Source: an uncultured Candidatus Saccharibacteria bacterium (lineage in GTDB: Bacteria; Patescibacteriota; Minisyncoccia; Phycocordibacterales; UBA6899). From it: 64,000 nt of DNA. Within the stretch, counting starts at the first letter, position 1; every line of letters begins with the position of its first letter. The notes beneath the pieces were generated by a model. The model did not search any database and was not told the origin of the DNA. It saw only the letters and a list, made by a program, of their open reading frames with translations. Positions 1-64,000 of this stretch are shown here, in pieces. The DNA lies in the NCBI GenBank assembly GCA_964469335.1, contig CAYXYK010000002.1, positions 189,549 to 253,548 on the forward strand, given 5' to 3'. Both the position numbers and the translations under genes were made by a program.

Positions 1-361
1 AACGGTCGATCTCCTCGTTTATCTGAGCATCTTTTTCGATATAGGTGTCTGTGGTAGGAAGATACGCTTCTGGCTGGTAAAAATCGTAGTATGAGACGAA
101 ATAGTGCACAGCATTATCTGGGAAAAATAAGCGATACTCTTGCGCGAGCTGCGCTGCAAGTGTCTTATTATGCGCGATCACTAGAGTAGGTTTGTCGAGA
201 TTTGCAATTACATTCGCAGCCGTGAAGGTCTTCCCTGACCCCGTCACACCAAGCAATGTCTGATACCGCATGCCTTCTTTATAACCCCTCGTGAGTGCCT
301 CGATTGCTTTTGGCTGATCACCAGCTGGTTTCCATTCACTTTTTAGATTGAAGTTACTCAT
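1..361 (-). CDS. uvrB: Excinuclease ABC subunit B (UvrB), N-terminal segment; gene continues beyond the window start
   Basis: Reverse-strand translation from ATG at 361..359 gives [81 protein letters not shown]..., a typical UvrB N-terminus with Walker A GSGKT. The start overlaps the tgt stop by 4 bp. Confidence 0.85.
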
Positions 362-1626
362 ATCGTCTTATAGTAATCACTTAGGGTCCGTTCCTTCAGT
401 GCCTCATAAGTACCATCCAGCAAAGATATGCGGATACTCTCAACAAGATTGACCGTGAAATGGAGGTTGTGTATCGAACCTAATGCGGCACCAAGCATTT
501 CATCTTCATTAAAAAGATGATGGACGTACGCCCGAGTGTGGTGTGTACAGACATAACAGTCACAATCAGCTTCAATTGGAGTATGGTCATAGGTAAATTT
601 CGCATTATTGATGTTCATTCGACCTCCCTTGGTATAGAGCGAACCGTTACGTCCGAGGCGCGTAGGAGAGACACAGTCGAACGTATCCACCCCCGCTTCA
701 ATCCCATAGAAGAAGTCAATGGGTTCACCGATACCGAGCAGATGTCTTGGTTTCTCTTCAGGAAGAATGGTGTTCACCCAACGCACCGCAGTGCCGATAT
801 CATCTTTACCGAATGAACCTCCGATTCCAAATCCGTCGAAATCCATCGCGCCGATAGTGCGAGCAGCCTCCTCGCGAAGGTCCTGATATTTCCCGCCTTG
901 AATGACGCCGTAGAGTGCCGCGGGAACATTTCCCACCTTCTTCGAGTCAGAAATTTCAAGTAGTCGTTTATGTTCTGCCAGGCTGCGTTCTGCCCACGCT
1001 CGCGTTCTGTCGAGCGATATCTTTTGCTTGTCATGTGGCTGTGTCGGAGAAGTGCATTCATCGAAAGCAACAATGATATCAGCGCCGATATTATGCTGGA
1101 TCTGGATCGAACGTTCCGGAGTAAAACGATGACTCGATCCGTCTCGATGGGATTTGAATGTCACTCCATCGTCATCAATCTTCGCGAGCTGATTGTGGTC
1201 TGTGTCGGTGTCTTCTTGATGCTCTTCTTCTTTCGCTACCTTGCCTATTCCTTTCCCGTACGCAACTCCCAATGAGAACACCTGGAAACCTCCCGAATCC
1301 GTGAAGGTCGGTCCGTCCCAATCCATAAATTTCGAGAGTCCTCCCGCCTTAGCAATGAGCTCATCGCCCGGCGCAAGATAGAGATGGTAGGTGTTCGAAA
1401 GCACCGCTTGGGTACCAAGCACTTCCACCTGCTCCATCGTCAGCGACTTCACTGTCGCTTTCGTTCCCACTACGATGAAGGCGGGGGTATTTATATCCCC
1501 GTGCGGCGTATGGATCACCCCGACTCTAGCCAGGGAGCCGGGGATCTTTTTCTCAATAGTAAAGCCGAACTTTTTCACGCTTTGACTATACCATAATATG
1601 TTTTCTTCTCCAGTTTTACCCGACAT
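358..1626 (-). CDS. tgt: Queuine tRNA-ribosyltransferase
   Basis: 422-aa ORF with the Tgt hallmarks [27 protein letters not shown] and the zinc site CDCYVC. It carries an acidic insertion ([16 protein letters not shown]...) relative to canonical Tgt. Confidence 0.9.
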
Positions 1627-1682
1627 GTATCCGTGTTACAGTCAGAATAGAATTTCTACTTCACCTTTCTGAGGAGTCAGTC

Positions 1683-2477
1683 ATGGAACAGTACCTTGAA
1701 TACCTTCGCACCATCAACACGAAAGGAAAACGAAAGACGGACCGCACGGGAACAGGAACAACGAGCATCTTCGGGTACCAGATGCGTTTTGATTTGTCCG
1801 AGGGTCTCCCCTTGGTCACAACCAAGAAGCTACACACGAAGTCGATCATCTACGAACTGCTGTGGATGCTCCGTGGTGACAGCAATGTGCGATGGCTGCA
1901 GGAGCGTGGCGTCACTATCTGGGATGAGTGGTCTGACGCGAACGGCGATCTCGGACCTGTGTACGGTACGCAGTGGCGGTCATGGCCAACACCTGACGGT
2001 CGTATCGTCGACCAGATAGCTGAGGTCGTTGAGCTTCTGAAGCACGATCCTGACTCACGGCGTATCTTGGTCAGTGCCTGGAACGTCGCCGACCTGCACA
2101 AGATGGCGCTCATGCCGTGCCATGCCCTATTCCAGTTCTACGTTGCTGACGGCAAGCTTTCGTGTCAGCTATATCAACGCAGCTGCGATTCATTCCTTGG
2201 CGTTCCGTTCAACATTGCCTCCTATGCGCTACTCACGATGATGATGGCGCAGGTAACTTGCCTTGGTCTCGGTGAATTCATTTGGACCGGGGGTGACTGC
2301 CATATCTACAGCAACCACGATGAGCAAGTCGCACTCCAACTCACCAGGACGCCATACCCACTCCCAAAGATGGTGCTCAACCCCGCTGTCACATCTATCT
2401 TCGATTTCACTTATGACGATTTCACCCTCGAAGGGTACCAATCGCATCCGGCTATCAAGGCACCTGTAGCAAAATGA
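1683..2477 (+). CDS. thyA: Thymidylate synthase
   Basis: 264-aa ORF with strong ThyA family similarity along its length ([25 protein letters not shown], catalytic Cys region [13 protein letters not shown]). Confidence 0.95.
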
Positions 2478-2563
2478 ATTCCTTTTTCTTTGCCCCGCAT
2501 AAGCGGGGCATTCTTTATAAAAAAATCGGGCAAGTTCCCTTGCCCAACCTTGTTCCCTTCGGT

Positions 2564-3061
2564 TCACTTGCGCTTGAGCACCATGAATTCCATCCGCAAT
2601 GAGTCTTTTTCGTTCACTTCGATGACACGTTCGACATGCTCGCTCCAGCTATCGCGATCGAATGTCGGGAAATACGTATCCGAAGGAAAGGTCCCGTCGA
2701 TCCTGGTGATGTACATCGTGTCCACTCTTGCCATGAAGAGTGCATAGATCTCGCCGCCGCCGATGACGAACACTTTCTCGGTCTTCTTTTCCTCACAGGA
2801 TGTGAGCGCCATTTCGATCGACGTGAAGCACTCTGCTCCGTCGCGCCTCCCGGTGATATCGCGAGTGATCACGATGTTTCTTCTATTCGGAAGCGGGCGC
2901 CTGAGCGACACGAAGGTCTTTCTCCCCATGATCACCGTGTGTCCGGTAGTCAGCTCGCGAAATCGCCTCATATCTGAAGGAACTTTCCCTCTCCAGGCCA
3001 TGTCACCTTGAAAACCGAGGCCGCCATTCCTGTCTACCGCCGCAAGGATTGCGATTTCCAT
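2564..3061 (-). CDS. folA: Dihydrofolate reductase
   Basis: DHFR-like sequence MEIAILAAVDRNGGLGFQGDMAWR...VIMGRKTF...VIGGGEIY. Start is taken at the internal Met (cat at 3059..3061); the ORF track extends to 3103. It is convergent with thyA, the classic thyA/folA pairing. Confidence 0.85.
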   Translation of the reverse strand: MEIAILAAVDRNGGLGFQGDMAWRGKVPSDMRRFRELTTGHTVIMGRKTFVSLRRPLPNRRNIVITRDITGRRDGAECFTSIEMALTSCEEKKTEKVFVIGGGEIYALFMARVDTMYITRIDGTFPSDTYFPTFDRDSWSEHVERVIEVNEKDSLRMEFMVLKRK

Positions 3062-3133
3062 GTGCCTTCTCCTCAAATGATGGAAAATGAAGTTCTGGCA
3101 CAAGTCTATTCAATACTTTAAAAACGCGCAAAT

Positions 3134-3982
3134 CTACGTAATTCGTGACTTTATGAATGCTAGTGCACCGTAAAGTCCTCCGATGTCGCCGAGTTCTGAG
3201 TGTACAATATGCGGAAGTTCGGGATAAATACGTAGAATTCCCCCAAGATGAGATCTTACCTCGTCTACCGATATGCCAATCTCTTTCATCATCGATCCTC
3301 CGAGCACTACGACATCCGGTGACCAATGGACGATCGTGTTATTAAGCCCATATGCAAGCAGTCTTGCCATGTCATTCCAGAATTTCTTATCAGTGATCTC
3401 ATAGGGCTTTTTGTTGTAGCGCTCAGTTATCGCTGAACCTGAGACATAACCCTCGAGGTCAAGGCCGAGTCCGCCCACAGAATCTTTGTGGAAACCTCCA
3501 CTTGCATCGAATATTTGGTGTCCCGGTTCAAAGCCCATTGCCGACGAGTCTATCTTTCCATTCACAATCCGAACACCTCCAACTCCTGTCGACACAGTAA
3601 TGTACGCAACAATGTCATACCCTTTGCCCCCACCGTAAACTGCTTCACCTAAACCAACCACGGCAGCGTCGTTTGCGAGTGATACTTCGGTTGAAAGTCC
3701 GGTCTCAATTGCATATTTGACATTCTTTCCGTTCCAACCAGGGAGATGCGGAGATTTGAGAATTACTGCTCTGTCACGCGAAAACACCCCAGCAACGTCG
3801 CCTGCAGCATGGTCTATCTTTTCCCCTCCAGTGAGCTCGAAAGAGACGTCTTTGAGTAACCGTATCGCCGTATCGAAATCCTTCGGTGTGTCGACTATTC
3901 TTGGCTCTCCGAACGACTCACTGTCATGTGCGAGAGCGATACGAGTCTTTGTCCCGCCGATATCGAAAAGTATATAGTTCAT
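3134..3982 (-). CDS. ROK-family sugar kinase (glucokinase-like)
   Basis: N-terminal ILFDIGGTKTRIAL ATP-binding motif, Gly-rich ROK core and size (282 aa). Confidence 0.8.
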   Translation of the reverse strand: MNYILFDIGGTKTRIALAHDSESFGEPRIVDTPKDFDTAIRLLKDVSFELTGGEKIDHAAGDVAGVFSRDRAVILKSPHLPGWNGKNVKYAIETGLSTEVSLANDAAVVGLGEAVYGGGKGYDIVAYITVSTGVGGVRIVNGKIDSSAMGFEPGHQIFDASGGFHKDSVGGLGLDLEGYVSGSAITERYNKKPYEITDKKFWNDMARLLAYGLNNTIVHWSPDVVVLGGSMMKEIGISVDEVRSHLGGILRIYPELPHIVHSELGDIGGLYGALAFIKSRIT

Positions 3983-5296
3983 TTATTTATGATTTTGAGT
4001 ATTGAGGATGTCTCTCATTACTTTCTTGTAATCTTCGACGTTCGGCTGGTCGAATGCATCTACATGAAAAAGCTCCGCAAGATACATCACACTGATCATC
4101 TGCCACTCAAGGAACATTCCAAGTGAGTAAGGAGATATGTCTGGCAGCATTACTTCTCCATATGGCAGCTTATGATTATTGTATGCGATTACTGTACCTC
4201 CATAGATCGCTTGCATGATCTCATCTGGAGAACGACCTCCGATACCAGGGACCAGTGATGTAAAAAGCCCGTCTTTGGGAATAACGAGCCGCGATGGCGA
4301 CTTCACGTAGGTGATTAGAGTGAATTTATCCTTTGGCCCACCAAAATAGAGCTGTCCGACCGAATGAAGATCGGTCGAGCCAATCGAAACAATGGGAGTA
4401 AGTCCGGAGTGGACAACCTTTCCTGTTTTGTCGTGCTCTTTTCCTAATGACTCGGCATAAAGCTGTCTCGCCCATTTTCCGACTGATTCGAGTTCAGGAT
4501 TAAAAAAGAAAAAATTGCAGAGCTTTGCTCCGTCATGGTGAGCCCTGAAAATCGTCTCCGCGAGACGCAGTGAATGATTCTCACCCGAAAAGTTACTGCG
4601 AAGAAAGTCTTTTGCTCCAAGCAACAATTCTTGGATATCGACACCGACCAGAGCGAGCGGAAATAGTCCGACCGGCGTGAACACTGAATACCTTCCCCCA
4701 ACTAGTTTGGGTATCGGCAGTACCCCCAGCCCCTCTTTCTCGGCTGCCTTCCATAACTGGGAATTATGATCCGTCGTGACGATGATGCGCTCTTTAATCT
4801 TAGGGAATCGCCTCAGAAGGTACCCGTACAAGAGCTCGAAATTTGCAATGCTCTCCGTCGTTCCACCCGACTTACTGATGAGATTCACGACGATCTCTTC
4901 GGGATACGAGACATCAAGTTCGAGGATCCGCTCGATATCGAGAATAAGCTTTGTTGATACGGTATCCAAAAAAATAATCTGAGGGTACCCCTCGTGCACC
5001 CCATCACGTTCCCTTCGAATAGCATCGTAGATTGCCTGAGTTCCGAGGTTTGAACCACCGATACCGACTACGACCACATATCGAAGTGAGGTTGTGAAGT
5101 ACCGTTCGACTTGGTGCTTCACTTCTGCAAGCATCGCAGTGTCGAGCGGCAGACGCAAAGAGTGTTCATGTGTCACATACTCCCCACTTTTCATACTAGC
5201 GATATCGGAAAGCATTTCAGTATAACCAGACATACGCTCTGGAATATGCGCTCGACCTGTCACGTTGTGATAACTGTAGTTGAGACTTTGCTTCAT
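3983..5296 (-). CDS. pgi: Glucose-6-phosphate isomerase
   Basis: 437 aa with PGI motifs VGIGGSNLG, SKSGGTTE and GGRYSVF. The 5' end overlaps the upstream GH15 gene by 4 bp. Confidence 0.9.
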   Translation of the reverse strand: MKQSLNYSYHNVTGRAHIPERMSGYTEMLSDIASMKSGEYVTHEHSLRLPLDTAMLAEVKHQVERYFTTSLRYVVVVGIGGSNLGTQAIYDAIRRERDGVHEGYPQIIFLDTVSTKLILDIERILELDVSYPEEIVVNLISKSGGTTESIANFELLYGYLLRRFPKIKERIIVTTDHNSQLWKAAEKEGLGVLPIPKLVGGRYSVFTPVGLFPLALVGVDIQELLLGAKDFLRSNFSGENHSLRLAETIFRAHHDGAKLCNFFFFNPELESVGKWARQLYAESLGKEHDKTGKVVHSGLTPIVSIGSTDLHSVGQLYFGGPKDKFTLITYVKSPSRLVIPKDGLFTSLVPGIGGRSPDEIMQAIYGGTVIAYNNHKLPYGEVMLPDISPYSLGMFLEWQMISVMYLAELFHVDAFDQPNVEDYKKVMRDILNTQNHK

Positions 5297-7269
5297 AGAC
5301 GTGGGATCTCCGCGATACCGAGTTCTCCGAGTTTACGCATGTACATAATGACCGTACGAATGTATTCGGAATGACTCCAAGTAAGAGGAGCTGCGGAAAG
5401 TTGTTCTCCAGTATATGGGTTTAGTTGTTCAGACATCACTCCTGACCGAAGGGCGTTGTGTTCGACCCAATTAAGTTCCTCGCGAACAAGATCAAGATCG
5501 TGATCATTCTTGGCAAGAGCGATAGCATATTGCGTATACCAGAGTGTGGTGATGAACCATGGGTTACCAGTCTCTCCACCGCCAGAGAAGAAGTAATGGT
5601 CGCCCTCGTATCTTGCAATTCCTCCTACCGGTGTCTTTATGGTCAGTCGTTCTTTAGTGAGTTTCATCGCTCGCTGAAGACGCTCATCTTCGGGTGGCAA
5701 CACCCCGAACAAGAATATCCCGTAAGCACTAGATGAATCGATGGTGCGATCATAAATCGTCATGCCGCGAGGGTCGATGATCAATGAGCGATAGAAGCTC
5801 CCATCTTCGATGTTGTACAGGTGCTTAACTATCGCTTCGCGCATGTCCTCAGCGATACGATCAAAATTGTGTTCGCTTCTTTCCTTCCCAAGCATCTCTG
5901 CGAATCGCGCGGCAGCCTTAAGCCCCGCATAAACTGTAGCGGCGGTATATGTATGTACTCCGAACTTCTCCTCCCAGAGGTTATATGAGGGTTTTGGAAG
6001 ACCTGAATACGGATCACGATACGATGCCAAGAAGATCGCAGCTTTCTTGATGAACGAATTATAGATCGACTCAATGAAATCGAGATCCTTCGAGACGAGC
6101 CAGTGTTCCCATAGTGCCCACAATATCAACGCCGTCTCATCTTCTTGAATTGGAAGTTCGGGTTTTCCACCCACGAGCCATCCGTGCCATGAAGAACCCA
6201 GTGAACCGTCAGCCCGGTATTTATGCATCAAGTAGCCATCTTCGGTGATCGACTTATTGCAAAACTCAAAGAATTGCCTAGCGCTATGTCGATCGCCGAT
6301 CCAATCGAGTGTAGTTGCTACATACGCTGAGTCGCGTGGCCACACATAGGCGTACGTATCGCGCCCCCCTTGAAGCATATCGGAATCACCAGAAGCGATT
6401 ACACCTCCATGACGGTCAACATGCGAACGAAGGATAAACTGCGATTTCTTAAAGAGATCGATGAGTGTATCTCCAAGTCCATAGAAGTTCCAGTTATTTC
6501 TTTCTACCCACGCGTACCAATAGTCTCGGGAGCTTTTCATGATCGCGTCAGGGCTGTTTTGTATCACAAACTGATTCAGTGATTTCACTTCTTCGATTGA
6601 ATGGCCTACAGCAAGCCAATAATGGAAAAGTCCCACGCTTTGCGGACCGACCCTAAGTGTCACACCTATCGTCGAATCGACACGCCCATGCTCGATCGAG
6701 TTCTTTGAGAGCACCCCATCTTCTGCGTCACGATAGGTCCCTTCCTTTCCTTCTATCTCGAAGATACCGACAGTATAATCATCAAACCCTTTTCCATCAT
6801 GGAGTGCGTTCATGAGAAATGCCCTCCTTCCTTCATAGTGAATCACTGTGTTACTCATCGGATCGTAAAATGCGGTGTCGAGGTTCTCTGAGTGGTATAT
6901 CTCATACTGATGATTGAAAAACACCCTGATTTCTCGCTCTCCGTCTCTTCTGTTCTGTACCTTCACCTTGCGCAGGAAGATGTTCTTCTCGTTTGAAAGC
7001 GAATCAGTGAAGTGCAGCTCGATCCCAAGCCGAGATGAGAACAGACTTGTCAGACCAGTATATGCACCGTCGGAGCGTGTATCGACAATCCAAGTATTGT
7101 CATCAGTCCATGAAAATTGTCCGTCTACCCACACTCCTATTTTGTGACGATAGTGCCCACCGATATGATTCTCGAGTCCGACATAAGGAAAATACAAATC
7201 ACGGACCTGACCATATTTGTCAGTCGTAATAAGTGTCGAACCATTTCCGAATGCAAGGGACTTTGCCAT
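5293..7269 (-). CDS. Glycoside hydrolase family 15 (glucoamylase / glucodextranase-like)
   Basis: 658-aa protein with bacterial/archaeal GH15 organisation, an N-terminal beta-sandwich followed by an (alpha/alpha)6 catalytic domain (WPRDSAY..., GLWEE...). Confidence 0.8.
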   Translation of the reverse strand: MAKSLAFGNGSTLITTDKYGQVRDLYFPYVGLENHIGGHYRHKIGVWVDGQFSWTDDNTWIVDTRSDGAYTGLTSLFSSRLGIELHFTDSLSNEKNIFLRKVKVQNRRDGEREIRVFFNHQYEIYHSENLDTAFYDPMSNTVIHYEGRRAFLMNALHDGKGFDDYTVGIFEIEGKEGTYRDAEDGVLSKNSIEHGRVDSTIGVTLRVGPQSVGLFHYWLAVGHSIEEVKSLNQFVIQNSPDAIMKSSRDYWYAWVERNNWNFYGLGDTLIDLFKKSQFILRSHVDRHGGVIASGDSDMLQGGRDTYAYVWPRDSAYVATTLDWIGDRHSARQFFEFCNKSITEDGYLMHKYRADGSLGSSWHGWLVGGKPELPIQEDETALILWALWEHWLVSKDLDFIESIYNSFIKKAAIFLASYRDPYSGLPKPSYNLWEEKFGVHTYTAATVYAGLKAAARFAEMLGKERSEHNFDRIAEDMREAIVKHLYNIEDGSFYRSLIIDPRGMTIYDRTIDSSSAYGIFLFGVLPPEDERLQRAMKLTKERLTIKTPVGGIARYEGDHYFFSGGGETGNPWFITTLWYTQYAIALAKNDHDLDLVREELNWVEHNALRSGVMSEQLNPYTGEQLSAAPLTWSHSEYIRTVIMYMRKLGELGIAEIPRL

Positions 7270-7324
7270 GCGAGTAGTATATCAGATTAACGTGTATACG
7301 ACCGATCAAGCGAGACGGGTATAA

Positions 7325-8635
7325 TCATTTCTTCTTCTTTGTGACAGTCTTCTTCTTCGCAGTCGGCAAAACTTTCTTCGCTTTTTTCTTTACTGATTTG
7401 GCTGCCACTTTTTTTACCGTTGCCTTCATCTTCGGCCCCTCCTTTGTCTTGAGTCGAAGTCGCAAGTCATGCAATACATTATTAAATGCGATGAACGCCT
7501 CATACGGCGTGTCATATGGGTTGAAGTACTTATGGACATCACCATCAGCGAACCACTTCGTGCACATGTAGTAATAGTGGTCTGATGTCTGCAGTTTTCT
7601 CCAATCTTCGATGATCTCAAGATTTCCTGATGAAATCACCTCTTGTTCTAATGCATAGATATTCGCTATCGCTTCATGTTGCATCCCATTCGAGAGCCAA
7701 GCAGAGAGGTCGCGCTCGACATCCGCCCATGAGACAAAATTATGGGCATCGAATTCGCCGACGACTGGGTATCGTTTCGCTGCTTCTGTTACTGTAACGA
7801 AATCATTATCGGGGTTCTTGAGTATTTCTCCCGGCAGTGCCTTCATGAATTCGAAGATGCCAGTATCCTCCCACTGATGTTCTCCGAATGTCTCATAATC
7901 CATGAACAGATTCACGAGATTTCCGTTCCCGTTCACCGCGCTTACCCACTGTGCGAAGGTCTCAGATTTAAGTGGCCATTCAGCCCAGTCTCGCGAAGAA
8001 AAACGGAATGCTATGTCATCAGAAAGCTTATAATTCTTAAGAAGCGTCTTAATCTTTGTGGTACCAGGTGAGCGGTAGAGGAAATTAGGACTTCTCCACC
8101 CAAGGATGTGATCTGCACCTTCAGCCAAGATCGCCTTATAACCCATGTCTTCGACCGTCTTCGCAAGTTCGTTGTTATAGATCAACTCAGTATTTCGAAA
8201 TGCAGTTGGAACTACACCGAATAATTTCTGAACTTTCTCGCGATGCATCGCGACCTGGCGTTTGAATTCATCTTTTGAGTAAAGGTATGAGAGTGAGTGA
8301 TAGTAGGTCTCATCGAGCACCTCAACCTGTCCGGTTCCAACGAGTTTTTGGAAGGACTTCAGTGTCTCAGGAGAGAACTCTTGAAGCTGGTCGAGAAACA
8401 CTCCAGAAAAAGAGAACGTGAACTTAAATTCAGGATGTTTCTTCAGTAGATCAAGCAAGACTGCATTCATCGGCAAATAGCATTTCTTCGCGACCTTATG
8501 GAGTATCTTTTCGTTGTTGATATCTCGATCGCTTTTGTCATTGAAATATTCATGGTCATTGCCTACGTCAAAGATGCGATACTTTTTTGTACGGTATGGT
8601 TGATGGACTTGAAAATAAAAACAGACGGATGGCAT
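7325..8635 (-). CDS. Glycoside hydrolase family 57 (alpha-amylase / 4-alpha-glucanotransferase type) with a Lys-rich C-terminal tail
   Basis: N-terminal FYFQVHQPYR motif characteristic of GH57, 436 aa. The C-terminus is KATVKKVAAKSVKKKAKKVLPTAKKKTVTKKKK. Confidence 0.8.
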   Translation of the reverse strand: MPSVCFYFQVHQPYRTKKYRIFDVGNDHEYFNDKSDRDINNEKILHKVAKKCYLPMNAVLLDLLKKHPEFKFTFSFSGVFLDQLQEFSPETLKSFQKLVGTGQVEVLDETYYHSLSYLYSKDEFKRQVAMHREKVQKLFGVVPTAFRNTELIYNNELAKTVEDMGYKAILAEGADHILGWRSPNFLYRSPGTTKIKTLLKNYKLSDDIAFRFSSRDWAEWPLKSETFAQWVSAVNGNGNLVNLFMDYETFGEHQWEDTGIFEFMKALPGEILKNPDNDFVTVTEAAKRYPVVGEFDAHNFVSWADVERDLSAWLSNGMQHEAIANIYALEQEVISSGNLEIIEDWRKLQTSDHYYYMCTKWFADGDVHKYFNPYDTPYEAFIAFNNVLHDLRLRLKTKEGPKMKATVKKVAAKSVKKKAKKVLPTAKKKTVTKKKK

Positions 8636-8639
8636 AGAT

Positions 8640-9863
8640 TTAATTGGCTTGAGTTACTATTTGATCATAGAGTGCGTTGCATTTCCCCGCAGCACTTTCC
8701 CATGTGACATGCTCAACGTCGACAGAGCCGAGCTCACCGAGTGTTTCCTTGAGACCCTTGCTCTCAACGACGTTGATAATCTTATCTGCCATATCGTCGA
8801 TATCCCAAAAGTCGGACTTGAGCGCATGGGTAAGTACTTCCGCAACACCCGACTGCTTTGATACAAGGATCGGGGTCCCATTCGCAAGCGCTTCAAGCGC
8901 CGTGATGCCGAATGGTTCAGAAACAGACGGCATAATGTAGAGGTCAGCGGCTCGATAGAGTTTCATCAATTCCTCACCTCGGACGAAACCGGCAAAAATC
9001 ACTTTATCACCTATTCCCATGTCCGAAGCCAATCTGATCATCTGATGTTCCATATCCCCTGATCCTCCCATGACAAAAAGTACATTTTGATCGAACTCGA
9101 GCACGCGCTTCGCAACTTTGATGAAGTAGTCAGGCCCCTTCTGGATGGTGATGCGCCCGACGAAGAGGACAATTTTCTTCCCCTCCGCTCGAACGTTTTG
9201 GAGTGCAGGTGGCAGTTCCTTGGCATGTTCAGCATGATCGATACCATTGTGTACGACGGTGATCTTGTCGGGGTGTATATCATAATGCTCGACGATCACA
9301 TTCTTGGTGTGTTGCGAAACTGCGATGATACAGTCTGCCGCATGCATACCCCGACGTTCCTCGTCATAGATATACTGATTTGGTTTTCCGGCAGTTCGAT
9401 CGAACTCGGTTGCATGTACATGAACGATGAGCGGCTTGCCTGATACGCGTTTTGCCTCAAGTCCCGCGCGGAAAGACAGCCAGTCATGCGCATGAATGAC
9501 ATCATGGGGTTCATCTGCTGCGATGATCCGCGCTTGTAGGCCATAGCGCCTTACTTCATCGAAAAGATTCAACCCGTAGATCTTGTCTTCAGGAGCTGTT
9601 CGAAGGTACTCATCATAGAGCTCAGCGTTGATGTATGGATGCAGTAATGTCTTAATCTCACGAACTTTTATGTTGCGAATATTCGCGAACACAATCTTGA
9701 GGAAATCATGTTCGAGCCCGTTCAGTTTTTTCGGAAGAACAAATGTTACATTCACATCTCGACGCGAAAGTGCACGGGTCAACCCGTAGCAGGCTGTACC
9801 TAAACCGCCGCTGTTGTGCGGTGGGAATTCCCATCCAAACATGAGCACGCGTATGTTCTTCAT
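8640..9863 (-). CDS. GT4 glycosyltransferase (glycogen-synthase-like)
   Basis: 407 aa with a GT-B fold and the EPFG...E motif (SEPFGITALEALANGTPIL). It sits with GH57, GH15, pgi and a glucokinase. Confidence 0.75.
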   Translation of the reverse strand: MKNIRVLMFGWEFPPHNSGGLGTACYGLTRALSRRDVNVTFVLPKKLNGLEHDFLKIVFANIRNIKVREIKTLLHPYINAELYDEYLRTAPEDKIYGLNLFDEVRRYGLQARIIAADEPHDVIHAHDWLSFRAGLEAKRVSGKPLIVHVHATEFDRTAGKPNQYIYDEERRGMHAADCIIAVSQHTKNVIVEHYDIHPDKITVVHNGIDHAEHAKELPPALQNVRAEGKKIVLFVGRITIQKGPDYFIKVAKRVLEFDQNVLFVMGGSGDMEHQMIRLASDMGIGDKVIFAGFVRGEELMKLYRAADLYIMPSVSEPFGITALEALANGTPILVSKQSGVAEVLTHALKSDFWDIDDMADKIINVVESKGLKETLGELGSVDVEHVTWESAAGKCNALYDQIVTQAN

Positions 9864-9998
9864 TGCAAATTAAAAGAAACAGGCGGGCACTCGCTCTAGT
9901 GCTCTCTGGGGCCTTGCGAAAAGTATAACATACACTATGTGTATTTTATATATGGGGTTTATCCACTTATTCAGAGATAAAGGATCATGCACCTGTTA

Positions 9999-12551
9999 TC
10001 AGTTCGCCACGAAAGAGAATTCTTTTTCTTCTACTGATGTGTCTGCCTTACAGATGACATATTCGGTATGCGAACCGACTGTTCCGAAATTTACTGTCTT
10101 GGTGTGAGTGAGATGGTCCGCACTAGAGCTAAGTGGATCATAAAGGACTGCATACGGATAGCCGCCTGCGTATGTCCGTTTGCACTGCGCGGGGATACTT
10201 GTCGTGACGGTATACGTTGCTGAGTAGTCATCGACCTTGGACTGCGTGCCCAAAGAAATAGACAAGGTGGTGGGAGATGAAGGGCTTGGTGAAGGTGTCG
10301 GTGCTGGGTTTGGTGCAGGTGACGGAGCTGGGGGGGTTGGAGCTGGAGCAGTCACCTGTGTGTAGACCCATGACGGTAGTCCAATCATAAAGTCGCTTGG
10401 GTATCCTCCGTCATTGAAGTTCGTTGCGAATATGATTCGTGATCCGTCACGACTGATTGTTGCTTGATGCTCGCCATAATAACCACCGTAATTCTCTGCA
10501 GCACGCGTATGGGCAACATTAAGAATCCGGCCACTTGGCTTCAGTTCAGCTAAAACGAGTTTCCTATACATGGACTGTAACGGCGTTGCAGGGCAAGTGG
10601 AACCGTAATTGCCGCAATCCGCATATGCGCCGATAAGTACCCACCCCTTTCTGTCATATGCTTTACCAGAAATGTGCACAGCATACGACGCACCAGATGC
10701 TGGATAGAGTGACATGATGTTGAACGATGAACCTGTTGCCATGTCTACCGCACGTATGTAACCACTATCGTAATCTGCAACTACATAATAGTCCTCATTG
10801 TTCGGTCCGAACGCGAGATCAGTATGCTCACTCATGTCATGAAGCATACGCCACGTCGAGAAGTCTCGCGTGTATGCACGGGTACCAAGTGCGCGGTTAT
10901 ATGCCCATGACGGAACTGCGTACGTGCCGCTCGGTGACATACTGATGTGATCCGGGAAAGCTCCTCCGAATGAGGATGCGGGTAAGGTCCCAAGGATAGT
11001 GTCGGTCACACGGTCCCAAGTGAACAGACCATAGATGACATTTGTTTGTGTTGATGAATTGTAAGAAGTAGCGATGAAAGCGAAGTAGCGTCCATCGGCA
11101 GATGAGACTCCTTCTGCTTTGGTCCACACACTCGTTACACCGCTCCATGGAAGCCGACCATTGAAGTTCCCTATGATTGTGTCGACATCTGTTTCAACAT
11201 TCTTTTCATACCAGATCATTCCCCCAGAATTACCTGTATACCAGAGTTTCGTGGGGTCAGTCGGGTGCCAGATAGGCTCCGAATCGCCTGCAAGACCCTT
11301 AAGGGAACCGTTGGTTCCGGTTCTTATTTGCCGCTGGAATAAATTTGCGTCATAGAGAACCCAGAAACCATTTCCAGTCTGAGCTATGAAGCGAGTATTG
11401 TCGGCATTGAATGCCTGCCTACGACTATAGTCATGGCGAATGAACGTTGCTCCAGGAAAGTCGGTTGAATCTGTGACCTTGTAAACCCGGGTCCCATAGA
11501 CCGGATCGATATAACTTGCTGTTGTCAGGCTCGTAGCTTTTGTGGCAGGCTTTGTGACCGAAGGAATCGGGTCGAGGGAAAGAGCCGTAAGTGAGAAGGT
11601 TGACGCATACAGCTGATCGAAGGGGTTAGCGCTTGATGGTGCAGAACTTGATACAGGTGTGGGGCTCGGAGTTGGTGAGGGGATCGGCGCAGGTGTGGGA
11701 GATGGCGCAGGACTCGGTGTTGTCGCCGCATAAGCTTCGATATAACCTTCGACCACCCACCCATCAGCGCCCGAATCAAAGTTGATTGACCACCAGATCA
11801 ATGAATTTGCGGACACTGATTGCGACATTACGGTTCCAACTGATCCAAATTGTTGAGTGCCAAGTATCGGGGCATTGGTTGAGGCAATACTTCTTACGTT
11901 CAGTGGTCCCGAAGTTACGGTTATTCGTTCGCCTGGGACGAACTTTGTTGAAGTAGTTGTGGCTGTCGTCGGTATCGGTGTAGGGGTTGGTGTAGGGGTT
12001 GGAGTAGGAGTGGGATTCGTTGAGGGAATTGGAGCCGGTGCTGGTGACTGGCTTACTGAACCACCTGAACCGCTTGGAGGAGATGTTGGAGTTGGAGAAA
12101 CACTGCTACCTCCACCCCCTCCACTTGAAACTGGAGACACTGGGGGCATGACCACAGCTGTACTTGTAGCTGTTTTTTGTAAGGCATCAGAGCATACAAG
12201 TGAGAGTTTTTCTCTTGTGAATTTTCCGACAAATCCACTCGCCTTCTTTAGGCCTGCTGGAGCAAGCACTTCCACTGCAAATTGATCCTGAAAACGTATC
12301 ACCGCTGCTTTTGTTGCCTTTCCGAAATAAGAAGTTTCTTGACCTATCGAACCCGCGCCTGATGAAGTAACTCTTGTTGTCGTGCTCATATTGAGTATGA
12401 TTTGCACACCCTTTACTTCTGCATCCGTCATTCCCTGCTTGAGATCTTTCGTAAGCACATAGGGGCACCCTGCAAATGCGGCGGTCGGTGAAGCGACCAT
12501 GAATATGAGAACGGCTAAGGCGGGAAGTTTTTTATTATTTATCATATGCAA
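9999..12551 (-). CDS. Secreted multidomain surface protein (PG-binding-like, SH3b-like, beta-propeller-like domains joined by Pro/Thr linkers)
   Basis: 850 aa. Signal peptide (MHMINNKKLPALAVLIFMVASPTAAFA), a peptidoglycan-binding-like N-domain, (PT)n tandem linkers (PTPTPTPTPTPTP; PSPTPAPIPSPTPSPTP), an SH3b-like block (WWSINFDSGADGWVVEGYIEAY) and a large WD/TolB-like block. Confidence 0.7.
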   Translation of the reverse strand: MHMINNKKLPALAVLIFMVASPTAAFAGCPYVLTKDLKQGMTDAEVKGVQIILNMSTTTRVTSSGAGSIGQETSYFGKATKAAVIRFQDQFAVEVLAPAGLKKASGFVGKFTREKLSLVCSDALQKTATSTAVVMPPVSPVSSGGGGGSSVSPTPTSPPSGSGGSVSQSPAPAPIPSTNPTPTPTPTPTPTPIPTTATTTSTKFVPGERITVTSGPLNVRSIASTNAPILGTQQFGSVGTVMSQSVSANSLIWWSINFDSGADGWVVEGYIEAYAATTPSPAPSPTPAPIPSPTPSPTPVSSSAPSSANPFDQLYASTFSLTALSLDPIPSVTKPATKATSLTTASYIDPVYGTRVYKVTDSTDFPGATFIRHDYSRRQAFNADNTRFIAQTGNGFWVLYDANLFQRQIRTGTNGSLKGLAGDSEPIWHPTDPTKLWYTGNSGGMIWYEKNVETDVDTIIGNFNGRLPWSGVTSVWTKAEGVSSADGRYFAFIATSYNSSTQTNVIYGLFTWDRVTDTILGTLPASSFGGAFPDHISMSPSGTYAVPSWAYNRALGTRAYTRDFSTWRMLHDMSEHTDLAFGPNNEDYYVVADYDSGYIRAVDMATGSSFNIMSLYPASGASYAVHISGKAYDRKGWVLIGAYADCGNYGSTCPATPLQSMYRKLVLAELKPSGRILNVAHTRAAENYGGYYGEHQATISRDGSRIIFATNFNDGGYPSDFMIGLPSWVYTQVTAPAPTPPAPSPAPNPAPTPSPSPSSPTTLSISLGTQSKVDDYSATYTVTTSIPAQCKRTYAGGYPYAVLYDPLSSSADHLTHTKTVNFGTVGSHTEYVICKADTSVEEKEFSFVAN

Positions 12552-12685
12552 GGCGAGATAAGAGAGAATTATTTATTTATCTTTGTTGTTATCCACGGTA
12601 TCACAAAAAATGAAAAGCGTCGCATGCTTTTCGGCGTATGCGACACTTATCATTGCACAAGTTTCTGAAGTATTTGTGCTCGGTA

Positions 12686-13228
12686 CTATAATGCTCCGAA
12701 GTAGACGATGACAACTTTGTCCGGAGAAAGAGGAGGGAGATCTGTCTGGCGGTTGAAGTCTTCACTGCCGTCATCATTGAGAATGCCGACATAGTACTTC
12801 TGACCTTGGACAGTAGGTCGCAGTAGATCTATCTTTGCGGATGTGTCACCAGCACGAACGCGCTTTGCACCCATGATATACCCAGGCTGTCCATCACGGT
12901 CATCGTAAACTGCTATCCAATTTGAATCTTTGATGTCGAGACTGTCGACTGTAACACTGTTTCCAGCAAGCTGATCTTGAACATTGAGCCCAAGACGAGT
13001 ACCTCTGGGGATCGAAGGGGCAAGAGGTAGAAGTGATGCGGGTTTTGCAATCGTCTCTTGAGTCTGTACCAAAGTGTTCGTGGCAGTCATTCCTCCGCTT
13101 TCAGTGGTGCTGATCGCTTCATCACCCCCCATATCTACGGTACGGGTTTTCCATGCCATGACACCTGCAGTTCCGATAAGAATACCGATAATAAGCATCA
13201 GTACGAGCTGTTGTGATTGTTTTGCCAT
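12686..13228 (-). CDS. Hypothetical membrane-anchored protein
   Basis: ORF with Met start MAKQSQQLVLMLIIGILIGTAGVMAW (N-terminal TM helix) followed by a ~150-aa extracytoplasmic domain. No recognisable family. Confidence 0.5.
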   Translation of the reverse strand: MAKQSQQLVLMLIIGILIGTAGVMAWKTRTVDMGGDEAISTTESGGMTATNTLVQTQETIAKPASLLPLAPSIPRGTRLGLNVQDQLAGNSVTVDSLDIKDSNWIAVYDDRDGQPGYIMGAKRVRAGDTSAKIDLLRPTVQGQKYYVGILNDDGSEDFNRQTDLPPLSPDKVVIVYFGAL

Positions 13229-13314
13229 ATGTCTAAGCGTAGCAAAAGCTGTTTTTTGGAGCAAGAAACAGCTGAAGTAGAACACATACCCCACAAACAA
13301 GCGAACTACGTTGT

Positions 13315-13821
13315 TCAGCCTTTGATGTAGAGCTCGAAATCGTCGAGATTCTCATTGGGTCCTGCTTCGATCAAATTGAGTGTGACAGGGAGCCCGTTCA
13401 GGGTAGCGGAAAGCACGGCATTCTTATCAGCCTTTGCCGAAACTTTAAATCGCGCAGGGGTGATGTCCGGTGAACATTTCTCTCCAGATCTCACTGTATA
13501 TGCAAACTGAATGAGCATTTGTTTTTTGTCAGAACTCGGCAATGCATTCGACTCGAGGATGTCGCAAGGAGAAGGTAGAGGAATCTCTCCAGCAACAATG
13601 TGGGCTCCATTCTGGTACGCGTGTTTTGCAGTGATGACAATTTCGGGACTTGCCACAACCTCTGCTGGTGTGTTTTCCCATGCTGTCGTACTTGCGGTGT
13701 CACCAGCAGATTGTTTCGTATCAATGGTGCTCTTTTGAAAAGAGATCGCAATGAAACCAGCGACCGCAATGATTACAATGCCTGCTATGAGATATGTTCC
13801 CTTTTTGTCCATATATTCCAT
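13315..13821 (-). CDS. Hypothetical membrane-anchored protein
   Basis: N-terminal TM helix (YLIAGIVIIAVAGFIAISF) plus a ~140-aa domain. Start chosen at an internal Met to avoid overlap with the upstream gene. Confidence 0.5.
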   Translation of the reverse strand: MEYMDKKGTYLIAGIVIIAVAGFIAISFQKSTIDTKQSAGDTASTTAWENTPAEVVASPEIVITAKHAYQNGAHIVAGEIPLPSPCDILESNALPSSDKKQMLIQFAYTVRSGEKCSPDITPARFKVSAKADKNAVLSATLNGLPVTLNLIEAGPNENLDDFELYIKG

Positions 13822-13831
13822 TGTACCTCGC

Positions 13832-14755
13832 TCATCGAAACATACCAATCACCAAACTCACAAGCTTGTATATGAGCAGAATAAGAAATGCGTAGAAAAC
13901 GTACGGATTTGTCGTGAAGAAATGTAGCAGAAGTGCGAAAAGTAGCTTGAGGTAATCAAGTGGGCTGCGGATCACCAGTCCATTCGAGAGTCCTTCTTTT
14001 ATCATCGACCATCCCTCACCTGCCCTCGTTCGATGCGGAGCACTATCCAGCGCAGTAGTGGTAGCATATCCTGACAATACTCGTTTTTCCGCAACATCGA
14101 GATTTTTCACGGCTTTTACGCCTTGAGAAAGTCTGATGTTCTCGATTGTACTGATGACGGGAATCGCAACGGACGACACCGGAGTCGGTGCTTCATTGCT
14201 GATCGCGACAGATAGGTCTCGTATCGGATCTTGCGAAAGCGCGAGGGGGGAGGAAGTTGCACTCGTTGCGACAGGTACCGTCTTTAGCGGGGGCGGAGGA
14301 GGCTCGGTGCTATCGCCCACTCTGTTCATGTTTCGGTCATAGTCCGCAAAACGCTTCACTCTTGTAGTTTCGGTAACGCTCGGAGAAGAAGAGGCGAGCG
14401 AACTAGTCGCTGAAGTGAACTCATCACGCTCGATGGTGGCGTAGAAACTGTGACTGCCTGGGGTGACTACCCACGGAAACGACAACAATTGAGAGCCCCC
14501 GTATCCATCGACAATGAATGTTCGTTTATCGATAGTCGTCGTTCCATCTTTGAGCACCATTGTCCCCTGCATCCGATAAGCTGATGAATTATAGACAAAG
14601 GTACTGATCGTAATGTTGTCACCGACAAAGAATGGATCCTGAGAGAACCACAAGAGGTCCTTTGAAAAGCCAGCAGGAAGAGTCTTTGCAAAAAGTTCAG
14701 CAGGAGAAATAAAAAATGCCAGGAGAATCAGTGCGATGATAAACTTTCGGAGCAT
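13832..14755 (-). CDS. Hypothetical secreted protein with a C-terminal membrane anchor
   Basis: Signal peptide (MLRKFIIALILLAFFISPAELFA), a Ser/Thr/Pro-rich middle and C-terminal hydrophobic helices (LLFALLLHFF...LILLIYKLVSLVIGMF). Confidence 0.55.
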   Translation of the reverse strand: MLRKFIIALILLAFFISPAELFAKTLPAGFSKDLLWFSQDPFFVGDNITISTFVYNSSAYRMQGTMVLKDGTTTIDKRTFIVDGYGGSQLLSFPWVVTPGSHSFYATIERDEFTSATSSLASSSPSVTETTRVKRFADYDRNMNRVGDSTEPPPPPLKTVPVATSATSSPLALSQDPIRDLSVAISNEAPTPVSSVAIPVISTIENIRLSQGVKAVKNLDVAEKRVLSGYATTTALDSAPHRTRAGEGWSMIKEGLSNGLVIRSPLDYLKLLFALLLHFFTTNPYVFYAFLILLIYKLVSLVIGMFR

Positions 14756-14765
14756 AAGGAATGAA

Positions 14766-15500
14766 TTACATTCGATCCATTAATCCAGTATACCAAGTAT
14801 CGCCGAAGACATCTGTAACCCAAACATTCAATAGGCCGAAATTACCCATCAAGAGAAGCAGTCCGATGAACACAAAGAGTACTCCCCCGGCCTTATTCAC
14901 AGCTGGAAGCAGCTTCGCCAGTGAGGTGATATACGAGAATGACGCTCCATAGATTGCAGCGACAAGAAGGAAAGGAATAGCGAGCCCAAGAGAGTAAACA
15001 AAAAGGAGTGTTGCTCCATGTGCGGCAGCACCTCCTGTCCCGGCAAGTACCAGTATTGTCCCAAGGATCGGACCGAGGCACGGACTCCACCCTAATGCGA
15101 ACAGCAGCCCAAGGAGGAATGACGAAACGGGTTTCCCTGGAGTGAGAAATTTCGGCATCTTCCTTCCAGAAAAGAAGCGAGGCATATCGAATACACCAAG
15201 CATAGAGAGACCGAATATGATTACCAATATCCCTCCAATACGTGAGATCAACGCGCGATGGAGCACAAAGAACTGTCCGATAACACCGGAGACCAGTCCA
15301 AAAAAAACGAATACAACAGAAAACGCAAAAGTGAAAAGCAGTGCATTGAGCATGATCCGGCGACCACGCGTTCGAGCATTCTCATCCTTATCTGCACCAG
15401 CTAAGAACCCGATGTATGCAGGGATAAGGGGTAGCGTACAAGGTGCGAGAAAGGTCAATATCCCTCCGACGAGTGCTGAAATATATCCGATCTCAAACAT
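14766..15500 (-). CDS. ccdA: Cytochrome c-type biogenesis / thiol-disulfide transmembrane electron transporter CcdA (DsbD beta-domain family)
   Basis: Polytopic membrane protein with two conserved Cys in TM helices (LAPCTLP ... GWSPCLGP), the CcdA/DsbD signature. Confidence 0.8.
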   Translation of the reverse strand: MFEIGYISALVGGILTFLAPCTLPLIPAYIGFLAGADKDENARTRGRRIMLNALLFTFAFSVVFVFFGLVSGVIGQFFVLHRALISRIGGILVIIFGLSMLGVFDMPRFFSGRKMPKFLTPGKPVSSFLLGLLFALGWSPCLGPILGTILVLAGTGGAAAHGATLLFVYSLGLAIPFLLVAAIYGASFSYITSLAKLLPAVNKAGGVLFVFIGLLLLMGNFGLLNVWVTDVFGDTWYTGLMDRM

Positions 15501-15580
15501 TCGACTATTGTAACACTATGTGGGTACTCATACGAAAAACATCCTTTTGAGGGATGTTTTTCGATACTCGTCATTGGGGC

Positions 15581-16315
15581 TTATTCAGTTACTTCCTTGC
15601 GATTGTTCGGGAGTGTCATAGGGAATGCCGACATTGAAAGTGTTCGCGGGCGCGTCATGAAAGGCATAGTGCCAGATGAAGCACTTTCCTCAGCAGCCAT
15701 CTTCTTCACGATCGACTGCGCGAGCTGTTCGCGCTGCTTGTCCTGCTCTGCAAGGATGCCGTATACGTACATCACTTTTGCTACGTAGCCGTAATCTTCT
15801 GCAGAATATTGGGACAACCAACGACGTGCCCGTGAGGGACCCATGTTGTATGCAACCAAAGCTTCCTGGGGAGAATCGAAACCATAGTTGTCCTCAAGCT
15901 GTTTGAGATACTTCGTGCCAGCCAAGATATTTTGGAAAGGATCCCTTGAGTCTTTTACTCCCATCGACTTTGCGGTCTCAGGCATGAGCTGCATCAACCC
16001 CTGAGCGCCGCGATGACTGGTTGCCTCGTTTTTCCCCTCAGATTCGATGACTATCACTGCAAGAATGAGATTCTTGTCGTAATCATGGAGCATCGATGCG
16101 ATATTCACCATTTCGCCGTATTTTTGCTTTGTCTGGTCCAAATATGTCGGAGCATTGTTCTTTAGGTACACAAAACCTGCTGCAAAGCCGGTGGTTGGGT
16201 GTACGGCTGCTATTAGTGCAAGTGCCGTAAGTGTTCCTGCCGTAAAACGTGAGAGGGGGCGAAATTGCCCCTTCTGTTCACCAATGTCTTCTGAGACAGC
16301 AAAATGAAATTTCAT
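15581..16315 (-). CDS. Lytic transglycosylase (SLT domain)
   Basis: SLT motifs ESEGKNEATSHRGAQGLMQLMPETA ... ALVAYNMGP, with an N-terminal signal/anchor. Confidence 0.8.
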   Translation of the reverse strand: MKFHFAVSEDIGEQKGQFRPLSRFTAGTLTALALIAAVHPTTGFAAGFVYLKNNAPTYLDQTKQKYGEMVNIASMLHDYDKNLILAVIVIESEGKNEATSHRGAQGLMQLMPETAKSMGVKDSRDPFQNILAGTKYLKQLEDNYGFDSPQEALVAYNMGPSRARRWLSQYSAEDYGYVAKVMYVYGILAEQDKQREQLAQSIVKKMAAEESASSGTMPFMTRPRTLSMSAFPMTLPNNRKEVTE

Positions 16316-16760
16316 ATGGGATGGAATGTCTGTTGGTTATCTGACTTAAGCATGAAGCCAATCTGACTAAGCTTGTATATGATAACATAAAATCACAAAC
16401 AAGTCAATCAGTTCGGGTGGGTTCTTCAGGTACTCGACAATTGTACAGAGCGAACCCAATGAGGCAACCGTTTTTGCCCACATGCAATTTTGCAGCCTAA
16501 AATATAGATATTTTTTGCCTTTTAGCGCCTGTGACTTTCCGATAGGTGGCCTATGTATGCATAATTGCATTTTGACATTGTTGAAATTTGTTACTTGGTT
16601 TGTCCCGGTTTGTTGTAAATGCTCAGTATTTTATGCGTTTACATAATTTCATCATTAATTCATGTTGGAATTTGACCGAAAATAATCCAAAATGTGCCTT
16701 TACATAAGGGTCTTTTGGTACTATTATCGCACTTACGAACCTACTCTTGTCCAATCCAAT

Positions 16761-18005
16761 ATGCATCTTTTTTCATCATTCGTGGTCTATATCCTGCTTT
16801 TCCTCACTATGTATTTCGAGGTATTTCTTCTTGTTTCATACTTTGAAGAAAAAGAGCACTTCGTTCCAAAAAACATAGCGAAGAGAAGAATGCCTGGGAA
16901 ATATCCTACGGTCACAATCATCATCCCTGCCTGGAATGAAGGCGAAACGCTCACCGGGACTGTCGAGTCACTGCTTTCTCTAGACTACCCAAAAGACAGG
17001 CTAACATTGTTCATCATTGACGACGGATCAACTGACAATACACTTGAGATTGCACGGCGATACGAAGGCCACCCCCAGATCCGTGTTTTTACGAAACAAA
17101 ATGGCGGTAAGTTCACCGCACTCAACCTAGGAATTGCCGAGTGCAAGAGTGATCTTATCGGGTGCCTCGATGCCGACTCGTTCGTCGACAGTGCGGCACT
17201 AAAGGAGATCATCCCCTACTTTGACAACCCTGAAGTAATGGCGGTCACACCCTCTGTCCAAATACATAAACCAGATAATATCCTGCGCAGAATCCAGGCC
17301 ACTGAGTACATGATAGGACAATTCACCCGAAAATTATTCAGTCGGCTGAACGGACTTTACGTTACGCCGGGACCATTCTCTATCTATAGGCACCGCATAT
17401 TCGAAGTCATCGGCAACTTCAAGCACGCATACAACACCGAAGACATGGAGATGGCACTTCGCCTTCAGTCGAATCGGATGAAAATCGAGAACTCGCACAC
17501 CGCATACGTGTACACGGTCTCTCCTGGAACTCCGCGAGCACTCTATAAACAACGCGTACGCTGGGTCTCGGGCTTCCTGAAGAACGCATTTTTTGAGTAT
17601 CGCTTCATGTTCTTGTCGAGAAAATACGGCAATCTTGGCTTTCTTGTGATGCCATTCGCGTTCGTTTCGATCTTCATCGCACTCTTCTTCACCGCACTAT
17701 ACATACGGAGCATCGCTCACTTCCTTTATGAACGGTATATCCAATACTCCACGCTCGGTTTTCATCCCCATCTTGGTTCATGGAATTTCGACTGGTTCTC
17801 CCTTGATCTTGAATTTCGCGCCTTGCTCATCTACATGCTGTTCTTCACTACGGTTTTCTTTGTGTTCATGGGAGTGAGGATGGCGAAGAAACGCGTATCT
17901 TTTGACATGCTTTATTTCCTGCTTCTTTACGGATTTATAGCACCGTTCTGGCTTGCCCGATCACTGTTTAATCTCATCTCAGCAAAGGAGGCAAAATGGA
18001 GATAA
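16761..18005 (+). CDS. Processive family-2 glycosyltransferase (membrane-embedded synthase, cellulose/chitin/PNAG-synthase-like)
   Basis: GT2 motifs DDGSTD, DAD and QRVRW flanked by N- and C-terminal TM helices. Start chosen at ATG 16761; the ORF track begins upstream at 16692. Confidence 0.8.
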   Translation: MHLFSSFVVYILLFLTMYFEVFLLVSYFEEKEHFVPKNIAKRRMPGKYPTVTIIIPAWNEGETLTGTVESLLSLDYPKDRLTLFIIDDGSTDNTLEIARRYEGHPQIRVFTKQNGGKFTALNLGIAECKSDLIGCLDADSFVDSAALKEIIPYFDNPEVMAVTPSVQIHKPDNILRRIQATEYMIGQFTRKLFSRLNGLYVTPGPFSIYRHRIFEVIGNFKHAYNTEDMEMALRLQSNRMKIENSHTAYVYTVSPGTPRALYKQRVRWVSGFLKNAFFEYRFMFLSRKYGNLGFLVMPFAFVSIFIALFFTALYIRSIAHFLYERYIQYSTLGFHPHLGSWNFDWFSLDLEFRALLIYMLFFTTVFFVFMGVRMAKKRVSFDMLYFLLLYGFIAPFWLARSLFNLISAKEAKWR

Positions 18006-18053
18006 TCGATCACCACTCGCAAAATAGTATAAAATAAGGTAGAACCTCATCAC

Positions 18054-18764
18054 ATGGAATCAAACAAGGACATCAGCGGGAAAAAATATTTTATCGTATT
18101 CGTCATCACACTGGGAGTATTCGCCCTAGTGTTTCTCCTTTCGAACTATCTCTATTCTGAGCGCATCAATCAGGTGAAGAATATCGAAGACAACATTTCC
18201 CGCAATATCCTTGAATCAGAGATACAGTATTCCCTTCTTGCTGATGCGACATGTGAGGATGACGCGGACAACAGTCCGGTCATGATCGACGAGATCAACA
18301 GCCTGACTAAGCGTCTTTCATATATGGAGGAACAGCGCGGTACGGACGATGCGGAAGTGATCAGTCTAAAAAAATACTATTCATTGCTACAGGTGAAAGA
18401 CTATCTTCTTTTGCGAGAGCGAGCGAAACAATGCGGACAGAAGCCTCTCACTATCCTCTATTTCTATTCCAACGAAGGTGACTGTACCGACTGCAAGAAA
18501 CTTGGCTATGTGCTCACCTCAATGCGCGAGGATTATGATCAGCTGCATATCTATGCTTTCGATTACAACATCGGCCTTTCGGTCATAGATACACTGAAAT
18601 CAATCTATAAACTCGACAACGATCTCCCGATTTTAGTCATAAACCGTAAGGCATACTATGGATTCAAAACTCGTGATGACATAGAAAAACTCATGCCTGA
18701 TCTGGCCTTCGTAAAAGCAACGTCGACCAAAGCGACCACAACCGGGAATAGTGCCACAAAGTAA
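18054..18764 (+). CDS. Hypothetical membrane-anchored protein with a CxxC motif (thioredoxin-like?)
   Basis: N-terminal TM helix followed by a soluble domain containing YFYSNEGDCTDCKK. It lies immediately downstream of the GT2 synthase on the same strand. Confidence 0.55.
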   Translation: MESNKDISGKKYFIVFVITLGVFALVFLLSNYLYSERINQVKNIEDNISRNILESEIQYSLLADATCEDDADNSPVMIDEINSLTKRLSYMEEQRGTDDAEVISLKKYYSLLQVKDYLLLRERAKQCGQKPLTILYFYSNEGDCTDCKKLGYVLTSMREDYDQLHIYAFDYNIGLSVIDTLKSIYKLDNDLPILVINRKAYYGFKTRDDIEKLMPDLAFVKATSTKATTTGNSATK

Positions 18765-18803
18765 AGTATGGCAGCATCTGGTGGATGACCATGGCGTTGC
18801 GCG

Positions 18804-19358
18804 CTAAGATAGAACCGCAGTAAGTGCGAAGGACCCTAGCATTGAGACAACCCAGAACACGATCGAAATTCGAGTTAGCTCTGAGATATGTGACTCGACT
18901 TCCACAAGTGAGCGGCCGACGACAATGAATACTGGTTCCTTGTCTCCATGTACCCGTGCAACAACGGCTTCTCTCACTCCAGGGATCGGTTCCCATGTGA
19001 AACGATCCTCACCATGGGCAAGCAAATAATCGAAAGTACCTTTTGGCGGAACCGGGAAATTTCCGTCTAAGGATCCATTCCCAGCAAGCGGAACACCATT
19101 CCGGTCATAAAGTATCACATACGGCGTTAAACTCTTTCCGATCTTCACAGGGTTCGCGCTTGAAAAATATTTGAAAGGAGTTCCATCCGCAAGCGCAAGT
19201 TCCACATTCCCAGCTATCTCTGCCTGTGTGTCATCCGCACTCAGACGCAGGTCTTGCCTCACAACGACAAGAGTGAAAAACAAGATCGCAGTGACACAAA
19301 ACCCAAGTGTGAGCCATTTTTTCAGAATACTGGTCATGTCATGTTTGAAGAGTTTCAT
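18804..19358 (-). CDS. Hypothetical membrane protein
   Basis: 184 aa with N- and C-terminal hydrophobic helices. Convergent with the GT2 operon. Confidence 0.5.
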   Translation of the reverse strand: MKLFKHDMTSILKKWLTLGFCVTAILFFTLVVVRQDLRLSADDTQAEIAGNVELALADGTPFKYFSSANPVKIGKSLTPYVILYDRNGVPLAGNGSLDGNFPVPPKGTFDYLLAHGEDRFTWEPIPGVREAVVARVHGDKEPVFIVVGRSLVEVESHISELTRISIVFWVVSMLGSFALTAVLS

Positions 19359-19409
19359 GATGAAATCATATCACAATATGGAACATGCATTTCCCCTTTT
19401 GTGTATTTC

Positions 19410-20456
19410 ATGATTTTGCGTTACGCTCACTGGATGAACGAAACAGAACGAAAAAAACTGGTCGACGTAGCAGAAACCAACCTTCGCAATATCGTCACAG
19501 TTGCGATAGAAAAAAAAGCTGATGAGCAAGCACTAGTGGTCTATGACACCCAGTACGGTCTGACAAGCATACTCACCGATGCATACAGAAGGGTGCTTCC
19601 AGATGCTCGCTTCGTCGACTTCGATACCACTCCAAAAGATCAGATTATTGCGCTCTTTGACGAGATGAAAGAACGTGATCTCGTCGTATTACTTCAGTCG
19701 TCGAATTTCCTTCTCGATGCTTTTCGTATCAGGTTGCATTTATTCCAAAAGAAACTGAAGGTCATTGAACATGTCCATCTCCATCGAAACTCAGAGCAAG
19801 TTTGGGATGTCTATATCAACGCACTCGCCTATGACCCAGCATGGTACCGCAGCATTGGCCCTAAATTGCGTCAAAAGCTAGAGAAATGCGATATTCTGCG
19901 CATAGAGGGTAAAGACGCAGTCTTGACCGTTACAGGCGGCCTAGAGCCTCCTAAGCCCAATCTCGGAGACTATGCTGGGATGGAGAACATCGGCGGAACT
20001 TTCCCGATCGGAGAAGTTTTCACCGAGAGTGTCGATTTCTCGAAGATGAACGGATCTTTCTTCGTCTATGCATATGCGGGAGCTGATTTCTGTGTGGATA
20101 TGCACGAGCCATTCCGTGTCGATGTCAAAGAGGGCGTGGTGACTACATGGCAGGCAGATGCTCCGAAATCGTTCGTAGAAATTGTCGAGATGATAAAAGA
20201 ATACGAGCGACCGCTCATCCGCGAGATCGGATTCGGACTGAATCGTGCGATCACCCGCGAACGTTACCTTGAAGATATTACTGCATTCGAACGTATTCTC
20301 GGGCTCCATCTTTCAATGGGAGAGAAACATAGTGTCTACAAGAAGGAGGGAATAACTACACACAAGACGAAATTTCACGTCGATCTGTTCCCTTTCGTTG
20401 AGCGGGTATATGCTGACGGCGAATTGATCTTCAATGATGGGGAATATGTAATCTAA
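19410..20456 (+). CDS. Conserved hypothetical protein (start uncertain)
   Basis: Long ORF of coherent composition. The 5' part of the track ORF (19254..) overlaps the opposite-strand gene, so the start is placed at the first in-frame ATG after it (19410; 19434 is an alternative). No confident family assignment. Confidence 0.5.
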   Translation: MILRYAHWMNETERKKLVDVAETNLRNIVTVAIEKKADEQALVVYDTQYGLTSILTDAYRRVLPDARFVDFDTTPKDQIIALFDEMKERDLVVLLQSSNFLLDAFRIRLHLFQKKLKVIEHVHLHRNSEQVWDVYINALAYDPAWYRSIGPKLRQKLEKCDILRIEGKDAVLTVTGGLEPPKPNLGDYAGMENIGGTFPIGEVFTESVDFSKMNGSFFVYAYAGADFCVDMHEPFRVDVKEGVVTTWQADAPKSFVEIVEMIKEYERPLIREIGFGLNRAITRERYLEDITAFERILGLHLSMGEKHSVYKKEGITTHKTKFHVDLFPFVERVYADGELIFNDGEYVI

Positions 20457-20515
20457 GAAAAAGGCTGCCCACAAGGACAGCCTGATGTGCACGCTGATGC
20501 ACGACAATGGATCGT

Positions 20516-20731
20516 TTACGAAATTCCGGTCTCGGTACGTCCTCCAAGCGTGTTTGCCAGCGTGAGCACTTCGCCAGCAACTGCAGCATCTCGCGTTCGA
20601 AGGATGATCTTCTTTGTGCTTGTTGCGATCACGTGTTGATACTTCCCGACCGTGAGATTCGCCCACGGTAATGGATGCTCATCTAATAGAGTCTTCACGA
20701 GATCCGAAACAACTAGGATGTAGTTCTGCAT
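20516..20731 (-). CDS. Small hypothetical protein (71 aa)
   Basis: ATG at 20731 is preceded by GGAG 8 nt upstream; the track's upstream extension starts at GTG. Confidence 0.4.
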   Translation of the reverse strand: MQNYILVVSDLVKTLLDEHPLPWANLTVGKYQHVIATSTKKIILRTRDAAVAGEVLTLANTLGGRTETGIS

Positions 20732-20809
20732 GTTCTTCTCCAAAAAGTACACTCTCTATCCGAGAGAATAGAGAGTGTACTCCTACTGTCCTAAAACGCA
20801 ATATGTGGA

Positions 20810-21355
20810 TTACGATGTCGCATCAGCGACTCTGACTACCGTATTCCAATTTCGCGTTGTTACATTCATTCCGAACTCTTTTTCGATGATCGACATCGCT
20901 TCAACAGTACGAGTATCTGGGGACAGGACCAGAACACTCATGACTTCTGTGTCTGTCACTTTGATGATCCTGAACTCCTTATCCTTGGAAATATACGGGA
21001 TAGGAAGCACTGACTCATGCTGTTCGGAGAGATAAGTGACATATAAACGTGTATCTGCAGTGACTTTTATTCCTTTGAACGGATCAGAGTGGAGGAGTTT
21101 CTTTATCTCCGCTGCACTGCGCAGTATGACGTGAACGGAAAATCCGAAAAGTTTCTCAAGGTCAAACTCGATCGCCTCGGTGAGCTTTGCTTTGTCGTCA
21201 TTGTCTGAGAAGAACACCACGTTCCCGGTCGCGAGGATCGTGCTCACGTCTGAAAATCCCATTTTATCGAAAGCGGACTTCAGCTTGGTCATCTGAACCT
21301 GACGTTTCCCGACATTGATCCCTCGAAGAAATGCGACATAATTTGGTGTTGGCAT
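20810..21355 (-). CDS. DUF1697 family protein
   Basis: N-terminus YVAFLRGINVGKRQVQMTKLKSAF and overall length match DUF1697. Confidence 0.7.
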   Translation of the reverse strand: MPTPNYVAFLRGINVGKRQVQMTKLKSAFDKMGFSDVSTILATGNVVFFSDNDDKAKLTEAIEFDLEKLFGFSVHVILRSAAEIKKLLHSDPFKGIKVTADTRLYVTYLSEQHESVLPIPYISKDKEFRIIKVTDTEVMSVLVLSPDTRTVEAMSIIEKEFGMNVTTRNWNTVVRVADATS

Positions 21356-21462
21356 AGGAGTTATATTTGAGGTTTCCCTCTTCGTTATTCGGATACCGCC
21401 TTACCATACAACAGTATCCATTCAGATACTCAGTATACCACGTTATAGCAAGTCAGGCCAGA

Positions 21463-22044
21463 TTATGACTTCTTCTTGGCTACTTTTTTTGCTACTTTCA
21501 CTTTCTTTGAGGCGATGAGGGTCTTCTTTGCAACTACGGACTTCCCTTTCGTCTCCTGCTTCTTCTCAACTCCTTCGAGTTTTACTTGGGGAACTTCATC
21601 TTTTATTGATTCCTTCGTAGACTCCTTCATCTTTGATCCCTCAAGCATCTTGAGGATACGATCCATTTTATATTCAAGATTTGCAAGCTGCTTCTTAACT
21701 TCATCATTGCTTTGGTTGTTTCCACCTTCTCGGGTAGCAGTGCGGAACTCGCGTGGGCGCTCTGTCCTCTGGAAACTACTGTGTCCCCGGGCATCATCCT
21801 TCTTGTCAAAACAGTCCCTGCAAAAAACCGGTCTGTCTCCTGAAGGTCTGAACGGAAGTTCGCAACCCTTTCCGCATGAGGAGCATGTTGCAGGAAAGAG
21901 CTCGGGCCGGCCGCTGCTAAATCCGCCACGATCTCCCCCACGGTCAAAATTCGGTTTTCCACCGAACTTTCTGTCACCTCCGAACTTTGGGCGACCACCA
22001 AAGTCACCACCCTTACTGAACGCGCCCTTTTTGAAGTTTTTCAT
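21463..22044 (-). CDS. Zinc-ribbon protein with an RGG/Gly-Arg-rich N-terminus and a Lys-rich C-tail
   Basis: GGDFGGRPKFGGDRKFGGKPNFDRGGDRGG repeats, then CSSCGKGC...CRDCF (CxxC...CxxC), a coiled-coil segment and KKVKVAKKVAKKKS. The antisense ORF 21476..22060 has low-complexity composition and is rejected. Confidence 0.6.
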   Translation of the reverse strand: MKNFKKGAFSKGGDFGGRPKFGGDRKFGGKPNFDRGGDRGGFSSGRPELFPATCSSCGKGCELPFRPSGDRPVFCRDCFDKKDDARGHSSFQRTERPREFRTATREGGNNQSNDEVKKQLANLEYKMDRILKMLEGSKMKESTKESIKDEVPQVKLEGVEKKQETKGKSVVAKKTLIASKKVKVAKKVAKKKS

Positions 22045-22079
22045 GAGGGGCTATGTATAACACACATTCCCCAAGATAG

Positions 22080-22682
22080 CTAGATTCGGTCTTTGGGTGC
22101 AGCGAATTCGATTGTGCCAAGCATAGCGAGAAAATCCTTATGTATCTCAGCTTCTTCATCCAAATAGGACCCGGAGAGTACGTAGATCTCATCGTTATGA
22201 GCAATAACAACGTTGTCGGTACGATATAGTCCGTCGGTTGCATAGCGTATAGCATTTGCTCCTCCGATCACCAATTCGGCTGGATCGGTGATCTTCATGC
22301 CTATATTGCTGTACAGCTTATGTTCGTTCGCCCAATCCTCAGGTTGTTGTTCGCGATCATTCGCGTAGACTGATAGCGAAATGGTAGGTGGTCCTTCCAT
22401 GGCTACTGCCGCGATCTGCTCTGAATCATCGTTTGTTTTCGAAAGCACGATCATTTTTTTGAGACCCGGGACATTCTCAACTTGGAGTTCCTTCAATCTA
22501 TATCCATTGCCCCCTTCCGGATAACTAAAGGACATCCCCGTATCACTCACAACAAAGACTGTCGTCGAAGCACTTAATGAATTCTGAGCGAATTTGTTTG
22601 ACGGAGTACTTCCGTAATAGAATGTCAGCGCGGCAGCAAAAAGCGAAAGTGATGCGAGTACAAGGTAGGAATGTTTATTCAT
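22080..22682 (-). CDS. Hypothetical secreted protein
   Basis: Signal peptide MNKHSYLVLASLSLFAAALT with no recognisable domain. Confidence 0.55.
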   Translation of the reverse strand: MNKHSYLVLASLSLFAAALTFYYGSTPSNKFAQNSLSASTTVFVVSDTGMSFSYPEGGNGYRLKELQVENVPGLKKMIVLSKTNDDSEQIAAVAMEGPPTISLSVYANDREQQPEDWANEHKLYSNIGMKITDPAELVIGGANAIRYATDGLYRTDNVVIAHNDEIYVLSGSYLDEEAEIHKDFLAMLGTIEFAAPKDRI

Positions 22683-22766
22683 TCGCTCATTTTACAAAGC
22701 GTTACACCTCCATACAACTAGACGTTGCTGAAGTCATGTTTCATTGCTCGCAATTCGGCTGGTATA

Positions 22767-23543
22767 ATGTCTCTCATGGAACCCATCCATGCCCTGATTT
22801 TAGGTATTATCGAAGGAATCACCGAATTCCTACCAATATCATCGACCGGACATCTTATCCTTGCCGGGGAGATATTGCACATACCCTCGACAGAATTCCA
22901 GAAAAGTTTCGATATCATCATTCAATTAGGAGCGATACTTTCTGTTATTGTTCTTTACTGGAACATACTATGGGACCTCGACGTCATCAAGAAGCTATTC
23001 GTCGCGTTCATCCCGACAGGTGTGATCGGGCTTCTTTTATACAAAACTGTCAAAATTTATCTCCTCGGTGATCAGGTTGTTGTCCTTGGTTCCTTACTCC
23101 TCGGAGGCATAGCACTTATCGCTTTTGAGCTCTGGCATAAAGAATCCACTGCTGCAACAGCATCGATCAAGGGAATATCCTACCGACAAGCCGCACTTAT
23201 CGGAGTGTTCCAATCACTCGCTATCATTCCAGGTCTTTCGCGCTCTGCGGCAACAATAGTCGGTGGACTACTTCTTGGACTCAGGAGGGCAACGATTGTC
23301 GAATTTTCCTTTTTACTCGCAGTCCCTACGATGCTCGCCGCCAGCTCACTTGATATCCTTAAGAATTACCAATCATTCTCATCTGACCAAATAGGCATAC
23401 TTTCGATCGGGTTCATTACGTCATTCGTCGTGGCACTACTCAGCATCAAATTTCTGCTCGGTTATATCCGAAAACACAATTTCATCCCGTTCGGAGTCTA
23501 TCGAATCCTGGCAGCTATGCTTTTCTGGCTCCTTGTACTTTAA
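22767..23543 (+). CDS. uppP: Undecaprenyl-diphosphatase
   Basis: MSLMEPIHALILGIIEGITEFLPISSTGH and the rest match UppP/BacA. The track ORF begins at an upstream TTG, so the start is set at ATG 22767. Confidence 0.85.
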   Translation: MSLMEPIHALILGIIEGITEFLPISSTGHLILAGEILHIPSTEFQKSFDIIIQLGAILSVIVLYWNILWDLDVIKKLFVAFIPTGVIGLLLYKTVKIYLLGDQVVVLGSLLLGGIALIAFELWHKESTAATASIKGISYRQAALIGVFQSLAIIPGLSRSAATIVGGLLLGLRRATIVEFSFLLAVPTMLAASSLDILKNYQSFSSDQIGILSIGFITSFVVALLSIKFLLGYIRKHNFIPFGVYRILAAMLFWLLVL

Positions 23544-23558
23544 ATGAAATTCGTTTCG

Positions 23559-23765
23559 TCATTGATTTTTCTGATTCTCATTCCATATGACGAGTGTGTT
23601 CACTGGTGACTTCTCTCCGATATATCCGCCGCCACGGGCCTTGTACAAGAGTACCGCCTGCTGCATCGCACGTGCAGAGAACTTTCCTGCCTTCGCTATT
23701 GCTTCGCTTTTACACGCTTCCCAGAGCTCGGGGTGGGTACGAATGATGTTCAGTTTCTTAGCCAT
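23559..23765 (-). CDS. Small hypothetical protein (68 aa)
   Basis: ORF of protein-like composition between uppP and tRNA-Gln with no obvious SD. Weak call. Confidence 0.35.
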   Translation of the reverse strand: MAKKLNIIRTHPELWEACKSEAIAKAGKFSARAMQQAVLLYKARGGGYIGEKSPVNTLVIWNENQKNQ

Positions 23766-23836
23766 TGTCTAAGTTTATTGAAAACTATTGGAAAAATGTT
23801 ATGATGCACGTCATTGCTCCAAAGCGGCAATGAAAT

Positions 23837-23907
23837 TGGGAGATCGTCTAATGGTAGGACAGCGGCCTTTGAAGCCGTTAATCTTGGTCCGATTCCAAGT
23901 CTCCCAG
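23837..23907 (+). tRNA. tRNA-Gln (anticodon UUG)
   Basis: Manual fold: acceptor TGGGAGA/TCTCCCA (U1:A72, G73 discriminator as in bacterial tRNA-Gln), D-loop with GG, anticodon stem GCGGC/GCCGT with loop CTTTGAA (anticodon TTG), T-arm CTTGG/CCAAG. No encoded CCA. Confidence 0.75.
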
Positions 23908-23911
23908 CAAA

Positions 23912-24949
23912 CTACTTTTTCTCGCTTGTAGTCCGAATAAGAGCGAGCTCAAGAGGAAGAGACGGTATTACGCTCCATCCGATATCGTGCGATGCATGGA
24001 TGAATTCAGAAAGCACATGAGAGTTAATACGCTTCTCTTTTGAGGAAGCTAGCTCTTTGATCAGCGTCATATCATCTGGAGGAAATTCGTCTTTCAGTGT
24101 TACCTCCATGTTTGGTGCATAGCGAAGCAATAATATCGCACGCATCTTGGCAAGCAGCATCTTCAGGTAGACTTTCATGTCGATGCGCTCTTCACTCGCC
24201 TTTTTGAGCGCTTCGAGTCCCCCTGCAGGATCACCTGCTTCGATCGAGCGGACCACGCTATTCACCAGATCATGTGTCGGAGCACCAACCACTCTGGCTA
24301 CGGTATCGAGCTCGATCTTTCCTCCTTCTGCTGAGATGAGCACTTTTTCGAGCACAGAAAGAGTATCGCGATACGAACCATCACCGAACATCGCCACGAT
24401 ATCCGCAGAAGGTACGTCGAGTTTTATCTTTTCCTTTTTCGCTATCTCGATCGCATATTCTTTGAGCTCTATGAGCGCTGGTTGTTTGAACGTAAATGTC
24501 TGGCAACGTGAAATGATGGTCTCGGGAACCTTCTCACGGTCTGTGGTCGCAAGAACGAAAATGACATGTGCGGGAGGCTCCTCAAGAGTCTTGAGGAGTG
24601 CATTGAAAGCTTCTTTGGTGAGCATATGCACCTCATCGATAATATAGACTTTATATGGTGACTCAAACGGCATAGTTGAGACTCCTTCGCGTAGCTCACG
24701 GATGTCATCGATACCACGGTTCGAAGCAGCGTCGAGTTCATAAAGGTCAGAAGGCTTACACCCTATCTCTGCGGCAAAAATGCGTGCAACCGTAGTTTTT
24801 CCAGTTCCTCTTCCCCCTGAGAAAAGATACGCATGGGAAATGTTCTTATCCTTGATCGCACGAAGGAGTGTCGAGACAATCTCGTCCTGCCCACGAACGT
24901 CAGCAAACTCTTTTGGGCGGTATTTACGATACAAAGCTAATTCAGACAT
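23912..24949 (-). CDS. dnaX: DNA polymerase III subunit gamma/tau
   Basis: MSELALYRKYRPKEFADVRGQDEIV..., Walker A GGRGTGKTT, Walker B YIIDEVHML and sensor SRCQ. Start set at the internal ATG 24949; the track ORF extends upstream. Confidence 0.85.
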   Translation of the reverse strand: MSELALYRKYRPKEFADVRGQDEIVSTLLRAIKDKNISHAYLFSGGRGTGKTTVARIFAAEIGCKPSDLYELDAASNRGIDDIRELREGVSTMPFESPYKVYIIDEVHMLTKEAFNALLKTLEEPPAHVIFVLATTDREKVPETIISRCQTFTFKQPALIELKEYAIEIAKKEKIKLDVPSADIVAMFGDGSYRDTLSVLEKVLISAEGGKIELDTVARVVGAPTHDLVNSVVRSIEAGDPAGGLEALKKASEERIDMKVYLKMLLAKMRAILLLRYAPNMEVTLKDEFPPDDMTLIKELASSKEKRINSHVLSEFIHASHDIGWSVIPSLPLELALIRTTSEKK

Positions 24950-24979
24950 AAAAAGGATTATACAGTATTTTACGCATGA

Positions 24980-25007
24980 AAAAAGGCACTCTTTCGAGCG
25001 CCCGAAG
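24980..25007 (-). terminator. Rho-independent terminator (GGGCGCTC-GAAA-GAGTGCC + U6) ending the ffs-like RNA just upstream of the dnaX promoter
   Basis: Minus strand reads GGGCGCUCGAAAGAGUGCCUUUUUU, followed by TATAAT and then the dnaX start. Confidence 0.7.
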
Positions 25008-25168
25008 GGGTGCGACAATCCCTGCTGTGGTACCAAGGTTACCGCTTACTTCCGAAGTGGGTCATTAGCTGGCCAGGCATGTAGGCCCAGAGTGTGGGTT
25101 GCAAGACTCGACCAAGGTGGATGCTTTCCATGGAAAAGTCCCGGTTACAGCAAAGTGTGTCGCACCAC
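24980..25168 (-). ncRNA. ffs: Putative SRP RNA (ffs)-like small structured RNA
   Basis: It lies directly upstream of dnaX on the same strand, the classic ffs-dnaX linkage. It has its own sigma70-like promoter (TTGACC-17-TAATAT) and an intrinsic terminator. The ~150-nt body has 5' GGUGCGACA...GCUGU pairing with 3' ACAGC...UGUCGCACC (closing helix) and an internal hairpin GGGACUUUUCCAUGGAAAGCAUCC. The segment GCCUGGCCAGCUAA...CUUCGGAAGUAAGCGG resembles SRP helix-5/8 sequence. A canonical GNRA domain-IV tetraloop is not evident, so the identity is tentative. Confidence 0.45.
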
Positions 25169-25173
25169 TCGAG

Positions 25174-25202
25174 ATATTACGAGACAATGATGATTCGGTC
25201 AA
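25174..25202 (-). promoter_or_regulatory. Sigma70-type promoter for the ffs-like RNA (TTGACC-17 nt-TAATAT)
   Basis: Minus strand reads TTGACCgaatcatcattgtctcgTAATATctcgagtG. The -35 hexamer overlaps the U-tract of the upstream terminator. Confidence 0.5.
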
Positions 25203-25410
25203 TAAAAAGGCACCTCGTGTAAGGGGCCTTGCAGTGGAACGCGATGTCCCGAGAACGACGAACGCGGTAACGTTCGTGCGTGTCAGCATATATTAGCCGA
25301 AGAACTGTTGAGGCTCTGCGACGATTTTCGCCTTGTTGAGGCGAGAATTCCAGTCCGGTGAGACTGGATTTTCTGACACTGCATTCGAAACTCGAAACAT
25401 CTCGTCCTTC
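25203..25410 (-). ncRNA. Candidate 6S-like (SsrS-like) or other rod-shaped sRNA; alternatively a 35-codon small ORF
   Basis: Bounded by the promoter TTGACA-16 nt-TAGGAT (25414..25442) and a terminator GGCCCCUU-ACAC-GAGGUGCC+U5 (25203..25232). The 5' end GCAGAAGGACGAGAUGUUUCGAG pairs with the 3' end CUCGGGACAUCGCGUUCCACUGC in ~19 of 23 positions, and an inner GUGUCAG/CUGACAC helix gives a rod with central hairpins. A 35-aa ORF (MFRVSNAVSENPVSPDWNSRLNKAKIVAEPQQFFG) is also present. Confidence 0.35.
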
Positions 25411-25413
25411 TGC

Positions 25414-25442
25414 ATCCTAGCTTGAAAACCTATTCTGTCAAA
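25414..25442 (-). promoter_or_regulatory. Sigma70-type promoter TTGACA-16-TAGGAT driving the 6S-like RNA
   Basis: Minus strand reads TTGACAgaataggttttcaagcTAGGAT. Confidence 0.45.
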
Positions 25443-25477
25443 CTCCCCCTGTTCGTGCCCTGGAGTTTTAATTCTTA

Positions 25478-25753
25478 CTAGATACCTGTCTTCTGAAGAT
25501 CGGAAGCCACTTCGCAGACGTGCTTGCCATTGTGCGGTTCACAAAGTTCATGCAATGCATCGTTCTCCTTTTCATTCTCACCGTGGCAGCAGTTGCTCTT
25601 TGATTTCCCGCAAGGGCATTTCCCTTCTTTGTCGAACACGATCCCCTCAGGAGGGAGCGAGCAGGTTTCCTTACCTTCGGATACTTGTGCGCACGCACAG
25701 TTCCCTCCGCAGCCGACGAACTCCTTTTGATCATCATTTTTTGACATGAACAT
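25478..25753 (-). CDS. Small Cys-rich putative metal-binding protein (91 aa)
   Basis: MFMSKNDDQKEFVGCGGNCACAQ...CSLPPEGIVFDKEGKCPCGKSKSNCCHGENEKENDALHELCEPHNGKHVC: 14 Cys in CxC, CxxC and CC arrangements. Followed by a hairpin terminator. The overlapping Arg/Ser-rich ORF 25468..25737 is rejected. Confidence 0.55.
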   Translation of the reverse strand: MFMSKNDDQKEFVGCGGNCACAQVSEGKETCSLPPEGIVFDKEGKCPCGKSKSNCCHGENEKENDALHELCEPHNGKHVCEVASDLQKTGI

Positions 25754-25775
25754 AAATTAGCACGAATGAAGAAAC

Positions 25776-25802
25776 GAAGCGAGCCCCAATGGGGCTCGCT
25801 TC
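25776..25802 (-). terminator. Intrinsic terminator hairpin (GAAGCGAGCCCC-AAT-GGGGCTCGCTTC) after the 25824..26276 gene
   Basis: Perfect 12-bp stem followed by a U-rich tract on the minus strand. Confidence 0.6.
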
Positions 25803-25823
25803 GTAGAGAATATCCTATTATGG

Positions 25824-26276
25824 TTATTTCTTCGTCTTTTTCGCCGCTTTTTTTGCTGTTGCCTTCGCAACAACTTTCTTACCTGTTGCGACAGCTTTCT
25901 TGGTTGCTTTCTTCACTACTTTCATCTCTTTCGCTCCAACACGATTGAGTTCTGCTGAGACATGTTTCCAGTTTGTCTTCAGTTCCCTTGCGGCACTAGC
26001 AAGATCTGCCTGATCTATCGACTTTACCTTGTCGTATGCACGCATTGATTCATCGACGATGGTCTTCCATGCCTTTTCATCGAGCTTTTGAAGTTTCTTT
26101 GCCTTTTTCATTGCATCAGCCTGGAGTGATTGCGCCCACTTTGCCGCTTTCTTGCGATGCTTGGTCGCATCTTTACTTCCGAAAAAGAAATAACCGGCAC
26201 CTGCCGCCGCAGCCGCTGCGAGTCCGAGTCCTACACCTAGTGCAACCTTTTTCTTACTTACTGGTTTTTTTGCCAT
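25824..26276 (-). CDS. Hypothetical membrane-anchored protein with Lys/Ala-rich (histone-H1-like) repeats
   Basis: MAKKPVSKKKVALGVGLGLAAAAAAGAGYFFF (TM helix), then a helical domain and the tail KKATKKAVATGKKVVAKATAKKAAKKTKK. Confidence 0.55.
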   Translation of the reverse strand: MAKKPVSKKKVALGVGLGLAAAAAAGAGYFFFGSKDATKHRKKAAKWAQSLQADAMKKAKKLQKLDEKAWKTIVDESMRAYDKVKSIDQADLASAARELKTNWKHVSAELNRVGAKEMKVVKKATKKAVATGKKVVAKATAKKAAKKTKK

Positions 26277-26311
26277 GTTGTTTTGCGTTTAAACTATTAT
26301 TAATATCTTTC

Positions 26312-26608
26312 TCAGACTTCATCCTTTTTACTTCTGGACCTCTTTCGGTCCCTCATTCCAAGGAAAAAATCCATAAGGTGGGTGATCCGCATGCCTTCCG
26401 CGCGAGCTTTCTCCCGAAGGACCTGCACATCCTTTCGAACACTGTCGCTTTCCTCTGAGACATTTCGTGCGACATGATCAACACTGCGTAGAATGCGGAT
26501 CATGTAATAGAGCGCGACCATTCCCATGATTCCAAAAAAGAACACAACCATGGTGGTCACTGCAAAGAAGATGTCCATTTTCAAGAACTCGCTCATATAC
26601 AAGTTCAT
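26312..26608 (-). CDS. Small membrane protein (98 aa)
   Basis: MNLYMSEFLKMDIFFAVTTMVVFFFGIMGMVALYYMIRIL... followed by a charged C-terminal helix. Start placed downstream of the dusB stop; the track ORF overlaps dusB. Confidence 0.5.
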   Translation of the reverse strand: MNLYMSEFLKMDIFFAVTTMVVFFFGIMGMVALYYMIRILRSVDHVARNVSEESDSVRKDVQVLREKARAEGMRITHLMDFFLGMRDRKRSRSKKDEV

Positions 26609-26648
26609 TATACTCTTCTTCGATTTTCTCGCGCAAGCTAACTGAGTC

Positions 26649-27644
26649 TCAATTCTGTGTTTTTGATGAAATGAATTCCTGGACACCTCGTGCGACCGCA
26701 TCTGAGTCATCTGCTTCCATCAGCTTCATCCGAAGTTCCTTCGCACCGTCAAACCCGTTCACATAAGCTTTATAGTGTTTTTTCATCGTTGCAAAGTTCT
26801 TGATGTCACCGAGCAGTTCTTCGAATAGTTTTGTGTGCTCAAGCATCACATTGAAGCGATCCTCGAGCGAGATATCCGCAACATCGATAGTGGGATTGAA
26901 CCGCCAGGGGTTCCCAAAGATTCCACGCCCAATCATCACACCGTCAGCTCCGCTCAGAGATGCTTTTTCCTTTGCATCAGAGAGGTCCTTCACGTCACCA
27001 TTGCCAATGATCAGCGTGCCAGTTCCCTTTGCTATTTCAACGGCACGTTGCACATGCTCCCAGCGTGCGGGAACATCGGACATTTCTTTCCGGGTGCGGG
27101 CGTGAATGGTGACCGCCGCAGGTTTGGCACTGAGCAGCTTCGGAAGCCAATCTTCGAGTTCTACTTTGTTGTATCCGACGCGCGTTTTCACAGAGACCGG
27201 AATCCGTTTATTCTCCTTTTGCGCACCATCGATCGTCGCTCGGATCACCTCAAGAGCAAGTTCTGGGGTTTTTATCATTCCTGCGCCACCACCTTGCTTT
27301 TCGACGTTCCTATCAGGACATCCCATATTGATGTCGATTCCGTCGAATCCGAGCTCAACCAATAGCTGTGCTACTTTGAAGAAGTTCTCTGGCTTCGAGC
27401 CAAAGATCTGCGCAACAATAGGCCTCTCGGCTTCAGTATAGAGAAGGTCACGCATGAGCGTATCACGTCCTGGGGAGAGTAGCCCGTCAACAGCAACGAA
27501 TTCCGTCCAAGTTACGTCCGGCTTACCGTACTTTGCTATGACCCTCCTGAATGCTGCGTCGGTCACATCGGCCATCGGTGCAAGCACGAAGAATGGACGA
27601 GGGAGTTTTTCCCAAAATCCGAGATAAGGCGTGGATTCAGACAT
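26649..27644 (-). CDS. dusB: tRNA-dihydrouridine synthase (DusB family)
   Basis: FVLAPMADVTDAAFR, GFDGIDINMGCP and the conserved Lys/His/Arg pattern of Dus enzymes; 331 aa. Confidence 0.85.
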   Translation of the reverse strand: MSESTPYLGFWEKLPRPFFVLAPMADVTDAAFRRVIAKYGKPDVTWTEFVAVDGLLSPGRDTLMRDLLYTEAERPIVAQIFGSKPENFFKVAQLLVELGFDGIDINMGCPDRNVEKQGGGAGMIKTPELALEVIRATIDGAQKENKRIPVSVKTRVGYNKVELEDWLPKLLSAKPAAVTIHARTRKEMSDVPARWEHVQRAVEIAKGTGTLIIGNGDVKDLSDAKEKASLSGADGVMIGRGIFGNPWRFNPTIDVADISLEDRFNVMLEHTKLFEELLGDIKNFATMKKHYKAYVNGFDGAKELRMKLMEADDSDAVARGVQEFISSKTQN

Positions 27645-27720
27645 GTCTAGGACAGCATATTCGAGTTTATTTAAGAATTCAAGCAGTGTGTTTTACGAAT
27701 ACTGACTGTATAGACGAACA

Positions 27721-30588
27721 TTATGTCTGTGGCGGCGGGATAGATGTCGCCGGCGTTACAGGAGGTGGGGGTATCGAGGTTGGGGATTCCGGTAACGAGA
27801 CAGCTCCCTGTGGGGGTATTGGCATGAACTGGTCGGGTTGCACCGATGCCAAAGATGCGGGATTCTGGCCATTTCCCGGCAAATTAGAGACTGAAGTTAC
27901 TTCTGGGATGTGAATAGAGTTGAAAGCAAGGGCATTGGGCATGCGCTTGTCTACCGGGGTAGTCGCGAGTTCGTGATCACTAACACCCTTCAGCTCTGGG
28001 AAGTCATCAAGGGTAAATTCGAGACTCGCACCGGGAAGCAGTTTCCCTGAGATGATCTTTTCAGCAACTTTCTGCTCCACCAATTCTTGTACCGCTCGGG
28101 CCATCGGGCGAGCACCCATGTCCGGATCAACACCGTGTGCGAGCAGTGCTTGGATGATGACGTCATTAATCACCAAACTCACACTTTTCTCACGTAGACG
28201 TTTCTGTAATTTTTTGAGCATGAACTCCGCGATGATCTTGTACTCGGGGACTGTCAGTGGATGGAAGAGAATGATACCGTCAAAACGATTGAAGAGTTCA
28301 GGTTTGATCTTCCCTTGCTCGATAATTTGGTCGAGTATCTCTTTCTTTACCGTATCGAGGTTTTTCCCTTCTTTGATCGCTGCACGAATAAGCGGAGCAC
28401 CGGCATTCGAAGTCGCTATAAAAATAGTATTCCGCGCATTTACTTTCCTTCCCTGCGCATCATGGAAGATACCTTCATCGAAGATCTGCATGAAGACGTC
28501 GAGTACTTTGGTGTTGGTCTTCTCGAACTCATCAAGAAGCACTACGCCATACGGCTGTTCTTTCAGGAGGACAGGCAAAGCGCCAGGGGTTCCATCCATC
28601 GAACCGATCATACGTGACAATCCATCCTCTCCCTGGTATTCGGTCATGTCGAGTCTGCCCATCGCACCTTCACTTCCGAAATACACATTCGCTAGCGCTT
28701 TCGCTGTTTCGGTCTTTCCTACACCAGTCGGACCGAGGAAAAGGAAGTTCCCTATCGGACGCTCCATACTACGCACCCCGGCGCGAGCGCGGCGCATTGC
28801 ATTGGCGATGATCTCAACTGCCTGTACTTGCCCTACCACCTGCTTCTTCATCAGTTCCTCGAGATTCATCAGGCGGATACGTTCTTCGTCCGAGATGTTG
28901 CCAACGGGGATATTGGTCTTTTTTCGGATGAATTCGAGCACGTCCATCTTTTTGATCAGGTGTCCTCCCTTCGCCAGCATCGTCGGTACAAGTTCGACCA
29001 TCAGGTCTATCGCCTTGTCTGGCATCACTCCGTCAGAAAAATAATGCTCTGCCCCTTTGATGATCTCTACAACGGCGGGGTATGTGAAATACACTGGGTT
29101 CCGGCGTTCGGTCGCTTCGGCAACTTCTTCCAATATGCGAAGTAGGGACTCTTCAGGAGGTTCTGTGAGTACGACCTTCTCAAAGCGCTGCATGATCGCA
29201 TTGTTCGGCTCTATGTACTGATGGAAACGGGCATTATCCGCGGTCGCAATCACCTGAAGTGAACTACCAGTCAAATAGGCATCGAGGAGACTCATGACAT
29301 CCGAGTCCAGAGCGAGACCACTTTGTATGAAGCCAGGGAGATCCTCGATGACAAGGATGATATTGCCGGCTTTCACTGCATCATTAAGTAGCTTAATGAG
29401 TCCTGTTTCAAGGGATTGTTTATCCTTCATCCCTGCGATAAAACTCTTCGCATCGAACGCCATTACGCGACGATGTTTCAACTTCGGGTTTGTATAGCCG
29501 TTGGTGATATCGCGCGCGAAGTCCAAGATAACATCCATCTTTCCACTGCCTTCCTCCCCGACAAGAATAGCATTCGCCTCTTTTTCTCTCGAGAGCACTA
29601 TTTCGATCTGCTTGATCTGCTCATTGCCATAAACGAAAGCGAAATTCGAACCACCGCCAATAGCTTTACTCGACAGGTCAGTACCGTATTTCCCAAGGAC
29701 ATATGCACCTCCGTAAGCGAATTCAGATCCGAAAGATTTCGATTGTCCGAGAGCGGTCTTTCCCCAGAAACGCTGTTTCTGTTTCTTTTTCTTGATCGAA
29801 CGTTCGACCCACTCGGCAGGACCTATCAGTTCGCGTTTTCGTACCCCGAGTTCGAAAATGAACTGATAGAAGTCAGGGTCCTTCTCTACAATAATGTCGG
29901 CTAAATCGCGCAATGTGAACGTCTGACGCAGGTCACTCTCGAGCTCATTCCAGTTCACAACAGTTTTTCTGTTCTTCAGGTAGTCATCGATGGTCACGTC
30001 CGCGATCCCAGCACGTCTTGTGATATTGCGACCGTATTTTGAAAGGCAGAAACTCTTCAAGAGATCTCCGTGTTTCGTCTCGTAATAGATATCGCACACC
30101 TCATAGTTCGGGGTGGAATACGGCGTTTGGGCCCCTGTCACGCCACGCTCAAGCAGGCCTTCGACATAGTAGAAATATGAACGCGAGTAGAACGATAGCA
30201 TTTTCATCAAGAGCCATACCGCAAGCGCGATGAGAAAGATACCGTTGCCTTTAGCGCTTTCAGGATCAAGTGGAATCTCGGTTTCTTTGATCCCTGGAAT
30301 GAGAGCTGGGAGGGATGTGGTCTTGGGTACAGTGACCGTTGTTTCACTTTGAATGACGATGGTCTTGCTCGGAGCATCCATAACATCCATTTTGGGCACG
30401 ACGATCCCCGTCGCAAGACGCTTTTGCACGAACGGCGCCAGCATCACGCCCAAGTAGATGAGCACAATAGTACCAGCAAGAATAGAAATGATATTACGTA
30501 TCTTCCGAGGAAAAGTATGCTCGAGAACGATACCTCTCGAGAAGCGGTAGTTCGGGTCTCTCCAGAATGTGTCATCGAATCCGAACAT
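27721..30588 (-). CDS. Membrane-anchored double-AAA+ ATPase of the ClpA/ClpB/ClpC family
   Basis: 955 aa. ~280-aa N-terminal region with two TM helices replaces the usual Clp N-domain. D1 has an atypical Walker A (LVGEEGSGKMDV) and Walker B (ILVIEDLPG). D2 is canonical: GPTGVGKTETAKALA, VVLLDEFEKT, ATSNAG, GARPMARAVQ. No IGF/LGF ClpP loop is seen, and the tail is Pro-rich (SIPPPPVTPATSIPPPQT). Confidence 0.8.
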   Translation of the reverse strand: MFGFDDTFWRDPNYRFSRGIVLEHTFPRKIRNIISILAGTIVLIYLGVMLAPFVQKRLATGIVVPKMDVMDAPSKTIVIQSETTVTVPKTTSLPALIPGIKETEIPLDPESAKGNGIFLIALAVWLLMKMLSFYSRSYFYYVEGLLERGVTGAQTPYSTPNYEVCDIYYETKHGDLLKSFCLSKYGRNITRRAGIADVTIDDYLKNRKTVVNWNELESDLRQTFTLRDLADIIVEKDPDFYQFIFELGVRKRELIGPAEWVERSIKKKKQKQRFWGKTALGQSKSFGSEFAYGGAYVLGKYGTDLSSKAIGGGSNFAFVYGNEQIKQIEIVLSREKEANAILVGEEGSGKMDVILDFARDITNGYTNPKLKHRRVMAFDAKSFIAGMKDKQSLETGLIKLLNDAVKAGNIILVIEDLPGFIQSGLALDSDVMSLLDAYLTGSSLQVIATADNARFHQYIEPNNAIMQRFEKVVLTEPPEESLLRILEEVAEATERRNPVYFTYPAVVEIIKGAEHYFSDGVMPDKAIDLMVELVPTMLAKGGHLIKKMDVLEFIRKKTNIPVGNISDEERIRLMNLEELMKKQVVGQVQAVEIIANAMRRARAGVRSMERPIGNFLFLGPTGVGKTETAKALANVYFGSEGAMGRLDMTEYQGEDGLSRMIGSMDGTPGALPVLLKEQPYGVVLLDEFEKTNTKVLDVFMQIFDEGIFHDAQGRKVNARNTIFIATSNAGAPLIRAAIKEGKNLDTVKKEILDQIIEQGKIKPELFNRFDGIILFHPLTVPEYKIIAEFMLKKLQKRLREKSVSLVINDVIIQALLAHGVDPDMGARPMARAVQELVEQKVAEKIISGKLLPGASLEFTLDDFPELKGVSDHELATTPVDKRMPNALAFNSIHIPEVTSVSNLPGNGQNPASLASVQPDQFMPIPPQGAVSLPESPTSIPPPPVTPATSIPPPQT

Positions 30589-30589
30589 A

Positions 30590-30982
30590 CTATGAGAGGA
30601 GTGAACTTATTCCATTAAGCAAGAAGCTGACAATCAGAACCGGGAGTGTGAGCCATAACGCAAGAAACATTAGCCCTCCGATGATGACAGTTGTGAAACC
30701 GAGGAATGCGGCGGTGATGATGGCGGAGCGAAGAAAGAATCCGACAAGACGCATGATGATATTCACCACAAGCCCCGAGAAGAACTGTTCGGGGTGAAGC
30801 AAGATGCTCCCACGCTCTTCCTGAAGTCTCTTGAAGGGTGCAAAAAGGCTTTTTAACACATCTGGAACGGAAAATAGATGATTCACGAACCACAAGTAAT
30901 TCCACCAGATATGGAGGAAATCGGTGATCGCCATACTGTAATGCCACACCAGGTAGTTCTTGGCGATGGATACGATGTTCAT
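30590..30982 (-). CDS. Small polytopic membrane protein, upstream partner of the Clp-like ATPase
   Basis: 130 aa with 3-4 TM helices. Its stop is 1 nt from the ATPase start codon, indicating an operon. Confidence 0.5.
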   Translation of the reverse strand: MNIVSIAKNYLVWHYSMAITDFLHIWWNYLWFVNHLFSVPDVLKSLFAPFKRLQEERGSILLHPEQFFSGLVVNIIMRLVGFFLRSAIITAAFLGFTTVIIGGLMFLALWLTLPVLIVSFLLNGISSLLS

Positions 30983-31093
30983 GTAAAAATTATATCACGG
31001 AGCTGGCGAGCGCACAGCAATTCGGTTTTACAAAGTGCATACTTAGCTCCATACGTATCAATTCCCATATGTGTTAGTTCAGAAAAACAGTGA

Positions 31094-31960
31094 CTACTTG
31101 TAGAAGATCTTGTTGCCGAAGCGCAGATCGATCTCCCTCACCCCCTTCCCTTTATCGGGAGTCTTTTCGAGGTTCTCAAGCACGACACCAAGATTTGCGA
31201 TCGTCCTATCCGGTTCTTTGCTCGTGGCAAGCAGAAGTACCCATGGCATGCCAACTTCGGCGCGAATATCCCCGCCACCAAGGAGTGTTACTGAATGAGT
31301 GGTGAGTCCGACCCGAGAAAGATCATCGATATACATTCGTATACGCGAGTAGGCATCTTCTGTGAGCACAGTGGTCCCTATCGGAGACTGATGAGTGACC
31401 GCTTCTTCAGTGGAAGATGCAACGATCGCAACGAATGGATATCCGATGTACTCGGGGGCCTCAGCGTACACGTATCCATCCACATCAGCAAAATAGCAAT
31501 CCTTCGGCTGGTATTCCGAAGGAGAACTTGAAGAAGTCGTGGGGAGGAGGTCGCTTCGCATGCAGTAAAGGAAGTTCGGAGTGTATTCAGTAATGATCAC
31601 TCGCATGTGGTGGTGCGAATCGAATGCCGTTTTCACATTAGCGATACGTGGAGACAGTGATTTCACTGCTCGTTCCATCTCCATCACGGGGAAGAGTATC
31701 TGATTATTTCTTTTCACCCAAAAAAGAATTGTATCGTCGAGATGAGCGACTGCGACATTCTTGATACCTTCCTCTGAGATTGCATGCGCTCCCTCTACGG
31801 TGACTGATGTGATATGAAGTGCAGGACGGAGCGATATCCATGCACACAAAAGAAAGACCGCATACAACGTGATGATCGTATAGCCAATATACGCAAACGT
31901 TTTGTCGATCTTGCGCATCCGTGACCGCTTCGATTTAAGAGTCTTTCTGCGAAGCGCCAT
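31094..31960 (-). CDS. ftsQ: Cell division protein FtsQ/DivIB-like (POTRA domain)
   Basis: Basic N-terminus, a single TM helix, then LHITSVTVEGAHAISEEGI (POTRA start) and a beta domain; 288 aa. Confidence 0.65.
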   Translation of the reverse strand: MALRRKTLKSKRSRMRKIDKTFAYIGYTIITLYAVFLLCAWISLRPALHITSVTVEGAHAISEEGIKNVAVAHLDDTILFWVKRNNQILFPVMEMERAVKSLSPRIANVKTAFDSHHHMRVIITEYTPNFLYCMRSDLLPTTSSSSPSEYQPKDCYFADVDGYVYAEAPEYIGYPFVAIVASSTEEAVTHQSPIGTTVLTEDAYSRIRMYIDDLSRVGLTTHSVTLLGGGDIRAEVGMPWVLLLATSKEPDRTIANLGVVLENLEKTPDKGKGVREIDLRFGNKIFYK

Positions 31961-31981
31961 GAATATGCCCAGTGAGGGTTC

Positions 31982-33244
31982 TTATCCGATGACTGACTTG
32001 CCCATATAGGGAACGAGTGCGTCAGGGACACGGATGGTGCCGTCCGGTTGTTGATAATTCTCGATGATTGAGACGAGGATACGCGGCGTAGGAATTGCCG
32101 TGCAGTTGAGCGAGTGCGCAAAACGCATCTTCCCCGCTTCATCGCGATACCGAGTGTTGAGCCGTCGTGTTTGGAAATCGTGGAAGTAAGAGGCAGAACT
32201 GATCTCACGGTACTTGCTCTCTCCCGGTACCCACAATTCAATATCATATTTCTTGACTTGCCCGAGTCCAAGATCACCGCCGCAATTCACTACGGTGTGA
32301 TATGGGATATTGAGGAGCTCAATGAATTCTTCCGTGTTACGGTTTATCTCTTCGTGAAGTTTGACTGAAGTCTCGTGTGAGCCTTCACAGAGCACAACCT
32401 GTTCCCACTTGAAAAATTCATGGACACGAATAAGACCGCGTGTATCCTTGCCGTGTGCACCTGCCTCGCGGCGGAAGCAGGGAGAAAATGCAAGAAACTT
32501 GATCGGACCCTTCGAGAGATCGATTGTTTCGTCCATGTAGTAGCCCATGGTCGCCACCTCGCCTGTGCCGGCAAGGAAATCGCCATCCTGGGTCTTATAA
32601 AGATCATCTTCTCCTTGTGGGAGATATCCAGTACCAAGGAATGTCTCGCGACGCACCAGCGAGGGTACGAGCATCGGGATGAAAGACTTCTGACTCCAGT
32701 GCTTGAGTGCCAACTGCCAGACAGCATTCGCAAGCATCACACCATCACCCTTGAGGAAGTAGCCGCGAAAACCTGCGACCTTCGTCCCACGCTCGAAATC
32801 AACCATGCCGTGCCGTTCCATCAACTCAATGTGACTCTTTGCTTCAAAATCGAATTTCGTAGGCTCACCCCAGCGTTTCACCTCCTGATTGTCCTCATCA
32901 CCTCCGCCATCCGGAACAGATATGTCAGGAACGTTAGGAACTTGAAGCATCAGTGAGCGCCAAATTTCCATCACTTGTTTCAGTTCTTCCTCTTTATCGG
33001 CAATCGTATCCTTAAAGGTCTTCATTCTATCGATCATCCCCTGTCGTTCTGTCTGGTCGGAAGCACGGGCGATTTTTTCGGTGAAACTATTCTGCTCGGC
33101 GCGCATCGACTCAACTTCAGTGAGAAGCGTCGAGCGTTTCTCCTCTGCGGCGATAAGACTGTCTACATCGAAATCGATATGTTTCTTCTTTGCAGCAGAT
33201 TTTATAAGGTCCGGATTTTCGCGGATGAATTTGATATCTAACAT
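31982..33244 (-). CDS. serS: Seryl-tRNA synthetase
   Basis: N-terminal coiled-coil arm plus class-II motifs (FRREAGAHGKDTRGLIRVHEF, GESKYREISS, ALVPYMGK). Confidence 0.95.
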   Translation of the reverse strand: MLDIKFIRENPDLIKSAAKKKHIDFDVDSLIAAEEKRSTLLTEVESMRAEQNSFTEKIARASDQTERQGMIDRMKTFKDTIADKEEELKQVMEIWRSLMLQVPNVPDISVPDGGGDEDNQEVKRWGEPTKFDFEAKSHIELMERHGMVDFERGTKVAGFRGYFLKGDGVMLANAVWQLALKHWSQKSFIPMLVPSLVRRETFLGTGYLPQGEDDLYKTQDGDFLAGTGEVATMGYYMDETIDLSKGPIKFLAFSPCFRREAGAHGKDTRGLIRVHEFFKWEQVVLCEGSHETSVKLHEEINRNTEEFIELLNIPYHTVVNCGGDLGLGQVKKYDIELWVPGESKYREISSASYFHDFQTRRLNTRYRDEAGKMRFAHSLNCTAIPTPRILVSIIENYQQPDGTIRVPDALVPYMGKSVIG

Positions 33245-33325
33245 ATGAAAACATCATAACAAAAGGTGGGTTTTTTCCAAAATATATGAAATTGAGACCG
33301 AGGAATTCCTCGGTCTCAAGGGGTC

Positions 33326-33646
33326 TCACTGACGCCGCACTACTTCTGACGGAGCAACAGTCTGACGGTACAAATGTGCGTTAACGAGGTCGATGCCTTC
33401 GTCGAGCATCCCGGAGCGGTATGCCCCTATCGCCACGCAAACATGCTGCACGAGAGCAGTCATGTTCTCGAGGACTTGGAGCGCCCCGTCGACACGGTCT
33501 TTGACAGCAAGGAGTCGCGACACCTCTTCTTCGGATCGACGTGGGTCGTGCTTCGCAAGCAGCACTGCGAGTTCTTCTTGTTCGAGACAAAGGGCAGCGA
33601 CCGCCCGTACCAGTTCACTGGGGGTAGGTTTTGGCAAACAGTACAT
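33326..33646 (-). CDS. Hypothetical protein (106 aa) in a locally GC-rich patch
   Basis: Good SD (AAGGAG, 6 nt upstream of ATG 33646) and a perfect palindromic terminator (GAGACCGAGGAATTCCTCGGTCTC) after the stop. Helical, balanced composition. The local GC appears higher than the flanks, so all six frames are open here. Confidence 0.55.
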   Translation of the reverse strand: MYCLPKPTPSELVRAVAALCLEQEELAVLLAKHDPRRSEEEVSRLLAVKDRVDGALQVLENMTALVQHVCVAIGAYRSGMLDEGIDLVNAHLYRQTVAPSEVVRRQ

Positions 33647-33786
33647 TTTGGTCTCCTTAGTGGCTTCAGTTACGGGAGATACGCTTCCGAGCAGATTAAT
33701 TCACGCAGAATCAGTGCTGTCAAGATTCACAGCGTTGTTTGAGGGTGTAGTTTCACTCTATATATACATGTAGTGATGAGCAAAGC

Positions 33787-34644
33787 ATGAAGATCGTGAA
33801 ACTCACAGAAGAGGAATTCCCTATCCAGCTCGCTGAAACCCCAGAACCACCGAAGGAGCTCTGGCGGTCGGGACAACTACCACCTCAAGACAGTGTCCTC
33901 CTTACGGTAGTCGGCGCACGCAAGCATTCAGCATATGGGAAGGAAGCATGCGAGTCACTTATCAGAGGGCTCTCAGGGTATGGCATCGTGATCGTCTCAG
34001 GACTTGCACTCGGCATTGATACCATCGCGCATCGTGCCGCAATGGAAGCAGGCCTTCTCACTCTTGCCGTTCCCGGGTCAGGTCTGGATCCTAGAGTGCT
34101 ATACCCACGCTCAAACCTGCGCCTGGCTGAAGAAATCGTGGAGAGTGGAGGGTCACTGCTTTCAGAATTTCCTCCATCGACTCCTGCTGCACCATGGACG
34201 TTCCCCAAACGTAACCGCATCATGGCGGGACTTGCAAAAGCAACACTGGTGATCGAAGCAGAGCAGCGTTCTGGAACCCTCATTACCTCAAGACTCGCGA
34301 CTGATTACAACCGCGATGTCTTCGCAGTGCCCGGAGAGATATTCTCTCCGCTCTCAGCAGGACCGAACATGCTCATTGCCCTCGGAGCAACTCCCACTCA
34401 CGAAAGCGCAGACATCATACGCGCACTCGGATTCGCTTTCGATGAACACGAGACTGCTCGGCGTGATTACTCCTCCCTCCCGCAAGACCAGCGTGCAGTG
34501 ATCAAAGCACTCACTTCCATGAAGTACCGAGAGCAGTTGATTGAAGAACTCGGCTGTTCCCCCAGCGACGGGAACATTCTGCTCATGAAAATGGAAATCG
34601 CAGGGCTGATCACTGAAACAGCACATGGTATCCGTAGGGCGTGA
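33787..34644 (+). CDS. dprA: DNA processing protein DprA (Smf)
   Basis: Rossmann-like core (VVGARKHSAYG, IVSGLALGIDTIAHRAAM, VIEAEQRSGTLITSRLA) and the classic dprA-topA linkage. Confidence 0.85.
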   Translation: MKIVKLTEEEFPIQLAETPEPPKELWRSGQLPPQDSVLLTVVGARKHSAYGKEACESLIRGLSGYGIVIVSGLALGIDTIAHRAAMEAGLLTLAVPGSGLDPRVLYPRSNLRLAEEIVESGGSLLSEFPPSTPAAPWTFPKRNRIMAGLAKATLVIEAEQRSGTLITSRLATDYNRDVFAVPGEIFSPLSAGPNMLIALGATPTHESADIIRALGFAFDEHETARRDYSSLPQDQRAVIKALTSMKYREQLIEELGCSPSDGNILLMKMEIAGLITETAHGIRRA

Positions 34645-34898
34645 CACAGATTGACGACATTGGGGTATGGCTCAACTCGACTGTCTACAATGCAGCGATG
34701 CAGGAAAAACTCGCTGATCAAAAGATCAATTTGGTCTTGAACTCCATCCGAAAGAAATGAGACGTGCTTCGGCACAACCGCGAGGCTGTGCTGTTCTTTC
34801 TTGCCAGTTCTCTGAAGCAAAACATGATCGTAGAAATAACTTTCACGCAGTGCTGGATTTGCAAAAATAATTTACGCGTGATACTCATATACAAAACT

Positions 34899-37109
34899 AT
34901 GAGCACCGCAATGTCGAAAAAGATACTTGTCATCGTTGAGTCACCCTCGAAAGCAAAGACGATCGAAAAGTATCTCGGCGATGAGTACATCGTACGCGCT
35001 TCAGTCGGACACATTCGCGATCTTCCCAAGTCCAATAAGAAAGCCATCGATATCGAAGGCGATTTCGAGCCGCACTACGAGATATCACCGGGAAAAGACA
35101 AAGTGGTCGCTGAGCTACGCGATATCGCAAAAGTGACGAAAGAAGTGCTCCTCGCCACTGACCCCGACCGCGAAGGAGAGGCGATCGCTTGGCATATCGC
35201 TGATGCACTTGGACTCAAGAAAGCGAAGCGTATCGTCTTCCATGAAATTACCGAGAGTGCGATCAAAGAAGCTGTCTCTCACCCACGCAATATTGATGAC
35301 AATTTGAAAAGCGCACAGGAAGCACGCCGCGTACTTGACCGCTTGGTAGGATATGACCTTTCAGGACTTATTTGGAAAAAAGTACGTTATGGACTTTCCG
35401 CGGGGAGAGTACAGTCCCCCGCACTGCGCATCATCATGGAACGTGAACGTGAGATCCGCGCGTTCATTCCTGAGACATTTTGGCGACTACGTGCACAAGT
35501 GACCACCCCACACAAAGTCGAATTCGAGCTTTTATGCTCTGAAGAACCGCGCGATAAGGCACTTGTCGACAAGATCATCAAGGAAGGGAGAAAAAAACAG
35601 TGGAAGGTGCTCGAAGTTAAGGAAAGTGAAGCTTCTCGTGCTCCGCGCGCACCATTCACGACCTCAACACTTCAACAGACCGCGAGTACGCGTCTCGGCT
35701 ATTCCCCTTCCAACACCATGCGCATCGCGCAGAAACTCTATGAAGGTGGTTTCATCAGCTATATGCGAACCGATAGTACCAATCTTTCGAAACAGGCACA
35801 GGATGAAATCGTTGCTTTCATTAACAAAGAGTACGGAGCGGCGCTCGCTGCCCCTCAAACGTACAAGACTAAGTCGAAGAATGCGCAAGAAGCGCATGAG
35901 GCAATTAGGCCTACTAACGTGACAAAAAAGAGCGCAGGTCGCACACCTGACGAGCAAAAGCTGTATAAACTCATCTGGGCCCGCGCAGTGGCATCACAAA
36001 TGAAGGATGCGACGATGCTGCGGACGAAGGTCGTTGCAAACTACGAAGGAGCCGGGGGCGAGATCCCAGATTTCCAAGCAAACGGCTCGAGACTCCTTTC
36101 GCCCGGATGGCTTACGGCTGACCCTGACGCTCAAGGCGAAGAAGTGATGCTACCAAAAGTCACTGCCGGTGATGTACTCACGCTTCGCGACCTCGCCGCA
36201 GAAGAAAAACAGACTGAGCCGCCTTCTCGTTATACCGAAGCTGGTCTCGTCAAAGAACTTGAGAAACGCGACATCGGTCGTCCTTCTACATATGCCTCGA
36301 TCATCAAGACCATCGTTGACCGGGGTTATGTATCGAAGGAAGGAAAAACACTTAAACCGACCGACACGGGCGATGTGGTCAGCTCGTTCCTAGAGAAATA
36401 TTTCACTTCATACATCAGCGACACCTTCACTGCGGAGATGGAGCAGAAGCTTGATAATATCGCGGAAGGAAATGCGAAATACGCAAAGGTGTTAAAAGAC
36501 TTCTATGGACCATTTCTCAAAGAAGTGAAGTTGAAAGATAAGGAAGTGGATAAAGTCACAAATCTCGGTGCAGGCGACGCAGCATTCCCCTGCCCGAAGT
36601 GTGGCAGCACAATGATCATCAAACTCGGAAAGAACGGGCGTTTCCTTTCTTGCAGTACGTTCCCTACTTGTGATGGTCTCCGAGGAATCGACGGTAAGGA
36701 AATCGAAGGCCCGAAACCGACAGGTGAAAAGTGTCCGAAGTGCGAAAAAGGAGATCTCATCGAGCGAGAAGGAAGATTCGGAAGATTCATCGCCTGCGCA
36801 AACTATCCGAAGTGTAAGTTCATCAAGAAAGACGTGAATCTCAATCCGGTAGTCTCAAGCGGAGTGAAGTGTAATGTCTGCAAGAAAGATGCCGACATGA
36901 TCGAGCGTCGCGGACGTTTCGGGATCTTCTGGAGTTGTGCAAATTACCCCGAGTGCAAACATGCGATCAAGGCAAAGCCGACCGGAAACATATGCCCGAT
37001 GTGCCAATCATTAATGATGGAAGGCACAAAAACGATCCCTGAACGATGTTCGAACAAAGCATGCGTGAATCATAACCCGCACAAACTCGAGAAGAAAGGA
37101 AAAAAGTAA
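34899..37109 (+). CDS. topA: DNA topoisomerase I
   Basis: Toprim start MSKKILVIVESPSKAKTIEKYLG, the catalytic Tyr region and four C-terminal C4 zinc ribbons (CPKCGSTM..C..C; CPKCEKG...C..C; CNVCKKD...C..C; CPMCQ...C). Start set at ATG 34899 (alternative 34911); the track ORF starts upstream. Confidence 0.9.
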   Translation: MSTAMSKKILVIVESPSKAKTIEKYLGDEYIVRASVGHIRDLPKSNKKAIDIEGDFEPHYEISPGKDKVVAELRDIAKVTKEVLLATDPDREGEAIAWHIADALGLKKAKRIVFHEITESAIKEAVSHPRNIDDNLKSAQEARRVLDRLVGYDLSGLIWKKVRYGLSAGRVQSPALRIIMEREREIRAFIPETFWRLRAQVTTPHKVEFELLCSEEPRDKALVDKIIKEGRKKQWKVLEVKESEASRAPRAPFTTSTLQQTASTRLGYSPSNTMRIAQKLYEGGFISYMRTDSTNLSKQAQDEIVAFINKEYGAALAAPQTYKTKSKNAQEAHEAIRPTNVTKKSAGRTPDEQKLYKLIWARAVASQMKDATMLRTKVVANYEGAGGEIPDFQANGSRLLSPGWLTADPDAQGEEVMLPKVTAGDVLTLRDLAAEEKQTEPPSRYTEAGLVKELEKRDIGRPSTYASIIKTIVDRGYVSKEGKTLKPTDTGDVVSSFLEKYFTSYISDTFTAEMEQKLDNIAEGNAKYAKVLKDFYGPFLKEVKLKDKEVDKVTNLGAGDAAFPCPKCGSTMIIKLGKNGRFLSCSTFPTCDGLRGIDGKEIEGPKPTGEKCPKCEKGDLIEREGRFGRFIACANYPKCKFIKKDVNLNPVVSSGVKCNVCKKDADMIERRGRFGIFWSCANYPECKHAIKAKPTGNICPMCQSLMMEGTKTIPERCSNKACVNHNPHKLEKKGKK

Positions 37110-37132
37110 AAACCGCCCTCAGGCGGTTTTTT
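37108..37132. terminator. Bidirectional intrinsic terminator (AAAACCGCCCTCAGGCGGTTTTTT) between topA and the convergent small gene
   Basis: GC stem flanked by an A-tract and a T-tract. Confidence 0.7.
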
Positions 37133-37322
37133 CGACAGGGTGGATCATTGAGGCGAGACTAATGTAGTTCGCTATGACCCAAATAGCGGCGCATCCGACT
37201 ATGACAGAAACAAGGATGGCGAGCTCGGGGGAACGAAAGAAGACGTTCAATCCTGCGAGAATGATCAGAACGAAGCAGAGAAAGAGGTCAATCGTTCTTC
37301 CGATATGAGGCAGATAGTCCAT
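37119..37322 (-). CDS. Small two-TM membrane protein (67 aa)
   Basis: AAGGA 8 nt upstream of the ATG and two hydrophobic helices. Confidence 0.5.
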   Translation of the reverse strand: MDYLPHIGRTIDLFLCFVLIILAGLNVFFRSPELAILVSVIVGCAAIWVIANYISLASMIHPVEKTA

Positions 37323-37412
37323 GACAATTCCTTCTAGGAGAAGTTGATCTGAAACAAGTGTAAGGCTGGTGTTGCCATTGTCAAACCTTCTCTATTATGT
37401 TTCTATCAGGAA

Positions 37413-46619: not shown

Positions 46620-47684
46620 TTACGGTGCTTCCTTGTACTTGCGCTCGGGATCGTACTTCAGTTCAGTGACCCGGCGCACTTCACGACCATCCGGTAGTTT
46701 GAGCTGCTTGAACTGTGCCACCAGGTCGATCTGCTGAAGGATCAGATGTCGCAAATATTCATCGGTGTAGTTCACACTGCAGTCGGGATGTTGGCGCATG
46801 CGTGCCATCAACATCATGATCGCTCCATCGGCACTCTTGCCGTGAATGGTAGTGACCGCACCGGGGTGATCGGATCCAGTGCTCATCGCGTAGTCCCATG
46901 CTTCTGCACCGCGCAGCTCACCGAGGATGATCCGATCGGGGATCATCCGCAGCGACCCTTTCAACAGCTCAGTCATACCGATTGCGCTTTCTCCGCCATC
47001 AGTCTCGTACTTGAGATGCACATGGTTCGGTTGGCTCGGAAATCTAATCTCCCGCGCATCTTCCATCGAGATCAGACGTTCGCGTGGATCAATCAAGCTG
47101 AGTACCGCGTTCTGCAGTGTCGTTTTGCCGGAACCGGTCGCTCCGCTCAAGAGCATGGTAGTCTTTTCCTTGACCGCGAGTGGGAAAAATCGCTTTACCA
47201 GTCTTCTACCTTCTTCGACTCTTCCTTCGGCAAATGCTTTCTCGAACGCACGACTGAGTCCCAGAAGTTCTTCTTCGTGAGGACGAAGTGATGTAGGGGC
47301 ATCGCAGACCATGTCGAACAGTCCGTCGTCGGTGAGTTCGTCAAAGGTCCTGAACTTCGAGGAGGGTTTGCGGATCGCGAATGCCATAGTGTCGTTGTCG
47401 CAACTGGGCGGCTGAACGATGTACACTCGCTCCCCGGTCGGCAAGATCGCTGAGAGAAGAGACTTTTCGGTATCGAGCTTCCGGCGATTTTTCGCAGCGA
47501 TGTAGCGCGCGAGCTCTTTGCACTCGGCGAAAGTGAGCTCTGGCTTCTTGATCTCCGGCTGCCAGCCCATGTGGGTCTTAATGAACACCGAACCAGGCTG
47601 ATTGATACAGATGTCGGTGACATCGGCCCGACCGAGCTCCACCTTGAGGTGCTTCTCGAGACTCATTTCAAGGAGTTCACTCAT
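46620..47684 (-). CDS. virB11: Type IV secretion ATPase VirB11/TrbB
   Basis: Walker A LLSGATGSGKTT, Asp/His boxes and GELRGAEA; 354 aa. Confidence 0.85.
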   Translation of the reverse strand: MSELLEMSLEKHLKVELGRADVTDICINQPGSVFIKTHMGWQPEIKKPELTFAECKELARYIAAKNRRKLDTEKSLLSAILPTGERVYIVQPPSCDNDTMAFAIRKPSSKFRTFDELTDDGLFDMVCDAPTSLRPHEEELLGLSRAFEKAFAEGRVEEGRRLVKRFFPLAVKEKTTMLLSGATGSGKTTLQNAVLSLIDPRERLISMEDAREIRFPSQPNHVHLKYETDGGESAIGMTELLKGSLRMIPDRIILGELRGAEAWDYAMSTGSDHPGAVTTIHGKSADGAIMMLMARMRQHPDCSVNYTDEYLRHLILQQIDLVAQFKQLKLPDGREVRRVTELKYDPERKYKEAP

Positions 47685-47687
47685 GAT

Positions 47688-48809
47688 TCACTCCTTACTA
47701 CGCAGTCGATAGGCGTTGGAAAAGTCGAGGTCTTGCATGGCAATGATCGAAAGCCGTGCTCCTTGTTCCCTGGTAAGGACCGGGGGGATATCCTTGTACT
47801 GATCCAATACCTTTCCAGCTGTGTCGCGTGTCGCGTTGGCGCTATTGCCGAGCACCACGGTGGCACCTGAGCCAGTACCGTTTCCGCTTTTGTTGCTGAT
47901 CCCGACACTGAGGCTGTCGAGGAGCGCAAAGGCGAGCCCCGGGAGGAGTCGCTTCATGAAGCGTGCATCAACATGCCCTTCGATGCCTGGCTCACCGAGC
48001 TCGCTGGTGAACTGGGAACCAAGATCGATGAGGACGTGATCCGGTGTTTCAGCCCGTGCTGCAAGTGCGAACAACCGCTCTTGCCCGAGTGGCAGTGCGC
48101 CGACTTGATTACCGACGATCTTGGTGCCCCTTGGGAGGAGCACCATCTTCTTGTCAGCGCCATAGACATCAGTCGCAAGATCACAGGTGATCTGCCCAGG
48201 CACTTCGCTGTTGATCCGTACCTTTGAGAAACAGTCACCAAGTGGCGTACCTCGCGTGATGGTGTAGGTCGGATTGCGCATCACAGCCGCAAGCGCACCT
48301 GAAGGCTGTGTCGGCTTCATGCTGCCACCGAGACCACCGTCGCCGGAAGTGACGCCTCCGCCGCCGTTCGTCAGAACGGATGGCGATGACATGCGATCGG
48401 CATTCGGATTGCGTGGCTTCGGTGGGTCGACCTGGGTCGGGGCATATGACTTGTCGGCATTCGGGACCACGACGCCAATCGGCTGCGGGGTTGGGGTCGC
48501 CTCCTTCACCACTGGGATCGGCGGAGGAGGTGGCTTAAGGTCTTCCGGAAGATTCGCATCGAGACGTCGTTGAGTGGTCTGGATCTCTGGTTCCTTCTGT
48601 TGATGTTGGGGGCGATACCAGAACATGTAGTAGCAGAACGCCGTCACCAACAGGACGAAGATCGGGATCGCCAGCTTGAGGCGATCGTTGTGTTGTGCAC
48701 GAATGAGTGCGTCGGGACCGGAACGGTCGCCCGGGATCTCGACGTCATGCGATTCGACGTCGACGGGTTCCTCACGATTCCGCGAGGTCCTTCTTCGTTG
48801 AGCAGACAT
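47688..48809 (-). CDS. virB10: VirB10/TrbI-family T4SS protein
   Basis: N-terminal TM helix, a Pro-rich linker (PPPPPIPV...) and a C-terminal TrbI beta-barrel domain (GTKIVGNQVGALPLGQERLF...). Confidence 0.8.
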   Translation of the reverse strand: MSAQRRRTSRNREEPVDVESHDVEIPGDRSGPDALIRAQHNDRLKLAIPIFVLLVTAFCYYMFWYRPQHQQKEPEIQTTQRRLDANLPEDLKPPPPPIPVVKEATPTPQPIGVVVPNADKSYAPTQVDPPKPRNPNADRMSSPSVLTNGGGGVTSGDGGLGGSMKPTQPSGALAAVMRNPTYTITRGTPLGDCFSKVRINSEVPGQITCDLATDVYGADKKMVLLPRGTKIVGNQVGALPLGQERLFALAARAETPDHVLIDLGSQFTSELGEPGIEGHVDARFMKRLLPGLAFALLDSLSVGISNKSGNGTGSGATVVLGNSANATRDTAGKVLDQYKDIPPVLTREQGARLSIIAMQDLDFSNAYRLRSKE

Positions 48810-48912
48810 GTCACTCTCCTTTCGAGATGGTTGATGTGGCAGTGGTCAATCGAGACCTAGCCGTGGCCGAACGGTCGGCAAAGCGAGAAAACAGTGTAGA
48901 CATAACACGATT

Positions 48913-48996
48913 CTCCTTATTTCTGAACATAAAAAAGAACTCGTCTAGTTGGTACCTAGCCGAGTTCATCCTATCGAAATGTCCGGAATGTGCAAG
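48913..48996 (-). repeat. Copy R1 of a ~85-bp repeated module: -35/-10-like hexamers, terminator-like hairpin and AAGGAG
   Basis: Minus strand reads TTGCAC-16 nt-TAGGAT, GAACTCGG(loop)CGAGTTC, T6, ATGTTC..AAATAAGGAG. It fills the trbL-virB10 gap and is closely similar to R2 and R3. Confidence 0.7.
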
Positions 48997-49000
48997 CAAT

Positions 49001-50209
49001 TCAATCGTCGGGAACGAAGTCGATGCCGTTGTCGTGGTGGTCATCTTTGTCGTTACTTTTGTGGTCTTTGTCATAGCTGCGTTGTTGCGCAACATGATGT
49101 TTAACCGCCGATTCTGAGGAGTCAACATTGCTCGGGTCACGCGATGAGCGTCTAGAGCCTTCTCGTGCGGCACGTGCACGTGCCGCGGGGTCCCCTCTCT
49201 GTGCTCGACGTTCAGCGCGCGATGCCTGGGAAGCAGCTGCTCCGCTCCACGCCCTCTGCGCGGCTCCTCCGATTGCACCACCGACACCTGCTGCTGCTGC
49301 TCCAAGCCATCCCGCTCCGGTGGCAGCTGCAGTCTTTGCAGCGCCTCCAAGTGGACGGAAGACGTTCTTGTTCGCAGTTCCGAGTACGTTGGGTGTGATC
49401 AGATGCCAACCTCCAGCGACGCCACGAGTGATGAACTCGATCTGTCGAATGATGAGGTATGCAACGACACCGTTGAAGATCGCGGGCAAGAGTGCGGTCC
49501 AGCCATTCGACACATCTCCCTTGGCTGCTACGAGGCCTGCGATCCACATCGCGAACAAGAGATTTACTGCGATCCCGAGGAACAGAAACATCAGTACGTA
49601 GTTGAGTAGTTGTGTCACCCACCCCTCTGCGAGCTTCACTCCCCACGGGAACGCGAACAACCCTAGAAATAGCACTCCTGACGCAAGCAGCACACCGATG
49701 GCGAACTTGGTAAGCAGGATCAGTGCTGCCGAGATCGCACAGATGATCACAGTCCCCAACAGGACGATGAGTGCAGTGAGGTAGAGACCCAAGGCATCGG
49801 CAGGCTTCCATCCCGTCGCAAGATTCTTGAACGATACGGCGAGCTCGACTCCTTTGTCGAGGGCATCATCAATGACCATGTTGGGTGCTTTGGTCGCACC
49901 CTGGGTCATGACTGAGACCAGTTCACCGGGGATCGCGTAGATCGGGCCTGCCAAGACGGTACTGAACACCCCTGCTGCGAATGCAAGATAGACACAGAAG
50001 CCGACTTTGCACATCTTCCACAGCAAGGTCTCGATCGGGGTATGGATCACCCCGCGTGCGACTCCTATGCCGAACATCACGAACGAAAAGCCGAGCAATG
50101 TCGTGAACGGTCCGATCAGCGCTTTTGCAAGCGAGGACGCGCCGTATGCGACGAAGCCGACGATCGCTGTGTCGACGTAGTTGAAATAGTCACTGACAAG
50201 TGTTGACAT
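49001..50209 (-). CDS. trbL: VirB6/TrbL-family T4SS inner-membrane protein
   Basis: Polytopic membrane protein with the TrbL topology and a Gly/Ala-rich, then charged, C-terminal extension. Confidence 0.8.
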   Translation of the reverse strand: MSTLVSDYFNYVDTAIVGFVAYGASSLAKALIGPFTTLLGFSFVMFGIGVARGVIHTPIETLLWKMCKVGFCVYLAFAAGVFSTVLAGPIYAIPGELVSVMTQGATKAPNMVIDDALDKGVELAVSFKNLATGWKPADALGLYLTALIVLLGTVIICAISAALILLTKFAIGVLLASGVLFLGLFAFPWGVKLAEGWVTQLLNYVLMFLFLGIAVNLLFAMWIAGLVAAKGDVSNGWTALLPAIFNGVVAYLIIRQIEFITRGVAGGWHLITPNVLGTANKNVFRPLGGAAKTAAATGAGWLGAAAAGVGGAIGGAAQRAWSGAAASQASRAERRAQRGDPAARARAAREGSRRSSRDPSNVDSSESAVKHHVAQQRSYDKDHKSNDKDDHHDNGIDFVPDD

Positions 50210-50245
50210 CGTAGTTCTCCTTTCAGATGATCAGAGTGCTCGAGG

Positions 50246-50647
50246 TCAACGACCTTCTGCCTTTCTGTAGATAACTTTCGGAACGCTTGCGCTCTCTGCC
50301 GGAAAAAACGTCCGCGGTGCCGAGGCTGCTTTCGCATCTTCAAGCGCCGCATCTATGGTTGCCGTACTTTCACGACTCAGCTCTTCGATCTTCCTTAGAG
50401 TTGCATCCTTGTGGATGACGAACTTAGGCGCATTCCATTTTGGGAGCTCTGTGGGGAAACTGAAATATCCAACCATGATGAATGCAAGTCCGAGCAGCAC
50501 CATCACGGTTGCGAACAGTCGTCCTTGGGTATAGCGCGTGTTGCTGTGTCGGAGTGGAGCACCCTTGTCGCCATCGATCTCGATGATTCGCTCTCCCCCA
50601 TCCACACCAGTCGGTGTGGATGGGGATTCTTCACTGGTCGAGGTCAT
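50246..50647 (-). CDS. Small T4SS-associated membrane protein (133 aa, unknown family)
   Basis: Single TM helix, a GAGGAAG RBS, overlap with the trbG stop, and position between trbG and trbL. Confidence 0.5.
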   Translation of the reverse strand: MTSTSEESPSTPTGVDGGERIIEIDGDKGAPLRHSNTRYTQGRLFATVMVLLGLAFIMVGYFSFPTELPKWNAPKFVIHKDATLRKIEELSRESTATIDAALEDAKAASAPRTFFPAESASVPKVIYRKAEGR

Positions 50648-51498
50648 TTTGGCTTCCTCACTTCCTTTTCTGTGCCTGGGACCGAAGTCCCTGGGTAACT
50701 CACCGGGAGTGTTCGCTCGAGCGGATCCTCTCTTCGGATCACGGTCGCATATGCCATGCCTTTTCGGAGGACGAGGCGCATGACGACGCGCGGTACGACG
50801 ATGGTGTCGCCGTGCTGCACACTGGTGTCGACGCTGCTTTCGCTACCGTCGGCATTCCAGATGAAGACAACCGGGAGCTCTTGCTGTTTGTAGAAGCGCA
50901 AGAAGGTGAACGTGCCGTCGTCGTAGACTTCGGCGGGATCGTCTCCCTCAGTGTTCGGCATCGATTGCGCAGTGTAGCGGTAATTGCGCACTCGCGGGTC
51001 ATCGCTGTACCCTCGCAGATAGTTGAACCTCAGCACGTACGTCATCCCCTTCGCTTCGGCGGATGAGGCGATGCACTTGTTGACGCACTTGAGGGTGAAC
51101 AGGTAGGTACGCTTGTTGGTGATGATCACCGCGTTCGAGTCGACGTTCGACGGAAACGGCACATCGACTTCCTTGCCATCAGTTCCTTTCGTCTTCATAT
51201 CCCACTTGGGCTTGACCGTGAACTTGTTGCCAAGCTGACGGACTTCCCACGGCCCGATGAAACCGAGGCTCGACGACTTCTCGTCGATCACCTCGTCACC
51301 TTCGAGCTCCACGACCGTGATGAAACCGAAATACCCGTAGAGGGTCACGATCTTGTCGCGTTCGTAATTCTCGATGCGGATACGCGGATCTGACTTCGGC
51401 ACGTAGGGAGGTGGGGGTTTCTCTCCAGCTGCGTAAGCGGCAGAGAGGACGAGCGTGGCCAAGAGCGCCACGCAGATACGTTTGAGTAGATTACTCAT
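50644..51498 (-). CDS. virB9: VirB9/TrbG-family T4SS protein
   Basis: Signal peptide plus the two beta-sandwich domains characteristic of VirB9/CagX (YGYFGFITVVELEG...; TFLRFYKQQELPVVFIWNADGSE). Confidence 0.8.
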   Translation of the reverse strand: MSNLLKRICVALLATLVLSAAYAAGEKPPPPYVPKSDPRIRIENYERDKIVTLYGYFGFITVVELEGDEVIDEKSSSLGFIGPWEVRQLGNKFTVKPKWDMKTKGTDGKEVDVPFPSNVDSNAVIITNKRTYLFTLKCVNKCIASSAEAKGMTYVLRFNYLRGYSDDPRVRNYRYTAQSMPNTEGDDPAEVYDDGTFTFLRFYKQQELPVVFIWNADGSESSVDTSVQHGDTIVVPRVVMRLVLRKGMAYATVIRREDPLERTLPVSYPGTSVPGTEKEVRKPK

Positions 51499-52259
51499 TT
51501 GACGTCTTCCTTGTCGGTTGTGTGGCGGACCACTTGCAGTCGGAATGGGTTGACCAAGTTAGCTTCTTCACCTTGTTTTGCATCCTCGGCGAAGTAGTAC
51601 TCGATGGTCGCAACCTTGCGGACCTTCTTCGGTTCGGGTTGGGCCAAGCTTTTCTCCTCCTGCACGTAGTGCACGGACATCATCTTGGTCTTCGCCTTCG
51701 GGTCGGAAAGTACTGTCGGTTGCATATACAAGAACTCGAGCTTGATGTAGCCGGTTCCTTCTTCACCACCGTGAGTCGCGTACATCCCTTCTGGGTTGTC
51801 GTACTTGAAGTCTTTCACGAGAGAGTCGAGTGTTGGCCCGGCTTCGGCGAAGTATTTGCAGGTCTTGAACTGAATCTGGTGCCGTGATTGGTGATACTCC
51901 TCACGGCACTTGACCCATTGCCAAATGAACGAGTTGGTCGCGAGGTTGCGATACGTGCGATCGAAGTCCTTGATCGCGGTCACGTGGTCGACGACACCTT
52001 TCGAGTCGACGGTCATCAATATCGGTTGGGGTGCTTCCTTGAGACGGATCTCATAGAACGCGCTCATCGACGATATGACGGCGATCACGAACATGCCGAT
52101 TGCGACCCTGATGCTGATGCGCATCTTGTAGACCAAGAGCGCAATGACGCTGCGTTCGTGACTGTTGGCCGAGTTGAAGTACTTGAGTAGGTCGTCTGTC
52201 CCGACCGGCTGTTTTGCCGGTTCGACACTGACGTGCTTACGCCTGAAGAAACTGAACAT
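51495..52259 (-). CDS. virB8: VirB8/TrbF-family T4SS protein
   Basis: N-terminal TM helix plus an NTF2-like periplasmic domain; the size and motif pattern fit TrbF. Confidence 0.75.
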   Translation of the reverse strand: MFSFFRRKHVSVEPAKQPVGTDDLLKYFNSANSHERSVIALLVYKMRISIRVAIGMFVIAVISSMSAFYEIRLKEAPQPILMTVDSKGVVDHVTAIKDFDRTYRNLATNSFIWQWVKCREEYHQSRHQIQFKTCKYFAEAGPTLDSLVKDFKYDNPEGMYATHGGEEGTGYIKLEFLYMQPTVLSDPKAKTKMMSVHYVQEEKSLAQPEPKKVRKVATIEYYFAEDAKQGEEANLVNPFRLQVVRHTTDKEDVK

Positions 52260-52298
52260 GACGATCTCCTTGTCTAAAAAGTATGGTGCCGAGGCACA

Positions 52299-52469
52299 TT
52301 ACTTTTTCGCGGACACAGACGCTGCTGGGGTTACCGATTTCGGCGGTACCGGGCGCTTGTCGAGGTTGAGTTTGCGCTCCGGACCAGTCGGATAGGGAGC
52401 CTTCGGTGGCGTCGTGCATGCAGTGCACAAAGCGAACACGATCGAGGCAAAAACAAACTGTTTGCACAT
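52299..52469 (-). CDS. Small lipoprotein (VirB7/TrbH-like position), 56 aa
   Basis: MCKQFVFASIVFALCTAC TTPPKAPYPTGPERK...: a signal peptide with a Cys lipobox-like site. AAGGAG lies 9 nt upstream of ATG 52469. The track's N-terminal extension runs across repeat R2 and is rejected. Confidence 0.55.
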   Translation of the reverse strand: MCKQFVFASIVFALCTACTTPPKAPYPTGPERKLNLDKRPVPPKSVTPAASVSAKK

Positions 52470-52478
52470 GATTGCACA

Positions 52479-52560
52479 CTCCTTATTTGAGAACATAATA
52501 AAGAACTCGTCTAGAAACTCTACCAAGTTAATCCTAGCGAAATGAGGGAATTGTGCAAGC
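52479..52560 (-). repeat. Copy R2 of the repeated promoter/hairpin/RBS module
   Basis: Minus strand reads TTGCAC-16-TAGGAT, AACTTGG(loop)CGAGTTC (the stem is kept via a G-U pair), TTTATT, ATGTTCTCAAATAAGGAG, then the lipoprotein ATG. Confidence 0.7.
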
Positions 52561-52765
52561 AAATCTGCCCTGAAATGGGGTTTTCAGAAATAGATGAAAA
52601 TTGAGGATACAAGGAAGCAACACTTCCTTGTTGTGCGCCTCCTATTTTAATGATGCTTACGACTAGAAGCAGTGGAAAAGTCCGCTTTTCATTTAAAATT
52701 CCATAAAAAGGCCCTCCGTCCCAGAAACTGGGAGGAGGGGGCGTTTCTTTCGACCATGTAGGTCC

Positions 52766-53500
52766 TTACTTGCCGTAGACGACCTTTGGGGCCGGTCGTT
52801 GATCCATCTTCATCAGCATGTCGGATTGCATCTGGACGAGCTGTTCTTGACTGGCCCGATTGGCTTCGGCGAGCGCGTAGAGTCGGATCTGCTCGTTAAG
52901 GAGCATGTTCTGCTGAGCCTGGATACGGGCCTGCAGTTCGCCGATCGACTTGGCATCGTCGGTCGTGCCGATGGCTTCGACCAATTGCTTGTTGGTCTTC
53001 ACCCGATTCACGGCAGCAGTTTGCGCGGCATCACTGGTTGCGCGCATCCCTGCGAGTTGGTTGACCCGCTCTTTCCAGATCCGTGCGGACTCGGTACCCA
53101 TGTCGCCGCCGAAGGTGTCATTGGTCAGGCTGGTGACTTCGCCACGCAGACGTTCGACCACTTTGGCGAGCCGTGCAGATTCGCCGACTGCATCACGCGC
53201 ACCGATCATGCTGGCGCGGGCATCGGGAGGAAGGTAGTCGAAATTCGAGTTCTCGAACTCGCCCATCAAGAGCTTCTCGAAGCCGCGCTTGCCGGTGACT
53301 TGCTCGTACATCTGCTTGGCCTGCTGGAGCTGCTTGATCAGCGTCTCGTACTGCTTGATGTATTCGGCCATCGCCTTGGCTGCCTCGGCAATACGCAGCA
53401 CGTTCGAAGGGGCATCGTGTACCGGCCAGACCGCCAGCGAACTGGTGACAGCGGCGAAGAACAATGCGACAGCCAATGCGAAGTTTCGCAATTTGAACAT
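52766..53500 (-). CDS. trbJ: TrbJ/VirB5-family T4SS protein
   Basis: Signal peptide and a long coiled-coil helical protein of 244 aa. AAGGAG lies 7 nt upstream of the ATG. Confidence 0.7.
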   Translation of the reverse strand: MFKLRNFALAVALFFAAVTSSLAVWPVHDAPSNVLRIAEAAKAMAEYIKQYETLIKQLQQAKQMYEQVTGKRGFEKLLMGEFENSNFDYLPPDARASMIGARDAVGESARLAKVVERLRGEVTSLTNDTFGGDMGTESARIWKERVNQLAGMRATSDAAQTAAVNRVKTNKQLVEAIGTTDDAKSIGELQARIQAQQNMLLNEQIRLYALAEANRASQEQLVQMQSDMLMKMDQRPAPKVVYGK

Positions 53501-53506
53501 GACGAT

Positions 53507-53590
53507 CTCCTTGAAAACATGAAAAAAAGAACTCGGTTTGGGGTTTAGCCAACACCGAGTTCATGTTATCGAATGCGTCAAAATGTGCAA
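53507..53590 (-). repeat. Copy R3 of the repeated promoter/hairpin/RBS module
   Basis: Minus strand reads TTGCAC-16-TAACAT, GAACTCGGTGTTGG(loop)CCAAACCGAGTTC, T7, CATGTTTTCAAGGAG, then the trbJ ATG. Confidence 0.7.
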
Positions 53591-53626
53591 GTTGCTTGAT
53601 CGGAGGTTTTCGTGTTACCGAATCCC

Positions 53627-56038
53627 TCAGCCTTTCTTCTTTCTCCTACGATGGAAGATCGGAAGCCACAGTTCGGGATCGGAACCGACATCTGCGATGA
53701 TCTCTTCGACAAGGAGTGTGTGCTCCGCGGACGATGACAGCACTGCGAGATCGTCATCCATGCCGGCAAGGTCGAGCAATACCACTCCTGAGACATCACC
53801 CTGCTTGATGAACACAAGGTGCGAATTGAGCGGTAGCGACTTTATGGTCATGAACTCCGCCTCACTGAGCTCGAACCCGTTCACGTACTCCTTCATCTTG
53901 GCCGACGGATTGGGCAGGAAGACCTTGGTGGCGAAACCGTCGATGATGGTCGGAAAGATGACGCTCCCCACGGCATCAGCTGCGCTCTGTGTCGCGACGA
54001 TGAAGAACCAGTTCTGACTCCGAGTCGTCTTCGTGCGCTTCTTGAACTCCGTAACGAAGAACTCATCGTCAAGCGCGCGCCAGAACTCATCGATGATGGT
54101 GAACATTCTCCCCTGCCCGATCAAGAGCTGCATGCGGTAGAAGAGGTACATCATCAGCGGCTGACGGATACCCTTGTTCTCGATGAACTGCGTCATGTCG
54201 AAGCCGGTCAATTGGTCCGGACGAAAATCGATGCCATCAACTTCGTTGTCGAACAACCACGCCTTCGATCCTTCACCGAACCACTGCGACAGTCGCTGTC
54301 CAAGTTGTTCATCGATGTTGATCGATTCGGACAACTTGTTGATCCGACGCGATGCCTTCGGCAACCTGAACACCGAGGTGATCGCGTCGCCGAGTTGCAT
54401 GCTCTCCTTGACCGTGAGCGGGGGGCCACCGTCATCTTCGAGCATGCTCTGAAGCAGCACCTTGAGGAACTCGATGTTTTCGGAAGTCCCATCGAGCTGG
54501 AACGGATTGAAGCCGGTCTTTTCGCCGTTTTTCAAGACGAAGTAGTCGCCCTTCGCCGCACGGATACCGATCTCCATCCCGCGCTTGTAATCGAACACGA
54601 TCCCTTTGGCAGCGAACTGCTTCAGGTGCAAAGCGAGGAAGGTCAGAAACACCGTCTTCCCTGAGCCGATGGGGCCGACCACGAGCGCATTGCCGACATC
54701 CGCGACGTGGAAGTTGTAGTCGTACGGATCGCCTGACGCGGTCCGCAGCATCGCCACGGATTCGCCCCAGTGATTCCCCGAGCGCTTGCCACGCATGTAG
54801 CGGTGGAAGGACGTGAGCCCACACCAGTTGAGGCTGGTGATCGGCACTTGGCGCGGATTGAGCTTCATGTTGCCCGGCAGTTGTGACCACCAGGCTGCCG
54901 CGAGTCCGAGCCATTCACGCTTCGCAATGAATCCGCCATCAGAGAGCACTCCGCGGGCCTTCGCGAGGTTGAGATTCACCTCCTCGGCATTCGCACCCTT
55001 CACAACGAGTGAGCCGTGATACATGCCCATGTCGAACTTGCGAGCAGTGAGGTCGTTGAGCGCGCCACCTTCGCCGCGTCGGGTGATCTCCTCGACTTGC
55101 GAGCCGGCATCGTCTTCGGTCTGCTCCAGGTGGATACCGTAGAGTTTCATCATCTTCTTCGCCTTCTCACGCGGAAGTAGTGCGAACGATTGCGTGAAGA
55201 CGAACTCGAACGGAAGCGCCAACAGATCATCGAGATGCCCAGGGCCTGAACTCATCGGGTATTCTTCGATGCCGAGTGCGGCGACATAGACTGAATCGTC
55301 TCCGTGGATGACACCGAGCGTATGACGGAAGATGGGTCGTGCCGCGAGCAAGGTGTCGCAGATGTTGTCGTGGGTAAGCGGCACCCGTTGATCGAAACCG
55401 TTGGCGATGTAGTGATACAGCTCGAGCTGTTCAGAAAAGACGTTGCCATTGAGGTCGTAGGTCGTGAGTGACTGAAGCTTGAAGTGCTTGAGGCCGGCCT
55501 CGAGTGCACGAGTCACTTCGTCGAAGTCTTCGAGTGCGATTGCGTCTTCTTCTTGTAGCTGGGCAGGGGTCATCTTGCTCGAACGTGCCGATAAGGGGCC
55601 GACACCACCATCGCTCATGCGATAGACGACCGAGAGGTAGTGTGTGCTCTCGTGAAGCTGGATGTCCGCCAGGTTCTCCGCATATCGACGATTGAGATCA
55701 TCAGGGTAACCCGGTTCGAACTTCCTCCGTGGTGATTCACCCGAACGCCGACGCAAGAGATGCGTATAGAATGTCAGCCTGCCATCAGCGATGCCGTTCA
55801 CCACACGTATAGTGTGGTTGAGCGCGTTGTGGAATGCATTCAACATGTCATCCTCAACACATTCGAATGGAACTCCGGTGACGTAGTAGGTGCGGACGAA
55901 GTCGCCTTCTTGAGTCCGAATGGTGCGGTCATCGACCAGTACCTGGAACGGGATATCCTTGTCTGCGGATATCTCGTATCGCTCGAGCACAGCCGGTGAT
56001 GGCGTGCGTAAGAGCAGTCCTTGCAGAAGTGCACTCAT
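53627..56038 (-). CDS. virB4: Type IV secretion ATPase VirB4/TrbE
   Basis: 803 aa; Walker A VVGPIGSGKTVF, Walker B MFTIIDEFW and the VirB4 C-terminal motifs. Confidence 0.9.
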   Translation of the reverse strand: MSALLQGLLLRTPSPAVLERYEISADKDIPFQVLVDDRTIRTQEGDFVRTYYVTGVPFECVEDDMLNAFHNALNHTIRVVNGIADGRLTFYTHLLRRRSGESPRRKFEPGYPDDLNRRYAENLADIQLHESTHYLSVVYRMSDGGVGPLSARSSKMTPAQLQEEDAIALEDFDEVTRALEAGLKHFKLQSLTTYDLNGNVFSEQLELYHYIANGFDQRVPLTHDNICDTLLAARPIFRHTLGVIHGDDSVYVAALGIEEYPMSSGPGHLDDLLALPFEFVFTQSFALLPREKAKKMMKLYGIHLEQTEDDAGSQVEEITRRGEGGALNDLTARKFDMGMYHGSLVVKGANAEEVNLNLAKARGVLSDGGFIAKREWLGLAAAWWSQLPGNMKLNPRQVPITSLNWCGLTSFHRYMRGKRSGNHWGESVAMLRTASGDPYDYNFHVADVGNALVVGPIGSGKTVFLTFLALHLKQFAAKGIVFDYKRGMEIGIRAAKGDYFVLKNGEKTGFNPFQLDGTSENIEFLKVLLQSMLEDDGGPPLTVKESMQLGDAITSVFRLPKASRRINKLSESINIDEQLGQRLSQWFGEGSKAWLFDNEVDGIDFRPDQLTGFDMTQFIENKGIRQPLMMYLFYRMQLLIGQGRMFTIIDEFWRALDDEFFVTEFKKRTKTTRSQNWFFIVATQSAADAVGSVIFPTIIDGFATKVFLPNPSAKMKEYVNGFELSEAEFMTIKSLPLNSHLVFIKQGDVSGVVLLDLAGMDDDLAVLSSSAEHTLLVEEIIADVGSDPELWLPIFHRRRKKKG

Positions 56039-56093
56039 GGCAATCTCCTTGTTGAGTGGAAATGAAAAGTGGGGAGCGATTGCTCCCCACCGT

Positions 56094-56423
56094 TTACTTG
56101 CGTAGCTTGCGCTGCCGCATCATGGGCGAGCGTGTGTCACCTTTCCAGTACAGCCGCAGTCGTAGCGGACAACGCCCACCGGTGATGATCCACAAGTAGA
56201 GCATCCGATAGATGCGCCGATCGAACTTCTCGATCACAAGACTGAGCCCGATCAGTACGAAGAACAGCACGATGCCGTAGAACGGGTTCGGAAACAGCCA
56301 GCCGAGAAAACCGAGCGTCAGTGCCGCGATGATCATCGACGAGATGAACGCTCCATACGAAACGCCCATCATTGTTGCCGATCTGGTGAAGCCGACGTAG
56401 AGGGTGTCTTCTTGGAGCGCCAT
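56094..56423 (-). CDS. virB3: VirB3/TrbD-family T4SS protein
   Basis: ~109 aa after the start-site correction (MALQEDTLYVGFTRSATMMGVSYGAFISSM...), with two TM helices. Confidence 0.7.
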   Translation of the reverse strand: MALQEDTLYVGFTRSATMMGVSYGAFISSMIIAALTLGFLGWLFPNPFYGIVLFFVLIGLSLVIEKFDRRIYRMLYLWIITGGRCPLRLRLYWKGDTRSPMMRQRKLRK

Positions 56424-56424
56424 T

Positions 56425-56745
56425 TCAGCCCGCTCCGAGCGAGACCGCTTGGTTCGCAAGCCAGGTTGCGGCGCCGACGATGACACCGCCGCCGAGGATC
56501 AGGAAGAAGAAGCCCTTCGACATGTGGCCGGTCCAGAGGAGGAGACCACCGAGTGCGAGGCCGAACGCCAGGATCGGGATGATCACCTCGGGAGGCAGCA
56601 TGTTCGCGAAGAACTTCGAGAGTCGGTTGATGAACGGCGTGTTGCTCTGGGCAGCGGCACTCTCGCTCACGAAGATGAGCGCAGCACAGACGAGGCTGGC
56701 GTAGAACTGCGAGGATCGTTGCTTGAGTTGGGCAGTTGTGGTCAT
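56425..56745 (-). CDS. virB2: VirB2/TrbC-family pilin-like protein
   Basis: Long signal/leader followed by two hydrophobic helices (IIPILAFGLALGGLLLW...FFFLILGGGVIVGAATWL). GGAG RBS. The start was corrected from the track ORF. Confidence 0.65.
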   Translation of the reverse strand: MTTTAQLKQRSSQFYASLVCAALIFVSESAAAQSNTPFINRLSKFFANMLPPEVIIPILAFGLALGGLLLWTGHMSKGFFFLILGGGVIVGAATWLANQAVSLGAG

Positions 56746-56891
56746 GAGATTTGCTCCGTTGGTTGAGTGAAGAGAAAAGACGGACCAGAAGGAAGGTTGT
56801 TTCATGTCAGCACCTCATAAGGTTGAACGTTGCAGAAAATTACATGCTCATGCGTTTGCCCTTTCTGAGGCACGTGAACAGACTGATTCGA

Positions 56892-57572
56892 TCATCCGCT
56901 ATAGCGTTTGGGGACAGCGATGTACACTTTCCCCGCATAACCATTCGCGATTCCTCTCGAGAAGTTGCCTGCGTTGTAGCACGACAGTGCGGCTGCGAGC
57001 ACTCGCTGTTTCTCGTCATAGCTGAGCATGTGCTCACTCCGACGATACAGTTTCTGTGCTGCAGGTTTGTAGCACCAATCGACCAATACGATCTCGGCAA
57101 CGCGCAAGTTACTGCACGTGTCGAACAGGTCTTCGAGCGTGACGCCTAGCTTGGCGAGATTATTCGAATTGACTTGCGCCGCTCCGACATCGATGGAGAA
57201 GCCCTTGAGCTTCCCGTAGGTGTCGAGCAGATACTTCGCAGTCACGACCGCTTCCGCTTTCGTGCGCGGTGGATGCTTGAGACGCCACTTGCCGTAGTTG
57301 ATGCCTATCGCATAGGCATTCCATCTCGACTCAGTGTAGGTCAATTGATCCATCGTCTTCATTCCGATGCGTGGTGCGCAGGTACTCATCAGCTCTGATG
57401 TATTCTGCACAACTCCACCAGGGAGTATGCGAGCAGACACATAAGCACGCGGAGGAGAACCCTCACTTCCATTTGCTGGTTTCGTGAACGACAGAGAGAC
57501 GGCGAGAGCCAACATGACGAACCGCGCGTTCGCATGCATACTCTTTTGGAGTGCAGAGAACACAGCGGCCAT
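56892..57572 (-). CDS. virB1: VirB1/TrbN-like lytic transglycosylase
   Basis: SLT-like motifs (YTESRWNAYAIGINYG, DVGAAQVNSNN, AEIVL) and a signal peptide. Start at ATG 57572 with AAGGA upstream. Confidence 0.7.
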   Translation of the reverse strand: MAAVFSALQKSMHANARFVMLALAVSLSFTKPANGSEGSPPRAYVSARILPGGVVQNTSELMSTCAPRIGMKTMDQLTYTESRWNAYAIGINYGKWRLKHPPRTKAEAVVTAKYLLDTYGKLKGFSIDVGAAQVNSNNLAKLGVTLEDLFDTCSNLRVAEIVLVDWCYKPAAQKLYRRSEHMLSYDEKQRVLAAALSCYNAGNFSRGIANGYAGKVYIAVPKRYSG

Positions 57573-57808
57573 ATGTTTCCTTTCGACTAAATTTCCGGAA
57601 TAGTCCGTGGGCAATGCGTCGTGTGCACATTTGACAAAGAACTACAGCTAGTTTCCTATTCCCAGTCTAATCACAGGGATTCATTAGTAAAGTTGACATA
57701 TTATAAATATGTTTTATCGACTATCCACAAGCTGACTCACTCGCTCAGGAGAGCATTTCTGGATGAAAAACCCGCACCAGATGTTGGCGCGGGTGAACGA
57801 AATACATG

Positions 57809-58609
57809 TCAGGAAGCTGTAGTGGCTACCGGAGGACTCGCAGTCCCCCTGAAGGCCGCAACAACTGACGGAGAAAGGGAGTCTGCGATCGAGCTCGGGA
57901 GTATCACGGTGTTGTTGGACGCTGAGTTTGCCATCTCGCGAAGTGCTTGCAGTTGCCGGAGTTGGAGTGCTCCTGGCGTGAGCAATGCTGCTGCTCGATT
58001 GAGGGCTTCGGCCACCTTCACTTCAACCTCAGAAAGCGTGAGGGACGCGGCGGCATTTGCAGTCGCGCGTGCTTTCGCAGAGATCGAGGCGGCGATGTCA
58101 GGATCAGCGATTTTGAGGTCGTCGATCTCGAAGGCGACAATCTCAAAGCCCCATACTTTCACCTTCTCCTCAAGGGCATCGCGGATGGTCTTGGAGAACT
58201 TGGTCCGTTCCTGGACTTCCTCGAGTGAGGAGTGACCAAGAGCTTCGAGCACTGCGGTGCGAGCTCGATCCTCGAGTGCCCCTTCTGCATCGGTGACTTC
58301 TACCGAGTAGTCGCGCACATTTATCACCCTGCGTGTGAGCATCAGGTCGAGCAAAAGCCCGACTTTGTCTGAAGTCTGACCTTCTGCCTCGATGGGAACG
58401 ACGATGTCTTTGACCGAGACCCGGGGCAATTTCCTGCACAGCACCCAGTCGATGAATGTGGGGCCAGGTCCTGCGGTGTACCAATAACGTCCAAGAATGA
58501 GGATCGGAACGCGGTCCCATTCGTTGATGACCGTGAATGCGAGAGCAGCCCAAAACACGAGTGCAGCCAAGAGACCATAGAGAACGTATTCCATTTCTCT
58601 CTCCTTCAT
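57809..58609 (-). CDS. SPFH/Band-7 (stomatin/HflKC-like) membrane protein
   Basis: N-terminal TM helix plus an SPFH core (VGLLLDLMLTRRVINVRDYSVEV...LEAL...) and an Ala-rich coiled-coil tail. It is the last gene of the GC-rich island. Confidence 0.75.
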   Translation of the reverse strand: MKEREMEYVLYGLLAALVFWAALAFTVINEWDRVPILILGRYWYTAGPGPTFIDWVLCRKLPRVSVKDIVVPIEAEGQTSDKVGLLLDLMLTRRVINVRDYSVEVTDAEGALEDRARTAVLEALGHSSLEEVQERTKFSKTIRDALEEKVKVWGFEIVAFEIDDLKIADPDIAASISAKARATANAAASLTLSEVEVKVAEALNRAAALLTPGALQLRQLQALREMANSASNNTVILPSSIADSLSPSVVAAFRGTASPPVATTAS

Positions 58610-58732
58610 AAAAAGAAGTTAAAGAACCAGTGAGATGACACCAAACGTGCTGTTTGCAAGTCTAGCACTCACGAGTAAATTGCCAAGCAGTAGATTGATT
58701 TTCCACTTTTTTTTGATAGACTGCTCCTACAT

Positions 58733-58813
58733 GCCGGAGTGGCGGAATGGTAGACGCGCACGACTCAAAATCGTGTTCAGCAATGAGTGAGGGTTCAAGT
58801 CCCTCCTCCGGCA
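58733..58813 (+). tRNA. tRNA-Leu (anticodon CAA), type II with a long variable arm
   Basis: Acceptor GCCGGAG/CTCCGGC, a 3-bp D-stem with GG loop, anticodon stem CACGA/TCGTG with loop CTCAAAA, long variable arm, T-arm GAGGG/CCCTC and A73 discriminator. Confidence 0.8.
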
Positions 58814-58965
58814 CATTTGAAAAATCAGCCCGCTGGGGCGATTTTTCATATGTGACGGGAAGGACGCACCTGCGTGCTCCCGTGAGGGATTTGAAATACT
58901 TTTCGTTATCAAGTCTGCGAGATCGAATGATGAAAAAGAGCGCCACTGGCGCTCTGGTTCATTTC

Positions 58966-59592
58966 TTATATCTTTCCGACGAGATTCATTCCCGGCTTGA
59001 GCGTATCATCGCCCGGTTCCCATGCTGCTGGGCAGACCTGGATGCCTCCATTGTCGCGGACGAACTTCGCCGCTTTCAGTTTGCGGAGCGTTTCCTTCGC
59101 ACTGCGTCCGACTGAGTTATCGTGGATCTCGATCGTCTTGAGCACACCGTCCGGGTCGACGATGAACGTTCCGCGGAGTGCGAGACCAGCGTCATCACCC
59201 TCGTGGATGTACACACCAAAGAGTTTCGCGAGGATGCCAGTCGGATCAGCGACCATAGGATACTTCACTTTCTTGATCGCAGGTGAATTGTCATGCCACG
59301 CTTTGTGCACGAATGCAGTATCACATGACACCGAAAAGATCTCCGCGTCGAGTTTCTGGAACTCGGGATATAGTCCTGCCATCTCTTCGAGTTCGGTCGG
59401 GCAAATGAAGGTGAAGTCGGCGGGGTAAAACATAAATACCATCCACTTCCCCTTCTTCTTTCCCTTCTCGTGGTAGTCACCGGTCTTGATCTTTATCGTC
59501 TTATCTTTGACCGGCTCATATGCCGAAAGAGTCATTTCTGGAAGTTTGTCACCGATTCGGATGGTGTCACAGTCGTCGTGCATGTAATCCAT
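58966..59592 (-). CDS. ahpC: Peroxiredoxin (AhpC/Prx1 typical 2-Cys type)
   Basis: Peroxidatic Cys motif FTFICPTE, a resolving Cys near the C-terminus (GIQVCPAAW) and a thioredoxin fold. Confidence 0.85.
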   Translation of the reverse strand: MDYMHDDCDTIRIGDKLPEMTLSAYEPVKDKTIKIKTGDYHEKGKKKGKWMVFMFYPADFTFICPTELEEMAGLYPEFQKLDAEIFSVSCDTAFVHKAWHDNSPAIKKVKYPMVADPTGILAKLFGVYIHEGDDAGLALRGTFIVDPDGVLKTIEIHDNSVGRSAKETLRKLKAAKFVRDNGGIQVCPAAWEPGDDTLKPGMNLVGKI

Positions 59593-59640
59593 AAATTTGA
59601 TTGATTTGTATTGTTAAGAAACCTATCATAGCATAACCCC

Positions 59641-60540
59641 ATGAAGGACGAAAAACCCAGAGTAATCGCCATAGTCGGCCCTACAGCGACAGGGAAAAGT
59701 GACCTAGCGGTATTACTGGCGAAGAAATATAACGGAGAGATTGTCTCGGCAGACTCCCGCCAGGTCTACCGCGGACTCGATATCGGCTCTGGCAAGGTAA
59801 CAAAGAAAGAGATGGGAGGTATACCCCATCACCTGCTCGATGTAGCAGACCCGAAACGGACCTATTCGGTCGCACGTTTCCAGCGTGACGGACGCAGGGC
59901 GATCGCTGGGATATTGAAGCGCGGGAAGACCCCGATCGTCGTCGGTGGCACAGGATTCTATCTTGATGCGCTACTACTTGATATGCAGCTTCCCGATGTG
60001 AAGCCGGACATGTCGCTGCGAAGAAAACTCGAGAAGCTCCCCACTGAGGAGCTCAATATGAAACTCCGCGAGCTCGATCCACGCCGCGCAGACGAGATTG
60101 ATAGACACAACCGCATCCGTCTCATCCGCGCACTCGAGATTGCAACACTCTATGGCCCTGTCGCTCCAGTCACGACCACTTCCTCGTATGATATCTATTG
60201 GATCGGTATCCGTGCTGACACTGAAGTGATCAAGGCGCGCATCGCACTCCGACTCAAAAAGCGTATAAAGGCCGGAATGATTTCAGAGTGTAAACGACTA
60301 CATGAACAAGGGCTCACATTTAGACGCATGGAGACGCTCGGCCTCGAATACCGCTTTGGCGCACGACTATTACAAAGGCAGATTACACGAGATGAATTCG
60401 AGGAACAACTTATTAAGGAAATCATAAAGTATGCAAAACGCCAGATGACCTGGTTCAAGCGAAATAAAGACATCCATTGGATCGAAGCAGGTGACGCGAA
60501 CGCTGACTTCCCCGGGCTTACCAATTTTTTGCAAGAATAA
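59641..60540 (+). CDS. miaA: tRNA dimethylallyltransferase
   Basis: P-loop IVGPTATGKSDLA, IVVGGTGFY and KRQMTWFKRN motifs. Confidence 0.9.
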   Translation: MKDEKPRVIAIVGPTATGKSDLAVLLAKKYNGEIVSADSRQVYRGLDIGSGKVTKKEMGGIPHHLLDVADPKRTYSVARFQRDGRRAIAGILKRGKTPIVVGGTGFYLDALLLDMQLPDVKPDMSLRRKLEKLPTEELNMKLRELDPRRADEIDRHNRIRLIRALEIATLYGPVAPVTTTSSYDIYWIGIRADTEVIKARIALRLKKRIKAGMISECKRLHEQGLTFRRMETLGLEYRFGARLLQRQITRDEFEEQLIKEIIKYAKRQMTWFKRNKDIHWIEAGDANADFPGLTNFLQE

Positions 60541-60562
60541 GAACAAAGGCCCCAGTGGGGCC

Positions 60563-61369
60563 TTACTCCTTCTTCGAAGGAACGAATTCCGGCGGGATCA
60601 CCAGAACATGGAAATGTTGTGGGTGTTTTTCTTCGATCACCACGATCTTCCCGAGTTTTCTGTCTTCTACGAGACGCGCCCTGAGCCATTCGCGCTCTGC
60701 GTCCCCGGACCATTTCGGGACATTGGACAGATCGACCGCGCTTCCGGTCGTGTGCGATGAGCAGATTTCGGTCTTGCACGAGGCAGGCGAATTGCGCTGA
60801 CGAAGTTGGTCCTTGAATGACCGCACCAACGAACCGACGCGGAGCGGCGTGTACTCGCCGTTGAACTTCTTTTTCATTTCAGCAGCAAGGCCTTCGACAT
60901 AATGCTTCACCCACGGTGTTCCATAGCGACGCTCTGACGGTAGCGCGTCGGAGAACACCAGTCCTTCTGTTGAGAGTTCAACCAGCGAGCCGGACTGCTT
61001 CCCTTTCTCAATGCTGACTTGATCCTCGTAGCGCGGAAGCCCCATTGCGTCGGCAAGACATACTTCATATGCAAGTTGCCTCGGGTCGCTGAACAGTTCG
61101 ACGGAATCCTTCACAGCGAGGTTGAGGGTAAGTGCTCGCTCAAGCCTACCTTCATCCGGGAACATGCACTGCTTGTACGCGGCGACGCGCTCTTCGGTAC
61201 TTTTCCAGGAGAAAGGACTTGTTTTGTAGTTCTGGGTGATACGCGGATGCACTTCACCGAGCGGGACGCGTCTTGCTGTTTTTTTCCCGTCCTTTGCAAC
61301 CGAGCTATCAGGAAATACTGCAGCGAGCATGACGACGAGCGTCATGACAACGGCGAAAACTCTTTTCAT
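60563..61369 (-). CDS. Secreted protein, putative peptidase M15-family D,D-carboxypeptidase (VanY-like)
   Basis: Signal peptide; the SSHTTGSAVD and EEKHPQHFH segments resemble the SxHxxGxAxD and ExxH zinc motifs of M15B. Moderate confidence. Confidence 0.5.
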   Translation of the reverse strand: MKRVFAVVMTLVVMLAAVFPDSSVAKDGKKTARRVPLGEVHPRITQNYKTSPFSWKSTEERVAAYKQCMFPDEGRLERALTLNLAVKDSVELFSDPRQLAYEVCLADAMGLPRYEDQVSIEKGKQSGSLVELSTEGLVFSDALPSERRYGTPWVKHYVEGLAAEMKKKFNGEYTPLRVGSLVRSFKDQLRQRNSPASCKTEICSSHTTGSAVDLSNVPKWSGDAEREWLRARLVEDRKLGKIVVIEEKHPQHFHVLVIPPEFVPSKKE

Positions 61370-61501
61370 GTTCGTCTCCTTGAGATTTTTGAGCTATCTT
61401 TCTGAACACTAGCACAACACCTACTTATTACAATAGCGTCAAGTACCATTCCTTATTCGGGATTTATTTATTGAAGGAAACGTGTTATATTTTCACGCAC
61501 T

Positions 61502-61575
61502 GGGCCTATAGTTTAGTGGTAGAACAATGGTCTCCAAAACCATTAGTCGAGGTTCGATTCCTCGTGGGCCCGCCA
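61502..61575 (+). tRNA. tRNA-Trp (anticodon CCA) with encoded CCA
   Basis: Acceptor GGGCCTA/TGGGCCC, D-loop AGTGGTAG, anticodon stem ATGGT/ACCAT with loop CTCCAAA, T-arm CGAGG/CCTCG and G73-CCA. Followed by a hairpin terminator. Confidence 0.75.
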
Positions 61576-61801
61576 ACAGAAAAAGCGCTTCGACGCTTTT
61601 TCGTTAGGGCTCAAGGAAGTGCCCTGTGGCACTTCCGACGAGGAATCGAAGACCCTGCCGCTGTTTCGGCTTTGCGAAACCGTCAGGGTGTACAGCGCCT
61701 GTAAGGCGAGATTTCCGAGTGGATAATATATGAGACGGCGAGAAAGTTATCTGTGACCGCAACATAATGTTTCCGTGAGGGATGCGTGATATCATGACCC
61801 C

Positions 61802-62719
61802 ATGCTTACCATCGCAACCTACAATCTGCGGAACTTATTCGATGCAGGCGTCCGTATGGGCTACGGAAGCGACATCACCATCCCTGAAGTATTCGTCGAC
61901 GGTGTCGTCGACGAGCTTGCGAAAGTCATCACTTCTATCGATCCTGACATTCTTGTGGTACAGGAAGTTGCTTCCGAGAAAGTTCTGAAGCGGATCGCCG
62001 TGAAGTTGCCGGGAACATATGAGGTATTCGTCGCTCCTCCAGACACGCGAGGTATCGGCAACGCTGCTCTCGCACGAGTCCCTGCAAAAATGGATTCCAC
62101 GAATGATGTAAACGGCTTCCCTGTTACGGTCGTCGGAGATGAAGATGTCATCGGGAAAAGCATTGTTCCCTCTCGTGAATTCGTACACATCGAGGCGCGT
62201 TATAACGATCGACCACTTCACATCTATGGTGTCCACCTCAAGGCATCAAGCGGCTACCCGCTGCGTAAATCACCAGGTGGTGAACGTATCACCCCAAAGA
62301 ATCAGCAGGAAGAGAGTGATGCGATCATCCGTGCTTCAGTATTCCGGCTCGCTCAGGCAAAAAGACTTCGTGAGCTCGCCGATAAGCATTTCAGTGAAGA
62401 CCAGAATGCCCAGGTGGTGATCCTCGGTGATTTCAACGCACTCGAGTACTCCGATATCGTGAAGGCAATCTCCGGAACAAAGAGTTTCCCCGACTTTCAG
62501 CTTCATGACTTATGCGAGAATGTCCCCAAAGAAGATCGCTATTCGTTCATCGGAAGCGGCGGGAGAATTCTTCTCGACCACGTGGTCGTATCGAAAACCA
62601 TCAAAGATAGCACCGAGTCACTTACGATCCACAACGACGAAATCGTCGACCAAACAACGAGACCAGAAACTGACTTCTACTCAAGCGATCATGCTCCGGT
62701 CGTACTGAAGCTCAAGTAA
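61802..62719 (+). CDS. Endonuclease/exonuclease/phosphatase (EEP) family protein
   Basis: N-terminal IATYNLRN, VILGDFN and C-terminal SDHAPVVL catalytic motifs. Confidence 0.8.
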   Translation: MLTIATYNLRNLFDAGVRMGYGSDITIPEVFVDGVVDELAKVITSIDPDILVVQEVASEKVLKRIAVKLPGTYEVFVAPPDTRGIGNAALARVPAKMDSTNDVNGFPVTVVGDEDVIGKSIVPSREFVHIEARYNDRPLHIYGVHLKASSGYPLRKSPGGERITPKNQQEESDAIIRASVFRLAQAKRLRELADKHFSEDQNAQVVILGDFNALEYSDIVKAISGTKSFPDFQLHDLCENVPKEDRYSFIGSGGRILLDHVVVSKTIKDSTESLTIHNDEIVDQTTRPETDFYSSDHAPVVLKLK

Positions 62720-62726
62720 TCACATA

Positions 62727-62752
62727 CAAAAACCGCCGAGTGGCGGTTTTTT
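62727..62752. terminator. Bidirectional terminator (AAAACCGCCGAGTGGCGGTTTTTT) between the EEP gene and rpmG
   Basis: GC stem with flanking A- and T-tracts. Confidence 0.7.
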
Positions 62753-62756
62753 GTAT

Positions 62757-62912
62757 TTACTTCTTGGTCTCCTTGAATACGACGTGCTTACGAGTCTTCG
62801 GATCGTACTTCTTAAGCTCGATCTTGCGGGTCACAAGTTTCTTGTTCTTGCGAGTCCAATACACCTGTCCGGTGCCTTTGTTCTTGAGTTGTATGAGAAA
62901 ATCCTGTGACAT
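62757..62912 (-). CDS. rpmG: 50S ribosomal protein L33 (51 aa, Cys-less form)
   Basis: Reverse-strand translation [51 protein letters not shown] matches the L33 pattern (Y.T.KNK...ELKKY.P..RKH). It is not in the ORF track because it is shorter than 60 aa. Confidence 0.8.
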
Positions 62913-62983
62913 ATCTACGTTTGTTAGTAGTAGAAGACTAACAAATTAGCCATTATTTGGCAAGTTTTGATACAAAATAACCC

Positions 62984-64000
62984 TTATTTATATACTTTCC
63001 TCATCAATGGGTTGAGTCTGGTCACTATTTCATAGTGGGTTGTTGCGGCGAATTCAGCCAATTCCCTCGCCTTTATCTCCTCCTTCCTGTCTGTGCCGAT
63101 GAGGGTTGCGATCGACCCTGCCTTCACATCAGGGATATCAGTGACATCGACTACGATCATATCCATCGACACACGGCCGATCACTCGAGCGGTCTTACCA
63201 TTGATGAGGACACGTCCGCGAGATGAGAGCATACGCGGAAAACCATGCCAGTATCCGACGGGAATGACTGCAAGTCGAGAGTTCCGAGTGAGCATCTCAG
63301 TGAAATTGTACCCAACACGTTCGCCCTGTTTCACCGTCTTCACTTCACTCACTATGGCACGCCACGAGAGGACAGGAATGAGCTTGATCTTCGTCGAAAG
63401 AAACTGTTCGCACTCCTTCGAAGGCCAAAGGCCATAGAGTCCGATTCCGATGCGTACCATATCGTAATGTGCTGAGGGATACAGCAACGCTCCGCCTGTT
63501 GCTGCCGCATGCGCAAGAAATCGATGTCCGTCATCACGAAGTTGCTTCAACACTTTCTCGAAACATGCGATCTGCTCACGGGTGCCTGCACCGGTGCGCG
63601 GGTCCTTTGCATCAGCGAAGTGCGTATAGACACCTTCTATAATTACTCGTGGCGCGGACTTCAATCCGAGCAATAGCCGCTCGATCTCATGCGACTGGAA
63701 ACCCTGACGATGCATGCCGGTATCGATCTTCAGATGCACTCGAAGCGGTTTCTTGTTCTTCCCTTTCTTGATCGCTTCTTCCAGTGACTCGAATGACGAG
63801 ATCGTGACAGCAATGTCATATTCACGAGCGGTATCGAATAGTTCAGGAAGAGTATAGCCGAGTACAAGGATCGGAATCTTCACGTTCCGTTTCCGTACAG
63901 AAATACCCTCGACAAGAGAGTCAACGCCAAGTGCATCGATCCCGAGCTTCTCAAGTTCTGCTGCATATTCCATCAGATTATGTCCATAGGCATTCGACTT
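62984..64000 (-). CDS. alr: Alanine racemase, C-terminal ~330 aa; the N-terminus lies beyond the window end
   Basis: The C-terminal beta domain and TIM-barrel residues (VSMDMIVVD, GYNFTE..., YGLWP) match Alr. The N-terminal PLP-Lys motif is not in the window. Confidence 0.8.
   Translation of the reverse strand, partial: KSNAYGHNLMEYAAELEKLGIDALGVDSLVEGISVRKRNVKIPILVLGYTLPELFDTAREYDIAVTISSFESLEEAIKKGKNKKPLRVHLKIDTGMHRQGFQSHEIERLLLGLKSAPRVIIEGVYTHFADAKDPRTGAGTREQIACFEKVLKQLRDDGHRFLAHAAATGGALLYPSAHYDMVRIGIGLYGLWPSKECEQFLSTKIKLIPVLSWRAIVSEVKTVKQGERVGYNFTEMLTRNSRLAVIPVGYWHGFPRMLSSRGRVLINGKTARVIGRVSMDMIVVDVTDIPDVKAGSIATLIGTDRKEEIKARELAEFAATTHYEIVTRLNPLMRKVYK

What the first reader, a model, noticed from the sequence alone, without database searches (positions are those of the whole stretch)
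24950..25477. ncRNA islet upstream of dnaX: an ffs-like RNA and a 6S-like rod RNA, each with its own promoter and terminator
The 530-bp gene-free stretch on the dnaX strand contains two complete transcription units. (1) TTGACA-16-TAGGAT, then a ~175-nt RNA whose 5' and 3' ends are extensively complementary (rod with internal hairpins, reminiscent of 6S RNA), ending in the terminator GGCCCCUUACACGAGGUGCCUUUUU. (2) TTGACC-17-TAATAT, then a ~150-nt RNA with a closing helix GGUGCGACA/UGUCGCACC and an internal hairpin, ending in GGGCGCUCGAAAGAGUGCCUUUUUU right before the dnaX promoter, the classic ffs-dnaX arrangement. SRP domain IV is not canonical (no clear GNRA loop), which would be unusual if this is the SRP RNA.
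Basis: partly seen in the sequence, partly recalled or inferred. Interest (0 to 1): 0.55.

Follow-up and report, generated by a model that had tools for sequence, protein, structure and literature searches.

The report
Two orphan small-RNA genes upstream of dnaX
The gap in front of dnaX in this uncultured Parcubacteria (CPR) genome holds two real small structured RNA genes, but they are neither the signal-recognition-particle RNA nor a recognisable 6S RNA: they are new RNAs found only in a narrow group of relatives, and their function is unknown.

Summary
Observation confirmed. On the minus (dnaX) strand, 24950-25477 holds two promoter-to-terminator units. RNA1 runs about 25407->25204 and RNA2 about 25166->24979. 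Both promoters and both terminators are conserved in position in relatives. An independent assembly is identical.

RNA1 is a well-supported structured RNA. Of 63 pairs, 39 show compensatory change across 5 lineages, with 90% of cells paired against 33-45% in slid controls. Its fold is a 20-bp closing helix, a tight three-way junction, a hairpin with an invariant UACCG loop, and three apical hairpins. RNA2 has one known orthologue. It is an irregular rod with a nearly invariant apical segment and has 6 compensatory pairs.

Interpretation only partly supported.
- No SRP, 6S, RNase P or tmRNA model matches either RNA, even at E<=10. Firmicute controls gave SRP RNA upstream of dnaX.
- The SRP-like GGAA/GUAAGCGG of RNA2 is not kept in its orthologue.
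- RNA1 lacks a 6S-type central bubble.
- Both RNAs are patchily present among relatives with 76-92% identical DnaX.
- A 2015 paper reports no ffh or ffs in Parcubacteria.
- dnaX has its own extended -10 promoter and looks leaderless.

Best reading: two new, dispensable, independently transcribed structured sRNA families, probably acting in trans by binding a protein. The mechanism is inferred.

The parts
25414..25441 (-). RNA1 promoter, TTGACA-16-TAGGAT
   Evidence: Both hexamers and the 16-nt spacing are conserved over variable spacers: L171 and L175 (TAGTAT), L161 (TAATAT), L162 (TAGAAT); weakened in L167 (GTGACA/TAGTAC).
25204..25407 (-). RNA1 transcript, about 204 nt (inferred start about 7 nt after the -10, end in the U-run). 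The body is 25407..25231.
   Evidence: Fold z = -6.4. Consensus structure and covariation. Model R1 finds orthologues in L171, L175, L162 and L161.
25386..25407 (-). RNA1 P1, 5' strand of the 20-bp closing helix. It pairs with 25237..25257.
   Evidence: helix 1: 20 pairs, 13 with changes on both sides, 92% of cells paired.
25237..25257 (-). RNA1 P1, 3' strand
25258..25277 (-). RNA1 hairpin P6, with an apical UACCG (25268..25264) that is invariant in all 7 homologues. It stacks directly on P1 and P2 at a three-way junction.
   Evidence: Invariant columns. Helix 6 is 97.5% paired with 3 compensatory pairs.
25278..25382 (-). RNA1 P2 (25382..25373 with 25286..25278), which encloses hairpins P3, P4 and P5. 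This part is missing in the short variant of L167-L170.
   Evidence: helices 2-5. Short variant.
25204..25230 (-). RNA1 intrinsic terminator: AAGGCCCCUU-ACAC-GAGGUGCCUU stem-loop ending in U5
   Evidence: The hairpin is kept with base changes in L171, L175, L161 and L162.
25174..25202 (-). RNA2 promoter, TTGACC-17-TAATAT
   Evidence: L175 has TTGACC-17-TAGTAT.
24979..25166 (-). RNA2 transcript, about 188 nt. The body is 25166..25009.
   Evidence: Fold z = -3.95. Orthologue in L175/L176 at 70% identity. 41 pairs are all kept, 6 of them compensatory.
25061..25088 (-). RNA2 apical segment GGGCCUACAUGCCUGGCCAGCUAAUGAC, nearly invariant between the two orthologues while the flanking helices vary
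   Evidence: Alignment. Folds.
25124..25138 (-). RNA2 5'-side hairpin with a conserved UUCCAUGG loop
   Evidence: helix 2, with one compensatory pair.
24979..25003 (-). RNA2 intrinsic terminator plus U6
   Evidence: Conserved in L175-L178.
24957..24964 (-). dnaX's own extended -10 element TGTATAAT, 7 nt before the ATG at 24949 (apparently a leaderless mRNA). Not part of the RNAs, but it shows that they are separate units.
   Evidence: A matching element lies 6-8 nt before the ATG in relatives with and without the RNAs.
23912..24949 (-). dnaX (clamp-loader gamma/tau), 345 aa
   Evidence: Pfam DNA_pol3_delta2, E = 9e-37.

Best explanation
The spacer holds two independent small-RNA genes of previously undescribed families.

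Transcription units. Each gene is a complete promoter-to-terminator cassette. Both sit between the terminator of a conserved Cys-rich small-protein gene and dnaX's own extended -10 promoter. Transcription by the housekeeping sigma factor starts right at the first base pair of a closing helix and stops at an intrinsic terminator. This should give stable RNAs of about 204 nt (RNA1) and about 188 nt (RNA2).

Folds. RNA1 folds into a 20-bp closing helix P1. A tight three-way junction joins P1, P2 and hairpin P6, which has an invariant UACCG apex. P2 opens into three hairpins, P3 to P5. RNA2 is an irregular rod (P1, P1b, P3, P4, P5) with one 5'-side hairpin and a nearly invariant 28-nt apical segment.

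Distribution. Both are accessory RNAs. They occur only in a shallow clade of Lloydbacteria-like Parcubacteria and have been lost or gained repeatedly within it.

Shown: the units, their conservation, the strand, the folds, non-coding status, non-membership of the Rfam families, the patchy distribution, and dnaX's separate promoter.

Inferred: they act in trans. Compact, covarying helices present a few invariant unpaired nucleotides while the rest of the sequence drifts, and no long single-stranded seed is conserved. For that reason I think the likeliest mode is binding, scaffolding or sequestering a protein partner, rather than antisense pairing. The partner is unknown.
For: - Units and conservation.
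- Identical independent assembly.
- RNA1 structure: three-sequence consensus with 71 pairs (63 in the RNA body, 8 in the terminator), 15 compensatory. Five lineages give 39 of 63 pairs with changes on both sides, 89.7% of cells paired against 33-45% when partners are slid, and 0 of 500 shuffles reaching any measure.
- Model R1 scores L162 at 54 bits and L161 at 25 bits over its full length, although nucleotide identity is only about 50%.
- Strand: the reverse strand scores 17-20 bits against 187-192 forward.
- RNA2: 41 of 41 pairs are kept in both sequences, 6 compensatory against 0-2 in slid controls. I read further helices P4 and P5 from the two separate folds.
- Not coding: 1- and 2-nt indels between orthologues. 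Substitutions by codon position are 8/17/15.
- Not a known family: with positive controls.
- Accessory: RNA1 plus RNA2 in the window and L175/L176; RNA1 alone in L171/L172, L161 and L162/L163; a truncated RNA1 in L167-L170; neither in L179/L180, L164-L166, L173, L174 or L183. DnaX tree.
- Separate dnaX promoter.
Against: - No expression data. Transcript ends are inferred from motifs.
- RNA2 rests on two sequences only.
- The RNA1 alignment used for counting was fitted to the model structure.
- Nothing identifies a protein partner. 'Protein-binding' is an argument from architecture, so a base-pairing or ligand-sensing role is not excluded.
- Only about 2.5 kb around dnaX was available for most relatives. 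'Absent' therefore means absent from this locus, not from the genome.
- The short RNA1 variant (L167-L170) folds weakly (z about -1.9). Either the 5' half is dispensable or that copy is decaying.
Confidence: 0.62

Rival explanations
1. RNA1 (or RNA2) is a very divergent 6S-type RNA. It would bind the sigma-70 RNA polymerase holoenzyme as an open-promoter mimic and sequester it.
For: - The size (about 180-200 nt), strong sigma-70-type promoter and long closing helix formed by the 5' and 3' ends fit.
- Sequence drifts fast while structure is kept, as in 6S RNAs.
- 6S RNA is non-essential, which fits the patchy presence.
- RNA2 is a rod overall.
Against: - No 6S model (or any other) matches at E<=10 in the window or the orthologue.
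- RNA1's supported fold has a three-way junction with at most 3 unpaired nucleotides where a bubble should be, and a three-hairpin apical domain instead of a terminal stem.
- RNA2's largest internal loop is one-sided: about 28 nt including a hairpin, opposite 3-4 nt.
- The family is confined to a very shallow clade.
Confidence: 0.12
2. They are ordinary base-pairing regulatory sRNAs. The conserved unpaired stretches would pair with target mRNAs: in RNA1 the A-rich AUAUGCUG joiner and the UACCG loop, and in RNA2 the UUCCAUGG and apical loops.
For: - They are stand-alone genes with a promoter and terminator, are restricted to one lineage, are dispensable, and have short invariant unpaired motifs.
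Against: - Most of each RNA is locked in covarying helices.
- The invariant unpaired stretches are only 4-9 nt.
- The one notable complementarity found (21 nt at 76% between RNA1 P6 and RNA2) shrinks to 5 bp in L175 by my own reading of the sequences, so it is probably chance.
- No targets were identified.
Confidence: 0.15
3. RNA2 is the organism's SRP (4.5S/ffs) RNA with a non-canonical domain IV, in the ffs-dnaX arrangement known from Firmicutes.
For: - SRP RNA does lie directly upstream of dnaX in the Firmicute control loci L020 and L056.
- The window's RNA2 contains GGAA followed by GUAAGCGG, which resembles GGAA-GGAAGCAGCC of 4.5S RNA (sequence; the 4.5S sequence is from my own knowledge).
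- RNA2 is rod-like.
Against: - No SRP-clan match at E<=10, even on the 197-nt query, and none in the orthologue.
- The motif is not conserved in L175.
- The motif lies on the 3' strand of helix P4, not at the apex.
- RNA2 is absent from this locus in relatives with 89-92% identical DnaX.
- No other CPR locus examined had an SRP RNA near dnaX.
- PMC4508563 reports no ffh or ffs in Parcubacteria.
Confidence: 0.03
4. They are cis-acting leaders (tandem riboswitch- or attenuator-like elements) that control read-through into dnaX.
For: - The layout promoter, multi-helix fold closed by P1, intrinsic terminator, then an ORF start 30-55 nt downstream looks like a transcriptional riboswitch.
Against: - dnaX keeps its own extended -10 element 6-8 nt before the ATG in relatives with and without the RNAs.
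- I saw no Shine-Dalgarno sequence by eye that would serve a read-through transcript.
- I saw no alternative antiterminator pairing by eye.
- RNA2 has its own conserved promoter.
- The RNAs come and go while dnaX stays.
Confidence: 0.05
5. They are relics or passengers of a mobile element (for example a guide or scaffold RNA of a lost transposon-encoded nuclease, or a selfish promoter-terminator cassette) with no role for the host.
For: - Presence is patchy.
- The RNA2 cassette is bounded by a 10-nt direct repeat GTGCCTTTTT, 224 nt apart.
- A weak hit (14 bits, E = 0.08) to sot0042, an Rfam 'sense overlapping transcript' family that I recall, without checking, as IS200/IS605-associated.
Against: - There is no transposase, integrase or reverse transcriptase nearby.
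- No similarity to phage, plasmid or viral collections.
- No second copy in the 64-kb window or in 187 loci.
- The direct repeat is simply the 3' half of two terminators.
- Strong compensatory evolution shows selection on the fold.
- The sot0042 hit did not appear in the wider search.
Confidence: 0.03

Closest known systems
SRP RNA (ffs / scRNA; Rfam RF00169, RF01854), which lies upstream of dnaX in Firmicutes
   Same: - It is a small stable RNA gene with its own promoter and terminator, placed immediately upstream of dnaX.
- RNA2 is a rod closed by its 5' and 3' ends and has a conserved apical segment, so a protein-binding module displayed on a rod is a possible analogy.
   Different: - The covariance models give no match.
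- There is no conserved GNRA-capped helix 8 with its symmetric and asymmetric loops.
- The SRP-like words in the window are not conserved in the orthologue.
- The RNA is dispensable at this locus among close relatives.
- Parcubacteria are reported to lack Ffh.
6S RNA (ssrS; Rfam RF00013 and 6S-Flavo)
   Same: - Length is about 180-200 nt.
- The promoter is strong and sigma-70-type.
- A long irregular closing helix is present.
- Structure is conserved while sequence drifts.
- The RNA is non-essential.
   Different: - The models give no match.
- RNA1 has a tight three-way junction and a branched apical domain instead of a central bubble and terminal stem.
- RNA2's main loop is one-sided.
- The phylogenetic range is very narrow.
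Orphan structured bacterial ncRNAs known only from comparative genomics (for example raiA or OLE-type motifs)
   Same: - They are defined by covariation.
- They have multi-helix junctions with a few invariant unpaired nucleotides.
- They are stand-alone genes with no known partner.
   Different: - No similarity to any of these families in Rfam 15.
- These RNAs are far more narrowly distributed, in a clade with at least 81% DnaX identity.
- They are arranged as adjacent promoter-terminator cassettes.

Membership tests
Bacterial SRP RNA (Rfam clan CL00003) | Scores with the family covariance models (RF00169, RF01854 and related) | tested here: not met
   No match at gathering score, nor at E<=10 on 751 nt, on the 197 nt of RNA2 alone, or on the L175 orthologue. 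Controls L020 (235 bits) and L056 (59 bits) were found.
Bacterial SRP RNA (Rfam clan CL00003) | Conserved domain IV (helix 8): an apical GNRA-type tetraloop with conserved symmetric and asymmetric loops that bind Ffh | tested here: not met
   The window has GGAA...GUAAGCGG, but L175 has CCCUGGGGCAAACAAG at the same place. In the folds the segment is the 3' strand of helix P4, not an apex.
Bacterial SRP RNA (Rfam clan CL00003) | Retained as an essential gene wherever Ffh exists | tested here: inconclusive
   RNA2 is absent from this locus in L171/L172 and L167-L170 (DnaX 89-92% identical) and in more distant relatives. Relocation elsewhere in those genomes cannot be excluded with about 2.5-kb flanks.
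Bacterial SRP RNA (Rfam clan CL00003) | A partner protein Ffh encoded in the genome | not testable with these tools
   Only 64 kb of the genome is held. PMC4508563 states that neither ffh nor ffs was detected in any Parcubacteria genome analysed.
6S RNA | Scores with the Rfam 6S models | tested here: not met
   No match for RNA1 or RNA2 at E<=10.
6S RNA | Rod made of a closing stem, a large two-sided central bubble and a terminal stem | tested here: not met
   In the RNA1 consensus, P1, P2 and P6 meet at a three-way junction with 0-3 unpaired nucleotides, and P2 leads to three hairpins. RNA2 is rod-like, but its largest loop is one-sided.
6S RNA | Binds sigma-70 holoenzyme and templates short product RNAs | not testable with these tools
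   This is a biochemical property.
Riboswitch / transcription-attenuation leader | The fold and terminator lie in the 5' leader of the regulated gene, with mutually exclusive terminator and antiterminator pairings | tested here: not met
   dnaX has its own conserved extended -10 element 6-8 nt before the ATG, also in RNA-less relatives. RNA2 has its own promoter. No antiterminator was seen by eye. No riboswitch family matched.
Small protein-coding gene / type I toxin mRNA | A conserved reading frame with excess third-position substitutions and indels in multiples of three | tested here: not met
   There are 1- and 2-nt indels between orthologues. Substitutions by codon position are 8/17/15. 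The shared ATG overlaps the -10 hexamer and is missing in L162.

The most novel reading that the evidence does not exclude
RNA1 and RNA2 would be founding members of structured-RNA classes specific to CPR bacteria, each the RNA subunit or decoy of a protein. Two concrete versions are possible. RNA1 could be a polymerase- or sigma-binding regulator built on a three-way junction, that is, a structurally new answer to the 6S problem. RNA2 could be a rod that displays an invariant apical module for a protein in a lineage reported to have lost the SRP. In either case, such RNA genes would spread or vanish as promoter-to-terminator cassettes through recombination at terminator U-tracts.
Probability: 0.12. 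Interest if true: 0.7.

Novelty: new variant of a known kind. Interest (0 to 1): 0.4.

Why it matters
CPR/Patescibacteria make up a large share of bacterial diversity, yet I found almost nothing on their non-coding RNAs in the literature searches run here. This locus gives one RNA family with unusually clear covariation from only five lineages, and a second candidate family. Both can be turned into covariance models and searched across CPR genomes.

The result also corrects a tempting annotation by synteny: 'RNA upstream of dnaX = ffs' does not hold here. It further shows that gene callers translate straight through these RNAs, producing false ORFs of up to 159 aa and N-terminally extended DnaX.

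The function is unknown and the range is narrow, so the immediate impact is modest.

Tried and rejected
- **Rfam 15.** I ran it at gathering score on the window and on 22 related or control loci, and at E<=10 on the islet, on each RNA alone and on the L175 orthologues. Only tRNAs and chance-level hits appeared: terminator-only matches to Phe_leader and TarB, lncRNA fragments, and sot0042 at 14 bits.
- **Collection scans with DnaX.** The genome contigs and metagenome-contig scans returned nothing closer than 55% identity and no conserved spacer. Useful relatives came only from the large protein index and exact-protein look-ups.
- **Viral, phage and plasmid searches.** Pattern scans of viral contigs and blastn against phages and plasmids found nothing.
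- **nhmmer and model R1.** Searches over 187 loci and the whole window found no extra copy and no homologue outside the shallow clade.
- **RNA1-RNA2 pairing.** The 21-nt partial complementarity is not conserved in L175, by my own reading of the sequences.
- **By-eye ideas dropped as chance or unconserved:**
  - T-box-like GGUACCGCG in P6, which is present only in L169.
  - Complementarity of the P6 loop to the 16S 530 loop, which is expected by chance.
  - A reduced RNase P reading of RNA2 (GGAAAG plus a long-range CCUUGG helix), which has no model match and is not conserved in L175.
  - An SRP Alu-type UGUAA motif, which is CGCAA in L175.
- **Coding potential.** Rejected.
- **Other CPR loci.** Five of the 22 more distant CPR loci checked have gaps of about 150 nt or more upstream of dnaX (L006, L009, L081, L088, L090). 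None shows a homologous or generally structured RNA there.
- **Literature.** Searches for 6S, SRP or ncRNA in CPR yielded only the 2015 statement that SRP is absent from Parcubacteria.
Full report
**What is there.** The genes in this part of the window are on the minus strand. dnaX is 23912..24949, 345 aa, with Pfam DNA_pol3_delta2 at E = 9e-37. The 374-aa ORF that starts at a TTG at 25036 is a spurious extension into the spacer. Upstream lies a 91-aa Cys-rich ORF with no Pfam match (25478..25753).
- TTGACA-16-TAGGAT at 25441..25414.
- A body of about 177 nt, followed by the hairpin GGCCCCUUACACGAGGUGCC and U5, ending at 25204.
- Directly after that, TTGACC-17-TAATAT at 25202..25174.
- A body of about 158 nt closed by GGUGCGACA/UGUCGCACC.
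- The terminator GGGCGCUCGAAAGAGUGCC plus U6, ending at 24979.
- TGTATAAT at 24964..24957, 7 nt before the dnaX ATG.

RNA1 folds far better than shuffles (z = -6.4). RNA2 folds clearly better (z = -3.95). An independent Logan assembly (L182) is identical over 372 nt.

**Organism and relatives.** DnaX places the window in CPR/Parcubacteria, close to genomes named Candidatus Lloydbacteria. The genome and metagenome collection scans gave nothing closer than 55% identity. The large protein index gave DnaX relatives from 90% identity downward, and I fetched their contigs. Synteny is conserved: ClpB, Dus, two small ORFs, the Cys-rich ORF, a spacer, then dnaX. The spacer content varies:
- RNA1 plus RNA2 in the window and in L175/L176 (DnaX 90-91% identical).
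- RNA1 alone in L171/L172 (89%), L161 (85%) and L162/L163 (81-82%).
- A 138-nt RNA1 lacking the 5' half in L167-L170 (89%).
- No RNA (spacer about 35-45 nt) in L179/L180 (84-85%), L164-L166 (80%), L173 (77-79%) and L174 (76%).
- A named Lloydbacteria genome, L183 (71%), has only a long terminator-like hairpin.

On a DnaX neighbour-joining tree, L171 (RNA1 only) groups with L175 (both RNAs), with the window outside. RNA-less lineages are interspersed among RNA-carrying ones. Both RNAs are therefore accessory at this locus and have been lost or gained more than once. The tree rests on a single protein and its resolution is limited.

**RNA1 is a real structured RNA.**
- The three closest sequences give a consensus of 71 pairs (63 in the RNA body, 8 in the terminator), 15 with compensatory changes.
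- A covariance model without the terminator (R1) recovers L162/L163 at 54 bits and L161 at 25 bits over its full length. Nucleotide identity to the window is only about 50% there, against 72% for dnaX.
- On the five-lineage alignment, 39 of 63 pairs change on both sides. 89.7% of cells are paired, against 33-45% when partners are slid. No shuffle out of 500 reaches any measure. The alignment was fitted to the model, which favours the structure, but the margin is large.
- The reverse strand scores only 17-20 bits, so the dnaX strand is the functional one.

The fold has the following parts:
- P1, 20 bp, starting at the predicted first transcribed base.
- A junction where P1, P2 and hairpin P6 meet with 0-3 unpaired nucleotides.
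- P6 carries UACCG, which is invariant in all seven homologues.
- P2 opens into hairpins P3 to P5. These covary freely and are absent from the short variant.
- AUAUGCUG before P6 and CC-ACU after P1 are also nearly invariant.

**RNA2.** Only one orthologous lineage was found (L175-L177), at 70% identity. All 41 consensus pairs are kept in both sequences. Six are compensatory, against 0-2 in slid controls. Comparing the two separate folds, I read two further helices by eye, each with a compensatory change:
- P4: CUUGC..CC with GG..GUAAG in the window, and UUUGCUCC with GGGGCAAA in L175.
- P5: UGGG with CCCA in the window, and AGGCC with GGCCU in L175.

This makes RNA2 an irregular rod with one 5'-side hairpin (conserved UUCCAUGG loop) and a 28-nt apical segment that is almost invariant. 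The evidence is suggestive rather than strong.

**Neither RNA is coding.** Orthologues differ by 1- and 2-nt indels. Substitutions between L171 and L175 fall 8/17/15 on codon positions 1/2/3 of the only shared frame. That frame's ATG overlaps the -10 hexamer and is missing in L162. Gene callers nevertheless predicted a 159-aa ORF across both RNAs in L175 and a 144-aa one in L176.

**They are independent of dnaX.** An extended -10 element (TGnTATAAT-like) lies 6-8 nt before the dnaX ATG in relatives with and without the RNAs. dnaX therefore has its own promoter and is apparently leaderless. RNA2 has its own conserved promoter. I saw no antiterminator alternative and no Shine-Dalgarno sequence for a read-through transcript. 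Both of those are by-eye checks.

**Comparison with known families.**
- Rfam 15 found only three tRNAs in the window.
- Nothing from the SRP, 6S, RNase P or tmRNA families appeared at E<=10 on the islet, on each RNA alone, or on the L175 orthologues. Nothing but tRNAs appeared in nine related loci.
- The method works: SRP RNA was found upstream of dnaX in two Firmicute control loci at 235 and 59 bits.
- None of the ten more distant CPR loci scanned with Rfam had an SRP RNA near dnaX, and most have no spacer there at all.
- The SRP-like GGAA-GUAAGCGG in the window's RNA2 is not conserved in L175 and is not apical.
- Nelson & Stegen 2015 (PMC4508563) state that neither ffh nor ffs was detected in any Parcubacteria genome. 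I could not verify this for this genome.
- For 6S, RNA1's supported fold lacks the defining central bubble and terminal stem. RNA2's main loop is one-sided.
- No similarity to phage, plasmid or viral sequences was found.
- No second copy was found in the window or in the other loci.

**How it most likely works.**

Shown: two sigma-70-type transcription units give stable, 5'-paired, terminator-capped RNAs. Selection maintains their helices and a handful of unpaired nucleotides. They are dispensable and restricted to one lineage.

Inferred: they act in trans. The invariant parts are short and are displayed on rigid covarying scaffolds: the UACCG apex at a three-way junction in RNA1, and the apical segment of a rod in RNA2. 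For that reason I favour binding, scaffolding or sequestering a protein over antisense pairing. I give roughly 0.35-0.4 to the protein-binding mode, within 0.62 for the overall explanation. A 6S-like function remains possible (about 0.12) even though membership fails. SRP RNA is very unlikely (about 0.03).

**How the cassettes may turn over.** Each cassette begins with its -35 hexamer right after a terminator U-tract and ends in ...GCCUUUUUU. The RNA2 cassette is bounded by a 10-nt direct repeat GTGCCTTTTT, 224 nt apart. This suggests gain or loss by recombination between terminator ends. I read this as a consequence of terminator similarity, not as evidence for a mobile element.

**Verdict.** The ffs and 6S labels are not supported. 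What remains is two new small structured RNA families of unknown function in a narrow CPR clade. RNA1 has strong comparative support for its fold and RNA2 has modest support. Interest is moderate.

Noticed in passing
window 24947-24964 (-); also L161, L162, L164, L167, L171, L175, L179, L183 just upstream of dnaX: dnaX has an extended -10 element (TGTATAAT in the window) that ends 7 nt before its ATG, with no Shine-Dalgarno sequence. The mRNA is therefore probably leaderless. A matching element lies 6-8 nt before the ATG in all close relatives. The Cys-rich ORF (start at 25753) shows a similar TAATTT-6 nt-ATG layout.
   Followed up: partly
L175 1443-1922; L176 1-435; window 23912-25036 and 25065-25289 (-); protein P0016: Gene callers and ORF lists translate straight through the RNA genes. 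This gives a 159-aa ORF over RNA1 plus RNA2 in L175, a 144-aa ORF in L176, a 74-aa ORF in the window, and TTG-extended DnaX of 374 aa. P0016's 28-aa N-terminal extension reads, on back-translation, like a translated terminator and -10 region.
   Followed up: partly
window 25204-25213 and 24980-24989: A 10-nt direct repeat (GTGCCTTTTT on the minus strand), 224 nt apart, bounds the RNA2 cassette exactly. L171, which lacks RNA2, reads as if the segment between the repeats had been deleted or never inserted.
   Followed up: partly
L167 1005-1142, L169 1409-1546 (also L168, L170): This is a 138-nt RNA1 variant with a weakened promoter (GTGACA/TAGTAC). It lacks P2-P5 but keeps P6, the P1 3' strand and the terminator. 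It folds only weakly (z about -1.9), so it is either a minimal form or a decaying copy.
   Followed up: partly
window 25478-25753 (-): A 91-aa Cys-rich protein (CGGNCAC..., CPCGK, CCH motifs) has no Pfam match. It is conserved in the same position in all relatives, with or without the RNAs, and gene callers sometimes miss it or call it on the wrong strand (L161, L167, L183).
   Followed up: no
window 25306-25314 and 25334-25342: The 9-nt word GCCUCAACA occurs twice, 28 nt apart, in the apical parts of RNA1 hairpins P4 and P5. It is conserved in L171 and L175 but not in L161 or L162.
   Followed up: no
window 25032-25052 versus 25257-25277: There is a 21-nt stretch of 76% complementarity between RNA2 (GAAGUAAGCGGUAACCUUGGU) and RNA1 hairpin P6, including 8 perfect pairs. 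By my own reading it drops to about 5 bp in L175, so it is probably chance.
   Followed up: yes
L009 about 2770-2890 (Paceibacterota, upstream of dnaX): A long, near-perfect inverted repeat lies within the roughly 270 nt folded upstream of dnaX in a distant relative (z about -8 against mononucleotide shuffles). It is unrelated in sequence to RNA1 and RNA2.
   Followed up: no
window 23837-23908 (+): tRNA-Gln(UUG) converges on dnaX and ends 3 nt from the dnaX stop codon. A tRNA also lies downstream of dnaX in several distant CPR loci (L001, L002, L004, L005, L009).
   Followed up: no

What the first reader, a model, noticed from the sequence alone, without database searches (positions are those of the whole stretch)
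27721..30982. Membrane-anchored ClpB/ClpC-like double-AAA+ ATPase with a degenerate D1, co-operonic with a small polytopic membrane protein
The Clp N-domain is replaced by ~280 aa containing two TM helices. D1 has non-canonical Walker A/B (GEEGSGKM; IEDLPG, with swapped acidic residues), so it is probably ATP-binding only or inactive, while D2 is fully canonical. No IGF/LGF ClpP-docking loop is visible, and the protein ends in a Pro-rich tail. A 130-aa multi-TM protein is encoded 1 nt upstream. A membrane-tethered unfoldase or disaggregase of this design is not a standard bacterial Clp/Hsp100 type. It could act in membrane-protein quality control or extraction, or feed a secretion apparatus.
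Basis: partly seen in the sequence, partly recalled or inferred. Interest (0 to 1): 0.55.

Follow-up and report, generated by a model that had tools for sequence, protein, structure and literature searches.

The report
Membrane-anchored Clp-like ATPase with small partner
This is a real, undescribed two-gene module that is widespread in Patescibacteria: a Clp/Hsp100-type double-ring ATPase built into the membrane, with a dead first ring and a remodelled substrate-gripping loop, always paired with (and in two cases fused to) a 130-residue membrane protein. Its function is unknown.

Summary
ORF 27721-30588(-) encodes a 955-aa Clp/Hsp100-type double AAA+ protein with two conserved N-terminal TM helices. 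A 130-aa membrane protein gene (30590-30982) ends 1 nt upstream.

This is not a mis-started ClpC. The N-terminus and TM hairpin are conserved across a discrete family of at least 476 clusters at 50% identity, and every source-named or titled member is Patescibacteria, mostly Paceibacteria-type.

- **D1** is a pseudo-ATPase: Walker B 'DE' occurs in 0/86 members, the Walker A Lys is lost in 30/86, and there is no pore-loop aromatic.
- **D2** keeps all catalytic motifs, but its pore loop is cut from 11 to 6-7 residues and reads [M/F/Y]-[D/E]-G instead of Y-V-G.
- **Missing parts:** there is no M-domain and no ClpP-docking loop.

- The N-domain is probably retained in diverged form after the TM hairpin, not replaced.
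- D2 is not fully canonical, and the Pro-rich tail is specific to close relatives.

The small protein (at least 1,459 clusters, no Pfam family) lies directly upstream in every locus examined. In two distant lineages it is fused in frame and replaces the ATPase's own TM hairpin. ftsQ usually sits just upstream.

Best reading: a two-subunit, protease-free membrane AAA+ machine that pulls on membrane-proximal substrates. The function is inferred, not shown.

The parts
30590..30982 (-). Gene for the 130-aa small membrane partner. It has a cytoplasmic aromatic-rich helix (aa 3-36), a conserved loop with the PFKRLQE motif (aa 46-63), a juxtamembrane helix with invariant R78/G81/R85, and an uncharged 45-aa C-terminal TM hairpin (aa 86-130).
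   Evidence: ORF. Homologues lie directly upstream of the ATPase in all loci. The family has at least 1,459 clusters and no Pfam or NCBIfam match. AF2 pLDDT is 89.3. Fusions show that the C-terminus is cytoplasmic.
27721..30588 (-). Gene for the 955-aa membrane-anchored Clp/Hsp100-type double AAA+ ATPase.
30502..30588 (-). Cytoplasmic N-tail (aa 1-29), basic and conserved from Met1.
   Evidence: A3 has invariant M1, Y14, L22 and R31. K+R density is 0.17 against 0.08 in the external loop.
30424..30501 (-). TM helix 1 (aa ~30-55).
   Evidence: KD maximum 2.53. Present in all full-length family members.
30250..30423 (-). Extracytoplasmic loop (aa 56-113), poorly conserved and variable in length (about 5-58 aa).
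   Evidence: Conservation 0.26. TM spacing varies between members.
30181..30249 (-). TM helix 2 (aa ~114-136).
   Evidence: KD maximum 1.99. Conserved.
29713..30180 (-). Cytoplasmic helical N-domain (aa 137-292): eight short helices plus a long linker helix. Probably a highly diverged Clp N-domain.
   Evidence: AF2 pLDDT 78.8. Foldseek gives no significant hit, but 14 of the top 40 are Clp N-domains, with TM 0.23-0.49. hhalign score is 24.0 against shuffles of 11.6 +/- 2.1, maximum 17.6, 0 of 150 reaching it. No Pfam Clp_N match.
28954..29712 (-). D1 AAA+ module (aa 293-545), catalytically degenerate. Walker A is GEEGSGKM (nt 29536-29559), Walker B is ILVIED (nt 29341-29358), and the pore-loop position reads KDKQSLE with no aromatic (nt 29407-29427).
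28009..28953 (-). D2 AAA+ module plus D2-small domain (aa 546-860). Walker A is GPTGVGKT (nt 28711-28734), Walker B VVLLDE (nt 28528-28545), sensor 1 TSN, Arg finger NRFD, sensor 2 GARPM. Pore loop 1 is shortened to GSMDGTPG (nt 28582-28605).
27724..28008 (-). Pro-rich (21% Pro) low-complexity C-terminal tail (aa 861-955). Found only in close relatives.
30989..30997 (-). Extended -10-like element TGaTATAAT, ending 6 nt before the small gene's ATG. It is a candidate promoter for a leaderless or short-leader small-plus-ATPase transcript (inference only).
   Evidence: Read directly from the sequence. The consensus scan did not list it because there is no -35 match.
31094..31960 (-). Upstream neighbour: a 288-aa FtsQ/DivIB homologue (N-terminal basic tail, one TM, POTRA). 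It is frequently but not always linked to the module.
   Evidence: The profile hits FtsQ structures at E = 3.5e-6 over nearly the full length. POTRA_1 matches 8/13 members. It lies upstream of the small gene in 32 related loci.

Best explanation
SHOWN:
- The locus encodes a two-subunit, membrane-embedded AAA+ machine derived from class-I Clp/Hsp100 ATPases. All source-named or titled members are Patescibacteria, mainly Paceibacteria-type.
- The large subunit has this order: cytoplasmic basic tail, TM hairpin, diverged N-domain-like helical domain, D1, D2, D2-small.
- D1 has lost the catalytic Walker B glutamate in every member, has often lost the Walker A lysine, and has no pore-loop aromatic. 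It is nevertheless well conserved overall, so it is a structural or regulatory pseudo-ATPase ring.
- D2 keeps every nucleotide-hydrolysis element, including the trans-acting arginine finger. D2 is therefore the only motor, and the protein presumably works as a ring oligomer.
- D2 pore loop 1 is shortened and reads [M/F/Y]-[D/E]-G.
- There is no M-domain (no DnaK coupling of the ClpB type), no ClpP-docking loop and no peptidase domain, so the machine is protease-free.
- The 130-aa protein is an obligate partner. It is always encoded immediately upstream (1-33 nt spacing or a 4-nt overlap). In two distant lineages it is fused in frame in place of the ATPase's own TM hairpin.

INFERRED:
- The small protein forms the essential membrane part of the complex, as anchor, adaptor or gate, and its C-terminus is cytoplasmic.
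- Because the anchor is N-terminal, the N-domain/D1 entry face lies against the inner face of the membrane, and Hsp100 motors move substrate from D1 to D2. ATP hydrolysis in D2 would then pull a membrane-embedded or membrane-proximal polypeptide out of or away from the membrane and release it into the cytoplasm. That is extraction, disassembly or remodelling without degradation.
- The acidic residue beside the hydrophobic pore residue suggests a preference for basic segments.
- The frequent ftsQ neighbour and the recurring peptidoglycan genes nearby suggest that the clients are envelope or division membrane proteins.
For: Architecture and family:
- Domain and motif assignment.
- The family is discrete, with a sharp score drop to ordinary ClpB, which matches D2 only.
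- 476 clusters at 50% identity carry the N-domain, always at residue 63-137 in full-length members.
- A TM segment precedes the N-domain in 101/101 full-length representatives.

D1 and D2 states:
- D1 Walker B 'DE' 0/86, Walker A Lys 56/86, pore position T/S/D/G/N/E only.
- D2 Walker A Lys 86/86 and Walker B DE 86/86.
- Sensor 1, Arg finger and sensor 2 are conserved, and there is no ClpP-loop insertion.
- D2 pore-loop pattern, with M in 57, F in 18 and Y in 4 of 107 sequences, followed by D or E in 90 of 107. Phe dominates among the 50% representatives.
- ClpB residues 403-530 (the M-domain) have no counterpart.

Partner:
- Adjacency in 9/9 loci, in all 37 reference-genome loci that include upstream DNA, and in 3/3 reverse look-ups starting from the small protein.
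- Adjacency is kept where the surrounding context differs.
- Fusions in L047 and P0241, which are 30% identical to each other.

Topology.

Context:
- FtsQ.
- MltG, MurJ and SLT; Peptidase_S11; MurT and Ddl; Amidase_3.
Against: - No experiment or literature exists for this family.
- The window's own clade has Met, not an aromatic, at the pore-loop position, followed by Asp. D1 has no gripping residue at all. Processive threading is therefore not assured.
- Oligomeric state and a physical interaction between the two proteins were not modelled, because complex prediction was not possible with these tools.
- The ftsQ linkage may reflect the generally conserved gene order of Parcubacteria (PMC4508563) rather than shared function. 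It is lost in several loci.
- The polarity argument assumes canonical Hsp100 directionality.
Confidence: 0.5

Rival explanations
1. Non-threading, Torsin-like switch or mechanotransducer. The D2 ATP cycle does not translocate a polypeptide. Instead it drives conformational changes through the TM hairpin and the small partner, regulating an envelope process such as septal peptidoglycan synthesis or hydrolysis. This would be functionally analogous to FtsEX or to Torsin with LAP1/LULL1.
For: - D1 is dead and has no pore-loop aromatic.
- In the window's clade the D2 pore loop is shortened and reads Met-Asp-Gly.
- The module depends on an obligate membrane cofactor.
- Division and cell-wall genes lie nearby.
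- Torsins are the Clp-related precedent: no aromatic pore loops, membrane association and TM cofactors (PMC5425593).
Against: - Most deep-branching members keep Phe or Tyr in the D2 pore loop.
- The arginine finger is retained in cis, unlike Torsin.
- The external loop is short, variable and poorly conserved (conservation 0.26), so there is no obvious extracytoplasmic effector surface.
- The ATPase's own TM hairpin is dispensable in the fused forms.
Confidence: 0.25
2. Protease-coupled membrane quality-control unfoldase, like FtsH or ClpAP, that hands substrates to a separately encoded peptidase.
For: - The FtsH-like topology: N-terminal two-TM hairpin followed by cytoplasmic AAA+.
- The ClpA-like D1-D2 layout without an M-domain.
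Against: - There is no M41 or other peptidase domain.
- There is no [ILV]G[FL] ClpP-docking tripeptide or loop insertion in any member.
- No peptidase gene is conserved in the neighbourhood.
Confidence: 0.07
3. A motor that feeds a secretion or translocation channel, like PTEX HSP101-EXP2, with the small protein as the channel.
For: - The ATPase is paired with a membrane protein.
- One distant locus lies next to type IV pilus / T2SS genes.
- The top Foldseek hit of the N-domain is the PfHSP101 N-domain, but it is not significant.
Against: - The N-terminal anchor places the entry face (N-domain/D1), not the exit face (D2), at the membrane. Canonical Hsp100 polarity would move substrate away from the membrane (inference).
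- The small protein has only a two-helix TM hairpin and no fold relatives among channels.
- No secretion genes are conserved nearby.
Confidence: 0.05
4. An anti-phage defence or mobile-element module, comparable to the ClpB-like DolB of Dodola.
For: PADLOC DolB and PDC-M37B models hit residues 535-729.
Against: - Those hits cover only the generic AAA_2 core. The small protein and FtsQ have no PADLOC hits.
- The module sits in a conserved housekeeping block (dprA | serS-ftsQ-small-ATPase-dus) across lineages down to about 30% identity. It is not in variable islands.
Confidence: 0.03
5. An ordinary ClpC/ClpA with a mis-called start codon, in which the 'TM helices' are translated upstream non-coding DNA.
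For: Some sources name relatives 'ClpC' or 'ClpA'.
Against: - The N-terminal 136 aa are conserved from Met1, and both TM helices are present in every full-length member.
- Scores are far below the ClpA, ClpB and ClpC equivalog cut-offs.
- A real ClpC recovered in the same scan (L048) has Clp_N, GEPGVGKT and KYRGEFE, and has no partner gene.
Confidence: 0.01

Closest known systems
Class-I Clp/Hsp100 ATPases (ClpA, ClpB, ClpC)
   Same: - Tandem D1-D2 AAA+ modules with a C-terminal D2-small domain.
- D2 is 37-42% identical to ClpB D2 and has identical Walker A/B, sensor 1, Arg finger and sensor 2.
- The D1-D2 junction is ClpA-like, with no M-domain.
- A helical domain in the N-domain position weakly resembles Clp_N.
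   Different: - It is an integral membrane protein with a two-TM hairpin.
- D1 is a pseudo-ATPase.
- There is no D1 pore-loop Tyr, and D2 pore loop 1 is shortened and reads [M/F/Y]-[D/E]-G.
- There is no M-domain (unlike ClpB and ClpC) and no ClpP loop (unlike ClpA and ClpC).
- It has an obligate small membrane partner.
- It scores far below all equivalog cut-offs.
FtsH (membrane-anchored AAA+ protease)
   Same: - N-terminal two-TM hairpin with an external loop, followed by a cytoplasmic AAA+ ring facing the membrane.
- A likely role acting on membrane proteins.
   Different: - FtsH has one AAA+ module of the classical clade plus an M41 peptidase domain. Here there are two HCLR-clade modules and no peptidase.
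- FtsH's pore loop carries Phe in an Ar-Φ-Gly motif (own knowledge).
Torsin ATPases with LAP1/LULL1 cofactors
   Same: A Clp/Hsp100-related AAA+ that is membrane-associated through an N-terminal hydrophobic segment, lacks the canonical aromatic pore loop and depends on transmembrane cofactors (PMC5425593).
   Different: - Torsins are eukaryotic, lie in the ER lumen, have a single ring and lack their own arginine finger, which the cofactor supplies.
- Here the Arg finger is retained.
- The cofactor here is a 130-aa helical hairpin protein with no AAA-like fold.
- Most family members keep Phe or Tyr in the D2 loop.
Msp1/ATAD1 and Cdc48/p97 (membrane-protein dislocases)
   Same: - The proposed activity is ATP-driven, protease-free extraction of membrane proteins.
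- Msp1 is N-terminally TM-anchored.
- p97 and NSF-type proteins combine one active ring and one largely inactive ring (own knowledge).
   Different: They belong to a different AAA+ clade (classical), have canonical aromatic pore loops and have no small polytopic partner. None of this was tested here beyond the motif comparison.
VirB3-VirB4 (type IV secretion)
   Same: This is an analogy of gene organisation only. A small membrane protein is encoded just upstream of a large ATPase and is fused to it in some lineages (fusion: own knowledge). An example lies in this same window at 53627-56486.
   Different: The ATPase fold (VirB4/TraG P-loop) and the system are unrelated. The small-protein profile (A1) did not match that ORF (no Pfam overlap).

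Membership tests
Clp/Hsp100 class I (generic) | Two tandem AAA+ modules (D1, D2) of the HCLR clade with a C-terminal D2-small domain | tested here: met
   ClpB D1 aligns to q292-538 and D2 to q545-859. AAA_2 and ClpB_D2-small exceed their Pfam cut-offs.
Clp/Hsp100 class I (generic) | N-terminal Clp_N double-repeat domain (PF02861) | tested here: inconclusive
   No Pfam hit in the window protein, and PF02861 is not listed for the family clusters. An eight-helix domain occupies the right position. hhalign scores 24.0 against shuffles with a maximum of 17.6. 14 of the top 40 Foldseek hits are Clp N-domains, but all have E >= 0.9 and TM < 0.5.
Clp/Hsp100 class I (generic) | Catalytically competent D1 (Walker A GxxGxGKT, Walker B hhhhDE) | tested here: not met
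   GEEGSGKM and ILVIED in the window. Across the family, 'DE' occurs in 0/86, Lys in 56/86, and Thr is replaced by Met in 74/86.
Clp/Hsp100 class I (generic) | Conserved pore-loop-1 tyrosines in D1 (KYRG) and D2 (GYVG) | tested here: not met
   The D1 position is T/S/D/G/N/E in 86/86. The D2 loop is 6-7 aa against 11, with SMDG in the window and [M/F/Y]-[D/E] across the family.
Clp/Hsp100 class I (generic) | Soluble cytoplasmic protein | tested here: not met
   Two conserved TM helices precede the N-domain.
ClpB (TIGR03346 / NF008118) | Coiled-coil M-domain inserted in D1-small, and a score above the equivalog cut-off | tested here: not met
   ClpB residues 403-530 have no counterpart; q538-545 bridges D1 and D2. 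The score is 404.8 bits against a cut-off of 1232.1.
ClpA / ClpC (TIGR02639 and relatives) | ClpP-docking loop with an [ILV]G[FL] tripeptide in D2, and a score above the equivalog cut-off | tested here: not met
   There is no such tripeptide anywhere and no loop insertion in any member. The ClpA score is 345.5 against 993.15.
FtsH | Single classical-clade AAA module followed by an M41 zinc peptidase domain | tested here: not met
   No Peptidase_M41 or FtsH-type hit. The architecture is two Clp-type modules.
Torsin | Single Clp-D2-like AAA+ lacking both aromatic pore loops and its own arginine finger, activated by an AAA-like TM cofactor | tested here: not met
   The Arg finger NRFD is conserved. 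The protein has two modules. The cofactor is a helical hairpin with no AAA-like fold. Torsin features are taken from PMC5425593.
Dodola DolB / PDC-M37 (defence) | Full-length match to the system's ATPase plus the cognate partner gene | tested here: not met
   Only residues 535-729 (the AAA_2 core) match. The partner genes have no PADLOC hit. The module lies in housekeeping synteny.
New family defined here (membrane Hsp100 plus 130-aa partner) | TM hairpin, then diverged N-domain, then degenerate D1, then active D2 with a short [M/F/Y]-[D/E]-G loop, with the small WHY...PFKRLQE...MRxVGxxxR membrane protein encoded immediately upstream or fused | tested here: met
   The window protein and its partner show every feature.

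The most novel reading that the evidence does not exclude
This would be the first membrane-integral Hsp100: a two-component, protease-free dislocase or remodeller seen here only in Patescibacteria. Its acidic, shortened D2 pore loop would grip the basic cytoplasmic tails of bitopic envelope or division proteins, such as the FtsQ encoded next door, whose N-tail has 11 K/R in 22 residues. The complex would extract, recycle or disassemble those proteins, and the 130-aa partner would act as the intramembrane gate or adaptor. That would be a new way of controlling the divisome or cell-wall machinery in ultra-small bacteria.
Probability: 0.2. Interest if true: 0.8.

Novelty: new variant of a known kind. 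Interest (0 to 1): 0.62.

Why it matters
Hsp100/Clp ATPases are among the best-studied protein machines, and the bacterial members described so far are soluble. In the paper library searched, FtsH is described as the only known membrane-anchored AAA+ protease family (PMC8943139 abstract).

This finding defines a large family, at least 476 clusters at 50% identity, in which a Clp-type double ring was moved into the membrane. It lost catalysis in one ring, had its substrate-gripping loop rebuilt, and became tied to a dedicated small membrane subunit.

The family is conserved with housekeeping synteny across a major group of the uncultured, genome-reduced Patescibacteria. It is therefore probably a core function of their envelope biology, which is largely unknown.

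For AAA+ specialists it offers a natural experiment on what a pore loop with Met or Phe followed by an acidic residue, and a dead D1 ring, can do. For genome annotation it corrects routine 'ClpC/ClpA' mislabels. It also flags a small partner gene that gene callers sometimes miss.

Tried and rejected
I rebuilt the alignment from P-protein substrings.
- The first genome scan, using the 9-sequence alignment, failed because it had no conserved stretch. It worked with 5 closer sequences.
- A single-sequence hhalign of the N-domain profile against the ClpC N-domain of L048 gave nothing useful (probability 2%).
- The small protein has no Pfam hit even at E <= 10, no NCBIfam or PADLOC hit and no fold relatives.
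- I suspected that the 803-aa plus 130-aa pair at 53627-56486 was a paralogous module. It is VirB4 plus VirB3.
- I first read the D2 pore loop as 'deleted'. A residue-level tabulation showed that it is shortened and remodelled, with Met, Phe or Tyr retained, so I withdrew the stronger claim.
- Four literature searches found no description of this family.
- The consensus promoter and terminator scan was no better than shuffled sequence.
- I could not test whether the same genomes also encode canonical ClpB, ClpC, ClpP or FtsH.

Full report

The window has a 955-aa ORF at 27721-30588(-) and a 130-aa ORF at 30590-30982(-). The junction reads ...TCA TAG t ATG TTC..., so one base separates the stop codon from the start codon.

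Pfam places AAA_2 at residues 610-770, ClpB_D2-small at 781-856 and a weak AAA_lid_9 at 480-533. Nothing matches residues 1-290.

phmmer against PDB sequences aligns ClpB D1 (155-402) to q292-538 and ClpB D2 (531-847) to q545-859. The ~128-residue ClpB M-domain therefore has no counterpart. The NCBIfam ClpA model aligns in one piece over q259-857. Every Clp equivalog model scores far below its cut-off: ClpB 404.8 vs 1232, ClpA 345.5 vs 993, ClpV 319.9 vs 885.

Kyte-Doolittle analysis finds two strong hydrophobic helices at about 30-55 and 114-136. In the small protein it finds a hydrophobic C-terminal half.

No [ILVM]G[FLM] tripeptide exists anywhere in the protein. The last 95 residues are 21% proline.

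**2. A discrete, large family, not a mis-started ClpC**

A search of 5.8 billion proteins returned about 84 clusters that cover at least 65% of the query (most at least 77%), at 29-95% identity. None has a Clp_N Pfam domain. Where a source names them, they come from Paceibacterota, Lloydbacteria or the 'Patescibacteria group'.

Scores then fall abruptly, from 534 to about 345 and then about 300 bits. At that level the hits are ordinary ClpB proteins that match D2 only, with 31-35% coverage.

A scan of species-representative genomes with a family-specific N-terminus plus D1 alignment found 39 further loci in Lloydbacteria, Taylorbacteria, Paceibacterota, Parcubacteria and similar MAGs. It also found one Lachnospiraceae outlier, L048. 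That outlier is a normal ClpC with a Clp_N-type N-terminus, GEPGVGKT, KYRGEFE, no TM segment and no partner gene.

An exhaustive HMMER search of 1.84 billion representatives with the N-domain profile found 476 clusters at 50% identity with E <= 1e-3, and 337 with E <= 1e-10. In every full-length hit the domain begins at residue 63-137. Among 101 full-length representatives none lacks a hydrophobic segment before it, and 79 have exactly two by a simple count.

The N-terminus is conserved from Met1, with invariant M1, Y14, L22 and R31 in alignment A3.

**3. Anatomy of the large subunit**

*Topology.* The N-tail is basic (K+R density 0.17), while the inter-helix loop is not (0.08). That loop is poorly conserved (0.26) and varies from about 5 to 58 residues. 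Since D1 and D2 need cytoplasmic ATP, the topology is N-in, hairpin, C-in.

*N-domain (137-292).* An AlphaFold2 model built on a 35-sequence alignment has pLDDT 78.8. It shows eight short helices and then a long helix.
- Foldseek against the PDB gives no significant hit (best E = 0.9). However, 14 of the top 40 hits are Clp N-domains from PfHSP101, ClpA, ClpC, ClpC1 and a Corynebacterium Clp, with TM-scores of 0.23-0.49.
- hhalign against a ClpB N-domain profile gives an in-register alignment over both repeats. The score is 24.0, against 11.6 +/- 2.1 (maximum 17.6) for 150 column shuffles and 10.5 for the reversed profile.

*D1.* Across 86 members:
- The Walker B pair is never DE (ED 46, DD 16, EN 5, DN 5, GD 3 and others).
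- The Walker A Lys is present in only 56, and the following Thr/Ser is Met in 74.
- The pore-loop Tyr position is T, S, D, G, N or E in all.
- An Arg at the finger position is kept in most.

Even so, D1 is well conserved overall (0.71). It is a pseudo-ATPase ring under purifying selection, as in other two-ring AAA+ proteins with one inactive ring (own knowledge: NSF D2, PEX1/6 D1).

*D2.* The Walker A Lys and Walker B DE are present in 86/86. Sensor 1 (TSN), the Arg finger (NRFD) and sensor 2 (GARP) are conserved, and there is no ClpP-loop insertion.

Pore loop 1 is not canonical. ClpB has APPGYVGYEEG (11 residues), while the family has 6-7 residues of the form [SGAT]-[M/F/Y]-[D/E]-G-x-x. The window has SMDGTP. 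Over 107 sequences the second residue is M in 57, F in 18 and Y in 4, and the third residue is D or E in 90. Among the 50% representatives Phe dominates.

My first impression that the loop was 'deleted' was therefore too strong. A hydrophobic or aromatic gripping residue persists, but it is followed by an acidic residue instead of the usual hydrophobic one.

*C-tail.* The tail is variable (3-201 residues, conservation 0.13) and Pro-rich only in close relatives.

**4. The small protein is an obligate partner**

In eight diverse loci retrieved through the ATPase, a 112-152-aa homologue lies immediately upstream. Public gene calls had missed it in two of them.

An HMM scan of all loci found it directly upstream in every locus where upstream DNA is present. 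The two without it begin inside the ATPase gene.

Starting instead from three distant small-protein homologues, the ATPase is directly downstream in 3/3. One of these sits in an unrelated context, smpB ... infC-rplT.

The small family has at least 1,459 clusters at 90% identity, all about 127-135 aa and all 'hypothetical'. It has no Pfam, NCBIfam or PADLOC match.

Its AF2 model (pLDDT 89.3) shows an aromatic-rich helix at 3-36, a short helix, a conserved loop (PFKRLQE) and a long hydrophobic helical region at 64-129. No structural relatives were found.

Charges cluster in residues 37-85, and residues 86-130 are uncharged. This fits a cytoplasmic N-half followed by a tight TM hairpin.

The strongest evidence is a pair of fusions. 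In L047 (a Paceibacterota MAG) the small protein (aa 15-136) is fused in frame to the N-domain, D1 and D2. The N/D1 profile match starts only at model position 132, so the small protein replaces the ATPase's own TM hairpin.

A second fusion, P0241 from marine sediment, is only 30% identical to L047 and spans the same junction. The fusion is therefore real and recurrent. It shows that the small protein's C-terminus is cytoplasmic, and it implies that the two proteins form one machine in which the small protein supplies the essential membrane part.

**5. Context**

The gene upstream of the pair (31094-31960) is an FtsQ/DivIB homologue. Its profile hits E. coli FtsQ structures at E = 3.5e-6 over nearly the full length, and POTRA_1 matches 8 of 13 members. 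It precedes the small gene in 32 related loci.

The block dprA(-) | serS-ftsQ-small-ATPase-(variable)-dus recurs in about 27 of 40 loci, down to about 30% identity.

Other loci place the pair next to peptidoglycan genes:
- MltG, SLT and MurJ
- Peptidase_S11
- MurT and Ddl
- Amidase_3/PG_binding_1

This suggests an envelope or division link. The evidence is weak, however, because gene order is generally conserved in Parcubacteria (PMC4508563) and the ftsQ linkage is lost in several loci while the pair stays intact.

An extended -10-like TGaTATAAT ends 6 nt before the small gene's ATG. That hints at a separate promoter and a leaderless transcript, which is inference only. The generic promoter scan was uninformative.

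**6. Mechanism**

Shown: the architecture, the motif states, the partnership and the fusions.

Inferred:
- D2 is the only motor and acts in a ring, because its arginine finger acts in trans.
- D1 is a scaffold.
- The machine is protease-free and independent of DnaK-type coupling, because it has no ClpP loop, no peptidase domain and no M-domain.
- The anchor is N-terminal and TM2 runs almost directly into the N-domain, so the substrate-entry face abuts the membrane. With the canonical D1-to-D2 polarity, force is directed away from the membrane.
- This fits extraction or remodelling of membrane-embedded or membrane-proximal proteins. It does not fit feeding a secretion pore.
- The acidic pore-loop neighbour suggests basic clients. 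The adjacent FtsQ has a strongly basic cytoplasmic tail (MALRRKTLKSKRSRMRKIDKTF). This is a testable speculation, not evidence.

The main rival is a Torsin-like, non-threading switch. Torsins are Clp-related, lack aromatic pore loops, associate with membranes and need TM cofactors (PMC5425593). The Met-Asp loop of the window's clade and the dead D1 favour this rival. The retained Arg finger and the Phe or Tyr in most lineages count against it.

**7. Comparison and novelty**

The protein works most like a Clp/Hsp100 motor and is clearly derived from one. It nevertheless fails several defining features of ClpA, ClpB and ClpC: an active D1, the pore-loop tyrosines, the M-domain or ClpP loop, solubility, and the equivalog scores.

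It shares topology with FtsH but not the AAA+ clade or the peptidase domain. It is not a defence module, because the PADLOC hits cover only the AAA_2 core.

Four literature searches found no description of it. I classify it as a new variant of a known kind: a membrane-integral Hsp100 with a dedicated small subunit.

**8. Verdict**

Interest is 0.62. The architecture and the partnership are solid and would surprise an AAA+ specialist. The function is still inferred.

Noticed in passing
window 53627-56486 (-), within the higher-GC stretch ~48000-58000: An 803-aa VirB4/CagE-type ATPase (CagE_TrbE_VirB, TraG P-loop) has a 130-aa VirB3-like gene just upstream. GC here is 0.54-0.57, against 0.45-0.50 for most of the window. 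This may be an integrated conjugative or type IV secretion element in a Patescibacteria genome.
   Followed up: partly
window 31094-31960 (-): This FtsQ/DivIB homologue falls below Pfam's POTRA_1 threshold (E = 0.019, 15.7 bits vs 23) and is unannotated in related loci. A family profile recognises it against FtsQ structures at E = 3.5e-6.
   Followed up: yes
L005:5660-5998 and L007:5606-6004: The small partner gene is present in these loci, but the collection's gene calls missed it. The family is therefore under-annotated.
   Followed up: yes
window 30983-30997 (-): An extended -10-like TGaTATAAT ends 6 nt before the small gene's ATG, and no obvious Shine-Dalgarno sequence precedes either gene. 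This suggests a leaderless transcript and translational coupling across the 1-nt junction.
   Followed up: no
window 25824-26276 (-): A 150-aa, very Lys/Ala-rich protein with an N-terminal hydrophobic segment (MAKKPVSKKKVALGVGLGLAAAAAAGAGYFFF...KKAAKKTKK). It has no Pfam hit.
   Followed up: no
window 25478-25753 (-): A 91-aa ORF rich in Cys and His (CGGNCACAQ...CPCGKSKSNCCHGE). It may be a small metal-binding protein, and several ORFs overlap it in other frames.
   Followed up: no
window 3983-9863 (-): A cluster of glucan or glycogen-type carbohydrate genes: PGI-like, GH15 glucoamylase-like, GH57, and a GT4/starch-synthase-like glycosyltransferase.
   Followed up: no
window 9999-12551 (-): An 850-aa ORF with only a sub-threshold SH3_3 hit. 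It is otherwise unannotatable.
   Followed up: no
L002:8466-9497, L041/L042 downstream genes, L049:6856-8390, L004:4365-5408 and 11184-12857: Peptidoglycan-related genes recur right next to the module in lineages where the usual dus neighbour is displaced: Peptidase_S11, PGA_cap plus Amidase_3, YceG/MltG and MurJ.
   Followed up: partly
window 23912-25036 (-) and 23837-23908 (+): A DnaX-like (DNA polymerase III gamma/tau-type) 374-aa ORF abuts a tRNA-Gln gene. I recognised it from the sequence only (GGRGTGKTT, IIDEVHML) and did not test it.
   Followed up: no

What the first reader, a model, noticed from the sequence alone, without database searches (positions are those of the whole stretch)
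48913..53590. Three copies of an ~85-bp promoter, terminator-like hairpin and RBS module inside the T4SS operon
The intergenic gaps trbL>virB10 (48913..48996), virB7-like>upstream (52479..52560) and virB4>trbJ (53507..53590) carry near-identical sequence on the coding (minus) strand: TTGCAC-16 nt-TAGGAT/TAACAT, a GC hairpin GAACTCGG...CCGAGTTC, a T6-7 tract, ATGTTC and AAGGAG. Each copy places sigma70-like hexamers upstream of an intrinsic-terminator-like hairpin that would lie at the 5' end of the transcript. In copy 2 the stem is kept by a T-to-G (G-U) change, which points to RNA-level rather than DNA-operator conservation. This looks like a repeated attenuator or processing module, or a repeated terminator/promoter unit partitioning the operon. 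I do not recognise it from described Trb/VirB loci.
Basis: seen in the sequence. Interest (0 to 1): 0.7.

Follow-up and report, generated by a model that had tools for sequence, protein, structure and literature searches.

The report
Repeated promoter-terminator cassette in T4SS cluster
Three conserved copies of a roughly 85-base cassette, made of a promoter, a terminator hairpin that starts right after it and a ribosome-binding site, probably split a secretion-system gene cluster of an ultrasmall (CPR) bacterium into separately started transcripts; the parts are ordinary, but their fixed overlap and triplication are unusual.

Summary
Three minus-strand intergenic cassettes (48913-48995, 52479-52558, 53507-53590) share TTGCAC, a 16-nt spacer, TAnnAT, an abutting hairpin, a T-run, AAGGAG and ATG. 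A profile built only from other lineages finds exactly these three in the 64 kb (E 7e-17 to 4e-12; next forward-strand hit 0.35).

Syntenic T4SS loci with 54-90% VirB4 identity carry the cassette at the same three junctions. Against the closest of them the cassettes are 89-97% identical. virB4 third codon positions are 64% identical and the flanking spacers 58-70%.

The best reading is an overlapping terminator-promoter unit. The hairpin starts at the first base after the -10 box, so a transcript started there would lack most of the 5' arm and escape termination, while read-through from upstream would form the full hairpin. Copies 1 and 3 fold at -14 to -18 kcal/mol and carry 7-8 U. Copy 2 sits behind trbJ's own strong terminator, and there the hairpin has decayed while the promoter boxes stay intact.

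No transcript ends were mapped. This is a new variant of known kinds (terminator-promoter overlaps, repeated promoter modules) and of moderate interest.

The parts
53507..53590 (-). Cassette copy 3, between virB4 and trbJ/virB5. -35 TTGCAC 53585-53590; -10 TAACAT 53563-53568; hairpin GAACTCGGT...ACCGAGTTC 53529-53562; T7 53522-53528; SD AAGGAG 53507-53512; trbJ ATG 53498-53500.
   Evidence: Hairpin -16.0 kcal/mol with 7 U. R1 74.9 bits. Independent HMM E 1.2e-14.
52479..52558 (-). Cassette copy 2, upstream of the VirB7-like lipoprotein gene. -35 TTGCAC 52553-52558; -10 TAGGAT 52531-52536; weak hairpin TAACTTGG...CGAGTTC 52503-52530; TTTATT 52497-52502; SD 52479-52484; ATG 52467-52469.
   Evidence: Hairpin only -5.9 kcal/mol. 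R1 77.8 bits. HMM E 4.1e-12.
48913..48995 (-). Cassette copy 1, starting 5 nt after the trbL/virB6 stop codon. -35 TTGCAC 48990-48995; -10 TAGGAT 48968-48973; hairpin GAACTCG-G-CTAG...CTAG-A-CGAGTTC 48937-48967; T6 48931-48936; SD 48913-48918; ATG 48901-48903 of a 30-codon ORF that ends at the virB10 start.
   Evidence: Hairpin -13.9 kcal/mol with 7 U in the first 8 tail bases. R1 88.6 bits. HMM E 7e-17.
52705..52741 (-). trbJ's own strong terminator-like hairpin (CCCCCTCCTCCCAG-TTT-CTGGGACGGAGGG plus T5), about 150 nt upstream of copy 2. A second hairpin lies near 52610-52635.
   Evidence: An equivalent terminator follows trbJ in L020, L006 and L008.
56068..56091 (-). Conserved hairpin plus U-run between virB3 and virB4 with no promoter box. 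Probably an in-line partial terminator.
   Evidence: The stem differs by paired changes in L006, L008 and L009.
46552..46577 (-). Terminator-like hairpin after virB11, at the end of the cluster.
53627..56805 (-). virB2 (56425-56805), virB3 (56094-56423) and virB4 (53627-56038). These form the unit that would end at copy 3.
   Evidence: Pfam TrbC, VirB3, CagE_TrbE_VirB.
52766..53500 (-). trbJ/virB5-like gene, served by copy 3.
   Evidence: Pfam PF07996.
49001..52469 (-). Unit served by copy 2: VirB7-like lipoprotein (52299-52469), virB8 (51495-52259), virB9 (50644-51498), a 133-aa ORF (50246-50647) and trbL/virB6 (49001-50209).
   Evidence: Pfam VirB8, CagX, TrbL. Lipoprotein translation.
46620..48903 (-). 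Unit served by copy 1: the 30-codon ORF (48811-48903), virB10 (47688-48809) and virB11 (46620-47684).
   Evidence: Pfam TrbI, T2SSE. ORF comparison.

Best explanation
Each cassette is a compact, overlapping terminator-promoter-RBS unit.

- **Promoter.** A sigma70-type promoter (TTGCAC, 16 nt, TAnnAT) sits directly against an intrinsic-terminator hairpin and U-run.
- **Incoming polymerases.** Those arriving from the upstream gene (virB4 for copy 3, trbL/virB6 for copy 1) transcribe both arms, form the hairpin and stop at the U-run.
- **Polymerases started at the cassette.** These begin at the invariant GG at the inner end of the 5' arm. Their RNA lacks the outer stem, so they pass the U-run and read the downstream genes. 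The U-rich leader and the AAGGAG box then drive translation.
- **Resulting units.** The cluster would be expressed as virB1?-B2-B3-B4 | virB5 | virB7-B8-B9-x-B6 | (30-aa ORF)-B10-B11. The last three units would start from near-identical promoters.

Shown: the anatomy, the triplication, orthologous conservation under purifying selection, hairpin energies, and hairpin decay where a separate terminator exists.

Inferred: promoter activity, the start site, the efficiency of termination, and escape of the cassette's own transcripts.
For: 1. **Promoter-like conservation.** Across 14 distinct copies from 5 lineages the -35 to -10 spacing is always 16 nt. The -10 box varies only at positions 3-4 (TAGGAT, TAACAT, TAAGAT, TATCAT), and the spacer sequence varies. 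Other likely promoters in this genome, for example upstream of the tRNA genes, are of the same TTGnnn-16/17-TAnnnT type.
2. **Terminator-grade hairpins.** Copies 1 and 3 fold at -13.9 to -17.8 kcal/mol with 7-8 U directly after the stem, and the T-run lies on the coding strand only. The inner stem differs between copies while pairing is kept: columns 41-58 switch CG/UA and columns 43-56 switch AU/UA/GC. The arm spacing is 14, 17 or 20 nt.
3. **Decay in copy 2 only.** The copy-2 hairpin is weak or lost (-0.2 to -7.4 kcal/mol). In all four lineages trbJ has its own strong terminator upstream of it. The promoter boxes of copy 2 remain intact.
4. **Fixed overlap.** The hairpin begins at the first base after the -10 box in every copy. 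GG at positions 7-8 after the -10 box is invariant even where it is unpaired. RNA truncated at that point keeps only -0.2 to -7 kcal/mol, and the remaining stem ends 6-8 nt before the U-run. The duplicated-hairpin variant L008_c3 behaves the same way.
5. **Purifying selection.** Window against L020: cassettes 89-97% identical, virB4 third codon positions 64%, flanking spacers 58-70%. Orthologous copies cluster together, so the triplication is old.
6. **Compact junctions.** Only 5 nt separate the trbL stop codon from the -35 box of copy 1.
7. **Precedent.** Interoperon terminator-promoter overlaps are documented in Salmonella (PMC6735719).
Against: - No transcript 5' or 3' ends are available.
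- The hexamers match the E. coli consensus poorly (TTGCAC 3 of 6, TAGGAT 4 of 6), and neither the promoters nor the hairpins were flagged by the simple consensus scan.
- The virB3|virB4 hairpin (-24 kcal/mol) has no promoter after it, yet virB4 must be expressed. Strong hairpins in this cluster are therefore not necessarily full stops.
- The arm sequences GAACTCGG and CGAGTTC are conserved more strongly than pairing requires.
- AGTTCTTT and GAAAACGG persist in copy-2 orthologues that have lost the hairpin. This could point to a sequence-specific factor.
- The promoter-before-terminator order with zero spacing remains unexplained except by compactness.
Confidence: 0.55

Rival explanations
1. 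Promoter plus leader attenuator. Transcription starts early enough to include the whole hairpin. Most transcripts then stop at the U-run unless a trans-acting antiterminator or RNA-binding factor intervenes, which would co-regulate three T4SS units.
For: - The promoter-then-hairpin order is the order seen in leader attenuators.
- The arm sequence is conserved beyond what pairing needs, and AGTTCTTT is invariant.
- Three identical leaders would give coordinated control.
Against: - The 5' arm starts at the first base after the -10 hexamer in 14 of 14 copies, so a sigma70-type start 6-9 nt downstream cannot include it.
- The copy-2 hairpin is dispensable in three lineages while its promoter is kept.
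- No alternative antiterminator fold is conserved.
- No regulator gene lies in or next to the cluster.
- No Rfam family matches.
Confidence: 0.12
2. Promoter plus DNA operator. The inverted repeat GAACTCGG/CCGAGTTC, overlapping the transcription start, is the binding site of a repressor that switches the three units together. This would resemble the repeated operator-promoter units of conjugative plasmids.
For: - The outer arms are conserved in sequence across paralogues and lineages.
- Their position over the start site is a classic repressor position.
- Half-site-like remnants persist in copy-2 orthologues.
- Repeated promoter-operator units are known in IncN CUP elements and in p576.
Against: - The distance between the arms varies (14, 17, 20 nt, and about 55 nt in L008_c3), which does not fit a fixed dimer geometry.
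- The interior keeps pairing with different sequences.
- A U-run follows the stem on the coding strand only.
- The hairpin decays exactly where another terminator exists.
- No HTH or RHH gene was found nearby.
Confidence: 0.12
3. There is no internal promoter. The cluster is one long transcript, and the hairpins are partial terminators or RNA-stability and processing signals that tune stoichiometry. The TTGCAC...TAnnAT box would then serve some other role.
For: - The virB3|virB4 hairpin shows that in-line hairpins without promoters exist in this cluster.
- The hexamers are weak by the E. coli consensus, and the scan did not flag them.
Against: - It does not explain the invariant 16-nt spacing, the TAnnAT variation pattern, or the 73% mean pairwise identity of the box.
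- It does not explain why copy 2 keeps the box after losing the hairpin and after a strong independent terminator.
Confidence: 0.12
4. A selfish or neutral small repeat (MITE-like, or a relic of rearrangement) with no function of its own.
For: - There are three paralogous copies.
- Two of them lie at junctions where the gene order differs from the canonical VirB order.
Against: - Only three copies exist, all in one orientation at gene starts. There are none in the other 51 kb of the window or in the collections scanned.
- There are no terminal inverted repeats or target duplications.
- The positions are orthologous, with 89-97% identity against 64% at silent sites.
Confidence: 0.04

Closest known systems
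[quoted passage not shown] 2019, PMC6735719)
   Same: The terminator of the upstream unit physically overlaps the promoter of the next. The overlaps are conserved over long evolutionary times and link neighbouring units that must stay collinear.
   Different: The Salmonella overlaps are unrelated in sequence to one another. Here three paralogous copies of one cassette are reused inside a single gene cluster, each with its RBS, with a fixed arrangement in which the -10 box abuts the stem. Function is untested here. The exact geometry of the Salmonella overlaps was in figures I could not read.
CUP (conserved upstream) repeats of IncN plasmids pKM101/R46, which are ArdK-controlled promoter regions (Delver and Belogurov 1997, as cited in PMC6289460)
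   Same: Repeated conserved upstream sequences carrying promoters in front of different genes of a conjugation-related element.
   Different: CUP elements are defined by a repressor (ArdK) binding site and lie in the leading region. Here no regulator is known, a terminator hairpin is part of the unit, the copies lie inside the T4SS structural genes, and there is no sequence similarity to plasmid DNA.
The four Reg576-repressed promoters of Bacillus plasmid p576 (Val-Calvo et al. 2018, PMC6294495)
   Same: Several similar promoters on a conjugative element give coordinated control.
   Different: These are defined by dual TTATCCC operator heptamers and an RHH repressor. Neither was found here.
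Promoter propagation / 'putative mobile promoters' (Matus-Garcia et al. 2012, PMC3488235)
   Same: Highly similar promoter-bearing intergenic sequences lie upstream of non-homologous genes within one genome.
   Different: That is a survey-level category based on sequence similarity. Here the unit also carries a terminator and an RBS, and it is old and orthologously fixed rather than recently spread.
Leader terminator/antiterminator attenuators (for example LicT/SacY RAT-terminator, PMC3575810)
   Same: A promoter is followed closely by a hairpin and a U-run.
   Different: Attenuators transcribe the complete terminator and have a competing antiterminator fold or a factor site. Here the 5' arm lies in the region between the -10 box and the start site, and no conserved alternative fold was seen.

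Membership tests
Intrinsic (Rho-independent) terminator | Stable G+C-containing stem-loop in the RNA of the coding strand | tested here: met
   Copies 1 and 3 and their orthologues fold at -13.9 to -17.8 kcal/mol (7-9 outer pairs plus 4-6 inner pairs). Copy 2 folds at -0.2 to -7.4, so it is not met there.
Intrinsic (Rho-independent) terminator | U-run directly after the stem, on one strand only | tested here: met
   7-8 U in the first 8 tail bases of copies 1 and 3. The opposite strand has no T-run. The simple scan did not list them, because the stem has an internal mismatch or bulge.
Intrinsic (Rho-independent) terminator | Pairing maintained by compensatory change | tested here: inconclusive
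   The outer 7 pairs are nearly invariant in sequence. Inner pairs 41-58 and 43-56 change on both sides. The covariation score is 0.217 against 0.118 in shuffles, but the copies are related.
Intrinsic (Rho-independent) terminator | RNA 3' ends at the U-run | not testable with these tools
   No transcript data.
Sigma70-type promoter | -35 and -10 hexamers 16-18 nt apart | tested here: met
   TTGCAC (TTGCGC or TTGCAT in three copies), 16 nt, TAnnAT in 14 of 14 copies. The match to the E. coli consensus is only 7 of 12 and was not flagged.
Sigma70-type promoter | Conservation pattern expected of a -10 element (T1, A2, T6 fixed; the middle free) | tested here: met
   TAGGAT, TAACAT, TAAGAT, TATCAT.
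Sigma70-type promoter | Primary 5' end 6-9 nt after the -10 box | not testable with these tools
   An invariant GG lies at positions 7-8 after the -10 box. This is only suggestive.
Terminator-promoter overlap (operon concatenation, PMC6735719) | Terminator of the upstream unit and promoter of the downstream unit share bases | tested here: met
   By prediction only. The 5' arm occupies the region from the -10 box to the start site; the -35 box of copy 1 lies 5 nt after the trbL stop codon.
Terminator-promoter overlap (operon concatenation, PMC6735719) | Functional coupling of the two units | not testable with these tools
   Needs expression measurements.
Repeated promoter-operator units (IncN CUP, p576) | Cognate repressor and its fixed-geometry binding site | tested here: not met
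   No regulator gene in or beside the cluster. Arm spacing is variable. No DNA similarity to plasmids.
Leader attenuator / riboswitch-like element | The whole terminator lies inside the transcript, with a conserved alternative fold or a known RNA family | tested here: not met
   The 5' arm abuts the -10 box. There is no Rfam match even at E<=1 and no shared alternative fold.
MITE or other mobile small repeat | Many dispersed copies, terminal inverted repeats, target duplications | tested here: not met
   Three copies only, in fixed orthologous sites. There are none elsewhere in the window or in the scanned collections.

The most novel reading that the evidence does not exclude
The cassette may be more than a passive insulator. 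One possibility is a start-site-gated switch read by an unknown factor that recognises GAACTCGG/CCGAGTTC and the invariant AGTTCTTT, as RNA or as DNA. The other is a device that hands polymerases released at the U-run back to the promoter 35-45 bp upstream, using the post-termination sliding and re-initiation seen in vitro (PMC6978380, PMC6978322). Either would couple three units of a horizontally acquired, diderm-type T4SS in a CPR episymbiont without any classical regulator.
Probability: 0.12. Interest if true: 0.6.

Novelty: new variant of a known kind. Interest (0 to 1): 0.38.

Why it matters
If the reading is right, a reduced-genome bacterium has rebuilt the transcription of an acquired 10-kb secretion machine with one reusable 85-base part. 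That part ends one message and starts the next within the same bases. This would be a natural example of a start-site-gated terminator, a compact insulator design of interest for synthetic biology. It would also give a handle on how CPR bacteria, whose promoters and terminators are almost unstudied, organise gene expression. In addition, it marks three candidate transcription starts to test in a rare diderm-type T4SS of Patescibacteria. If the cassettes are only ordinary promoters and terminators that happen to be similar, the finding is a useful annotation of operon structure and no more.

Tried and rejected
- **Rfam.** Gathering thresholds over the whole window, and E<=1 over 46-58 kb, gave nothing at the cassettes.
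- **Exact-pattern scans.** A 24-base degenerate pattern run against GTDB species genomes, JGI metagenomes and IMG/VR gave only chance hits inside coding DNA without hairpins (L016-L019), or none. The lineage could be reached only through protein-based contig look-ups.
- **Plasmid DNA.** No match to the cluster or to a cassette.
- **Other sigma readings, checked by eye against consensus sequences recalled from memory.** Sigma54: there is no GG 10 nt upstream of TTGCA. Sigma28: TCGATAA resembles GCCGATAA, but there is no TAAA at the required distance. ECF (GAAC...CGT): the spacing varies between copies.
- **A fourth diverged copy at the virB1-like promoter (about 57640-57690).** Some resemblance was seen by eye (TAGACT...GAAACTA-GCTG-TAGTTC-TTT), but neither R1 nor the HMM detects it, so it is not claimed.
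- **GTTCTTT as a separate motif.** It occurs 21 times against 10.3 +/- 3.1 expected, including after other terminators. This is suggestive and unresolved.
- **Pairing of the freed 3' arm and U-run with the SD in cassette-started leaders.** The predicted probability that the SD is paired is 0.6-0.99. Any U-run next to AAGGAG would give this, and the flanking UCG is not conserved, so no claim is made.
- **A promoter hidden before the virB3|virB4 hairpin.** None was seen.
- **Provenance.** An exact look-up of the window's SerRS found no record.

Full report
**1. Observation**

On the minus strand, three intergenic segments share one layout: CTTGCACA, 10 nt, TTCG, 1 nt, TAnnAT, (G/T)AACTYGG, a variable interior, CGAGTTC, a T-run, AAGGAG and ATG. 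Their coordinates run from the -35 box to the SD:

| Copy | Coordinates | Junction |
|---|---|---|
| 1 | 48913-48995 | trbL/virB6 to virB10 |
| 2 | 52479-52558 | upstream of the VirB7-like gene |
| 3 | 53507-53590 | virB4 to trbJ/virB5 |

- The generic repeat finder returns this as the top direct-repeat family of the 13-kb region.
- A covariance model of the cassette (R1) scores the three copies at 75-89 bits. Nothing else in the 64 kb exceeds 11 bits.
- To avoid circularity I built an HMM only from the orthologous copies of other lineages. It finds exactly the three window copies (E 7e-17, 1.2e-14, 4.1e-12). The only other hit below E 0.1 is the hairpin palindrome of copy 1 on the opposite strand (0.027), and the next is 0.35.

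**2. Context**

- *Gene content.* Pfam confirms a minus-strand T4SS cluster: virB1-like (weak SLT match), virB2, virB3, virB4, [copy 3], virB5/trbJ, [copy 2], a VirB7-like lipoprotein, virB8, virB9, a 133-aa ORF, virB6/trbL, [copy 1], a 30-codon ORF, virB10 and virB11.
- *Neighbours.* The cluster is flanked by housekeeping genes (metG, topA, serS, relA/spoT, AhpC, tRNAs). No regulator, relaxase or coupling protein was found next to it.
- *Host.* The nearest named relatives of its SerRS are Patescibacteria/Minisyncoccia at 71-73% identity.
- *Host promoters.* Likely promoters elsewhere in the window are of the ordinary TTGnnn, 16/17 nt, TAnnnT type.

**3. Relatives**

VirB4 homologues and exact-protein contig look-ups gave two groups of loci.

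- *Syntenic loci.* L001-L005 are 99% identical in VirB4, L020 90%, L006/L007 63%, L009/L010 64% and L008 54%. All have the same unusual gene order. Each carries the cassette at the same junctions: three per complete locus and never elsewhere.
- *More distant loci.* VirB loci with 39-44% VirB4 identity (L011, L012-L014, L015) are typical conjugative clusters with canonical gene order. They have tight gene spacing and no cassette.

Pattern scans of GTDB species genomes, JGI metagenomes and IMG/VR, and BLAST against plasmids, found no further copies.

**4. Selection**

Comparison of the window with L020:

| Region | Identity |
|---|---|
| Cassette copy 1 | 97% |
| Cassette copy 2 | 89% |
| Cassette copy 3 | 94% |
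| virB4 codon positions 1, 2, 3 | 93%, 95%, 64% |
| Spacers just outside the cassettes | 58-70% |

- Within the cassette, mean pairwise identity is 73% for the promoter part, 78% for the 5' arm and 87% for the 3' arm plus TTT. The hairpin interior is at 43% and the leader after the T-run at 51%.
- Orthologous copies resemble each other more than paralogous ones do. The triplication therefore predates the divergence of these lineages, and the copies are kept by purifying selection rather than by recent spread.

**5. Anatomy that bears on mechanism**

- *(a) Promoter.* The -35 to -10 spacing is 16 nt in 14 of 14 distinct copies. The -10 box varies only in its middle (TAGGAT, TAACAT, TAAGAT, TATCAT).
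- *(b) Hairpin.* It starts at the first base after the -10 box in every copy. The arms are 14, 17 or 20 nt apart, and their interiors differ in sequence but still pair. L008 copy 3 has a duplicated, much longer hairpin.
- *(c) Copies 1 and 3.* They fold at -13.9 to -17.8 kcal/mol and are followed by 7-8 U. These values are typical of intrinsic terminators.
- *(d) Copy 2.* It folds at only -5.9 and -7.4 kcal/mol in the window and L020, and at -0.2 to -3.4 in L006, L007 and L008, while its promoter boxes are intact. In all four lineages trbJ has its own strong terminator hairpin with a T-run between its stop codon and copy 2.
- *(e) The GG.* GG at positions 7-8 after the -10 box is invariant, even where the second G is unpaired.
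- *(f) Truncated RNA.* RNA beginning at that GG keeps only the small inner stem (-0.2 to -7 kcal/mol), which ends 6-8 nt before the U-run. In L008 copy 3 the truncated RNA refolds so that the stem again ends 6 nt short of the U-run.

**6. Interpretation**

These features fit an overlapping terminator-promoter unit.

- Polymerases coming from virB4 or virB6 make the whole hairpin and stop.
- Polymerases that start at the cassette begin inside the stem. This assumes that bacterial RNAP starts 6-9 nt after the -10 hexamer, which is established knowledge and was not mapped here. Such polymerases are therefore blind to the terminator.
- Where another terminator already protects the promoter (copy 2), the hairpin is free to decay, and it has decayed.
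- The order 'promoter first, terminator second' works only because of the zero spacing, which would explain why that spacing never varies.
- It also suits very short intergenic regions: the -35 box of copy 1 lies 5 nt after the trbL stop codon.

I put this at about 0.55.

**7. Rivals**

- *Leader attenuator (0.12).* This needs the complete stem in the transcript, which the geometry argues against. No conserved alternative fold or known RNA family was found.
- *DNA operator (0.12).* It is supported by the strong sequence conservation of the arms and by remnants in hairpin-less copy-2 orthologues. It is opposed by the variable arm spacing, the pairing interior, the one-sided U-run and the absence of a nearby regulator.
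- *No promoter, only in-line partial terminators or stabilisers (0.12).* The promoter-less conserved hairpin between virB3 and virB4 makes this plausible. It does not explain the conserved, fixed-spacing box, nor its survival in copy 2.
- *Selfish repeat (0.04).* It does not fit three fixed, oriented, selected copies.

**8. Unexplained residue**

- AGTTCTTT is invariant in all 14 copies, and GAAAACGG is kept in copy-2 orthologues without a hairpin.
- GTTCTTT is twice as frequent in the window as expected. It also follows the -10-like boxes of the virB1-like and Band7 genes and the virB11 terminator.
- In predicted cassette-started leaders the freed 3' arm and U-run tend to pair with the SD. 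A U-run beside AAGGAG would do this anyway.

**9. Comparison with what is known**

- Repeated promoter units on conjugative elements are also known: the IncN CUP repeats bound by ArdK (PMC6289460, citing Delver and Belogurov 1997), the four Reg576 promoters of p576 (PMC6294495), and generic 'promoter propagation' (PMC3488235).
- The cassette shares no sequence with these.
- It differs in three ways. It combines promoter, terminator and RBS in one reused unit. It has a fixed arrangement in which the -10 box abuts the stem. It sits inside the structural genes of a T4SS.
- I therefore rate it a new variant of known kinds, not a new category.

**10. Limits**

- There are no transcript data.
- Only one taxonomic marker was used.
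- Only 64 kb of the genome could be scanned.
- The relatives number five lineages, with non-independent paralogues, so the covariation statistics are weak.
- The hexamers match the E. coli consensus poorly and were not picked up by the simple scan.

Noticed in passing
window 46620-57614 (minus strand): The cluster is a complete diderm-type (MPF_T-like) VirB1-B11 set, including a VirB7-like lipoprotein, VirB9 and VirB10. It sits on a chromosome whose SerRS is closest to Patescibacteria/Minisyncoccia (71-73%). The cluster's GC is 0.52-0.57 against 0.45-0.51 for most of the rest of the window (the metG region at 40-42 kb also reaches 0.55). No coupling protein or relaxase was seen nearby. The AhpC, tRNA-Leu, Band7, T4SS synteny is shared with L008 (54% VirB4 identity), so the cluster is a long-term resident. 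A survey paper found MPF_T-type VirB4 in only 2 of 2,474 Patescibacteria VirB4 homologues (PMC12102498). An outer-membrane core complex in a supposedly monoderm-like CPR cell deserves its own look.
   Followed up: partly
window 49001-53500; L012, L015: The gene order is B4 | B5 | B7-B8-B9-x133-B6 | orf30-B10-B11, with virB6 moved behind virB9. Distant relatives keep the canonical order B5-B6-B7-B8-B9-B10. Two of the three cassettes lie at the junctions created by this rearrangement (B5|B7 and B6|B10).
   Followed up: partly
window 56068-56091 (minus): A strong hairpin plus U-run lies between virB3 and virB4 (-24 kcal/mol for the intergenic fold). It is conserved with paired changes in L006, L008, L009 and L020, and no promoter box follows it. 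It is probably a partial terminator setting the ratio of pilin to ATPase.
   Followed up: partly
window 57696-57712 (minus): A 17-bp palindrome ACATATT-TAT-AATATGT lies just upstream of the -35-like box of the virB1-like gene. It is conserved as ACATAT-N5-ATATGT in L008 and L020, and is a candidate operator for the first unit of the cluster. It also contains a perfect TATAAT.
   Followed up: no
window 48811-48903 (minus): A 30-codon ORF (MSTLFSRFADRSATARSRLTTATSTISKGE) uses the RBS of cassette copy 1 and ends 1 nt before the virB10 start codon (TGA-C-ATG). It is kept in frame in L020 (60% aa identity) but is absent in L006, where the region has no ATG. It may be a real micro-protein, a coupling ORF or a chance ORF.
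   Followed up: partly
window 52766-53500 and 56425-56805; L020: Between the window and L020, VirB2 (pilin) and VirB5/TrbJ are only 68% identical, and the 133-aa ORF 70%. VirB3, B4, B9 and B11 are 90-91% identical. The surface-exposed pilus parts are evolving much faster.
   Followed up: no
window 52253-52272 and 53494-53513: An exact 20-nt repeat CAAGGAGATCGTCATGTTCA (minus strand) forms the RBS and first codons of both trbJ and virB8. Other genes of the cluster have very similar CAAGGAGAnnGnCATG initiation regions.
   Followed up: no
window 50246-50647 (minus): A 133-aa ORF between virB9 and virB6 has no Pfam match. It is conserved in position in L006, L008 and L020 (29-70% identity).
   Followed up: no
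L008 7084-7188: In the L008 orthologue of copy 3 the hairpin arms are duplicated (AACTTGGT...ACCGAGT GAACTCGGT...ACCGAGTTC). This gives a -36.8 kcal/mol composite hairpin. The freed first 3' arm could act as an antiterminator in transcripts started at the cassette.
   Followed up: partly
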